From positions 177,642-209,641 of the forward strand of contig CAVOVW010000011.1 of assembly GCA_963699945.1 (NCBI GenBank): DNA of 32,000 bases. Reading direction: 5' to 3'. Positions 1-32,000 of the stretch are shown here, piece after piece; the stretch's first letter is position 1; each line of letters starts with the position of its first letter. The position numbers were made by a program, and so were the translations under genes. The notes under the pieces were generated by a model. The model ran no database searches and had not been told where the DNA came from. It saw nothing but the letters and a program-made list of their open reading frames with translations. This stretch comes from Terriglobia bacterium (GTDB taxonomy: Bacteria > Acidobacteriota > Terriglobia > Bryobacterales > Bryobacteraceae).

Positions 1-966
1 GCCGTAGGACTCGCGTGCGTTCTAGCGGGTTCGCTCGCAGCGCGAACGCCAGCGGCACGCTTGCGTTATCGCTGGCTGACAGTTCTGGCGCTGGCCATAA
101 TTATTCTTCCTGGTATTCTCGGCAGGCCACTTCCGATGACGCCGCAGCTGCTTGTGTCCCACTTTGCGCAATTCGGCATGCTTTTGGTTGACCAGCTAAC
201 ATTGCCCGCCGCGTTGCTGGCGCTGTTCGGTGCGATCGTGGTGTGGCGCGCTCGCAAGGAAGCGCCCGGGTGGACCGCAATTCTTTGTTTGCTGATCGCG
301 CTATGGATGTTCCATGGTCTTATTGCGATACCCATGGAGAGTCGCTATCTTGCCGGATCTATTCCGGCAGCAGTCGTTCTGATGGCGGTGGGCGCAAGCC
401 GTCTGCTTCGGCAGCGATCCAAGGCCATCACCGCCTGCTTGGCGGTCGGCGGTTGTCTTGTGATTGGATGGAATGCGACGAAGTTCAGCGCTAAACCGGA
501 CCTTGGCTATCACACGCTGGTCAACGGTAGTTCAAATATTGCTCGAGCCAATCGTATTTCATTGATTGCGGGCGATCCCTTGCACGAAGGCGCGTATATC
601 GCGGAGATGGATTTGGCCGACCCGCTGCTGCACCACGTAGTTCTGCGAGGGAGTAAAGTGTTGGCCTCAAGCACCTGGGCCGGCAACCAATACCGGGTGC
701 GATTTAATAATGCCGCTCAGGTCGCCGCCTATCTCGATCAATCCGCCGTGACTTTGGTAATCCTGCAAACCACCGGGCCGCCGCACATTGCGCAACTGTT
801 GCAGGCAGTCAGCGGAAACTCTTCCGCCTGGCGAGAGTCAGAAACCGAAACCGCGCTTCACCACGCACGTGTTTTCGAAAGAATAGGACCTTTGCCCAAC
901 GCACGGTCGCCTATCACGATCGATATGCGCGATTCTCTGGGCGAAGAACTCCGGCTCGAAGATTGA
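1..966 (+). CDS. Polytopic membrane protein, C-terminal part (5' end upstream of window); possibly GT-C/ArnT-like, function not established
   Basis: Frame 1 is open from base 1 (no stop before the listed TTG at 61), so the ORF is cut by the window edge. Several hydrophobic helices (LTVLALAIIILPG, AALLALFGAIVVW, AILCLLIALWMFHGLIAI, ACLAVGGCLVIGW) precede a soluble tail. Stop TGA at 964-966. Confidence 0.55.
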   Translation, partial: AVGLACVLAGSLAARTPAARLRYRWLTVLALAIIILPGILGRPLPMTPQLLVSHFAQFGMLLVDQLTLPAALLALFGAIVVWRARKEAPGWTAILCLLIALWMFHGLIAIPMESRYLAGSIPAAVVLMAVGASRLLRQRSKAITACLAVGGCLVIGWNATKFSAKPDLGYHTLVNGSSNIARANRISLIAGDPLHEGAYIAEMDLADPLLHHVVLRGSKVLASSTWAGNQYRVRFNNAAQVAAYLDQSAVTLVILQTTGPPHIAQLLQAVSGNSSAWRESETETALHHARVFERIGPLPNARSPITIDMRDSLGEELRLED

Positions 967-979
967 CTCGCTCTTGAAC

Positions 980-3900
980 CTAAAATTCGTAACGCAGCAC
1001 CAATTGCAACTGCCGCGAAGTCGTGGTTGTGGTTGTGATTTGTCCCGCCGAACCGATACGCGACCCGCTTGAAGTGAACAGGGCAAGCGATGAAGGATTC
1101 TGAAAATTGGGACGATTCGTAATATTGAAACCTTCCAGGCGCAGTACCAACATCTGCTTATGTTCCTGGATGAGCCTCTTCTGAATCGCGGCGTCCATCG
1201 TAAACAGACCCGGTCCGATCAGCACGTTGCGTCCTAGATTTCCATATGTTCCTGCGGCCGGAAGCGAAAAGGCGAGTGGATTGAAATATTGCGACGGCGA
1301 TCCTTGAATAAGCGCGGCGCCTGGTGTCAGCACGAGATTCGGGCGTTGGCCCAGGTCGTCCAAGCCGCCTAGCCCCGCGCGATCGAAACCAACGTCGGGA
1401 CTGAAGGGACGTCCCGATTGCGCCTGAGTCAGGATACTCACCTCCCAATTCCCGCGCACACGGCTCCAGCCGGTCGCATCGTGCCAGGGCAACGCGTAAG
1501 TTGCGTTCACGGCAAATGCGTGGGTGATGTTGTAGTCCGCCAAGCCGCGGTTGGCGCGATAGTTGAACGGGTTTGGAACCTTGTCGGAATTTAAAAAGTC
1601 CTGAAAGAGTACGTCGGATGTTTCGTCGATCGTCTTGCCGAACGTGTAGTGAGACTCCACACTCAGGCCGTTGGACCAACGGTGGCGAAGACCGAGCGCC
1701 AATGCGTTATAAAACAAATTAAACTGCGTCCGTAGCATTCCAATCTGTCCGAAAGCGGGGTTGATGTCGGGCGAACCGGGGATATATCCGATTTGTCCGC
1801 CCGCGAGGGCCACCGGTTTGGGCGGGTTGATATCGCCGACGTGTCCGGCCAGATGGACTCCCCGATTTCCGGCAAACTCTGCATCCATCGCGGTATTCTG
1901 TCCCAATTGATGTTCCACCTTCAATTGGTACTGGATGGTGTAAGGCTGTTGCACGTTGTAGTCGACCATGTCCAGCGTGGGCGGTGTTTTCAGATTTCCA
2001 ACCACCGCGGCGAGCCCCGGGAAAGGCGGTGCGAAAGTAGTTACGCTTTGATACTGGCTGGGAGACATCCCCCGGTTTCCTACATATATAGTGGGGCCAA
2101 GTGTGTCATAAAATATTCCGAATCCTGCGCGAATTACCGTATTGGCGGAGCCGCCAGGATTCCACGCCAGCCCGAGCCTGGGGGCGAAGTTCAGTCGCGA
2201 TGGATTAGCGTACAGCGGGCCGCCAATTCCCCGAATCGTGTTCGCGGCATTGAACGCCATTGTGGCGAGCCCGCCATTCCGTTCGCTCGGAGCGGAGTAA
2301 GGCTCGTACCGTACGCCGACGCTCAGCGTTAGTGACCGGCTCAAGCGATTCTCATACTGAACGAACCCGTAGCCCAGTTGTTGCGTGAATGTTCGCGCGG
2401 AAAGCGAACCAGGAATCGTCAAATTGGCCGCCAACGCCTGCCCGGATAGAAAGGAAGCCAGCGAACCAAAAACATACAAGCCTCGCGTGTTCACGTCGAG
2501 AGCAGGATTTGTTTGCGTCGCCGTGTATCCGGCTCCCGCTTCGAGCGATTGGCTTCCGTGCGTATACGATATGCCGTAGTGAAATTGGGCGTCGGTAGTC
2601 GCAAGCAGCAAGTCGGAAATGACAGCGCGGTTGTTGCCGAAGTCCGCCAGGCCCGTAATCTGAAGAACTCCGAAGGCCTGCCCTGGAAGAAAGGAGAGCG
2701 AAGAAGGAACGCGGGGATCGACGTTCGGCACCGCCGAATTCCAATTCCGACTCACGCCCACGCGAAAATCCTGAATTAAAGAAGGCGATTCGAGGAAATG
2801 TGTGTCCACGCTTGCATATGCATAATGCGTTTCGTTGTGGAAGCGATAAAACTGATACGTATCCTGCGTGTCGGACACGGCATGGTCGAAAGATCCACGC
2901 GCCGCCGCTCGCCAGCGCGGACTGAATAACGCATCGACCCGCATTGATAGGAAGTTCTCACTGGCGCTGGTTGGAATTTCAGTCGTGTATTGGCCCGTGC
3001 CGTCGCCATTGTCCGGACCGTTTGGCAGAGGAAACAGTGCCAGATATGGCTGCGCGACCAGCGATACCGGCACCTGAAGAGTCGTGCCATTGGCCTGCGG
3101 AATCAGACCATTCCGCGCGTTCGCATTCGGCGTGTTCGCGGTATTCGTAAGCGCCTGAGTCTGCCGGATGGATTCCGGATTGACGAAGAAGAACAATTTA
3201 TTCTTGATTGCCGGGCCGCTCAACATCCCGCCGAATTGATTGCGATGAAAAGGAGGTTTTTCATAGGCAGGCACGTCGAAAAAGTTTCGCGCGTCCAGAG
3301 CATCATTCCGAAAATATTCGAAGGCGCTGCCGTGCCAATCGTTCCCGCCCGATCTTGAAATCGCCGAAATGACTGCGGCCGCTGCCCGGCCATATTCCGC
3401 GCTGAACGGGCTCGTGATCACCGAGAGCTCCTGAATGCTCTCAATTCCAAGCAACCTTCCGGCCGCGCTAATGGGCGGCAGTCCCGTCGCGTCATTCACC
3501 TGGATTCCATCAATGCGGAAACCATTCTGATTCGGGCGCCCCCCGTTGAATGACAACGCAGCGCCGAAGCCGCCCACAAAACCGACCCGATTCAAATTCG
3601 TGACCGTGGACGCCTGCTGGCTGCCTGCCAATTCGAACAGGTCACGTCCGTTCAGTGGAAGCTGCGCGAGGCTCTCGCGCTCGGTTCCTCCGCCCCACTG
3701 CGCGGCACTGGCGCTTAGCATCGGAAGCTGGGCCACTACGTCCGCATGCTCTGCGGCAGGCTGCACCTCCAGGTGGAATTCCCCGAGTGCGGCATCCCCG
3801 GCCGAGAGCGTTACGTTCGTCTTGATCTGCGTTTGAAAGCCCGGTGCGGACGCCTGTAGCCGGTATGGTCCCGGCGGCAAATCTACAAATGTGTAGCGGC

Positions 3901-4087
3901 CATGCGGATCCGTTTGAGCAAAGTGCTCAGCCATCGTGTTCACTTCGACCGCATCCACTTGTGCGTCACTAATCGCCGCGCCAGACGGGTCCAGGACGAT
4001 TCCCTCCAGGAGCGCGGCCGTTTGCGCGTGCAGGCACGAGATGAAACAGAGAAATAGAAAAGATAGAGAGAGTTTTGATGTTTTCAA
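980..4087 (-). CDS. TonB-dependent outer-membrane receptor with N-terminal carboxypeptidase-regulatory-like domain
   Basis: 1035 aa. Signal peptide MKTSKLSLSFLFLCFISCLHAQ. CarboxypepD_reg-like segment GIVLDPSGAAISDAQV...TDPHGRYTFVDLPPGPYRLQASAPGFQ. Long Gly/Asn/Tyr-rich beta-barrel body ending ...LQLVLRYEF (terminal aromatic residue typical of OMPs). TTG start overlaps the upstream stop (GTTTGAAA). Confidence 0.9.
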   Translation of the reverse strand: MKTSKLSLSFLFLCFISCLHAQTAALLEGIVLDPSGAAISDAQVDAVEVNTMAEHFAQTDPHGRYTFVDLPPGPYRLQASAPGFQTQIKTNVTLSAGDAALGEFHLEVQPAAEHADVVAQLPMLSASAAQWGGGTERESLAQLPLNGRDLFELAGSQQASTVTNLNRVGFVGGFGAALSFNGGRPNQNGFRIDGIQVNDATGLPPISAAGRLLGIESIQELSVITSPFSAEYGRAAAAVISAISRSGGNDWHGSAFEYFRNDALDARNFFDVPAYEKPPFHRNQFGGMLSGPAIKNKLFFFVNPESIRQTQALTNTANTPNANARNGLIPQANGTTLQVPVSLVAQPYLALFPLPNGPDNGDGTGQYTTEIPTSASENFLSMRVDALFSPRWRAAARGSFDHAVSDTQDTYQFYRFHNETHYAYASVDTHFLESPSLIQDFRVGVSRNWNSAVPNVDPRVPSSLSFLPGQAFGVLQITGLADFGNNRAVISDLLLATTDAQFHYGISYTHGSQSLEAGAGYTATQTNPALDVNTRGLYVFGSLASFLSGQALAANLTIPGSLSARTFTQQLGYGFVQYENRLSRSLTLSVGVRYEPYSAPSERNGGLATMAFNAANTIRGIGGPLYANPSRLNFAPRLGLAWNPGGSANTVIRAGFGIFYDTLGPTIYVGNRGMSPSQYQSVTTFAPPFPGLAAVVGNLKTPPTLDMVDYNVQQPYTIQYQLKVEHQLGQNTAMDAEFAGNRGVHLAGHVGDINPPKPVALAGGQIGYIPGSPDINPAFGQIGMLRTQFNLFYNALALGLRHRWSNGLSVESHYTFGKTIDETSDVLFQDFLNSDKVPNPFNYRANRGLADYNITHAFAVNATYALPWHDATGWSRVRGNWEVSILTQAQSGRPFSPDVGFDRAGLGGLDDLGQRPNLVLTPGAALIQGSPSQYFNPLAFSLPAAGTYGNLGRNVLIGPGLFTMDAAIQKRLIQEHKQMLVLRLEGFNITNRPNFQNPSSLALFTSSGSRIGSAGQITTTTTTSRQLQLVLRYEF

Positions 4088-5847
4088 ACTTGTTTGGCCT
4101 CGGGCGCGGCCGCTCGCGTCAATTTCATAAAAATCGACATTACTTCCGGAATCAGTTTCACGGCGTCGGACGGCCGCCCTTCCAGTTCATTTTGATAGGC
4201 GGACTGAAGTTGCTCCAGAATGGGGAGATCGAGACCCGAAGCCTGAAAGCCCCGCTGGATTGCGGCCGGAGTGACAGGGATGCGCACGGTGCCGCCGGTG
4301 GAGCTTCGCTGGATGATAAGCAATTGCAAAGTGCGCCAGATGGCACGAATCATAAAAAGTGAGTCAGCCCGGACCCCCGGGACGGTCTTCCCGATCGCCG
4401 ATTGCCTAAGCTTGAGTTCGTCGCCGACGCTCGCGGCCGCGAACCGGGTCCAGCGATACTGAGCCCCTACGCGCGGCGTACCGTCGATGACGAATTCGGG
4501 TTTCGTCAGCAAAATGAATAAGTCTGGATTCGCCTGTGGCGTCTGCAGGATGTGCCAGAATTCCAGAGGATTTTGATGCAAGAGCAGGAATGCCGTATCG
4601 CCCAACACCGTGTCGCCTAAAACCGTGTCGCCCAACAAAAGATAGATCGCGACGCGCTGCCGCAGCGTCTCCGGTGCTTTCAATTGCAGTAAGGCTCTCA
4701 CCTGCTCCGCCGTCGGTGGGCGCTCCGGATCGCATTCCAGAACCAGCTGCAGGTCATCCAATCCGACGAAAGAGCAGCGCGGAAGGAGGGCGGCTCTTTG
4801 ATATCCGGTCCATCTGTTTTTGGCGTGTGCAACCAGACCTTGCGCGTATTCCACCGCTGCCGGCGTCCGATAAACTTCATCCGCCGAGCCATCGATTTCG
4901 ATCGGCAATCCGTCCTTCTCTTGGAAGGGAGCTTCTTTTGCCAGGATCGTCGTAAGCGTAAGGATGCGCCGCAACAGAAATGGAAATGCATCATTGAGCA
5001 CGTCGCCTTCGTATCGCAGATACCGTCTCGCGCGGCACCGGATCAAGCGCTCCAATATAGCTCCATCCTCGGATTGGGCGCGCTGCAGGCTCTGCTGCAT
5101 CACCTCGCTACGGGAAAGCTCGGATCCGTCGCCGTTAAGAGCGTCTTCCAGGGTGAGGACCTCCGCCGCCGCTTTGCACGCGATGCTGTTGCGGAAAATG
5201 GAGTCTGAGGCTGTCGGGCCCTTGCCAAACGCGCTCGCGGTAAACATCATCCACCAGGGCTTCAGCTCCATGAAGTACGCCCCGCGCGCGCGTTCCGTCG
5301 CGATGGGGGGCAAAGGCGCCAGCAGGTCTTCACCGTAAATCAGCGGGTAATGCCGACGAGCCTGATCCAGCCGGTACTGAAAGTAGTAATCCATATCGCC
5401 CGACGCGTTGAGTGCTTCGATCGAATGCACCTGATGAGCACTGGCGCGGTCATAGAGCGGTGACACGCGGGAAAGCCTTTGAATTGCCGAAACCGCTACT
5501 GCCTGTTGCTCGGCAGTCCAGTCTCCGATGACAAGTAGATCGATATCGCTGACCCCTGGTATAAAGTCGTCAGAAGCGGAATTTCTCTTTAAGTAGATCG
5601 CCCGTAAATTGGGAATCGCGCGGAGTGTCCGCACGGCATAACTTACATGCAGGCGATAGATTCCGGCGTAAAAACTTCGGATCGGCGGGAACGACGTGGC
5701 GACCACAATTCGCCGCAGCAGCAGCTTCGCTCGGCCGGCCCCGCGCATCATCCCCGATAAGAGAGGTTTTGATACCACCGGAAGTTTTGATACGAGAGGT
5801 CTTGCGGACTGCGCCGCGCCGCCCTGGGCAAGATCGGCTTTACCCAT
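4084..5847 (-). CDS. Hypothetical protein with Pol-beta-type nucleotidyltransferase signature
   Basis: Long uninterrupted ORF. Motif FIPGVSDIDLLVIGDW resembles the G-S...D-x-D nucleotidyltransferase fold. I prefer the ATG at 5847 (MGKADLAQ...), which overlaps the GT1 stop as ATGGGTAA, over the track start at 5910. Contains an LGDTV x3 repeat. Confidence 0.65.
   Translation of the reverse strand: MGKADLAQGGAAQSARPLVSKLPVVSKPLLSGMMRGAGRAKLLLRRIVVATSFPPIRSFYAGIYRLHVSYAVRTLRAIPNLRAIYLKRNSASDDFIPGVSDIDLLVIGDWTAEQQAVAVSAIQRLSRVSPLYDRASAHQVHSIEALNASGDMDYYFQYRLDQARRHYPLIYGEDLLAPLPPIATERARGAYFMELKPWWMMFTASAFGKGPTASDSIFRNSIACKAAAEVLTLEDALNGDGSELSRSEVMQQSLQRAQSEDGAILERLIRCRARRYLRYEGDVLNDAFPFLLRRILTLTTILAKEAPFQEKDGLPIEIDGSADEVYRTPAAVEYAQGLVAHAKNRWTGYQRAALLPRCSFVGLDDLQLVLECDPERPPTAEQVRALLQLKAPETLRQRVAIYLLLGDTVLGDTVLGDTAFLLLHQNPLEFWHILQTPQANPDLFILLTKPEFVIDGTPRVGAQYRWTRFAAASVGDELKLRQSAIGKTVPGVRADSLFMIRAIWRTLQLLIIQRSSTGGTVRIPVTPAAIQRGFQASGLDLPILEQLQSAYQNELEGRPSDAVKLIPEVMSIFMKLTRAAAPEAKQV
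4592..4636. repeat. Imperfect 15-bp tandem repeat x3 inside the CDS (encodes LGDTV-LGDTV-LGDTA on the minus strand)
   Basis: gccgtatcgcccaac / accgtgtcgcctaaa / accgtgtcgcccaac, read directly from 4592-4636. Confidence 0.8.
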
Positions 5848-7144
5848 GGAGTGCCTCGTGCCGAGAGGTCCGCGAGGCAGTTCGTCGCAGTGCGGTTTCG
5901 ATAGCCTCACAGGCGGTGTTTACGCCGTCTTCGGTTCGGAGCTGATCCTGAACCGACTTCGCCCTGTCCTTATATTCGGATTGAGTGAGCAAAGCTTTCA
6001 GATGCTGCGCTGCGGTCTCAGCGCAATACTTGGCTCGCGCTTCCTCTCGCGCGATCCCTAATTTGCGAGCGCGAAAAGCGTTGTCAGGTTGATCATGCAC
6101 ATGCGGAACAATCAGCATTGGTAGCCCGCTGGCCATCGCTTCGGCCGTCGTACCGATGCCTCCCTGATGGACAACGGCCGCCGCCCGCGGAAAGACCGTG
6201 TGGTAGGGCGCGTACTTGGTGACTACAATTTGCCCCGGCGGTTCGTCCGTGTCCCGGACCATCGCATTGTCGCCCGCCAGGAAAATCGCCCTGCAACCGA
6301 TTTGCCTTGCAGCCCGGTAACTGTCCTGATAGAAAGTCCCCGCTTCGCGAACGACATTCGAACCCAGAGTGAAGATGACGGGCGGAGCGCCTTTCTCAAG
6401 GAATGCATCGACCTCTGCGTTTTTGTTCGGCACGGAACTTCGATAAAACAGAAATCCCGTCACTGTGGTGTTCGGTGGCCAATCTGGCTGCGGCGCCGCC
6501 AGGATATTTGAAAATAATGCCAGCGTGCCGAACGGCGAAAACATTCCTTCAAAAAATGGATGTTTCGCGTTGGCGGGCAACCCGACGCGTTCGCGCAATT
6601 CGTCGATCGGCTTCATCCATCCGCGCGTAGCGGTCTTGAATGCACGGAAAATCAACGAATGTGGAAAGCCGTTGAATCTGGGGACCTGCGCAAGCCACGG
6701 TAACGAGGGAAGCACAGGCGGATCGCACGCCGAAAAAAGTGTCGCCGGCGCGAGCGCCACCGAGAGCCATGGAAGTTTGAGTTTTTCCGCCACTAAAGGC
6801 GCCGAAAAGGCAGCCGGATGGCTGATAAACAAATCAGCTTTTTGGCAGGCATCCAGCAAGTCGTCATAGGTTTGCTGCGCGTATCGAAGCAGATTTTTAA
6901 CGGCGAATTTGCTTCCCGTCCGCATCTCCGTTGAGCGTCGGCTCACTTCGGCATCTTCAGTGACGGTGGTTCTATCCGGGCGCACGGGTCGGAAATCCAA
7001 ACCATGCTCTTGGATAAGACATCGGTAGGTTTCACCCGCTGCGACGCAAACAGTATGTCCGCGGGCCTTCAAACTCGTCGCAAGCGCCACGTAAGGGTGA
7101 ATGCTACCCAGAGAGCCGAAAGTTGTCAGGACGATACAACTCAT
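5840..7144 (-). CDS. Family 1 glycosyltransferase (UDP-glycosyltransferase / MGT-like)
   Basis: 434 aa. N-terminus IVLTTFGSLGSIHPYVALATSLKARGHTV. C-terminal UGT donor-binding signature HQGGIGTTAEAMASGLPMLIVPHVHDQPDNA. Confidence 0.9.
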   Translation of the reverse strand: MSCIVLTTFGSLGSIHPYVALATSLKARGHTVCVAAGETYRCLIQEHGLDFRPVRPDRTTVTEDAEVSRRSTEMRTGSKFAVKNLLRYAQQTYDDLLDACQKADLFISHPAAFSAPLVAEKLKLPWLSVALAPATLFSACDPPVLPSLPWLAQVPRFNGFPHSLIFRAFKTATRGWMKPIDELRERVGLPANAKHPFFEGMFSPFGTLALFSNILAAPQPDWPPNTTVTGFLFYRSSVPNKNAEVDAFLEKGAPPVIFTLGSNVVREAGTFYQDSYRAARQIGCRAIFLAGDNAMVRDTDEPPGQIVVTKYAPYHTVFPRAAAVVHQGGIGTTAEAMASGLPMLIVPHVHDQPDNAFRARKLGIAREEARAKYCAETAAQHLKALLTQSEYKDRAKSVQDQLRTEDGVNTACEAIETALRRTASRTSRHEALHG

Positions 7145-7180
7145 CTCGAAGTGGGCTGGCTGGGATTCCCCGCCGCAGTG

Positions 7181-7585
7181 TTACATTTTAGCATCCGCTT
7201 GTTGCGGTCCGGATCGGGAAGATCGATGTAGTACGTACGGCCCATCGAGTGCCGAGCAGCAGGGAGACGGGCCAATCAGGACCAGCTTCGCAACCGCAGC
7301 CCGACGTTTGTTCGCCGCAAGCACGCCTATCATCGCGCTGACCGAATGGCCAACGAAATCACGGGGGCGGCGTCGACGAGCGTCCGTTCCTCGGTTGACA
7401 TAGTAGGCGCGTCCATACGAACTGCAACGCCATTATCCGATTGAGTTGCAAGCAATGAATACGCGCCGGTTTGTTTCCGTCCAGGGAACAACCGAATCAG
7501 AATGCACCGATGCACCACTATCGGTGGTCGCAAGTCAGACGCTTCCCGCCGCCGGTATTACAACGCCGGGATTGCGGCGCTAAAA
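7181..7585 (-). pseudogene. Truncated, frameshifted remnant of an RsbQ/KAI2/D14-like alpha/beta hydrolase (N-terminal ~130 codons only)
   Basis: Minus-strand translation gives PRDFVGHSVSAMIGVLAANKRRAAVAKLVLIGPSPCCSALDGPY, i.e. nucleophile elbow GHSxS/G plus LVLIGxSP as in B. subtilis RsbQ ([34 protein letters not shown]). The upstream part (HRCILIRLFPG..AYSL) lies in another frame and contains stops. No C-terminal half is present. Confidence 0.45.
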
Positions 7586-7594
7586 GGGCGGCCA

Positions 7595-9256
7595 CTACTT
7601 CACTCCGCTCGAAATTCTGGCCGCCAGGAATTCGTCGCCGGCATTCCACGTGGGCAGCGATGACAAATTCGCTGCGTCCATCCCGATGAGGAACCCGAGC
7701 CGCGCGTAGATTTCGAGGCCCGAGAAATCCCAATCGTCGTGATATTCGTCCGAAGGCTGGTGATAGTGCTGCGTGTTGAACTCCTCAAACAGCTTGGCGC
7801 CCGTGCCGGCAGGGCGACCCGCGAGATCGTCGCCTCGATCGATCGAGAAAGCGGGAATGCCGACCCGCGCGAACATGAAATGATCGGAGCGATAGTACGT
7901 ACCGGCGAAGGGGCGCGGGTCCGGCGAGATCGCGAGGCTTAGACGCTTCGCGGCTTCCTGCACCAAAGGATAGGCCGTGGTGCGTTCGGCTCCGTAGGCG
8001 CCGACGTCGTTGTATCGGCCCAATGGTAAAAACGCATCGTAGTTGATCGCGACCGCCGTTTTACCTGCGGGAATCACGGGGTGGTGCGCGTAATATTCGG
8101 AGCCCAGTAAGCCGGCTTCTTCGGCGGACACAGAAATGAAAAGCGCCGAGCGGCGCGGCTTTTCCGGCAGATTCGCCCATGCTCGCGCGAGCTCCAATAA
8201 GATGCCGCAGCCGGTGCCGTTATCCACGGCGCCGTTATAAATGCGGTCGCCGTTCTTCGGCTCGCCGATGCCCAGGTGATCCCAGTGCGCGCTGAAGATC
8301 ACGGCCTCCTCTTTCAGCTTCGGATCGCTGCCTTCCACTTTCGCGATCACGTTGTGCGTGGCGATCTCACGAACCTTCGACGTCGCGCGCAAGCGAAACC
8401 GCAAGGGCATAGGCATGGCCTGGAAGCCGCGCGTATCGGACAGTTTCAGCAGCTCGTCGGTCTTCTTACCGAGTGATGCGGCGATTTTTTCGCCCGCATC
8501 TTGTGTCACCCAGCCGGCGAAGGCCAAAGCGGGAGTGCCGGGCGCGACCTTCACTGCGACATCCTCCTTCGACCACGACGAACGCACGACGTTCCAGCCA
8601 TAGCTGGCGGTGGGCGTGGTGTGAATGATGATGGCGCCGACGGCTCCGCGACGGGTAGCTTCTTCGTATTTATATGTCCAGCGTCCGTAATAGGTGAGGG
8701 CAGGGCCGTTGAAGAACTTCGGATCGTTCGAAGGAGGCTCGCCCGTGAAGAGCACGACAACTTTGCCGCGCACGTCGATGCCCGCGTAATCGTCCCAGTT
8801 ATATTCAGGAGCCGTGATGCCATGGCCGACGAAGATCGCTTCGGCGTCGAAACTGACGTCGGGCTTCTGCTGGAGCGTGACACCGACGAAATCGTCCGCC
8901 CAGCGAAAGGCGATCGAACTGCCGGGCGCCCGGCCTCCGGTGGGAGTGGCGGTCAATTGCGTGGATTGCGGCTCGGTGCCAGCCAGCGTGAAATTTTGGA
9001 AATAGGTACCGTTATCGGCAGCCGGTTTGGCACCCGCCAGCGCGAATTGCGTGGCGATATATTCGGTAGCCAGATCGCCGCCGCGTGTGCCGACGCCGCG
9101 CCCTTCCAGTAGGTCGCTGGAGAGAAAACGCACATGCGCGCGCATCCGCTCGCCGGAAAGCTCGCCGATTTGGGCCTGGAGGATTCCACTACAGACGAAT
9201 CCACCGCAGAGGAGTACGGCGAAAACAATGCGCGATGCAGCGGGAAGGCACTTCAT
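7595..9256 (-). CDS. Secreted M28-family aminopeptidase with PA domain
   Basis: 553 aa. Signal peptide. Zn-ligand regions FSAHWDHLG, YNGAVDNGTGCGILLELARA, FISVSAEEAGLLGSEYY and YHQPSDEY. Confidence 0.9.
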   Translation of the reverse strand: MKCLPAASRIVFAVLLCGGFVCSGILQAQIGELSGERMRAHVRFLSSDLLEGRGVGTRGGDLATEYIATQFALAGAKPAADNGTYFQNFTLAGTEPQSTQLTATPTGGRAPGSSIAFRWADDFVGVTLQQKPDVSFDAEAIFVGHGITAPEYNWDDYAGIDVRGKVVVLFTGEPPSNDPKFFNGPALTYYGRWTYKYEEATRRGAVGAIIIHTTPTASYGWNVVRSSWSKEDVAVKVAPGTPALAFAGWVTQDAGEKIAASLGKKTDELLKLSDTRGFQAMPMPLRFRLRATSKVREIATHNVIAKVEGSDPKLKEEAVIFSAHWDHLGIGEPKNGDRIYNGAVDNGTGCGILLELARAWANLPEKPRRSALFISVSAEEAGLLGSEYYAHHPVIPAGKTAVAINYDAFLPLGRYNDVGAYGAERTTAYPLVQEAAKRLSLAISPDPRPFAGTYYRSDHFMFARVGIPAFSIDRGDDLAGRPAGTGAKLFEEFNTQHYHQPSDEYHDDWDFSGLEIYARLGFLIGMDAANLSSLPTWNAGDEFLAARISSGVK

Positions 9257-9291
9257 TCGCCCAGTGTAGCGCGCGGCTCGGGAGGCTTCGT

Positions 9292-9513
9292 TTAGTGGGA
9301 TTTTTTCTTCGAAGCTTTGAGCTTTTTCTTTCGATTCGGCGCCGTGGTTTCGGGTTTCATCGTCGAAATCTTAGCCACTGGGCCGGCGTCCGAGCTTGCG
9401 GCCGTGCGGGCCTCCGGATGCCGGCGCCGGGCGAGTTGCTCCATCGCAATGATCGCTTCGTCGATCTGTTCCCGATACTCGCGCAATTCGGCGACAAGGT
9501 TAACTAAGTCCAT
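9292..9513 (-). CDS. Small hypothetical protein (coiled-coil N-terminus, Lys-rich tail)
   Basis: 73-aa ORF. GGAG lies 9 nt upstream of the ATG. Sits 35 nt upstream of the M28 peptidase start on the same strand. No recognisable family. Confidence 0.45.
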   Translation of the reverse strand: MDLVNLVAELREYREQIDEAIIAMEQLARRRHPEARTAASSDAGPVAKISTMKPETTAPNRKKKLKASKKKSH

Positions 9514-9650
9514 AGGTGCAAGCTCCGAGCGACTTCCTTTTACTGTAGACTAAACGCACCCCACGCTACAGCCGCGAGAGCGCGCGTGTGCCTGCGCCGA
9601 GGCTCCATCCGCAGAAAACAAGCGAGATCCTCCACGTTACACTGAGGTGA

Positions 9651-10421
9651 ATGAAACTTGTGATCGATACGGTGGAGGCCACTTTAACGCGCGTGGACCA
9701 GGAGACTTCGACAACTTTACCGCTCTACAGCAAGCAAGCGTTCGAAGCGCTGTCCCTGGAATGGGTGCGCGTGGGCTGGAGCCTGAAGTACTATCACAAC
9801 TTCAGTTGGCTGGGCATGCCGATCCTGCAACTGCCGGAGGATATGATTCGCCTGCAGGAAGTAATCTACCGGGTCCGGCCGAAACTGATTATCGAAACAG
9901 GAGTTTTTCTAGGCGGCTCGCTGCTGTTCCACGCGTCGCTGTTGCAGATGCTGGGCGGAGGACATGTGATCGGTATCGAGTATGCGCCGTGTGACGATGT
10001 CCGGAAAGCCGTCGCCGAGCATAGCCTTGCCCAGCACATATCGATCATTGAAGGTGATTCCGCCGCCCCGGCCGTCGTCGAAAGAGTGAAAGCGATGGCT
10101 GCGGGTGTGTCTCCGGTGCTGGTGATTTTGGATTCCGACCACAGTTATGCGCACGTTATACGGGAACTGGAGGCGTATGCGCCGCTGGTGACGCCAGGGT
10201 CGTACATCGTGGCGACTGACGGCATCATGCGCGATCTTACGGACCTGCCGCGAGCGGAGGAGTCGTGGAAGACGGACAATCCCTACACGGCGGCCTGCGC
10301 GTTTGCGGCGAAGCATCCCGAGTTCCGCCAGCAGCAGCCCGCGTGGCCATTCCACGACGGGGAACTCACGGAAAACGTCACTTACTGGCCCGGGGCGTGG
10401 CTGGAACGGCTGGCCTTGTGA
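9651..10421 (+). CDS. CmcI / cephalosporin-hydroxylase-family class I methyltransferase (rhamnosyl O-methyltransferase-like)
   Basis: 256 aa. WLGMPILQLPEDMIRLQEVIYRVRPKLIIETGVFLGGSLLF and VILDSDHSYAHV are characteristic of the CmcI family. GAGGTGA lies directly upstream of the ATG. Confidence 0.85.
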   Translation: MKLVIDTVEATLTRVDQETSTTLPLYSKQAFEALSLEWVRVGWSLKYYHNFSWLGMPILQLPEDMIRLQEVIYRVRPKLIIETGVFLGGSLLFHASLLQMLGGGHVIGIEYAPCDDVRKAVAEHSLAQHISIIEGDSAAPAVVERVKAMAAGVSPVLVILDSDHSYAHVIRELEAYAPLVTPGSYIVATDGIMRDLTDLPRAEESWKTDNPYTAACAFAAKHPEFRQQQPAWPFHDGELTENVTYWPGAWLERLAL

Positions 10422-10545
10422 GACTGGAGATCCGAATTTCATAAGGAGTTGTAATCCCACCTTGACAGGTGGGGCTGAGCGGCGAATCCGTCCGATGAAG
10501 GGGCGGGACTGATTTCGTGGGTTTGCTAATTTCGGCGGCACCTTT

Positions 10546-10574
10546 TTGGCGGCGCGCAAGGTGCCTTGTATACT
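10546..10574 (+). promoter_or_regulatory. Putative sigma70-type promoter giving a leaderless exosortase mRNA
   Basis: -35 TTGGCG (10546-10551), 17-nt spacer, -10 TATACT (10569-10574). The ATG at 10582 is 8 nt downstream and has no Shine-Dalgarno. Confidence 0.3.
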
Positions 10575-10581
10575 GAAAGTC

Positions 10582-11400
10582 ATGGGTCGTAAGCGAGTTG
10601 CGACGATTATCGCCGCCATCATCTTGCTGGGAATCTGCTATGCCCGGACCATCTCCGGCATGATTTACCAATGGACCAACGACGAGGATATGGGCCATGG
10701 TTTCGCCGTGCCCTTCGTCATGGCGTTCATTGTCTGGCGCGAGCGTAAACGCTGGCAGACGCTGACGCCGCAGCCCAGCGCGTGGGGTTTCGCGTTTCTC
10801 GCGATGGGCGCCGCGATCCAGTTTCTTTCGGCGCTCGGCACAGGCTTGTTTGCGGGATCGGTGGGCTTCCTGGTTTCGGTGTTCGGCCTAGTGGTTTGCT
10901 TCGGCGGTTTTCGGTACGTGAAAGCGTGGGCTTTCCCGCTGATCCTGGGTCTATTTATGCTGCCGAAACTGGCGGTAGTTTATAACCAAACCACACTGCC
11001 CATGCAGCTATTAGCCAGCCGGATGGCGGCGGGCCTTCTGACGGTGAGCGGCTTCGGCGTGATTCGCGATGGAAATATCCTGCAGGTGGGCGGGCACAGC
11101 GTGATGGTGGCGGAGGCCTGCAGCGGGATTCGTTATTTATTGCCGCTCGCTTTTATGGCCGTGCTGATCGGCTATTTCGCGGACCGCCGCGTGTGGATGC
11201 GCGCAGTGATGGCCGCGCTTGCGTTCCCGCTGGCGATTGTGGCGAACGCCGTGCGCGTGGCCGCTTCGGCCGCCGTTCCCACGCTGGCCGAAGGGACTCC
11301 GCACGAGTTGATCGGTCTGGTGATTTTCGTTTTCTGTTTGGGCGTGCTGATGCTGTGCTGCAAGTGGCTGAATCCAACGCCGGGGAGCGCGCATGCGTAG
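10582..11400 (+). CDS. Exosortase (EpsH/Xrt family transpeptidase)
   Basis: Polytopic membrane protein with WTNDEDMGHGFAVP, catalytic Cys motif AEACSGIRYL, and ANAVRVA and PHELIG (Cys/Arg/His triad). Start taken at MGRKRVA (10582); the track start at 10546 is the alternative. Confidence 0.85.
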   Translation: MGRKRVATIIAAIILLGICYARTISGMIYQWTNDEDMGHGFAVPFVMAFIVWRERKRWQTLTPQPSAWGFAFLAMGAAIQFLSALGTGLFAGSVGFLVSVFGLVVCFGGFRYVKAWAFPLILGLFMLPKLAVVYNQTTLPMQLLASRMAAGLLTVSGFGVIRDGNILQVGGHSVMVAEACSGIRYLLPLAFMAVLIGYFADRRVWMRAVMAALAFPLAIVANAVRVAASAAVPTLAEGTPHELIGLVIFVFCLGVLMLCCKWLNPTPGSAHA

Positions 11401-12040
11401 CACGGGTCTCGCAGTTCTGGGATTTTTGCTGCTGCAATCGCTGGCCGTGCATTGGCTGGCCGGGTCGGAGCGGCCGCCTGCGATGCCCGATCTCTCGAAG
11501 TTTCCCACGGTGATCAACAACTGGACGAGGTCGCACGAAGATCCGATTGGCGACGACGTTAAGAAAGAGCTGAACGCAGACCAACTGATCAGCCGCGGAT
11601 ATATGAATCCGGAAAAAACGGTGGACGCGGGGCTGTTTGTGGCGTGGTTCCAATCGCAAAGCTCCGGGCTGAAGCAGCCGCATTCGCCGCAGGTGTGCCT
11701 GCCGGGCTCCGGCTGGGTTCCCGAAGTGACCGATGACGTGGCGTTGAACACGTCGCTCGGGGCGATTCGCGTGAACCGCTACATCGTGGTGAACGGCGGC
11801 AGTCGCGCCGTGGTGCTGTATTGGTATCAGACGCCTCGCCGGGTGATCGAAAGCGAATGGGCCGCCAAGTTCTGGCTGATTCCGGACTCGGTGCGCGACC
11901 GGCGCACGGACACATCACTGGTGCGCATCGTCACCTGGGCCACGAAACCCGGAAGCGAAGGAACGCAGTTGGCTACGAATGCCGCACGTGCTTTTGGCGA
12001 GCAGGTGTATCCGGTTTTGCGCGCGTGGCTGCCGCGGTAA
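11393..12040 (+). CDS. epsI: EpsI-family exosortase-associated protein
   Basis: 215 aa. N-terminal anchor. Hallmark FVAWFQSQSSGLKQPHSPQVCLPGSGW. The ATG overlaps the exosortase stop (gcgcATGcgTAG). Confidence 0.85.
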   Translation: MRSTGLAVLGFLLLQSLAVHWLAGSERPPAMPDLSKFPTVINNWTRSHEDPIGDDVKKELNADQLISRGYMNPEKTVDAGLFVAWFQSQSSGLKQPHSPQVCLPGSGWVPEVTDDVALNTSLGAIRVNRYIVVNGGSRAVVLYWYQTPRRVIESEWAAKFWLIPDSVRDRRTDTSLVRIVTWATKPGSEGTQLATNAARAFGEQVYPVLRAWLPR

Positions 12041-12097
12041 CTATATGAGAATCCCTATGGAGGCGCGAAGGCCCCGTATGGCGCGCGCGGCTTCGCC

Positions 12098-13152
12098 GTG
12101 CGCATTATCAACGTGACTCGCGCCGCCACGCTTAAGTCCCTCGGTAAAATCAATCTCGATCTGCGGATCCTGCATCGCCGGGCAGACGGTTTTCACGAGC
12201 TGCGAACGGTGTTTCAAACCGTTTCGCTGGCCGACACCATCGACATTACATTTGAACCGGCGCGCAAGACCGAGATTGCGATCGAAGATTCGCTGAGCAT
12301 CCCGGATAATCTGGTGCTGCGGGCGGCGGAAGCGGCGCTCGACGCGATGAAGGTGCACGGGCGGGTCCGTTTCAAGCTGCGTAAACAGATTCCGATGGGC
12401 GCGGGAATGGGCGGCGGTTCCAGCAACGCGGCCGCGGTGCTGCTGGCGTTGCCGGTGCTGGCGGGGAAGAAGATCGCTTACGAAAAGCTGCTCGCGCTGG
12501 GAGCCGAACTGGGCAGCGACGTGCCGTTTTTTCTTAGCGGAGGAACCGCGGTGGCCATCGATCGGGGCACTGAGTTGTATGCGCTGCCGGATATAAAGGA
12601 AGAGCCGATTCTGGTGGTCGCCTCGGGGCTTCACGTCGCCACGGGACCCGCTTATCAAGCGCTGAATCGCGGTTTGACTTTGCCCGATTCGTCACGTAAT
12701 ATTAATGGTTTCCAGCTCTTCGTCCGGGCATTAGGGGACTTAGGCTCGGCGAGGGCGGCGAGTGCGTTCAGCGCGAACGATTTCGAGCCGGTCGTATTTA
12801 GCCAGCATCCCCAGCTTCAGGTCCTGTTCCAAAGGTTGCAGCGCGCGTCTTTAACCTTTTCGCGCCCGGCCGGGAACAGTGTGCGGCGAAAAGCCCGGCC
12901 CTCCTAAAAAAGGAAGGTGATGGAGCGAGGATGACAGGCAGCGGGTCGGCCTTGTTCGCGCTTTTCCGTTCTAAGGCGGAACGCGACCGCGTGGAAAAGA
13001 GTTTAGGGCGGGATCGGGAGTTCGAGGGAAGCCGGGTGATTCCGGCCAAACTGGTGAGCCGCGGGAGTTATCAGCGGCTCTGGCGGAAACAACTGGCCCC
13101 GCACGCAACAGCGGAAAAGATATGGCCGCCCCAAAGCCGGTACGCGCGATGA
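12098..13152 (+). pseudogene. ispE: 4-diphosphocytidyl-2-C-methyl-D-erythritol kinase, reading frame disrupted as given
   Basis: GHMP-kinase motifs KINLDLRILHRRADGFHELRTVFQTV and IPMGAGMGGGSSNAAAVLLAL are in frame 2, which stops at 12907. The conserved C-terminal MTGSGSALFALF continues in frame 1 (12931-13152). At least one frameshift lies between ~12840 and 12905. The stop overlaps the prs ATG (ATGA at 13149-13152). Confidence 0.85.
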
Positions 13153-14098
13153 GGTTCAACCACTTCAAGGTGTTCTCGGGCAACGCCAATCCCGCCCTGG
13201 CGGCGGAGATCTGCTACGAGCTGGGCTGCCAGTTGGCCGCCGTCAACGTCAAGCAGTTTTCCGACGGCGAAGTGCATCTGCAGATTCAGGAAAACGTGCG
13301 CGGGGCCGACGTTTTCGTGGTGCAGCCGACCTGCACGCCCGGTGGACCGGCACCTGATGGAATTGCTGCTGATGATGGACGCGCTGAAACGCGCCTCAGC
13401 GGAGCGCATCACGGCAGTGTTACCCTATTATGGGTATGCGCGGCAGGACCGTAAGGACCGTCCGCGTATGCCGATTTCGGCGCGTCTGGTGGCGAGTCTG
13501 CTGGAGCGCGCTGGAGCCAACCGCATTTTGGCGCTGGATTTACACGCAGCGCAGATTCAGGGCTTTTTCGATGTCCCGGTGGACCATTTATTTGCGGATG
13601 CCGGTGATGATCGAGTATTTCGAGGAGATGCGGCGGCGACAGGTTTGACGGTGGTGTCGCCCGATGCGGGCGGCGTGGAACGCGCGCGGGCGTTCGCCAA
13701 GCGGTTGGATTCGCCGCTGGCGATCATCGATAAACGGCGCACGGAAGTGAACGTGGCCGAAGTGATGCATATCATCGGCGACGTGGAAGGTCAGCATTGC
13801 CTGATCGTGGACGATTTGATCGACACGGCGGGTACGCTGGTGAAGGCGGCCGAGGCGCTGCTGAAGCAGGGCGCCAAATCGGTGCGGGCCTGTGCGACGC
13901 ATGCGGTGCTGTCGGGCCCGGCGGTGGAACGGATTGAGAATTCGGAGCTGAAGAAGTGATCGTGACGAACTCGATTCCTTTGCGCGGAAGAGGCCGAGGA
14001 TTGCAGCGCGGATCAAGCAGCTTTCGGTGGCGCCGCTGCTGGCGAAGGCGATTCAGTCGATCCACGAAGACGGTTCGGTAAGTACGTTATTTGTTTAG
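13149..14098 (+). pseudogene. prs: Ribose-phosphate pyrophosphokinase, about five frameshifts as given
   Basis: The conserved Prs sequence is recoverable only by frame hopping: [23 protein letters not shown] (frame 3); [58 protein letters not shown] (frame 1); [10 protein letters not shown] (frame 2); [37 protein letters not shown] (frame 1); VIVTNSIPL (frame 3); IKQLSVAPLLAKAIQSIHEDGSVSTLFV* (frame 2, stop 14096-14098). Confidence 0.9.
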
Positions 14099-14130
14099 TG
14101 ATTTTGTTCGGACGACGTGTGAAGGGATTT

Positions 14131-14821
14131 ATGAAGAAAAGACATTACGATTGCTGCGGAACCGCGCGACACGCGCGGCAAGAATGAAGCGCGGCGGCTG
14201 CGCGTAGCCGGGTCGGCTCCGGCGGTGCTGTACGGTGCGGGCGGCGAATGCCGTCGCCGTGGCGGTGAATCCGAAAGAGATCAACAAGATTCTGCACAGC
14301 AAGACCGGGCACAACACGATTTTCGACATCGCCGTGAAGGGCGGCGAGACGTACGCCCGTCATGATCGTCGACTGGCAGAACGATCCCATCAAGGAAACG
14401 CTGCTGCACGTCGACCTGAAGCGCATCGATCTGACGAAGCGCATCCGCGTCAAGGTTCCGGTGCACACGCACGGCGATCCGAAGGGCGTGAAGCTGCAGG
14501 GCGGATTGCACGAACTGATCACGCGCGAAATCGAAATCGAGTGCCTGCCGGACGAGATTCCCGAAGAATTCATCGTGGAGGTGTCGGAGCTGATGATCGG
14601 CCAAAACATCCGCGCGGGCGAAATTCCGCTGGGCGGATCCGATCAAGCTGGTGAGCAATCCGCGAAGCCGTGATTTCGCACGTGGTGGCGATGAAGGTGG
14701 AAGCAGAGCCCGGCGGCACGGCGGAAGCGGCGCAGCGCCGGCAGCGGCGGCCGAGCCCGAAGTCATCAAGAAGGGCAAGAAGGAAGAAGAAGCCGCGGCC
14801 GACGAGAAGAAGAAGAAATAG
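14131..14821 (+). pseudogene. rplY: Ribosomal protein L25/Ctc, at least five frameshifts as given
   Basis: The start ATGAAGAAAAGAC has one extra A relative to the readable MKKDITIAAEPRDTRGKNEARRLR. Later segments (AVAVNPKEINKILHSKTGHNTIFDIAVKGGE; VMIVDWQNDPIKETLLHVDLKRIDLTKRIRVKVPVHTHGDPKGVKLQGG..; IKLVSNP..AVISHVVAMKVEAEP; EPEVIKKGKKEEEAAADEKKKK*) lie in different frames. Confidence 0.85.
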
Positions 14822-14875
14822 CCTGGGGCCAGGGACCTGCGAGAAAAGCTGGGGCCAGCCCGAGGAATCCTGGAC

Positions 14876-15496
14876 ATGGCGGACCAGATCGATTTCCTGG
14901 TGGTCGGGCTGGGCAATCCGGGCGAGGAATACGAGAATACGCCGCACAATCTGGGCTTTCTCGTGATGGACCGGCTGGCGGAATCGCACGGGATTCGCGT
15001 CACGCGGAAAGAAAATTTTTCGAAGGTGGGGCTAGGCACCGATGCGCGCGAAAAAAGTCGCGCTGGCCAAGCCGCAGACGTTCATGAATCTGAGCGGCCC
15101 GGCGGTAAAGGGGCTGCTCGAACGGTACGGATTAACACACGACCGTTTGATTGTGGTGTATGACGAGCTCGACGTTCCGTGGGGCGAGTTGCGGATCAGG
15201 CCGAAAGGCTCGGCGGCGGGCCACAACGGAGTGAAGAGCGTGATCGGAAGCCTGGGGACGCAGCGAGATTCCCGCGGGTCCGGTTGGGAATCCGTCCCAT
15301 TGTGAAACCAGGGCATCCGATCGGGGATGGAGCAAGTTTGTGCTCGCGCCGTTCCGGCGGGCGCAAATGAAGGAAGTGGAGGAAATGGTCGACGCGAGGA
15401 GCCGCGGCTGTGGAATCCATACTCGCTGATGGCGTCGAAAAGTCCATGGCGGTTTTTAACCGTCGCGCCCAAGGCTTAAATACAGAGGAAGAATGA
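14876..15496 (+). pseudogene. pth: Peptidyl-tRNA hydrolase, four frameshifts as given
   Basis: [22 protein letters not shown] (frame 2); [55 protein letters not shown] (frame 3); FPRVRLGIRP (frame 2); SKFVLAPFRRAQMKEVEEMVD (frame 1); AAVESILADGVEKSMAVFNRR..* (frame 2). The stop overlaps the rpsF ATG. Confidence 0.85.
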
Positions 15497-15970
15497 GAGT
15501 CTACGAAGAGTTGTTCATCTTGAAGCCCGACACCTCGGAAGAGGAAGTCGACGGCTTTATCGAGCAGATCAAGACGATTGATCACCAACGGCAAGGGGAC
15601 CGTCGACAAGGTCGACAAGTGGGGCGTGCGCAAGCTGGCCTATCGCGTGCAGAAGTACGGCGAAGGAAACTATACGCTGATCCAATTCAGCTCTGCGCCG
15701 GAACTGGTGCATGAAGTGGAACGCCGCATGCGCGTCACCGATATGGTGATCAAGTTCATCACCGTGCGCATCGACGAAAAGATGAAGAAAATCGAGAAGC
15801 GCAAGAAGGCTCGCGACAAGCGCGCGGCACGCAGACCGGCGCCGATGCCGATGCCCGCGGCTGTGGCTCCGGCGATGCCCGCGGCTCCTGTTCCAGCGGC
15901 CCCGGCCGAGCTCGCACCAGCCGCAGTGCCCGCAGGTCCGGCACCCGGATTGCCGAAAGGGGAGGAGTAA
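15493..15970 (+). pseudogene. rpsF: Ribosomal protein S6 with Ala/Pro-rich C-terminal extension, one frameshift near 15575
   Basis: [29 protein letters not shown] (frame 1) continues as [36 protein letters not shown].. (frame 2) after acgattGatcacc. Confidence 0.9.
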
Positions 15971-15973
15971 GCC

Positions 15974-16273
15974 ATGGCCGAATCCAGAGGCGGAAGGCCG
16001 ATGAGCGCGTCGCAGAGGCCGACAGGCGGCGACAAGGCCACGGCGGGGAAGAAACAATTTTTCCGGCGCAAAAAGATGTGCCGGTTCTGTGTGGATAAGA
16101 TCGACGACATCAATTATAAGGACGTTCGCTTGTTGAACTCCTTTATGTCCGAACGCGGCAAGATCACGCCGCGACGCATCTCGGGCGTATGCGCGCCGCA
16201 CCAGCGGCGTTTGGCGGAAGCGATCAAACAGGCGCGCAACATCGCGCTGATGCCGTTCTCGACGTCGATCTAG
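15974..16273 (+). CDS. rpsR: Ribosomal protein S18
   Basis: Intact 99 aa: [67 protein letters not shown]. Confidence 0.95.
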
Positions 16274-16312
16274 GGCGCCGGCGCATCACAAGAGACGCAT
16301 AAGGAAACTGTC

Positions 16313-16762
16313 ATGGAAGTCATTCTAAGAGAAGAAGTCGAAAAGCTTGGCCGGCGCGGCGACCTGGTAAAGGTCGCCTCCGGTTATGCACGTAATTTTC
16401 TGCTGCCGCAGCGCCTGGCGGTGCTCGCGACGGAATCCAACAAAAAGATCGTGGAGCAGGAAAAGCAGGCCCACTTGCGCCGCGACGCCAAAGCGGTGTC
16501 GGAAGCGCAGGAGCTCGCCAAGATGATGGGCTCGGTTTCGGTGACCATCACGCAGAAAGCCGGCGAGAACGATCACCTGTTCGGTTCGGTGACGGCCGGC
16601 GATATCGCCGCCGCGCTCGAAAAGCAAGGTTACAACGTGGATCGTCGCAAGGTTCATCTGGAGGAGCCGATCAAGCAGCTCGGCGATTTCAAAGCCTCCG
16701 TGCGTCTGCATCGCGACGTTACGCTAGACGTTCCGGTTCACGTAGTGCGCGAAGCGGAATAA
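16313..16762 (+). CDS. rplI: Ribosomal protein L9
   Basis: Intact 149 aa: MEVILREEVEKLGRRGDLVKVASGYARNFLLPQRLAV. Confidence 0.95.
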   Translation: MEVILREEVEKLGRRGDLVKVASGYARNFLLPQRLAVLATESNKKIVEQEKQAHLRRDAKAVSEAQELAKMMGSVSVTITQKAGENDHLFGSVTAGDIAAALEKQGYNVDRRKVHLEEPIKQLGDFKASVRLHRDVTLDVPVHVVREAE

Positions 16763-16831
16763 GGCCGAGGCCGGTCGCCAGGGCCAGCGTCGCTAGAGGC
16801 CAAGCGAAGACGCACTGGTTGAGAGGGTGCC

Positions 16832-18484
16832 ATGGCAATCACCGAAGAACTGTTGCGCGATGCCGCCAGAGGGCGCGTCGGCGTCGACCAACGATTTCTT
16901 AAACTCATACTCGATCAAAACGATCCTGCCGGGATTCTGCGTTTCGCCGCGGAATCTCACGACGAACAGCAAAGCCGCGATTTCAAAATTGAGCTGGATC
17001 CGCTGCTGGCGGATCTTTTCCGCCACTACCGCACGCGCGTCGAGCCCGGCGCGGAGTTATCGGCGGACAATCTCGCGATCCTCGATTTCTATCTGGGGAT
17101 GGTGCGGCGCGCACCGGACGACGTGGACGACGGCGTCATTCAGGCGCTGCTCCCTTTTGGCAAACATGCCGTCGAACCCCTGCTAAAGCTATACCAGGAA
17201 CTGGGCGAGGAACAAGGATCGGACATTGCATTCGTGCTCGCTACGTTGCGCGCGCGCGATCCGCGCGTGCTCGCACTGTTGGTCGAGCGCCTGGAGTATG
17301 ACGCGGCCGACGGCGCATTTTGCCTGGGATTATATGGCGACCGCGCCGCTCGCGCGCCGCTCGAAAAAATGCTCGTGGAAATTTCGCCGGAAGACACCGA
17401 ACTGCGGCGCGAAATCAGCTACGCGATCGAGCAGCTTGACGCGCCCGATCCGCACTATGAACCCGAGGCGTTCGACGTTTACGTCGAATATCCCAAGCGC
17501 ACGCTGCCGCCGTTCGATGTGCTCGAGGAATCCGACCGGTTGGATCTACTGAAATCTTCCGACGCGGATGTACGCGCCGGGGCGGCCCATAGTTTCTTCA
17601 ATCAGGAATTGAGTGGGGCGGCGCGCAAGGGGCTTCTGGACGCGGCTCGTGCCGACGATGAGGCACCGGTGCGCGGGGAAGCATGGGCATCGCTTAGCGA
17701 CGCCGTGGGCAATGAGACAGGCGAGGCGAAGAAGCTTCGCGAAGAGATGATTGCCGTGCTTGATGATCAATCGCGCGCGGTGGAAGAGCGTGGCGGCGCG
17801 GCCGTAGGCCTGCACGCGGTCGCCGATCGCGACGATGTCCGCAAAGGGCTGGAGGCACTCTACGCGGAAGGCGGCAAGGGCCGCATTCGGGCTTTAGAAG
17901 CCATGTGGCGTTCGCTCCATCAGCCTTACGCGAAATTCTTCGCCAGTCATCTCGACATCGGCGTTGCCGAAAACGCAAACGCCGAAAATAAAGATCCACT
18001 GCTGCTGCGGCAGGCGCTGCGCGGCGCGGGATATTTCCGGATCACGTCGCAAATCGACAAAATCGCGACGTTCTTCGATGGCGAAGCGCCTTACGACGAT
18101 CTACGCGAAGATGCTCTATTCGCATACGCGCTCGCCATGCCTGGTGAGACGTCGCGCGGCCGCGTGAAAGGAATGCTGCGCAAGATCGACGATCTGGCGA
18201 ACCTCTCGGAAGACGAGACGGATTTGGTGGAGTTCGCGCTCGATGAACGTTTGCGCTTGCATGGTCTCGCGCCGGTATTTGAAGCCGAGCGCGCGGCGCA
18301 GCTTCACGAAGAAGAACACAGTCATGAAGGTCATGACCACAGCGGGCACAGCCATAATGGTCACGTTCATCATGACGAACACGCTGCGCCATCCTCAGCC
18401 GCAGCGCCGCAAGCCAAGTCGGGCCGCAACGATCCCTGCCCGTGCGGCAGCGGGAAAAAATACAAGAAGTGTCACGGCGCGTAA
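16832..18484 (+). CDS. SEC-C metal-binding-motif protein with helical-repeat body and His-rich segment
   Basis: 550 aa. C-terminus [20 protein letters not shown] is a SEC-C motif. It is preceded by [26 protein letters not shown]. The body is Ala/Leu/Asp/Arg-rich and helical-repeat-like. Confidence 0.7.
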
Positions 18485-18565
18485 CCGCTGGGCGAAGCCG
18501 CACGCCTAAAGGTACGGCGCCCGAACGAGCACGCTTAAAATAAACTTAGCGCGGACCAAATTAGA

Positions 18566-19969
18566 GTGTCTACTTCCCGGCCTTCCCTTCTCCGTCAGCT
18601 TGGCGTCGTGAGCGCAACCGCGCTCGTCGTGTCTAACATGATCGGCACGGGAATCTTCACCACCAGTGGATTCCTGGCTGGCGATCTCGGATCTCCCAAG
18701 CTGGTTCTGTGGATCTGGGTAGTAGGTGCCATCGTCGCGCTGTGCGGCGCATTTTGCTATTCCGAACTCGGCGTCAACATGCCCAGTTCCGGCGGCGAAT
18801 ACGTATACCTGACGCAAGCCTTCGGTCCCACATGGGGATTTATGACGGGCTGGGTTTCGTTCTTCGCCGGGTTCTCCGCGCCGATCGCCGCAGGCGCGTT
18901 GGCGTTCGCGGATTACCTGGGCCACTTCTTCCCTCCTCTGCATGAGGAACACGCGCACGTGTTATTTGGTTCGGGTGACTGGCCCCTGTCGTTCGGAGGC
19001 GCGCAGATGGTGGCATGCGCCCTGATCGCGGTGTTCACGATCATCAACATTTTTGGAGTTATGCGCGTCGCGCGCCTGCAAAATGTCCTGACCGGTGCAA
19101 AGATATTAGTTCTGGTGGCGTTCATCGCCATGGCGTTTACGATGGGCAACGGCGAGTGGGGAAACTTTTCCCTGAATGCGGCCCGTACGGCGAAGACGTC
19201 GTTGAGCGCGCAGTTCGCGATCAGCCTGTTTTGGATTTACTTCGCCTATAGCGGGTGGAACGCTGCCACGTATGTCGCCGAGGAATTGCGGCAGCCGGCA
19301 CGCACGCTTCCGCTCGCACTGACCGTTGGCACGGTGTTGGTGGGAGCATTGTACGTGGCGCTGAACGTCGTCTTCATTTACGCGGCGCCTCTCGAGGTGA
19401 TGAAGGGCGAGCTCGCAGTGGGCGCACTGGCCGCCTCGCGATTGTTCGGACCACAAGTGGCCGACATGTTCAGCGCACTGCTCGCACTTTCACTCATGTC
19501 GATGGTGAACGCAATGGTCACAATCGGCCCGCGCGTGTACTACGCAATGGCCAAGAATAAGGCGTTTTTGAGCGCGGCGGCGAAAGTGCATCCGAAGTAT
19601 CACACGCCCGTGGCGGCCATCGTGGCACAAGGCGTGTGTGCGATGCTTTTGACGATGACTCCGTTTCCACAATTAGTGCAGTACATCGGGTTCACGCTGA
19701 ATTTCTTTGCGGTGATGAGCGTTGTTTCGCTGCTCATGTTCCGGCGGCGACCGGGTTGGCAGAAGCTCGGTGTCGTGAGCTTCGCCTATCCCTTGATCCC
19801 GGTCGTTTTCCTGATCGTCGGCCTGTGGATGACGGTGATGGGCCTGCAACTGAAGCCCTGGATCTCGCTCGCCGCCGTCGTGACCCTTGCGACGGGAGCG
19901 ATCTTTTATCACTACGGATTGCGCACGCGCGCCCATCAGGCAGAAACGCCAACGATCGAAACGTACTAA
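18566..19969 (+). CDS. APC-family amino acid/polyamine permease
   Basis: 467 aa, roughly 12 TM segments. N-terminal signature LVVSNMIGTGIFTTSGFLAGDLGSP. GTG start. Confidence 0.9.
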   Translation: MSTSRPSLLRQLGVVSATALVVSNMIGTGIFTTSGFLAGDLGSPKLVLWIWVVGAIVALCGAFCYSELGVNMPSSGGEYVYLTQAFGPTWGFMTGWVSFFAGFSAPIAAGALAFADYLGHFFPPLHEEHAHVLFGSGDWPLSFGGAQMVACALIAVFTIINIFGVMRVARLQNVLTGAKILVLVAFIAMAFTMGNGEWGNFSLNAARTAKTSLSAQFAISLFWIYFAYSGWNAATYVAEELRQPARTLPLALTVGTVLVGALYVALNVVFIYAAPLEVMKGELAVGALAASRLFGPQVADMFSALLALSLMSMVNAMVTIGPRVYYAMAKNKAFLSAAAKVHPKYHTPVAAIVAQGVCAMLLTMTPFPQLVQYIGFTLNFFAVMSVVSLLMFRRRPGWQKLGVVSFAYPLIPVVFLIVGLWMTVMGLQLKPWISLAAVVTLATGAIFYHYGLRTRAHQAETPTIETY

Positions 19970-19994
19970 AACCGCGCTGATATACTGTTATTAG

Positions 19995-20023
19995 TTGCGC
20001 GAGATTAATTGGCTGCCTATAAC
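19995..20023 (+). promoter_or_regulatory. Putative sigma70-type promoter of the tRNA gene
   Basis: -35 TTGCGC (19995-20000), 17-nt spacer, -10 TATAAC (20018-20023). The tRNA 5' end is at 20028. Confidence 0.35.
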
Positions 20024-20027
20024 TCGC

Positions 20028-20102
20028 GGCGCTATCGTCTAACGGTTAGGACGGAGCCCTCTCAAGGCTTAAATACGGGTTCGATTCCCGTTAGCGCTAC
20101 CA
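20028..20102 (+). tRNA. tRNA-Glu: tRNA-Glu (anticodon CUC), CCA encoded
   Basis: Hand-folded cloverleaf. Acceptor GGCGCTA/TAGCGCT (G1-U72 wobble). D arm GTCT-AACGGTTA-GGAC. Anticodon arm GAGCC-CT[CTC]AA-GGCTT. Variable loop AAAT. T arm ACGGG-TTCGATT-CCCGT. Discriminator A, then CCA. Confidence 0.9.
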
Positions 20103-20521
20103 ATTCCTCATACACTTACGGGCCGCAGGGCAGCACAGGGCAGCACGCGCATCGAAAATTATCGGGTTAGGGCTTGACGGCTAGAGGCTCGCAATCGAAG
20201 CGAAGGCCACTGGCTAGCGATTAAGAGTCTTGCATTCGAATGCTTGCGTTTTTCAACGGGGGGCCGCTGGGGATCGACGCGATCCGGATGCCCGGCGGGG
20301 CAAGACTCGTGGCGCTGGGCCGGTTTCAACTTGCGAGTGGCATGCCGCTTCGGCTACAAGCACCCCCTTTTTCCTGACCGCCCCGCGCGGGGCCTCGGGG
20401 ACTAAGCCTAAAGTAAAAGAGAGATTCGTGGGATCTGTTAGTCGCCCCATATATCCTAATATGATTGAAAACATGTTGGTTGTGGGCGACAATGTCAAGC
20501 AACCCGAGGGACGACAGGAAA

Positions 20522-21562
20522 ATGGCACATGCGCTGAATCTCGAGACAGCGGAGGAAGACTTTCGCAAAAACCTCGCCCGATCCATCCAGTCAGCCCACC
20601 TCAATTTTCTGATTGGATCGGGCGCCTCGTACCCGGCAATTCCCACAGCAGGCGCGGTGGAGGCAGAGATCGTCTCTCTCTTTGAAGCAGGCGACGAAGA
20701 CGGGGCCTATCTAAAGCTCTACGATTTCCTAGCTGCCATTCAAGTCCCGACCAATAGTTTGATCGTAGGCACCAGCGATATGGCGATCACCTCCACTGTG
20801 GCAAACTACACCGAGTACCTCGGCATTATCGAAGCCATCCTTCGAGAACGACGCACTTCGTTGTTGCCAAAGCAAGCTACCATCTTCACGACCAACTATG
20901 ACCTGTTTATTGAACAGGCGTCGCTTTCCTATCCCGCAATGCGGCTGAACGACGGCTTCAGCCGGGTGCCGAGCCTTTCGGGGCGAGCAGAATTTTCCTC
21001 GCGAACCTTCTTCACGTCGACTTCAAACACGGGGAATCTCTATAACTACAAGGTCGATATTCCCAGCATCAATTTGATCAAACTGCACGGCTCCCTATCT
21101 TGGAAGAAGGACGGGGACTGCGTACTGTTCTCCGTCCGGGACACGCCGCCTTTGGCAGCCGGAAAGACGGCGGCGGAGGTAAAGACATTCGTCGACGCCT
21201 ATGCGATGGTTTTGCCGGAAGCGAAGAAGTTCCACGCAACCTTGATGGACGGCACTTATTACGAACTTCTCCGGATTTTTAACAATGAGCTGGACCGCGA
21301 GGGAACGCTGCTCATTTCTTTTGGATTCTCCTTCGGTGACTCGCACATACTCGGCATCACCAAGCGCGCTCTGAAGAATCCAACCCTGAAGCTCGTCGCA
21401 TTCGCATTCAGCGAGACGGATCGGGAGAGCCTGCTGGAGCGATTTGATGGTTCAAACAACGTCGACATCATTGCGCCTGGCTCCGCCACAAACATCGACT
21501 TCGTTCGCTTCAATGCGGTGTTACGCAGCATCTTGCCGGACTTCAACGAGAAAACAAAATGA
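20522..21562 (+). CDS. SIR2-like (SIR2_2) NADase-type effector of a SIR2-HerA pair
   Basis: Motifs NFLIGSGASYP, IFTTNYDLFIEQA and IKLHGSLSW. I prefer the start MAHALNLE at 20522 (AGGAA 4 nt upstream) over the track start at 20465. The stop overlaps the herA ATG (ATGA at 21559-21562). Confidence 0.85.
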   Translation: MAHALNLETAEEDFRKNLARSIQSAHLNFLIGSGASYPAIPTAGAVEAEIVSLFEAGDEDGAYLKLYDFLAAIQVPTNSLIVGTSDMAITSTVANYTEYLGIIEAILRERRTSLLPKQATIFTTNYDLFIEQASLSYPAMRLNDGFSRVPSLSGRAEFSSRTFFTSTSNTGNLYNYKVDIPSINLIKLHGSLSWKKDGDCVLFSVRDTPPLAAGKTAAEVKTFVDAYAMVLPEAKKFHATLMDGTYYELLRIFNNELDREGTLLISFGFSFGDSHILGITKRALKNPTLKLVAFAFSETDRESLLERFDGSNNVDIIAPGSATNIDFVRFNAVLRSILPDFNEKTK

Positions 21563-23432
21563 GCGTAGCCAAGCTCACTCAGGACGCGGTTTTGAGAATC
21601 GGCGAGGTCGCGGGGGTCGATGGGCGAAAAATCTATGTGTTAGTGGACAAGAATAAGAATCTTTCCGACATGTTTTTCAATGGCGACATCCTCCGCAACA
21701 TCTCTGTCGAACAGCTATATCGAGATCCGCAAGGGTTTTCTAAGCCTGATCGGTCGCGTTGAAGGGGAAAAGATCGAGGAAGACTATCCCAGGCCACAGG
21801 TAAGGCATTCGAGACCCTGAACAGGAACAAGCGCGTTCTTACCGTGGCGCTCGCTGGATATTTAGACGAGCGCGGGATTTTCACCGGCGGGATGAAAGAG
21901 TTGCCGCTCATCGGGAACGAGGCCTACATCGTAACGCCTGAGAGAAGATCCGGCGCGTCCACAATCTTGTGCGCGAAGACGACTCTCCCGCTGTTGTGAT
22001 CGCCAGTATCGAAGGGCACGGTTTCGATATTGAGCTCCCCGTCGATGGATTGTTCAACAGTCACATCGCAATTTTTGGCAACACGGGTAGCGGTAAGTCC
22101 AATACCTTGGCATATCTCTATCAGGAATTTGTCCGCGTTCTGACTGAGCGAAATGCCGGAGCCTTCTCGGAGAACGCGCGCATTCTGATGCCTGGATTTC
22201 AACGGGGAATACGTCGGACCTCAATGCATAACACCCAACAAGAAAGTTTACAGTCTATCCACGCGACAGGATGGTGCCGACAAGATTCCGATGAACGATG
22301 ATGCTCTTCTGAACATCGAGGTTCTATCGATCCTCGCAGACGCGACCGAGAAAACACAGAAGCCCTTCTTAAGCCGGGCAGTCAAGTTCTATCGAAAAGT
22401 GATCGATGGAGACGACGGAGACCCCTCGGCATACCTGAAGAATGTCCTACGCGGCCGTGTTCGCGAAGTTCTGCAGATGAGCGATAAGTTACGGGCATTC
22501 CTGATCTTGGACTACTTCAGGGAAATATTGCCCAGCGAAAACGCGGAAGGCAATCCGGTTGATATCGCCTCCGATTTGGATTGGCACAACACATGCAGCG
22601 AATTCCGCATTCGGCCGAATGGCGCCTTCCTTGCGCAGAACCCTGCGAGCATTCCTGGCACGGTTCTCTATCAACACGTCGACACATTCCGGCTCGGAGA
22701 TAGTCTGCTCTCCACGCTCATCGTGTTTTTGTATTTGCAATTGATCTACGATCTTCTCGCGAATCGAGCCCAAAACGAGCACATAGCCCCCGTGATTAAC
22801 AGGTTGAAGGCAAAAAAAGGGGACATCGACAAGATTTTCGATATGGACAGCGATGCGCCGTTTTGGCAAAGGAACGTTGTCGTTGTCAGCCTGTCTGATG
22901 TCAATCTGGAGATGAAGAAGACCTTGCCACTGCTGCTGGCGAAGAAGCTCTACCGAGAGCAAAAGGAGACGGGACAAGGCGGGTGTCTCAGCATCGTGAT
23001 CGACGAGGCGCACAATATTCTTTCGACGGAGTCATTTCGCGAGGCGGAGAGTTGGAAGGATTATCGTCTGGAGACGTTCGAGGAGATCATAAAAGAAGGC
23101 CGCAAATTTGGCGTCTTTGTGACGATTGCCAGTCAACGGCCGAATGACATTTCACCAACGATCACCTCGCAAGCCCACAATTACTTCATCCACCGACTCT
23201 TGAACGAGCGCGATCTCAACGCCATCGCCAGCGCCGTCTCCTACATCGACCGGGTTACCGAGGAATCGATACCTACGTTGCCGACGGGAACCTGCATATT
23301 CAGTGGCATCGCGAGCCAGATCCCGTCAAAATCAATGTCAAGCCGCTGTTCGGGGCTGCCCGGCCGCAAAGCGAAACACGAAAATTCGGTGTCATTGTTC
23401 CCTCAACACGACGGGACGGCCACGAAAAATAG
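21559..23432 (+). pseudogene. herA: HerA-like (DUF87) hexameric ATPase partner of SIR2, five frameshifts as given
   Basis: N-terminal barrel segment RIGEVAGVDGRKIYVLVDKNKN..NISV / SYIEIRKGFLSLIGRVEGEKIEEDY / GKAFETLNRNKRVLTVALAGYLDERGIFTGGMKELPLIGNEAYIVTPE. Walker A is AIFGNTGSGKSNTLAYL. Walker B is LSIVIDEAHNIL. Also KEGRKFGVFVTIASQRPNDI. Frame changes occur at ~21710, ~21795, ~21945, ~22191 and ~23320. The true C-terminus (PVKINVKPLFGAARPQSETRKF..HEK*) ends at 23432. Confidence 0.85.
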
Positions 23433-23657
23433 GACGAGACTGTGTACGGCAAGTGAGTCTCCGTCGGTCCATTTCGAGCTGATCACTCAAACCAATTGGC
23501 GCAGAATTTTCGCACTTTAAGGCCCTATGCAAGGAGGCACTCTGTGTTCACGCAAGGTCCCACTTCGGTGCGACAGAGGTTCGCCGCGGTGTTCACACTT
23601 CATGATCGCCGCCTCTGTCCACCATCACTGGTATCGAAGCAAGGGGCTGCCTTCGTC

Positions 23658-24500
23658 CTACCCCACCAAGAGTATGTGAAGTAGCCGACGGCCTGCTTCC
23701 GTAATCGCCGGGGATTCTCTGAGAAGTTGAGTCGCGGAGACATCCTTCTCGATCTCGACGATGCGGCGAAGAGCAAAATCTCGGTCTATCTTGCTTTGGG
23801 CAGTGCGCGAAACTTGCTGCCACATCCACCGGAGGACGGAAAAAACGTAAATGCCGTGCAGGACGCCTTGTGTTGGCCGCGCCTGTTGTTTCCATGGCGA
23901 ATATACCGACCAGTTTGACTCGGAATTTACAAGCGGAAACAACTCCTCAAAAAGCGTGAGCTGCAAGTGCATCGTCTCGTGTATCAGGTTCTCAGCTACG
24001 CGCATGACAGAACTGCGATCGTTGCGATTCGGGGCGGAAATGAAAATAGAAAAAGGAATGGCGGGATCACTGAAGCTTGTGTCGTAATCATCGTCTTTCG
24101 CAATGATTATGTGGCAGCGCCACGCCAGTTCGGAAATGGCCGAGCATAAAAACGGATACGGCTCAATGACCTCCGAAACCGCGGCTTTCGCGAGCTCAAC
24201 GGCCTCACAACGGCGCACATCATCAGCGAGTTGAAGGCCACGTTCCGCCGCGTAACGTTGCAGTGCAGGACTGCTCGCTTCGATGAAGAGCAGCTTCCCG
24301 CTGCCGACGTGAATCGAGCTCAAAATTGAAGAATTCTGATCTGCCAAACCCGAGAGGAAGCGCTCCGTGGAGTAGGTTTCTCGAGTAAGCGAGTCACGCT
24401 CACGAAGCGTATGTTCGCGGCGCGAGCGGAGAATGGCCGACAGGGGCTTGATAGTTGGCGGAACAAGATCGGCGGGATTAAGCTCGGGAGCAGTCAGCAT
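23658..24500 (-). CDS. HExxH-motif protein of the type found beside rSAM/SPASM peptide maturases (putative alpha-KG-dependent peptide beta-hydroxylase)
   Basis: 280 aa, intact. Motif NLIHETMHLQLTLFE (H-E-T-M-H). The start overlaps the upstream 2OG oxygenase gene by 23 nt. Last gene of the minus-strand operon. Confidence 0.7.
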   Translation of the reverse strand: MLTAPELNPADLVPPTIKPLSAILRSRREHTLRERDSLTRETYSTERFLSGLADQNSSILSSIHVGSGKLLFIEASSPALQRYAAERGLQLADDVRRCEAVELAKAAVSEVIEPYPFLCSAISELAWRCHIIIAKDDDYDTSFSDPAIPFSIFISAPNRNDRSSVMRVAENLIHETMHLQLTLFEELFPLVNSESNWSVYSPWKQQARPTQGVLHGIYVFSVLRWMWQQVSRTAQSKIDRDFALRRIVEIEKDVSATQLLRESPAITEAGRRLLHILLVG

Positions 24501-25101
24501 AAAACGAAAACACCATCGTGTAGCGATCGCCTTTATGAACTTGACTTACCGCGTGATAGGATCCTTCGGAAATTTCGAAACCAAACCCTGACCGGCTGGT
24601 GGGAAGTATGACTTCATCCAGTGTTTCGACATCTGAGCCCCGAAATAGCATTAATAAGCCACCGTTTGCCTCATCCCACTCCCGGTTGAGCTGAATTATG
24701 AAGCGGTGGGTCTCGCCGTCCGGTCTTGCGTCATTGTGAATTCTGATTCTTTGCGTCTTATTCATCTTGTGTGCTGAGATGTCGACTTGTGGCTTTAGTG
24801 AAGCTCCTAGCAGCGCTCCAACGCTCTGTCGAAGTTGTCCAACCGTGGAATCGGACAATAGTGGCCTCAGATTCATAGGTAGGTTGACGTCTCGGAAGTC
24901 GAATTCGTATTGTTCGTAGAAATCCCTAAGGGCAAGTTGCCAGGGGGCTTCAGACTCGAACCACGACAGCAATGCTTGTTCGAGATCCTCGGAGACGACA
25001 GCTTCCGCTGTAAAGCAAGGAAAAGGCCGGGACCGAGATACGGCCGCGGAAAGATCAAGAGGGTTCACTGTACTCCCGGAGTATTCCGTGCATGTGGCCA
25101 A
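24478..25101 (-). CDS. 2OG-Fe(II) oxygenase superfamily protein (prolyl-hydroxylase-like fold)
   Basis: 207 aa, intact. Facial triad context RIRIHNDARPD (HxD) ... GGLLMLF ... SYHAVSQVHKGDRYTMVFSFY. Overlaps the rSAM 3' end; an alternative GTG start at 25068 would shorten the overlap. Confidence 0.8.
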   Translation of the reverse strand: MATCTEYSGSTVNPLDLSAAVSRSRPFPCFTAEAVVSEDLEQALLSWFESEAPWQLALRDFYEQYEFDFRDVNLPMNLRPLLSDSTVGQLRQSVGALLGASLKPQVDISAHKMNKTQRIRIHNDARPDGETHRFIIQLNREWDEANGGLLMLFRGSDVETLDEVILPTSRSGFGFEISEGSYHAVSQVHKGDRYTMVFSFYADCSRA

Positions 25102-26174
25102 TTACCAGCTGATAGTCGGCACAATAGATAGACGGATTTGCCAAGCCCGTCTTAGGATGCCATCTTGACAGTGGCATGCCACCTCCGCAAACGGGCAGTA
25201 ACGCACACTTTTGGCAAACGGGGCTGGTTGGATGCTGGAGCTCAGCGGAGCGCACGAACTCAGGCGAGGAAGAGATTTCGGAAAGCCGCGTATTCGAAAT
25301 AGACCACCCCTTCGCAAAACGATCGGCGCCATCGTACATGCTCTTCAGCGTGTCATTCTTTGTGATCGTTCCATCGGTGTCTATTACAGCAATGCCATAG
25401 GTTCTTTGTCCGCAGCCCTCCTTCACCGAGACTCCTCCCAACAAAAGCCGCCCCCAATCGTCAAGGATGCGGATACGCGGCGGATTCGGGTCGACGACAT
25501 AGCAATCCCAAATTGCGGCAAGCCAGCCTCCGTATTCTGTGGACTCAATTGCAGCCTTTCCAGGCGGGAGCTTCGCATAATTCCCGTCCTTGAAAAGGAA
25601 ATCGACGCTAGGAACAGCTAACGATTTGAAAAAACCGTAAATCCTCTGCGGATTCGAGGTTGGATCGACTACGCAGAGCGCCCCGGTCAGAAGCCGAGAG
25701 GCTTCTGGGTGTCGTCGAACACGATCAATCCCTGCGACAGCTCGCCCAAAGGTACCTTCGCCATTGAATGCAATACGAAAAGAATCGTGTACGTCTGCGG
25801 GACCGTCAATGCTAACGGAAAGGGTCGTATGGGTGCGGAGGCACAATTCGAGCAGGTCGTCATCGATAAGCGTTCCATTCGTCTGGATGGCCCGGCTGCA
25901 AGCCATAGGTAGGTGGTCAGCAAGACCCTGGAGCAGTGCGTGAAGAAGGTTTCGGGGAGGAGAAGGGTTCGCCCCCGTGAAGAATGACGGCAAATGGATG
26001 CTCCTGGTCCTCGTGTAACGCAGCCAGTTGCCGAATCACGTTCTCAACAGTGGAGGCGGACATGTGTTTGGGCATGCCCTGCCAACTCATATCGCCTTGC
26101 TGATAGACATAGCAGTAGCTGCAGTTAATGTTGCAGCGCGACGCCACCTTTAATAGGATTGTGTCGAGTTGCAT
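25055..26174 (-). pseudogene. FxsB-like radical SAM/SPASM peptide maturase (cyclophane-forming family), split by one frameshift in a G4/C4 run near 25954-25957
   Basis: N-terminus LKVASRCNINCSYCYVYQQGDMSWQGMP (CX3CX2C) ..AVILHGGEP. After a 1-nt shift it continues as RNLLHALLQGL..AIQTNGTLIDDDLLELC..LSVSIDGPADVHDSFR. C-terminal SPASM cysteines are CQKCALLPVCGGG...YCADY. Total length is 1120 nt, i.e. 3n+1. GAAGGA lies 6 nt upstream of the ATG. Confidence 0.88.
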
Positions 26175-26199
26175 GCCGGTCCTTCAGCTTGGTCGAGGC

Positions 26200-26394
26200 C
26201 TATCGGTTGTGGCGATTATGTGCGCGGTCGTATCCGTTCGCAATCGAAGAACCGTTCGCGGCTTCGTAGCGCACCTCGTCCATGAGCCGCTGGAGTGCGG
26301 CACTATCACGAAGCGGCTTTGGAAGCGGCGAGCGTTCGGACATCCGCTCCGATGTGGCCGTGTCTTTAGATCGTTCGGAAGAAACGTACTCCAT
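26200..26394 (-). CDS. Putative RiPP precursor peptide (64 aa), C-terminal core GYDRAHNRHNR
   Basis: Strong SD (AAAGGAG, 8 nt upstream of the ATG). Ends 25 nt upstream of the rSAM start. Acidic/Ser-rich leader with helix-like RDSAALQRLMDEVRYE. The C-terminus carries three aromatic-X-Arg triplets (YDR, HNR, HNR-COOH). Confidence 0.6.
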   Translation of the reverse strand: MEYVSSERSKDTATSERMSERSPLPKPLRDSAALQRLMDEVRYEAANGSSIANGYDRAHNRHNR

Positions 26395-26452
26395 TTAGCT
26401 ACTCCTTTGAATTGGCTCTATTGCAGCGTCTACGTAAAGTGAAACCTAGCCA

Positions 26453-26481
26453 AGTGTACCTTCTCGAACATAGAAAATCAA
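26453..26481 (-). promoter_or_regulatory. Putative sigma70-type promoter of the precursor-rSAM operon
   Basis: On the minus strand: TTGATT (26481-26476), 17 nt, TACACT (26458-26453). This is about 50 nt upstream of the precursor SD, in an AT-rich stretch. Confidence 0.35.
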
Positions 26482-26502
26482 CGAGACGCAAGGCATTTGA
26501 TA

Positions 26503-26823
26503 TCAGTAATATATAGAGCTCAAAAAAGCGATTCTTTCAACGATCAAATTTTGGCTACAAGACATGGGCGACAGAAGACCCCCGAGAACCTGATAATTCA
26601 CCATTCGCTTACATACCAGCGAGAAAATGTAATTGCGAGTATTCGGAATCTTCAGTTCGTCTATGCCTAGCGAGCATGATGGCGCGTCGAGTCTAACGCA
26701 CCAATGAGATACCATGGAGCCTGCGATGCGATTCTTTTGCATCGTTCTCGGGGCATTTTTGTCCCGGTCGACATTGTAGCGGTCCAAAATGCGCTTCAGC
26801 GTCCGCAATTGATAGTCTGACAA
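26503..26823 (-). CDS. Questionable 106-codon ORF in the AT-rich divergent intergenic region
   Basis: TTG start with no SD, no recognisable motif, atypical composition. Listed only because it is the sole long ORF in 26.4-26.85 kb. Confidence 0.2.
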   Translation of the reverse strand: MSDYQLRTLKRILDRYNVDRDKNAPRTMQKNRIAGSMVSHWCVRLDAPSCSLGIDELKIPNTRNYIFSLVCKRMVNYQVLGGLLSPMSCSQNLIVERIAFLSSIYY

Positions 26824-26847
26824 CTACCACAGGAGACTGTTTAATAC

Positions 26848-28215
26848 ATGTCCGGCGAGGCGAAACCATTTGATGCGATGCACTTCCGATCTCTGCGATT
26901 GGAGAATGTACGCGCCTTTGCCAGTTCGCAATCCCTTGAATTCGTGGACGAGTGCAACGCCGTCAGCCGCTGGAATCTGATTCTCGGAGAGAATGGGGTC
27001 GGCAAGACGACGTTGATGCAGGCTCTCGCAGTGATGCGTCCGATTCCAGCATTTGATGAGGCAGCGATCAAGGACTCCACTGATGCTGGGAATCCGACGT
27101 TGTCAAAGGCCGAACTTTCGACTCACGAAAACGACGAGATTGTTCGCTTTATCCGGCGAAATGGAAACGTGACGGCTACAATGGCGGCGGTTCTTGTGAC
27201 TGACAGTGGTGTCACGTTGGAGGTCGGAGTTGAGGCTAGTGGCACGACAAAAGAATTAAGAGATGTGCAATTCAGTGCGGCGCCCCATGAGCTCAAGTCG
27301 GAAGGTCCGTTAGTCATCGGCTACGGAGCTGGCCGCCATGTCGGTCATCGCAATCTCGCAGCCGTCGCATCTCGTGACGCCACGGCTTCTCTTTTTTCGG
27401 ATGCCATAGATCTGTATGACGCTGAAGAAATTATAGAAAAGCTGGACCACGCCGCGAAGAGCGATCCACTTGGGCCGCAAGGGCAGGATGCACTGCGGCT
27501 AAAGGCACTTACAACCGTCGTTGCGTCGTTGCTGCCGGATCTCACGCCCGAAGGTATTGAAATTCGTGGACCACGTATCGCTGGACGCGAGCCGGATCAA
27601 TGCGGCATTCACGTGCGAACGCCCTCCGGAGTGACGCCGCTTACGGATCTCAGCCTTGGTTACCAGGCAATGTTCGCTTGGACTGTCGATTTGGCTTGGC
27701 GGCTTTTCGACGCTTTTCCCCAAAGCTCCGAGCCTCTTCGCGAGAGCGCGATAGTACTCATTGACGAGGTCGATCTCCACTTACATCCTAGGTGGCAGAG
27801 AAAACTGCGTCGGCATCTGCTCGACCATTTTCCTAAGGTTCAGTTCATCGCGACCACTCATAGTCCGGTTACTGCTCAGGAGACGCTCTCAGAAGGCGGG
27901 ACCGTAGCGGTCGTACGGTGGACCGGTAGCGAAGCCCAGGTCCTGAATCGCCCAATCCCGAGGCGCGAGTGGCGTTATGATCAGCTACTAGCCAGCGAGC
28001 TCTTTGAGTTCGATTCCGATCGGAGCCAAGACGCCGAGGCGAAGCTCGGCGAACGATTATTGCTGATACGGAACACCAACCGCTCACCTCAGCAAGAGGC
28101 GCGCCTGCGGGAGTTGGATGAATTTGTTGCGTCTCTCCCCACTGCAAGCTCGCCGGGGGCACAGAGCTTCGAGGATCTGATGAAGGAATTCGTAAAGGAT
28201 ATTCGGAAGGTATAG
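26848..28215 (+). CDS. ptuA: PtuA-like AAA/ABC-type ATPase (Septu-like defence system)
   Basis: 455 aa, intact. Walker A is LILGENGVGKTTLMQAL. Walker B/D-loop region is IVLIDEVDLHLHPRWQRKLRRHLLDHFPKVQFIATTHSPV (AAA_15/21 architecture). AGGAGA lies 10 nt upstream of the ATG. Confidence 0.8.
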   Translation: MSGEAKPFDAMHFRSLRLENVRAFASSQSLEFVDECNAVSRWNLILGENGVGKTTLMQALAVMRPIPAFDEAAIKDSTDAGNPTLSKAELSTHENDEIVRFIRRNGNVTATMAAVLVTDSGVTLEVGVEASGTTKELRDVQFSAAPHELKSEGPLVIGYGAGRHVGHRNLAAVASRDATASLFSDAIDLYDAEEIIEKLDHAAKSDPLGPQGQDALRLKALTTVVASLLPDLTPEGIEIRGPRIAGREPDQCGIHVRTPSGVTPLTDLSLGYQAMFAWTVDLAWRLFDAFPQSSEPLRESAIVLIDEVDLHLHPRWQRKLRRHLLDHFPKVQFIATTHSPVTAQETLSEGGTVAVVRWTGSEAQVLNRPIPRREWRYDQLLASELFEFDSDRSQDAEAKLGERLLLIRNTNRSPQQEARLRELDEFVASLPTASSPGAQSFEDLMKEFVKDIRKV

Positions 28216-28219
28216 GACG

Positions 28220-28999
28220 GTGATCGCAATTCACAAGGGTCCTCCTCCATCTGGCCTTATTTCTGCCGGCGAGGAACATGCCAAACAGTTATGCGAGGCC
28301 TACGATGCAAATCCGGAGCGATATCAGACCAGATCGCATAGTTTGGAAATTCGCAGATCAATCTACGCAGCGGATGCAGTCAAGCAAGCGCTCGAGGCCT
28401 GCCATCACGGTAAGTGCTGCTATTGCGAGACCGTGATTCCAAAGCCCTACGCTCATTCTCATGTGGAACATTGGCGACCCAAATCGAGTTCTCGCCAGGG
28501 GGTGGGGGAAGAACCAATTTGGCCGGGATACTATTGGTTGGCCTATAGCTGGGATAACCTTTTGCTCAGCTGTTTTTTTTGCAACTCGAGTAACAAAAGC
28601 GACGTGTTTCCGATCGAGGATCCAGCGACACGCGCGAGACATCATCGCATGCGTATCGAGAACGAAATCCCGGCGATCCTGAAGCCAGATGGGAACGTGA
28701 ACCCTGCCGACCATATTACATTCCACATGGAAGTGCCAGAAGGTCTCACTGATCTTGGGCGCAAAACGATCGAGGTTCTGGGTCTTGACAGCCCGGCGCA
28801 CGAGTTGCGCCTGAGACGTTTGGAAGAGCTTCGCCAAGCCCGACAAATGTCCATTGATCTGATGCATAACTCGGATTCTGGCTCCCAAAAATGGACAGTC
28901 CTCTGGCGGACTTTTGTGGAAGTAGCGACACGGCCCGATATGCCCTATAGCGCGATGGCGGCGGCGTTCCTCGCCGCCAATCCCTTGCCTGAATTCTGA
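28220..28999 (+). CDS. ptuB: PtuB-like HNH endonuclease (TIGR02646-type)
   Basis: 259 aa, intact. HGKCCYCE...HVEHWRPKS...YWLAYSWDNLLLSCFFCNSSNKSDVFP (CxxC/H/N/CN..K HNH core). GTG start 4 nt after the ptuA stop, with AGGACG upstream. Confidence 0.8.
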   Translation: MIAIHKGPPPSGLISAGEEHAKQLCEAYDANPERYQTRSHSLEIRRSIYAADAVKQALEACHHGKCCYCETVIPKPYAHSHVEHWRPKSSSRQGVGEEPIWPGYYWLAYSWDNLLLSCFFCNSSNKSDVFPIEDPATRARHHRMRIENEIPAILKPDGNVNPADHITFHMEVPEGLTDLGRKTIEVLGLDSPAHELRLRRLEELRQARQMSIDLMHNSDSGSQKWTVLWRTFVEVATRPDMPYSAMAAAFLAANPLPEF

Positions 29000-29085
29000 A
29001 GGAAAGGCCGTGCCAGGCGCATCGGCTCCGAATAATGGCGCCTGCCCGGCGAAAATAAGACCGGCCGAATTGGTAGAATGCATCC

Positions 29086-29205
29086 ATGACTAAGGAACAA
29101 AAAATCCTCTTGGTTGGATTGGCACTCGTGGTGCTGATGCAACCCGATTGTCGGAAGGCTTGCCAAGGGATCGTGGGCAACATTCTCGGATCCTTTCTAG
29201 GCTAA
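29086..29205 (+). CDS. Possible leaderless 39-codon hydrophobic ORF (MTKEQKILLVGLALVVLMQPDCRKACQGIVGNILGSFLG)
   Basis: Extended -10 TGgTAGAAT at 29071-29079 would place the TSS at or near the A of the ATG (29086). One predicted TM helix. Followed by the hairpin at 29239-29259. Too short for the ORF track; no homology evidence. Confidence 0.3.
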   Translation: MTKEQKILLVGLALVVLMQPDCRKACQGIVGNILGSFLG

Positions 29206-29238
29206 GCGGTCTCGGTAAAGCTGGTTGGCCCGATTCGC

Positions 29239-29269
29239 GATCGAGCCGCTGGCTCGATCTTTCAAAATT
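29239..29269 (+). terminator. Putative intrinsic terminator
   Basis: Perfect 9-bp stem GATCGAGCC-gct-GGCTCGATC (29239-29259) followed by TTTCAAAATT. Confidence 0.4.
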
Positions 29270-29572
29270 GATTGGAGGAGTGTCTCCGAATGCAAACCGA
29301 TCCTAACCGCTTGAAAGTGCGAGTGTTTCTCCTTAGAAATTGGCCTGTATGACCCCCGGCGGGTCGCGTCAACCAGGTCGAATCCGGCGGTGGGTCCATC
29401 GCGTGGTTACTTCATCGCCTTCACCGAAATAGTGAAATCGCGAAGGGCTAATTCACAGCACTCGGCCGCTCTCGGCTCGTCGTCAAATGCTACCTGCCGC
29501 AGAGCGGCGGTAGAGCTCTAAAATAGCTGGCGTGGATATCAATCAATTCGAACCCGGCGACAAGTTACATCA

Positions 29573-30785
29573 TTATTGGAGATTTCTCGCCGAGTGACCT
29601 TCCGCTCCCCGCCGCTGAAATTCGTCCCATCGCAGCGCTGCCTCATCGTCCTGGCCTTTGATCGCGTGGGCGTACACGTCCGCTGTTGTCCGCACAGATG
29701 AGTGCCCCAAACGTTCGGACACTACCGGCAGCGGCACGCCGTGCGCTAGCAAGTGCGATCCGTGGCTATGACGCATGGAGTGGAGACTCGCGCCTTTGGG
29801 AAGATCGAGGCGGCGAAACAGCAACGAAACTGCTGATGACACCGAATTCGGGCGCAGCGGTGCGCCGTCCGGGTTGGTGAAGATCAAATCCAGATCAGCC
29901 CGATAGGTAGATCCGAATTCACAGCGAAACTTATTTTGCTGTGCGCGATGGACCTGGAGAGCCGCCAGCGCTGACGCCGGAATTTTGAGATCCCGCGGCC
30001 TCTCTGTTTTCGTATCCTTAAATTCCAACACTTGCCTCGTTTGCGTGATCGATCGCGAAATAACGGCACGGCCATCCTGAATGTCCGACCACCGCAGCGC
30101 GAGCAGTTCACCACGCCGTGCGCCCGTGGCCGCGGCGACTTCGAGAAATGTCGCCATGCACCACGGACCAGTTGCCGACTCGAAAACCAAAACCTGTTGC
30201 GCCGGAGTGAGCGCGATGCCTCGATGCTTCTTCGGAACGGGCGGCTCGCTATATGTCACCGGGTTGTCACCAACTAGACCCCATCGCTTAGCACGCCCGA
30301 ATGCGGACGATGTGAGACCGGCGATGTGCCGGACCGTTTTCCGGCTGAGGGGCCGGGCTTCCTTGGTCTTGCGAGTGTGGCCACCAGATTTCAGAAGCCG
30401 GTTCCATTCGCGGCTCAAATGGAGCGGCGTGATTTCTCCGAGCGGCATGGCCAGCAATTCCGGGGCGAGGTAGGCCGCCAGTTCCCGGTAACGCTCGACG
30501 GTTTCGGCGCAGCTTCTCTTCGGCGTGCTGGCGAAAGAATTCCTGGAATAGCATCGCTAGTGTGGTGGGCAGCGCCGCCGCGATCGTACTACCGCCGCGC
30601 TTGGCGAGTTCGAACTTTTGCAGTTCCTCTGCGCGGCGCTTCGCCTCGGCGTCGATCGCTTCCTGCTTGCTGGCGAACCCGACTTCACCGACCAGTCGGC
30701 GATTTTCACGGGTCGCGCCCGGCCCACTAAATAGGTAGCGCCAAACCGTCTTACCCGATTCGTATTTTCGTTTGAAAACCGGCAT
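29573..30785 (-). pseudogene. int: Tyrosine recombinase/phage-type integrase, frameshifted near 30495-30510
   Basis: The N-terminal arm-binding part MPVFKRKYESGKTVWRYLFSG..VGFASKQEAIDAEAKRRAEE..FQEFFRQHAEEKL is in one frame. ..TVERYRELAAYLAPELLAMPLGEITPLHL.. and the catalytic domain (ATGARRGELLALRWSDI; LHSMRHSHGSHLL; LGHSSVRTTADVYAH) are in another. Confidence 0.9.
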
Positions 30786-30789
30786 TCAG

Positions 30790-31044
30790 TCACACAACTA
30801 GCTCTGGTGGCCGGCGAAGTCCAGTCGGGGCCTGCGCGCCGCAGGTGCGCTCCCATTCCAGATAGGCGTGGCGAGTGACGATCCAACGCCGTCCCAGGCG
30901 GAGGCCGGGGATAATTCCCTGCTCCAACATCGCGTAGACCGTCAGACGACCGATATTCAGTCGCCTGGCGATCTCAGGCGCCGAGATTCGGCTGCTGGGC
31001 GACTCGGCCAATTCTTCGGCGATTGCCTGAGGTTTGTCGGTCAT
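30790..31044 (-). CDS. Excisionase/AlpA-like helix-turn-helix DNA-binding protein
   Basis: 84 aa. ISAPEIARRLNIGRLTVYAMLEQGIIPGLRLGRRWIV is a typical HTH_17/excisionase pattern. Ends 4 nt before the integrase ATG. Confidence 0.7.
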   Translation of the reverse strand: MTDKPQAIAEELAESPSSRISAPEIARRLNIGRLTVYAMLEQGIIPGLRLGRRWIVTRHAYLEWERTCGAQAPTGLRRPPELVV

Positions 31045-31551
31045 GACGCGAGTTCCTCCCGCTCGTCTTGGTCTTGAGCCGGATCGCCGGTCCCTGCTGC
31101 GATCTGCGGTGTCGCTGCAGGCAACTCGAGGAGGGGGGTGGGTTTCGACCGTCCCGCGTCCAGTGAAGGCGTCGGCGATCTCAACGACAATTGCAGAAGT
31201 GCTTCGATCTTCGCCAAGCGATGTTCGAAGTCTTTTGTAATTTCAGCTTTGTCAGGACGATCTCCGCAGCCTTCAACCGGCTGATGGTGGGGCGTTCGGA
31301 TCGATCATGACTTTCAATATCGTATTGGCTGCGGCCCCTGACCCCTCACGTAGTCGCTCGATAGCTTCGGAATACATCAGCTTTTTAGCTCCTTCCAAAC
31401 CTTCTAAGAATTCCTTTTCCTTCATCCACCGAGAGAGCGTATTGGCAGTGACTCCGATAGCGCACGCCGCTTCTTCTATGCTTTTGTGCGACAGCAGCGC
31501 GGCGATCGCCTCGTCCTTCATCCGATCGAATTTCGATCCGTGCCCGGTCAT
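31041..31551 (-). pseudogene. Phage-type HTH protein (terminase-small-subunit-like?), two frameshifts near 31275 and 31235
   Basis: MTGHGSKFDRMKDEAIAALLSHKSIEEAACAIGVTANTLSRWMKEKEF..DPNAPPS continues in a second frame as SRLKAAEIVLTKL. It continues in a third frame as EITKDFEHRLAKIEALLQ...EELAS*. The stop overlaps the next ATG (ATGA). Functional assignment is weak. Confidence 0.5.
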
Positions 31552-32000
31552 TTCGTACCCGCCTTCAACAACCGGGGGCCGCGAGAGCCACTCTTCCGCT
31601 CTTCCTCGATCTCCTCAAATGTTCGTCCGTCACCGTCAAGCATTGCTTTCTGTCCCGTGTACCGTTGCCAGCGATGGACGGCCATGTCGACATATATAGG
31701 ATCAAGCTCGATCCCGTAGCAGACTCGCCTGCAACTCTCGGCCGCGATTAGGGTGCTCCCGCTACCGAGGAACGGGTCGTAACAAGCCTCGCCTTTACGC
31801 GTGTGATTCTGAATTGGGCGACGCATGAGCTCGACCGGCTTTTGAGTACCGTGCCCGGTGACTTCGTTTTCCGTAGTCTCCTTGCCACCAAACGGGTTCA
31901 AGTTCGCAACCTCCCACACGGTGTCCTGCTTGCGGCCGCCGTGCCAATGGCCGGTCTTGCCCTCCCGGACCGCGTACCAAGCGGGCTCGTGCCGCCAGTG
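31548..32000 (-). CDS. DNA methyltransferase (N6-A/N4-C, beta-class order), C-terminal part; 5' end beyond the window
   Basis: The frame stays open to base 32000 (..HEPAWYAVREGKTGHWHGGRKQDTVWEV..). GTQKPVELMRRPIQNHTRKGEACYDPFLGSGSTLIAAE carries the SAM-binding FxGxG motif near the C-terminus. The stop overlaps the next gene's ATG. Confidence 0.85.
   Translation of the reverse strand, partial: HWRHEPAWYAVREGKTGHWHGGRKQDTVWEVANLNPFGGKETTENEVTGHGTQKPVELMRRPIQNHTRKGEACYDPFLGSGSTLIAAESCRRVCYGIELDPIYVDMAVHRWQRYTGQKAMLDGDGRTFEEIEEERKSGSRGPRLLKAGTK

What the first reader, a model, noticed from the sequence alone, without database searches (positions are those of the whole stretch)
20103..29572. Three unrelated modules packed back-to-back between the tRNA and the integrase: a defence-cargo hotspot
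The order is SIR2-HerA (+), the RiPP-like operon (-), Septu-like ptuAB (+), and a small hydrophobic ORF (+). Short intergenic spacers separate them and no housekeeping gene intervenes.

Defence systems are known to cluster in islands and in cargo hotspots of integrative elements and satellites near the integrase. An unexplained operon flanked on both sides by validated systems is the classical signature used to discover new defence systems.
Basis: partly seen in the sequence, partly recalled or inferred. Interest (0 to 1): 0.6.

Follow-up and report, generated by a model that had tools for sequence, protein, structure and literature searches.

The report
Defence cargo bay beside tRNA-Glu integrase
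The 9.5 kb between a tRNA-Glu gene and an integrase is the variable cargo slot of a mobile element family; here it holds two phage-defence units, one of them a pairing of the Septu nuclease system with a ring-crosslinked peptide (Yhh) operon that recurs across phyla and that I could not find described in the papers searched.

Summary
It runs tRNA-Glu(CTC), SIR2-HerA, a minus-strand RiPP operon, PtuA-PtuB, then integrase-excisionase-methylase up to the contig end.

The hotspot reading holds. This integrase family occurs in 26 of 94 genomes of the genus and targets the last 27 nt of tRNA-Glu. The gap between that site and the integrase is 88-961 nt in seven elements. It is 6.8, 9.3 and 9.5 kb in three, which carry Tiamat (G064), PD-T4-6 (G014) and the cargo seen here.

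"Three unrelated modules" and "unexplained operon" do not hold. The operon belongs to the characterised YhhA/B/C triceptide family, plus an HExxH hydroxylase. It is genetically tied to the Septu pair: PtuAB lies directly beside the Yhh operon in 53 of 68 assessable loci from many phyla, in four gene arrangements. So the cargo is two units, SIR2-HerA and a six-gene Septu-Yhh cassette.

No paper in the searched library links Septu to triceptides. This scan had already noted the link on other DNA.

The broken frames (herA five, yhhB one, int one) cannot be read as decay, because rpoC and prs are broken in the same assembly. The right end of the element is not assembled.

The parts
20028..20102 (+). 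tRNA-Glu (anticodon CTC). Its last 27 nt (20076-20102) are the attachment core of the element family.
   Evidence: ARAGORN and Rfam. Exact or near-exact second copies of the 27-mer bound elements of 10.9, 36.7 and 37.1 kb in G100, G103 and G104.
20522..21562 (+). SIR2-family protein of the SIR2-HerA defence pair. The frame is intact. The ORF opens at 20465, and homology starts at the ATG at 20522.
   Evidence: PADLOC PDLC04080 4e-111 and Pfam SIR2_2. 63% identity to the G005 SIR2.
21559..23432 (+). HerA ATPase of the SIR2-HerA pair. Its start overlaps the SIR2 stop by 4 nt. It changes frame five times, near 21710-21738, 21784-21793, 21942-21945, 22168-22199 and 23322-23331.
   Evidence: PADLOC PDLC04097 matches on three ORF pieces. 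57% identity over 606 columns to the intact G005 HerA, with frame changes.
23658..24500 (-). aKG-HExxH-type peptide beta-hydroxylase, the last gene of the Yhh operon.
   Evidence: NCBIfam TIGR04267 3e-30. A homologue follows YhhC in 73 of 80 loci.
24478..25101 (-). YhhC, a 2OG-Fe(II) oxygenase. In the characterised system it is an Asp beta-hydroxylase.
   Evidence: NCBIfam NF041706 5e-68, 228 bits against a cut-off of 150. Function from PMC12186529.
25055..26174 (-). YhhB, a radical SAM/SPASM three-residue cyclophane synthase, with one frame change near 25950-25957.
   Evidence: NCBIfam NF041707 on two ORF pieces, 104 + 318 bits. 69-77% identity to the Bryobacterales YhhB in two frames.
26200..26394 (-). 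YhhA precursor peptide of 64 aa, ending in YDR-A-HNR-HNR.
   Evidence: NCBIfam NF041705 4e-13, 49 bits against a cut-off of 36. The same core is nearly invariant in 69 of the 70 precursor ORFs picked out across the 80 loci.
26848..28215 (+). PtuA, the Septu ABC-type ATPase. It is divergent from yhhA across a 453-nt spacer.
   Evidence: PADLOC PDLC00304 3e-147 over the full length, and Pfam AAA_21/AAA_15. Walker A, Walker B and H-loop motifs are present.
28220..28999 (+). PtuB, the Septu HNH nuclease, starting 4 nt after ptuA.
   Evidence: PADLOC PDLC00339 1e-79 over the full length. The CxxC, HxEH and CxxCN motifs are present and conserved.
29086..29205 (+). A 39-codon hydrophobic ORF. Its status as a gene is unsupported.
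   Evidence: Listed by the ORF finder only. No homologue in any fetched locus or elsewhere in G000.
29573..30785 (-). Tyrosine integrase pointing towards the tRNA, with one frame change near 30510-30520.
   Evidence: NCBIfam Xer-like matches. 55-64% identity (by ORF piece and program) to the intact G019 integrase, in two frames. The family is found in 26 of 94 genomes of the genus.
30790..31044 (-). Excisionase-family DNA-binding protein.
   Evidence: NCBIfam TIGR01764 2e-08. Conserved next to the integrase in G019, G104, G064 and on G000 contig C13.
31273..31551 (-). Small backbone protein of 92 aa, function unknown.
   Evidence: Homologues sit between the methylase and the excisionase in G019 and on G000 contig C13.
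31548..32000 (-). C-terminal part of a ParB-domain/N6-adenine DNA methyltransferase, cut off by the contig end.
   Evidence: NCBIfam methyltransferase matches. 72% identity to residues 292-427 of the G019 protein. ParB and DpnA-type matches for that protein in the PDB. The contig ends 2 nt after the window.

Best explanation
The stretch 20103-29572 is the variable cargo bay of a tRNA-Glu(CTC)-targeting integrative element that is common in this acidobacterial genus.

**Backbone and integration.** The backbone, in order of transcription, is an HTH_17 protein, a ~200-aa protein, a ParB-methyltransferase, a small protein, an excisionase and a tyrosine integrase. Only the last four lie in the window. 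The element recombines with the last 27 nt of the tRNA gene. Cargo sits between that site and the 3' end of the integrase gene.

**Cargo here.** There are two independent units.
- SIR2-HerA.
- A six-gene cassette in which Septu PtuA-PtuB is joined to the YhhA-YhhB-YhhC-HExxH triceptide operon.

**What is shown.**
- The identity of the genes.
- The attachment core and the element boundaries in relatives.
- The empty-or-filled state of the gap.
- The cross-phylum linkage of PtuAB with Yhh.

**What is inferred.**
- Cargo is exchanged by recombination between related elements. The tRNA/attachment site on one side and the integrase on the other would serve as shared anchors.
- The Yhh peptide has an invariant, basic core with three cyclophane rings. 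No exporter or protease gene is conserved beside the operon. I infer that it acts inside the cell together with PtuAB. It could hold PtuAB in check or sense infection, much as the retron RT-msDNA does for PtuAB in retron Ec78/Eco7.
For: **Genes.**

**Left boundary.** The chromosome is syntenic with G007 up to the permease and tRNA. G+C drops after the tRNA.

**Attachment core.**
- A 27-nt direct repeat of the tRNA 3' end lies 928 nt downstream in G010.
- Further copies bound elements of 10.9, 36.7 and 37.1 kb in G100, G103 and G104.

**Gap between attachment site and integrase.**
- The sizes are 88, 104, 108, 108, 536, 736 and 961 nt, against 6837, 9302 and 9470 nt.
- Filled gaps: TmtA 5e-169 in G064 and PD-T4-6 4e-136 in G014.
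- JetA, JetC and JetD lie downstream of the related G019 integrase.
- A PycTM-like effector lies between two further integrase copies on G000 contig C13.
- No cargo system recurs between elements.

**Septu-Yhh unit.**
- YhhC was found in 5 of 401 genomes of the phylum, and every one has PtuA/PtuB next to the operon.
- PtuAB is adjacent in 53 of 80 loci from many phyla (53 of 68 assessable). Gaps run from -14 to 881 nt.
- The arrangements are 30 convergent, 12 + 4 co-directional and 7 divergent.
- PtuA and YhhB pairwise distances correlate (Mantel r = 0.87; 0 of 2000 permutations reach it).
- The catalytic motifs of PtuA and PtuB are conserved in at least 90% of sequences.
- No other gene is conserved in the flanks of 25 loci.
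- SIR2 and HerA are absent from all 80 loci.

**Precedent.** Accessory modules are known to regulate PtuAB (PMC12819146, PMC12673091).
Against: - The right end of the element (attR) is not in the assembly. No second copy of the core exists in G000, even allowing 4 mismatches, so the cargo cannot be shown to lie inside one excisable unit.
- Only three filled gaps were found. Most of their other ORFs match nothing in Pfam or PADLOC.
- Nine further integrase copies have no attachment copy in the expected orientation within the 4-12 kb fetched downstream.
- The G019 integrase points away from the tRNA.
- Yhh operons exist without PtuAB (15 assessable loci). PtuAB of the same subfamily exists without Yhh (G198, G210). 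The link is therefore facultative.
- The distance correlation is partly expected from shared ancestry.
- No experiment links any triceptide to phage defence.
- herA, yhhB and int are not open reading frames as assembled.
Confidence: 0.7

Rival explanations
1. Accretion. The 9.5 kb is the remnant of one or more older, separate islands that integrated at tRNA-Glu and lost their own integrase. The integrase-bearing element inserted later at the distal attachment copy. On this reading the modules are neighbours by history, not cargo of that element.
For: Tandem arrays do form at this site. In G104 a second integrase follows the distal 27-mer of the first element. In G009 two integrases face one attachment copy. 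A 0.9-kb remnant flanked by two cores exists in G010.
Against: No attachment-like sequence lies between the cargo and the integrase in the window, G014 or G064. Local alignment scores there are 16-20, against 62-76 for true copies. No second core copy exists anywhere in G000 with up to 4 mismatches.
Confidence: 0.2
2. The island is a decaying, non-functional remnant. herA, yhhB and int are true pseudogenes, so the hotspot is a graveyard rather than a working defence locus.
For: There are seven frame changes in about 11 kb, five of them in the 1.9 kb of herA. sir2, ptuA and ptuB have none.
Against: The same assembly breaks essential genes.
- rpoC is split into two frames.
- The only prs gene is split.
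- Window 12.8-16.3 kb has at least 6 frame changes against G007.

The genome is a 16-contig MAG scored 74% complete. The frame changes are clustered, which fits local assembly error.
Confidence: 0.25
3. The Yhh operon is an ordinary secreted antimicrobial or signalling peptide cluster. It merely travels with PtuAB on mobile DNA, and the adjacency has no functional meaning.
For: The flanks of the cassette are rich in mobile-element genes: topoisomerase, DDE transposases, integrases, resolvases and a TrwC relaxase. Yhh occurs without PtuAB in 15 assessable loci and on a Vibrio conjugative plasmid.
Against: - The adjacency survives down to about 35% PtuA identity, in four different arrangements, and across many phyla. 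Nothing else in the flanks is conserved.
- No exporter, protease or immunity gene is conserved with the operon.
- The core peptide is nearly invariant across phyla, which is unusual for a competition peptide.
Confidence: 0.15
4. The cassette is a functional unit but not an anti-phage one. The PtuAB-like ATPase/HNH pair would serve the peptide pathway, for example in self-protection, plasmid or element maintenance, or an addiction module.
For: No anti-phage test exists for PtuAB of this subfamily, and none for the Yhh-linked cassette. Where PtuAB is absent, a HEAT-repeat or Sel1-repeat protein sits directly beside the operon. That suggests a peptide-centred system with exchangeable partners.
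Against: PtuA and PtuB match the Septu models over their full length at 3e-147 and 1e-79. The same subfamily occurs as a stand-alone PtuAB pair. In this window the cassette sits in a slot that holds defence systems in other elements.
Confidence: 0.15

Closest known systems
Defence hotspots of integrative elements and prophages: P2 phage and P4 satellite hotspots (PMC9122126), E. coli defence islands at integration sites (PMC10121019), core defence hotspots of Pseudomonas aeruginosa (PMC10250203)
   Same: There is a fixed position in a family of related mobile elements, next to the integrase and attachment site. It is either empty or carries a different anti-phage system in each element.
   Different: The backbone is different and uncharacterised (ParB-methyltransferase, HTH_17 protein, excisionase, tyrosine integrase). 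No phage or satellite gene was recognised. The host is an acidobacterial genus, and the target is tRNA-Glu(CTC). The sample is small, with three filled and seven empty gaps.
Septu (PtuA ATPase + PtuB HNH nuclease) and its co-option by retron Ec78/Eco7 (PMC12819146, PMC12673091, PMC13376987)
   Same: The pair shows full-length matches to the PtuA and PtuB models, overlapping or adjacent genes, and conserved Walker and HNH motifs. As in the retron case, PtuAB is genetically coupled to an extra module that is not itself a nuclease.
   Different: The coupled module is a four-gene RiPP operon (precursor, radical SAM, 2OG oxygenase, HExxH hydroxylase), not a reverse transcriptase with a non-coding RNA. 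No functional data exist, and the coupling is facultative.
YhhA/YhhB/YhhC triceptide system (Sugiyama et al., J Am Chem Soc 2022, as cited in PMC11002830; also PMC11499958, PMC12186529; NCBIfam NF041705-NF041707)
   Same: The precursor ends in YDR-x-HNR-HNR. YhhB is reported to link Tyr-C3 and His-C2 to Arg-C-beta on exactly these motifs. YhhC is reported to make erythro-beta-hydroxy-Asp.
   Different: A fourth gene, the HExxH hydroxylase, is present, and the neighbouring PtuAB pair is conserved. The papers read here do not mention either in connection with Yhh. The primary paper is not held in the library, so its gene-cluster figures could not be checked. yhhB is frame-shifted in this assembly.
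SIR2-HerA anti-phage system (PADLOC models PDLC04080 / PDLC04097)
   Same: A SIR2_2-domain protein is followed, with a 4-nt overlap, by a HerA/FtsK-type ATPase. Both match one PADLOC subfamily strongly.
   Different: herA is broken by five frame changes as assembled. The subtype is rare in the genus, found in 3 of 94 genomes.
Anti-phage lanthipeptides (bioRxiv 10.1101/2024.06.26.600839)
   Same: They set a precedent that a RiPP gene cluster can act in phage defence.
   Different: They belong to a different RiPP class, and that abstract describes no link to a nuclease/ATPase defence pair.

Membership tests
Septu | PtuA: ABC/AAA_15-AAA_21 ATPase with Walker A, Walker B and H-loop motifs | tested here: met
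   PDLC00304 3e-147, residues 9-454 against model positions 8-441 of 444. Pfam AAA_21 7e-21. The motifs GENGVGKT, IVLIDE and HSP are present.
Septu | PtuB: HNH nuclease encoded directly downstream of ptuA on the same strand | tested here: met
   PDLC00339 1e-79, residues 1-254 against model positions 1-256 of 261. The spacer is 4 nt. The CxxC, HxEH and CxxCN motifs are present.
Septu | Protection against phage | not testable with these tools
   This needs plaque assays with the cloned genes.
SIR2-HerA | SIR2-domain protein with an adjacent HerA ATPase in one operon | tested here: met
   PDLC04080 4e-111. PDLC04097 on three ORF pieces (9e-12, 2e-19, 8e-115). There is a 4-nt ATGA overlap.
SIR2-HerA | Intact herA reading frame | tested here: inconclusive
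   There are five frame changes against the G005 HerA.
YhhABC triceptide | Precursor with a C-terminal Tyr-x-Arg / His-x-Arg / His-x-Arg core | tested here: met
   NF041705 49.2 bits against a cut-off of 36. The peptide ends in YDRAHNRHNR.
YhhABC triceptide | YhhB radical SAM/SPASM maturase above the curated cut-off | tested here: inconclusive
   The two frame-shifted pieces score 104.3 and 318.5 bits against a cut-off of 445. They cover model positions 1-69 and 76-367 of 369. Identity to a Bryobacterales YhhB is 69-77%.
YhhABC triceptide | YhhC 2OG-Fe(II) oxygenase above the curated cut-off | tested here: met
   NF041706 228.4 bits against a cut-off of 150.
YhhABC triceptide | Cyclophane cross-links and beta-hydroxy-Asp in the product | not testable with these tools
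   The chemistry is known only from the characterised homologue (PMC11002830, PMC12186529).
tRNA-targeting integrative element with a cargo hotspot | Tyrosine integrase next to a tRNA, with the element bounded by direct repeats of the tRNA 3' end | tested here: inconclusive
   Met in relatives: G100 10.9 kb, G103 36.7 kb (25 of 27 nt), G104 37.1 kb. In the window only the tRNA-side copy exists, the contig ends inside the element, and G000 has no second copy.
tRNA-targeting integrative element with a cargo hotspot | The same position is empty in some related elements and filled with different cargo in others | tested here: met
   Gaps are 88-961 nt in seven elements and 6.8-9.5 kb in three. Recognised cargo: Tiamat; PD-T4-6; SIR2-HerA with Septu-Yhh. 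No cargo is shared.
P2 prophage / P4 satellite hotspots | Phage or satellite backbone genes (capsid, terminase, primase, cos-related genes) | not tested
Apart from the integrase module, the elements share almost no genes. The HTH_17 backbone protein has no PDB relative.

The most novel reading that the evidence does not exclude
The Yhh triceptide operon is a working component of a Septu-type immune system.

On this reading, the intracellular peptide carries three cyclophane rings and a hydroxylated residue, and it binds PtuAB. It could act as a labile brake or as an infection sensor, so that loss or alteration of the peptide during infection releases the nuclease.

Where PtuAB is missing, the HEAT-repeat or Sel1-repeat neighbours would be alternative partners of the same peptide.

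This would be the first RiPP acting as a regulatory subunit of a nuclease-based defence system.
Probability: 0.35. Interest if true: 0.8.

Novelty: new variant of a known kind. Interest (0 to 1): 0.6.

Why it matters
**The hotspot.** A defence-cargo slot in an integrative element is a familiar phenomenon. Here it is documented for an acidobacterial element family, and it gives a practical handle. The att-integrase gap of this family can be mined across soil metagenomes for cargo. The filled gaps of G014 and G064 hold at least seven ORFs with no Pfam or PADLOC match.

**The Septu-Yhh pairing.** This is the less ordinary result.
- The biological role of triceptides is unknown.
- How Septu senses infection is only partly understood.
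- The six-gene cassette, found with PtuAB adjacent in 53 of 80 YhhC-bearing loci from many phyla, gives both questions one concrete, clonable test object.
- Several loci come from cultured strains, such as Nitrosomonas oligotropha, Hymenobacter, Cupriavidus, Novosphingobium and Mesorhizobium.

If the peptide regulates PtuAB, that would extend what was learned from retron Ec78. It would show that PtuAB is a general effector which different sensing modules plug into.

Tried and rejected
- **Direct repeats of the tRNA 3' end.** I searched the window and the whole assembly for them to find the right end of the element. None was found, even with 4 mismatches.
- **The chromosomal right flank.** I tried to locate it through genes that follow tRNA-Glu in seven relatives. 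Those genes are not syntenic with each other, and at most paralogue-level matches (up to about 72% identity, scattered over other contigs) exist in G000.
- **An internal attachment copy next to the integrase.** This was the accretion test. None was found.
- **Exact-sequence look-up of PtuA in public assemblies.** It is not on record.
- **The primary triceptide paper.** It is not held in the library.
- **Batch scans through alignments.** Scanning many neighbour ORFs at once returns only the 25 commonest families. With PADLOC, redundant kinase or Jet models then fill the list, so the content of 15 integrase-downstream regions was not resolved.
- **Divergent PtuAB in the Ptu-less Yhh loci.** I considered and rejected this. 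Profiles built from 48 PtuA and 47 PtuB sequences do not match the recurrent HEAT-repeat and Sel1-repeat neighbours, which are repeat proteins. They give only weak PtuA-type ATPase matches in three other loci.
- **The 39-codon ORF as a conserved gene.** I considered and rejected this for lack of any homologue.
- **Recurrence of this window's cargo in other elements of the family.** None was found.

Full report
**Anatomy**

The window is G000 contig C11:177642-209641, and the contig ends 2 nt after the window. From left to right:

- tRNA-Glu(CTC) lies at 20028-20102.
- SIR2 (20522-21562) is followed by HerA (21559-23432) with a 4-nt overlap.
- On the minus strand lie an aKG-HExxH hydroxylase (23658-24500), YhhC (24478-25101), YhhB (25055-26174) and the 64-aa precursor YhhA (26200-26394).
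- After a 453-nt divergent spacer come PtuA (26848-28215) and PtuB (28220-28999).
- A 573-nt spacer follows, holding a 39-codon hydrophobic ORF.
- Then, on the minus strand, come a tyrosine integrase (29573-30785), an excisionase (30790-31044), a 92-aa protein and the 3' part of a ParB-methyltransferase gene, which the contig end cuts.

The assignments rest on these results:

- PADLOC: SIR2 4e-111; HerA on three pieces; PtuA 3e-147; PtuB 1e-79.
- Pfam.
- NCBIfam: YhhA 49 bits against a cut-off of 36; YhhC 228 against 150; YhhB 104 + 318 bits on two pieces; HExxH 3e-30; excisionase.

G+C is 0.536 in 20103-29572 against 0.592 to the left. The 39-codon ORF has no homologue anywhere I could look.

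**Broken frames and assembly quality**

- herA changes frame five times relative to an intact HerA from G005, which is 57% identical.
- yhhB changes frame once near 25950.
- The integrase changes frame once near 30510-30520.

This cannot be taken as decay. G000 is a 16-contig MAG scored 74% complete. In it:

- rpoC is split into two frames.
- The only prs gene, at window 13167-13956, is split.
- Housekeeping genes at 12.8-16.3 kb show at least 6 frame changes against the syntenic G007 region.

Frame errors in this assembly come in clusters.

**The element and its attachment site**

The left flank is conserved chromosome: the amino-acid permease has orthologues of 66-88% identity throughout the genus. 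Seven relatives have the same permease/tRNA-Glu junction.

- What follows the tRNA in those seven is not syntenic between them. By Pfam it is mostly ordinary metabolic genes. No integrase of this family was found next to the tRNA in six of them.
- The exception is G019, which has a related methylase-excisionase module, an Mrr-type nuclease and an integrase followed by JetA, JetC and JetD.
- G010 has a 27-nt direct repeat of the tRNA 3' end 928 nt downstream.

The integrase family, at 40-72% identity to the G019 protein, is present in 26 of 94 genomes of the genus, often in several copies. G000 itself has at least three more copies of the backbone, and three of the four copies lie at or within about 7 kb of a contig end.

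In G100, G103 and G104 the 27-mer recurs 10.9, 36.7 and 37.1 kb from the tRNA, which bounds the elements. In G104 a second integrase follows the distal copy, forming a tandem array.

Apart from the integrase module (integrase, excisionase, ParB-methyltransferase, a ~200-300-aa protein and an HTH_17 protein), the elements share almost nothing. No phage gene was recognised.

**The hotspot test**

I measured the distance from the attachment core to the integrase stop, taking only copies in the orientation seen in the window.

| Element | Gap (nt) |
|---|---|
| G103 | 88 |
| G009 | 104 |
| G100 | 108 |
| G016 (tRNA partly masked) | 108 |
| G104, second element | 536 |
| G104 | 736 |
| G106 | 961 |
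| G064 | 6837 |
| G014 | 9302 |
| Window | 9470 |

- The G064 gap holds a 1439-aa Tiamat TmtA (5e-169) and two unknown ORFs.
- The G014 gap holds a PD-T4-6 kinase (4e-136, full length) next to the integrase, and at least five ORFs without any Pfam or PADLOC match.
- None of the window's cargo genes, nor the Jet or PycTM genes, recurs in the 20 other integrase-downstream regions.
- I found no attachment-like sequence between cargo and integrase in the three filled cases.

So the slot is either empty or filled with about 7-9.5 kb that differs in every element and includes known defence systems.

The metabolic genes seen after the tRNA belong to relatives where no such integrase was found next to it.

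Limits: there are only three filled gaps. Nine integrase copies have no attachment copy in the expected orientation within the 4-12 kb fetched downstream. The right end of the window's element is missing.

**The 'unexplained' operon is a known RiPP family**

YhhA ends in YDR-A-HNR-HNR. According to PMC11002830 and PMC11499958, which cite Sugiyama et al. 2022, YhhB cross-links Tyr-C3 and His-C2 to the beta-carbon of Arg on exactly these motifs. According to PMC12186529, YhhC makes erythro-beta-hydroxy-Asp in triceptide biosynthesis. PGAP already names yhhA, yhhB and yhhC on a Vibrio conjugative plasmid. The chemistry is therefore not new. The biological role of the peptide is unknown.

**The operon is not independent of Septu**

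YhhC is rare in the phylum, found in 5 of 401 genomes. In all four other genomes the YhhA-B-C-HExxH operon lies directly beside PtuA/PtuB homologues of only 34-38% identity to the window's. It is convergent in one genome and co-directional, as PtuA-PtuB-YhhA-B-C-HExxH, in three.

A scan of one genome per species found 157 YhhC loci, of which the best 80 were fetched.

- They come from Acidobacteriota, Alpha-, Beta- and Gammaproteobacteria, Bacteroidota, Chloroflexota, Gemmatimonadota, Actinomycetota, Thermodesulfobacteriota and others.
- PtuA/PtuB is adjacent in 53 of 80, or 53 of 68 with enough flank to judge. Gaps run from -14 to 881 nt.
- There are four arrangements: 30 convergent, 12 Ptu-then-Yhh, 4 Yhh-then-Ptu, and 7 divergent as here.
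- PtuA and YhhB pairwise distances correlate (Mantel r = 0.87; 0 of 2000 permutations). Shared ancestry contributes to this. Even so, cassettes more than 65% identical occur in different phyla, for example L088 from a gammaproteobacterium, L122 from Gemmatimonadota and the Vicinamibacterales loci.
- Walker and HNH motifs are conserved in at least 90% of the linked PtuA and PtuB sequences.
- The precursor core Y-[D/N]-R-x-[H/Y]-N-R-H-N-R and a leader motif are nearly invariant.
- In 25 diverse loci no other neighbour is conserved. There is no exporter or protease. The flanks are heterogeneous, with many mobile-element genes.
- SIR2 and HerA are absent from all 80 loci.

The link is facultative.

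- 15 assessable loci lack PtuAB. Five of them have a convergent HEAT-repeat protein directly after the operon, and two have a Sel1-repeat protein; related neighbours occur in two loci with short flanks.
- Two of the seven phylum genomes with this PtuA subfamily have PtuAB alone.

**Mechanism: shown and inferred**

Shown:
- Gene identities.
- The 27-nt core.
- Element boundaries in relatives.
- Empty and filled gaps.
- The cross-phylum neighbourhood of PtuAB and Yhh.

Inferred:
- The integrase recombines the element with the tRNA 3' end.
- The cargo slot is refreshed by recombination between related elements, which share the attachment site on one side and the integrase on the other.
- SIR2-HerA acts as in its characterised relatives.
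- The Yhh peptide acts inside the cell with PtuAB.

The last point is argued from the conserved adjacency, the invariant core and the lack of export genes. It is also argued from precedent: retron Ec78/Eco7 sequesters PtuAB through its RT-msDNA and releases it on infection (PMC12819146, PMC12673091), and Septu cleaves tRNA-Tyr (PMC13096335). It remains a hypothesis. I put it at about one in three.

**Comparison with what is known, and novelty**

- Hotspots of defence cargo in prophages, satellites and islands are well described (PMC9122126, PMC10121019, PMC10250203). This is a new instance in a different element family and phylum.
- Two full-text searches that combined Septu or PtuA with RiPP, triceptide or radical SAM/SPASM terms returned no relevant paper. 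A large defence-prediction preprint does not mention the link either.
- Anti-phage lanthipeptides are the nearest precedent for a defensive RiPP.
- This scan had already noted the Yhh-Septu adjacency on other DNA (notes e1-2101895 and e1-2101896, 28 of 30 loci). My count on a separate set of loci agrees.

**Verdict**

The finding is real. Its hotspot interpretation is supported on a small sample. It needs correcting on one point that makes it more interesting: the cargo is SIR2-HerA plus one composite Septu-Yhh cassette, not three unrelated modules.

Noticed in passing
window 12800-16300: There is a dense cluster of frame changes in conserved housekeeping genes compared with the syntenic G007 region. 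The only prs gene of the genome (13167-13956) is among them. rpoC on contig C2 is also split. This points to clustered indel errors in the assembly.
   Followed up: partly
G000 contig C13:447000-459781 (L036): Two further copies of the integrase backbone face each other. One runs HTH_17 protein, ~200 aa, methyltransferase, small protein, excisionase, integrase. The other is an excisionase-integrase pair. The 4.6 kb between them holds three ORFs with no Pfam or PADLOC match (121, 457 and 160 aa). It also holds a PycTM/2TM-type effector (1e-28) preceded by short broken ORFs that might be a frame-shifted cyclase.
   Followed up: partly
G000 contig ends (C11 end, C13 end, C3 start): Three of the four copies of the methylase-excisionase-integrase backbone lie at or within about 7 kb of a contig end (the fourth is the inner C13 copy). 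The repeated element is probably what breaks the assembly here.
   Followed up: no
L028 (G019:C49): A related integrase is followed on the same strand by JetA, JetC and JetD (JetB was not scanned). An Mrr-type nuclease lies between the tRNA-Glu and the methylase module. This integrase points away from the tRNA, unlike all the others.
   Followed up: partly
L049 (G014:C5) 3016-9011 and L060 (G064:C32) 9991-11899: The filled gaps between tRNA and integrase in these relatives contain at least seven ORFs of 146-433 aa with no Pfam or PADLOC match. They sit next to PD-T4-6 and Tiamat, which makes them candidates for unrecognised defence genes. G014 looks like another long-read assembly with frame-split genes (its permease is split), so some may be fragments.
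   Followed up: partly
L087, L091, L092, L108, L111; L116, L154, L155, L135: Yhh operons that lack PtuAB have a different conserved convergent neighbour directly after the HExxH gene. It is either a ~460-490-aa protein with C-terminal HEAT-type repeats or a ~705-749-aa protein with N-terminal Sel1 repeats. These may be alternative partners of the peptide.
   Followed up: partly
69 YhhA precursors in L082-L161: The core Y-[D/N]-R-x-[H/Y]-N-R-H-N-R and the leader motif (L-A-R-L-I-E-E-V-R-N-type) are almost invariant from Acidobacteriota to Bacteroidota and Proteobacteria. That is unusual for a competition peptide and points to a conserved target.
   Followed up: partly
L065/L072 (G104:C5) and L044 (G009:C11): There are tandem and head-to-head arrangements of elements of this family around single copies of the 27-nt core. 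In G104 there are two integrases about 37 kb apart, each followed by a core copy. In G009 two integrases converge on one core copy.
   Followed up: no
L024 (G016:C39) about 18256: The tRNA-Glu next to the integrase contains two masked bases (NN), so ARAGORN does not call it. The attachment core is still recognisable 108 nt from the integrase stop.
   Followed up: no
L164 (Vibrio echinoideorum plasmid p1, NZ_AP025485.1): PGAP-annotated yhhA, yhhB and yhhC sit on a conjugative plasmid without an HExxH gene or PtuAB. Nearby are a Ser/Thr kinase, a PP2C phosphatase, a 660-aa AAA ATPase, a recombinase and DUF2971 genes.
   Followed up: no

What the first reader, a model, noticed from the sequence alone, without database searches (positions are those of the whole stretch)
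23658..26481. Candidate undescribed system: triceptide-type RiPP operon (precursor, FxsB-like rSAM/SPASM, 2OG oxygenase, HExxH protein) embedded between SIR2-HerA and Septu
Seen in the sequence:
- Four co-oriented minus-strand genes, with a 25-nt gap and then 47- and 23-nt overlaps.
- They have their own AT-rich promoter region (TTGATT-17-TACACT) and strong SDs.
- Motifs are CNINCSYCY plus SPASM cysteines (CQKCALLPVCGGG); HND...SYHAV (2OG-Fe oxygenase); and HETMH.

Established knowledge:
- FxsB-family rSAM/SPASM enzymes are peptide maturases that form three-residue cyclophane crosslinks.
- HExxH proteins next to them have been described as alpha-KG-dependent peptide beta-hydroxylases.
- As I recall, the related FxSxx-COOH gene neighbourhoods include TIR-like/NTPase proteins.

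Inference: here the operon sits inside a mobile defence island, convergent with SIR2-HerA and divergent from ptuAB. This suggests the doubly oxygenated, crosslinked peptide acts in phage defence, abortive infection or interbacterial antagonism rather than in ordinary secondary metabolism. I know of no described defence system with this composition.
Basis: partly seen in the sequence, partly recalled or inferred. Interest (0 to 1): 0.85.

Follow-up and report, generated by a model that had tools for sequence, protein, structure and literature searches.

The report
Cyclophane peptide operon wedded to Septu
The four genes are the already characterised YhhABC pathway for a cross-linked peptide plus an extra hydroxylase, and in many bacterial phyla this cassette sits directly against its own lineage of the Septu anti-phage nuclease genes, which suggests the peptide works inside an immune system.

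Summary
Four co-oriented minus-strand genes lie at 23658-26394.

- **What the genes are.** They are the known triceptide pathway, not an undescribed one. They encode YhhA (core GYDRAHNRHNR), the rSAM/SPASM maturase YhhB, the Asp/Asn beta-hydroxylase YhhC, and an alphaKG-HExxH hydroxylase.
- **The yhhB frameshift.** It consists of two single-C deletions in C runs. The essential gene prs carries three similar breaks, so a sequencing artefact is likely.
- **Link to Septu.** The Septu pair next door is a conserved partner, not a chance neighbour. In 80 species-level loci from about nine phyla, ptuA and ptuB were the only recurrent neighbours: 46/80 by tblastn, 33/57 with adequate flanks. They occur in four gene arrangements, often with stop codons overlapping tail to tail.
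- **A dedicated PtuA lineage.** Yhh-linked PtuA forms its own clade (bootstrap 184/200), separate from stand-alone Septu.
- **Other partners.** Loci without ptuAB carry other genes in the same slot. SIR2-HerA is incidental (0/80).
- **Peptide and prior description.** The peptide core is nearly invariant, and no conserved exporter or protease was found. I found no prior description of the coupling.
- **Most likely reading.** This is a RiPP-coupled Septu variant. The mechanism is inferred, not shown.

The parts
26200..26394 (-). yhhA precursor peptide (64 aa). The leader reads ...AALQRLMDEVRYE... and the C-terminal core is G-YDR-A-HNR-HNR.
   Evidence: NCBIfam NF041705 YhhA scores 49.2 bits against a cutoff of 36. 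The core Y-(D/N)-R-x-(H/Y)-N-R-H-N-R is near-invariant in 79 homologs.
25055..26174 (-). yhhB, the cyclophane-forming radical SAM/SPASM maturase. It is read in two frames (25917-26174 and 25055-25993).
   Evidence: The fragments match NF041707 positions 1-69 and 76-367. The repaired protein is collinear with positions 1-367 of 369 and scores 441.7 bits against a cutoff of 445. It is 80% identical to intact homologs.
25954..25967 (-). Frameshift site in yhhB. Two C runs (25965-25967 and 25954-25957) each appear one C short. The third frame between them still reads LLLP.
   Evidence: All homologs read HGGEPLLLPRN(I/L)L. The window sequence is gaaCCCttctcctCCCCgaaac.
24478..25101 (-). yhhC, a 2OG-Fe(II) oxygenase (Asp/Asn beta-hydroxylase). 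The likely true start is the GTG at 25068.
   Evidence: NF041706 scores 228.4 bits against a cutoff of 150. The H122-x-D124...H183 triad and R193 are conserved. The start was assessed.
23658..24500 (-). alphaKG-HExxH-type peptide hydroxylase (280 aa; HETMH at residues 174-178).
   Evidence: TIGR04267 scores 105.7 bits against a cutoff of 40. The closest solved relative is ChlH, 8s5f, E=9e-14. The gene is present in 75/80 homologous loci.
26453..26481 (-). Promoter-like element TTGATT-N17-TACACT upstream of yhhA.
   Evidence: It is read directly from the sequence. It matches only 8/12 consensus positions and is below the scan threshold. The block is conserved in L001-L005.
26705..26722 (.). Conserved intergenic block (ATGGTATC(G/T)CAT on the minus strand) about 125 nt upstream of ptuA. 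It may be the ptuA promoter or an operator.
   Evidence: It is conserved in window and L001-L005 and L161. Its function was not tested.
26848..28215 (+). ptuA, the Septu ABC/SMC-type ATPase, transcribed divergently from yhhA.
   Evidence: PADLOC PDLC00304 scores 489.3 bits. Walker A, the signature motif, Walker B and the H-loop are invariant. The protein belongs to the Yhh-linked PtuA clade.
28220..28999 (+). ptuB, the Septu HNH nuclease.
   Evidence: PADLOC PDLC00339 scores 265.5 bits. C66, C67, E83, H84, N113 and N122 are conserved.

Best explanation
The four genes are a YhhABC-type triceptide cassette plus an alphaKG-HExxH hydroxylase.

Established for the family:
- YhhB cross-links Tyr-C3 and His-C2 to the beta-carbon of the Arg two residues on.
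- YhhC makes erythro-beta-hydroxy-Asp.
- alphaKG-HExxH enzymes hydroxylate residues on pre-formed cyclophanes.

Predicted product: a tri-cyclophane, hydroxylated peptide with core YDR-A-HNR-HNR.

Shown here by comparison: the cassette and the divergent ptuAB pair form one conserved six-gene unit, and that unit has its own PtuAB lineage.

Inferred: the unit is a RiPP-coupled Septu-type conflict or anti-phage system.
- The peptide stays in the cell.
- It modulates the PtuA ATPase / PtuB HNH nuclease, either as a guard or antitoxin-like ligand or as an activator.
- This is comparable to the way retron I-A RT-msDNA controls its PtuAB.
- Peptide supply needs translation, SAM, Fe, 2OG and O2, so it could report phage takeover.

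In other genomes the same peptide module is paired with other partners in the same slot.

My confidence by claim:
- gene identity, about 0.95;
- evolutionary coupling, about 0.85;
- defence role, about 0.6;
- peptide regulates PtuAB, about 0.3.
For: **Identity.** NCBIfam, Pfam and PDB matches and the literature.

**Coupling.**
- tblastn finds PtuA and PtuB beside yhh in 46/80 species-representative loci.
- 33/57 loci with adequate flanks have PtuA.
- The linked loci span Acidobacteriota, Pseudomonadota, Chloroflexota, Bacteroidota, Binatota, Nitrospirota, Gemmatimonadota, Entotheonella and a Patescibacteria-labelled MAG.
- ptuA and ptuB are the only families besides the yhh genes that recur in more than 7 loci within +-10 kb.
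- There are four arrangements (29 convergent, 7 divergent, 5 + 3 co-directional).
- The HExxH and PtuB stop codons are a median -14.5 nt apart in 30 convergent loci. In L045, HExxH and ptuA overlap by 4 nt.
- YhhB and PtuA distances correlate at r=0.75, with 0/2000 permutations as high. This is about the same as PtuA-PtuB, 0.77.
- Yhh-linked PtuA separates from 14 stand-alone PtuA in 184/200 bootstraps.
- The sister clade shares only ptuAB.

**Module logic.**
- Loci without ptuAB carry other genes in the same slot: a membrane HEAT-repeat protein (7 loci), Sel1+DUF2971 (6), or an AAA_15/DUF3696 ATPase plus a small ORF (2).
- The core peptide is near-invariant and there is no conserved transporter or protease.

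**Context.**
- Genes flanking the module are variable and include integrases, transposases, SIR2, pAgo, Dsr2, Kiwa and type I RM.
- Related clusters lie on conjugative plasmids.

**Precedent.** Retron Ec78/Eco7 co-opts PtuAB.
Against: - There is no functional or interaction evidence.
- Yhh-linked PtuA shows no clade-specific insertion or residue pattern relative to stand-alone PtuA, whereas retron-associated PtuA does.
- About 40% of yhh loci lack ptuAB, and a few have no obvious partner.
- Distance correlation can partly reflect shared organismal phylogeny.
- The trees are NJ only, and support fell to 50-55% when very distant ATPases were included.
- Only the 80 best of 176 genome hits were examined.
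- In this window yhhB is out of frame as assembled.
- The paywalled primary paper on Yhh could not be read.
Confidence: 0.6

Rival explanations
1. There are two independent functions that merely travel together. The Yhh peptide would be an ordinary natural product (antibiotic, signal or metal binder). Septu would be a self-contained defence pair kept alongside it because both ride the same mobile islands, or because Septu stabilises the cassette.
For: - PtuAB of the sister clade works as a two-gene unit with no third gene.
- Yhh-linked PtuA has no extra elements.
- yhhABC occurs without ptuAB.
- Flanks are often mobile or defence regions.
Against: - Random island neighbours would vary. Here one specific PtuAB clade is the only recurrent neighbour across about nine phyla.
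- The adjacency survives four rearrangements with overlapping stop codons and, in one locus, overlapping reading frames.
- No conserved exporter, protease or immunity gene is present.
- The core peptide is near-invariant, which is unusual for antagonistic RiPPs.
Confidence: 0.25
2. The product is a peptide-derived cofactor or metal ligand, like PQQ, mycofactocin or the bufferins, used in housekeeping-type chemistry. On this view the nuclease genes are irrelevant to it.
For: - The C-terminal core is invariant and made by a SPASM-type rSAM enzyme.
- There is no exporter.
- The His/Arg-rich sequence could bind metals.
- PQQ and mycofactocin are precedents for rSAM/SPASM-made cofactors (PMC10114670).
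Against: - No oxidoreductase or other cofactor-using enzyme is conserved nearby.
- Every recurrent partner is conflict-type or of unknown function: ATPase plus nuclease, repeat proteins, DUF2971.
- The distribution is patchy and mobile, including plasmids and islands at tRNA genes.
Confidence: 0.07
3. In this particular genome the cassette is a decaying remnant. yhhB, and herA next door, would be real pseudogenes, so nothing is made here.
For: - yhhB is out of frame and herA is split into at least four frames.
- The breaks are clustered rather than evenly spread.
- Six of the nine or more breaks counted lie in the ~10-kb island.
Against: - The essential prs gene has three frameshifts while every fragment keeps canonical motifs, so the assembly makes clustered 1-nt errors.
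- The yhhB break is two separate one-base losses in C runs 8 nt apart, with the conserved LLLP still encoded between them.
- There are no stop codons or lost catalytic residues, and identity to intact homologs is 80%.
Confidence: 0.2

Closest known systems
YhhABC triceptide pathway (three-residue cyclophane RiPPs; Morinaka laboratory, cited in PMC11002830, PMC12186529, PMC11499958)
   Same: - The precursor has Y-x-R and H-N-R motifs at the C-terminus.
- The maturase is a YhhB-type rSAM/SPASM enzyme and the oxygenase is YhhC-type.
- Gene order is A-B-C.
- NCBIfam equivalog models hit all three genes.
   Different: - A fourth conserved gene, the alphaKG-HExxH hydroxylase, is present in 75/80 loci.
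- The conserved coupling to ptuAB is not mentioned in any paper I could search.
- Repaired YhhB scores 441.7 bits, 3 bits under the curated cutoff.
- yhhB is frameshifted as assembled.
Septu (PtuA ATPase + PtuB HNH nuclease)
   Same: - Both proteins match Septu models strongly.
- The ATPase and HNH motifs are intact.
- ptuA and ptuB are adjacent and co-directional, 4 nt apart.
   Different: - These belong to a distinct PtuA/PtuB lineage.
- In every locus with readable flanks, this lineage lies against a yhh cassette.
- The closest stand-alone Septu pairs form a separate clade.
Type I-A retrons (Ec78/Eco7, Ec83) that co-opt PtuAB
   Same: - A Septu-type ATPase-nuclease pair is genetically fused to a third, unrelated biosynthetic module that makes a non-protein-like product.
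- These PtuA proteins are the closest solved relatives of the window's PtuA.
   Different: - The third module is a RiPP pathway, not RT/ncRNA.
- No retron-style insertions were detected in PtuA.
- NCBIfam retron PtuA and PtuB models score far below their cutoffs.
- Sequestration by the peptide is only an analogy.
FxSxx-COOH system (FxsA/FxsB with HExxH and, from my memory of NCBI names, TIR-like FxsC and a TPR/NTPase protein)
   Same: - It has an FxsB-superfamily cyclophane rSAM plus an HExxH enzyme.
- These are encoded beside immunity-type proteins.
   Different: - The precursor motif and partner proteins differ.
- The window's enzyme fits YhhB (441.7 bits) much better than FxsB (276.4 bits, cutoff 370).
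- The Fxs neighbourhood was not examined here.
ChlBH / ChlH alphaKG-HExxH beta-hydroxylase
   Same: - It shares the HExxH domain family (TIGR04267; phmmer E=9e-14 to 8s5f).
- It acts on cyclophane-containing peptides.
   Different: - Here the protein stands alone and is not fused to the rSAM enzyme.
- The residue it targets in YhhA is unknown.

Membership tests
YhhABC triceptide RiPP | Precursor with C-terminal aromatic-x-Arg three-residue motifs (YhhA family) | tested here: met
   NF041705 scores 49.2 bits against a cutoff of 36. The core YDR-A-HNR-HNR matches the family consensus.
YhhABC triceptide RiPP | YhhB-type radical SAM/SPASM maturase (CxxxCxxC plus SPASM cysteines; passes the NF041707 cutoff) | tested here: inconclusive
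   The motifs are present. The repaired protein aligns to positions 1-367 of 369 at 441.7 bits against a cutoff of 445, and the next model (FxsB) scores 276 bits. As assembled, the gene is split into 104.3- and 318.5-bit fragments. NCBI names 72-77% identical homologs YhhB.
YhhABC triceptide RiPP | YhhC 2OG-Fe(II) oxygenase with an HxD...H triad | tested here: met
   NF041706 scores 228.4 bits against a cutoff of 150. H122, D124, H183 and R193 are conserved.
YhhABC triceptide RiPP | Product carries Tyr-C3/His-C2 to Arg-Cbeta crosslinks and beta-hydroxy-Asp | not testable with these tools
   This needs co-expression and MS/NMR. The chemistry is taken from the literature.
alphaKG-HExxH peptide hydroxylase (TIGR04267) | HExxH domain above the curated cutoff with the conserved motif | tested here: met
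   105.7 bits against a cutoff of 40. H174, E175, H178 and H215 are conserved. ChlH (8s5f) matches at E=9e-14.
Septu defence system | Adjacent PtuA (ABC/SMC-type ATPase) and PtuB (HNH) genes with intact motifs | tested here: met
   PDLC00304 scores 489.3 bits and PDLC00339 scores 265.5 bits. Motifs were checked.
Septu defence system | Confers phage resistance | not testable with these tools
   This needs a phage challenge.
Type I-A retron (Ec78-like) | Reverse transcriptase and ncRNA next to PtuAB; PtuA/PtuB passing NF041760/NF041761 | tested here: not met
   The gene next to ptuA is yhhA, with no RT gene in between. Rfam finds only a tRNA in the window. The retron models score 111.5 bits against a 500 cutoff and 49.9 bits against a 150 cutoff.
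FxSxx-COOH (Fxs) system | FxsB above the TIGR04269 cutoff and a precursor ending in FxSxx-COOH | tested here: not met
   276.4 bits against a cutoff of 370. The precursor ends in HNRHNR.
Catalogued defence system containing these RiPP genes | YhhB, YhhC or HExxH represented in PADLOC-DB 2.0 | tested here: not met
   YhhB (C-terminal fragment) and HExxH give no hits. YhhC gives only a generic 2OG hit of 29.8 bits.

The most novel reading that the evidence does not exclude
The tri-cyclophane YhhA peptide is an integral intracellular component of an immune system. It would act as a ligand that holds the PtuAB nuclease in check or switches it on. The same invariant peptide would also be read by interchangeable effectors: a membrane HEAT-repeat protein, Sel1-DUF2971, and an AAA_15 ATPase with a small partner. 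That would be the first RiPP acting as an immune regulator, and it would give triceptides a biological role.
Probability: 0.3. Interest if true: 0.9.

Novelty: new variant of a known kind. Interest (0 to 1): 0.72.

Why it matters
None of the papers I could read assigns triceptides a biological role; their chemistry is what has been studied. Septu is known either as a stand-alone two-gene system or as the effector of type I-A retrons.

A conserved, cross-phylum union of a RiPP pathway with a dedicated Septu lineage would matter in three ways:
- It gives a concrete, testable function for a whole RiPP family.
- It adds a second example of Septu being co-opted by an unrelated biosynthetic module.
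- It suggests that modified peptides can serve as internal immune signals or guards.

It also warns that BGC-mining tools and defence-finder tools each currently annotate only half of this unit.

Tried and rejected
- **Viral contigs.** A scan for YhhB found none.
- **Exact-sequence look-up.** The window's HExxH and PtuA proteins are not on record, so no independent assembly could settle the frameshift.
- **Island boundaries.** A search for att-type direct repeats bracketing the island found nothing convincing.
- **RNA families.** Rfam found only tRNA-Glu.
- **PtuA adaptations.** I found no clade-specific insertions or residues in Yhh-linked PtuA.
- **First bootstrap runs.** Runs that included very distant ATPases were unstable, at 50-55%. 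The instability came mostly from outgroup placement. Without those outgroups, support was 184/200.
- **Literature searches.** The prefix 'Septu' mostly matched 'septum'. Whole-word searches found no paper linking Septu or PtuA with SPASM, triceptide or HNH-triceptide.
- **Primary paper.** The JACS 2022 paper on Yhh is not held.
- **SIR2-HerA as part of the unit.** Rejected, because it occurs in 0/80 loci.
Full report
**1. What is there**

They hit curated models as follows.

| Gene | Model | Score (bits) | Cutoff (bits) |
|---|---|---|---|
| 64-aa precursor | YhhA, NF041705 | 49.2 | 36 |
| oxygenase | YhhC, NF041706 | 228.4 | 150 |
| last gene | alphaKG-HExxH hydroxylase, TIGR04267 | 105.7 | 40 |
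| rSAM, first frame | YhhB, NF041707, positions 1-69 | 104.3 | 445 |
| rSAM, second frame | YhhB, NF041707, positions 76-367 | 318.5 | 445 |

Catalytic motifs are intact and fall in columns conserved in >=93% of homologs.

According to the literature:
- YhhB links Tyr-C3 and His-C2 to Arg-Cbeta (PMC11002830, PMC11499958).
- YhhC makes erythro-beta-hydroxy-Asp (PMC12186529).
- alphaKG-HExxH enzymes hydroxylate Asp or His on pre-formed cyclophanes, and some cleave the backbone oxidatively (PMC12636437).

The window's core, G-YDR-A-HNR-HNR, is the family's substrate. So the cassette is a member of a known, characterised RiPP family and is not an undescribed one. RefSeq already labels such genes yhhA/B/C.

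**2. The frameshift**

- Intact homologs (up to 80% identity) all read HGGEPLLLPRN(I/L)L.
- The window reads gaaCCCttctcctCCCCgaaac. Adding one C to each run restores exactly that sequence.
- The stretch between the runs still encodes LLLP in the third frame.
- The repaired protein aligns end to end with the YhhB model at 441.7 bits, 3 bits below the cutoff.
- The housekeeping gene prs has three 1-nt frameshifts, yet every fragment keeps Prs motifs. HerA has at least four.
- The assembly therefore contains clustered indel errors. I put about 0.8 on the yhhB break being an artefact.
- No independent copy of this genome was found.

**3. The surroundings**

- SIR2 and a fragmented HerA lie upstream. 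PtuA (489 bits) and PtuB (265 bits) lie divergently downstream, followed by a tyrosine recombinase.
- tRNA-Glu at 20028-20102 and a GC drop mark a ~10-kb island.

**4. Related loci: the main result**

A YhhB alignment retrieved 80 species-representative loci from about nine phyla.

tblastn with the window's proteins gave:

| Protein | Loci with a hit (of 80) |
|---|---|
| YhhC | 79 |
| HExxH | 75 |
| YhhA | 70 |
| PtuA and PtuB | 46 |
| SIR2 or HerA | 0 |

Further results:
- All-against-all clustering of 1,415 ORFs showed that, apart from the yhh genes, only PtuA (44 loci) and PtuB (41 loci) recur in more than 7 loci.
- Among 57 loci with adequate flanks, 33 have PtuA.
- The pair occurs in four arrangements: 29 convergent after HExxH, 7 divergent before yhhA (as in the window), and 5 + 3 co-directional.
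- In the 30 convergent loci the HExxH and PtuB stop codons are a median -14.5 nt apart, so the genes overlap tail to tail. In L045, HExxH and ptuA overlap by 4 nt.
- YhhB and PtuA pairwise distances correlate at r=0.75, with 0/2000 permutations as high. This is about as strong as PtuA with PtuB, 0.77.

**5. The reverse direction**

- A PtuA alignment run against metagenomes returned both Yhh-linked and stand-alone pairs.
- With very distant ATPases removed, 45 PtuA sequences separate from 14 stand-alone PtuA in 184/200 NJ bootstraps. These are 44 Yhh-linked sequences plus one whose contig ends 316 nt after ptuB.
- The stand-alone sister clade shares only ptuA and ptuB.
- Yhh-linked PtuA shows no special insertions. 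This is neutral to mildly negative for a direct physical co-option.

**6. Other partners and context**

Where ptuAB is absent, the slot just after HExxH holds one of the following:
- a membrane-anchored coiled-coil/HEAT-repeat protein (7 loci);
- a Sel1 + DUF2971 protein (6 loci, plus a DUF2971-only protein in L069);
- an NsnB-like AAA_15/DUF3696 ATPase with a 170-aa ORF (2 loci);
- a methyltransferase-like ORF (2 loci).

Other context:
- A Vibrio conjugative plasmid has yhhABC with two DUF2971 genes nearby. More distant YhhB fusions on Novosphingobium and Rhizobium plasmids sit by Piwi/SMEK genes or by an AAA-ATPase + HNH pair.
- Genes flanking the module are not conserved. They include integrases, transposases, SIR2, pAgo, Dsr2, Kiwa and type I RM alongside housekeeping genes.
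- The precursor is remarkably constant. The leader carries ...LARLIEEVRNE..., and the core is Y(99%)-D/N-R-x-H(90%)/Y-N-R-H-N-R.
- No transporter or protease is conserved.

**7. Interpretation**

The data show that yhhA-B-C-HExxH and ptuAB are inherited, rearranged and diverge as one compact unit with a dedicated Septu lineage.

How the unit works is inferred. An invariant, apparently unexported peptide paired with swappable conflict-type partners resembles a signal or guard module joined to effectors. Retron I-A systems already show that PtuAB can be placed under the control of an unrelated biosynthetic module (PMC12819146, PMC12673091).

My preferred model is that the modified peptide regulates PtuAB. 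Its production depends on translation, SAM, Fe, 2OG and O2, so a fall in supply could report infection.

Rival explanations:
- Independent co-travelling functions (0.25).
- A cofactor or metal-binding role (0.07).
- Local pseudogenisation (0.2, not exclusive of the others).

**8. Novelty**

- PADLOC 2.0 has no model for YhhB or HExxH.
- NCBIfam has no model for the linked ATPase or nuclease.
- Searches of 8 million open papers found nothing linking Septu or PtuA with SPASM, triceptides or HNH-triceptide.
- The primary Yhh paper could not be read, so an earlier passing mention cannot be excluded.

I classify this as a new variant of a known kind: Septu coupled to a known RiPP pathway.

Noticed in passing
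window 13122-14100 (+): The housekeeping gene prs (ribose-phosphate pyrophosphokinase, downstream of an ispE-like kinase) is interrupted by three 1-nt frameshifts (~13338, ~13955, ~14000). All fragments keep canonical motifs, so the assembly has clustered indel errors.
   Followed up: yes
window 20465-23520 (+): This is a SIR2-HerA defence pair. SIR2 is intact, but HerA is split into at least four reading frames (21559-21762, ~21760-21970, 21969-22301, 22291-23520, with the C-terminus out of frame again). It is not associated with yhh cassettes elsewhere (0/80 loci).
   Followed up: partly
window 20028-20102 and 29573-30457: tRNA-Glu(CTC) is followed by a ~10-kb stretch of lower GC (0.51-0.56 against ~0.60) that ends at a tyrosine recombinase gene. 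This looks like an integrated island carrying SIR2-HerA, the yhh cassette and ptuAB. No att-like direct repeat was found.
   Followed up: partly
They may be divergent promoters or an operator.
   Followed up: partly
L007:12585-13958(-), L009:12551-14740(-), L010:10565-12510(-), L069:10676-11698(-), L074:12529-13143(+): In yhh loci without ptuAB, the slot after HExxH holds other genes. These are a TM + coiled-coil + HEAT-repeat protein, a Sel1 + DUF2971 protein, an NsnB-like AAA_15/DUF3696 ATPase with a 170-aa ORF that looks PIN-like by eye, a DUF2971-only protein, or a methyltransferase-like ORF. The DUF2971 model had no PDB fold match.
   Followed up: partly
L162 (Vibrio echinoideorum p1), L163 (Novosphingobium pLA4), L164 (Rhizobium etli pRetMIM1e): yhh-type clusters occur on conjugative plasmids. 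The Vibrio plasmid has yhhABC without HExxH and two DUF2971 genes 2.5-4 kb away. The two alphaproteobacterial plasmids have a 711-aa YhhB fusion plus GNAT and glycosyltransferase genes, next to Piwi/SMEK genes or an AAA-ATPase + HNH pair.
   Followed up: no
L058 and L077 (Hymenobacter), 6526-7788 (-): A second, very divergent PtuA-like ATPase lies upstream of the yhh cassette, in addition to the adjacent convergent ptuAB. It is accompanied by two conserved ORFs (about 350 and 177 aa).
   Followed up: no
window 16832-18484 (+): A 550-aa ORF whose only Pfam hit is a C-terminal SEC-C motif. The rest of the protein is unassigned.
   Followed up: no
window 26503-26823 (-): A 106-aa ORF in the ptuA-yhhA intergenic region. 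It is probably spurious, because the region aligns poorly at protein-coding scale among relatives and only short promoter-like blocks are conserved.
   Followed up: partly
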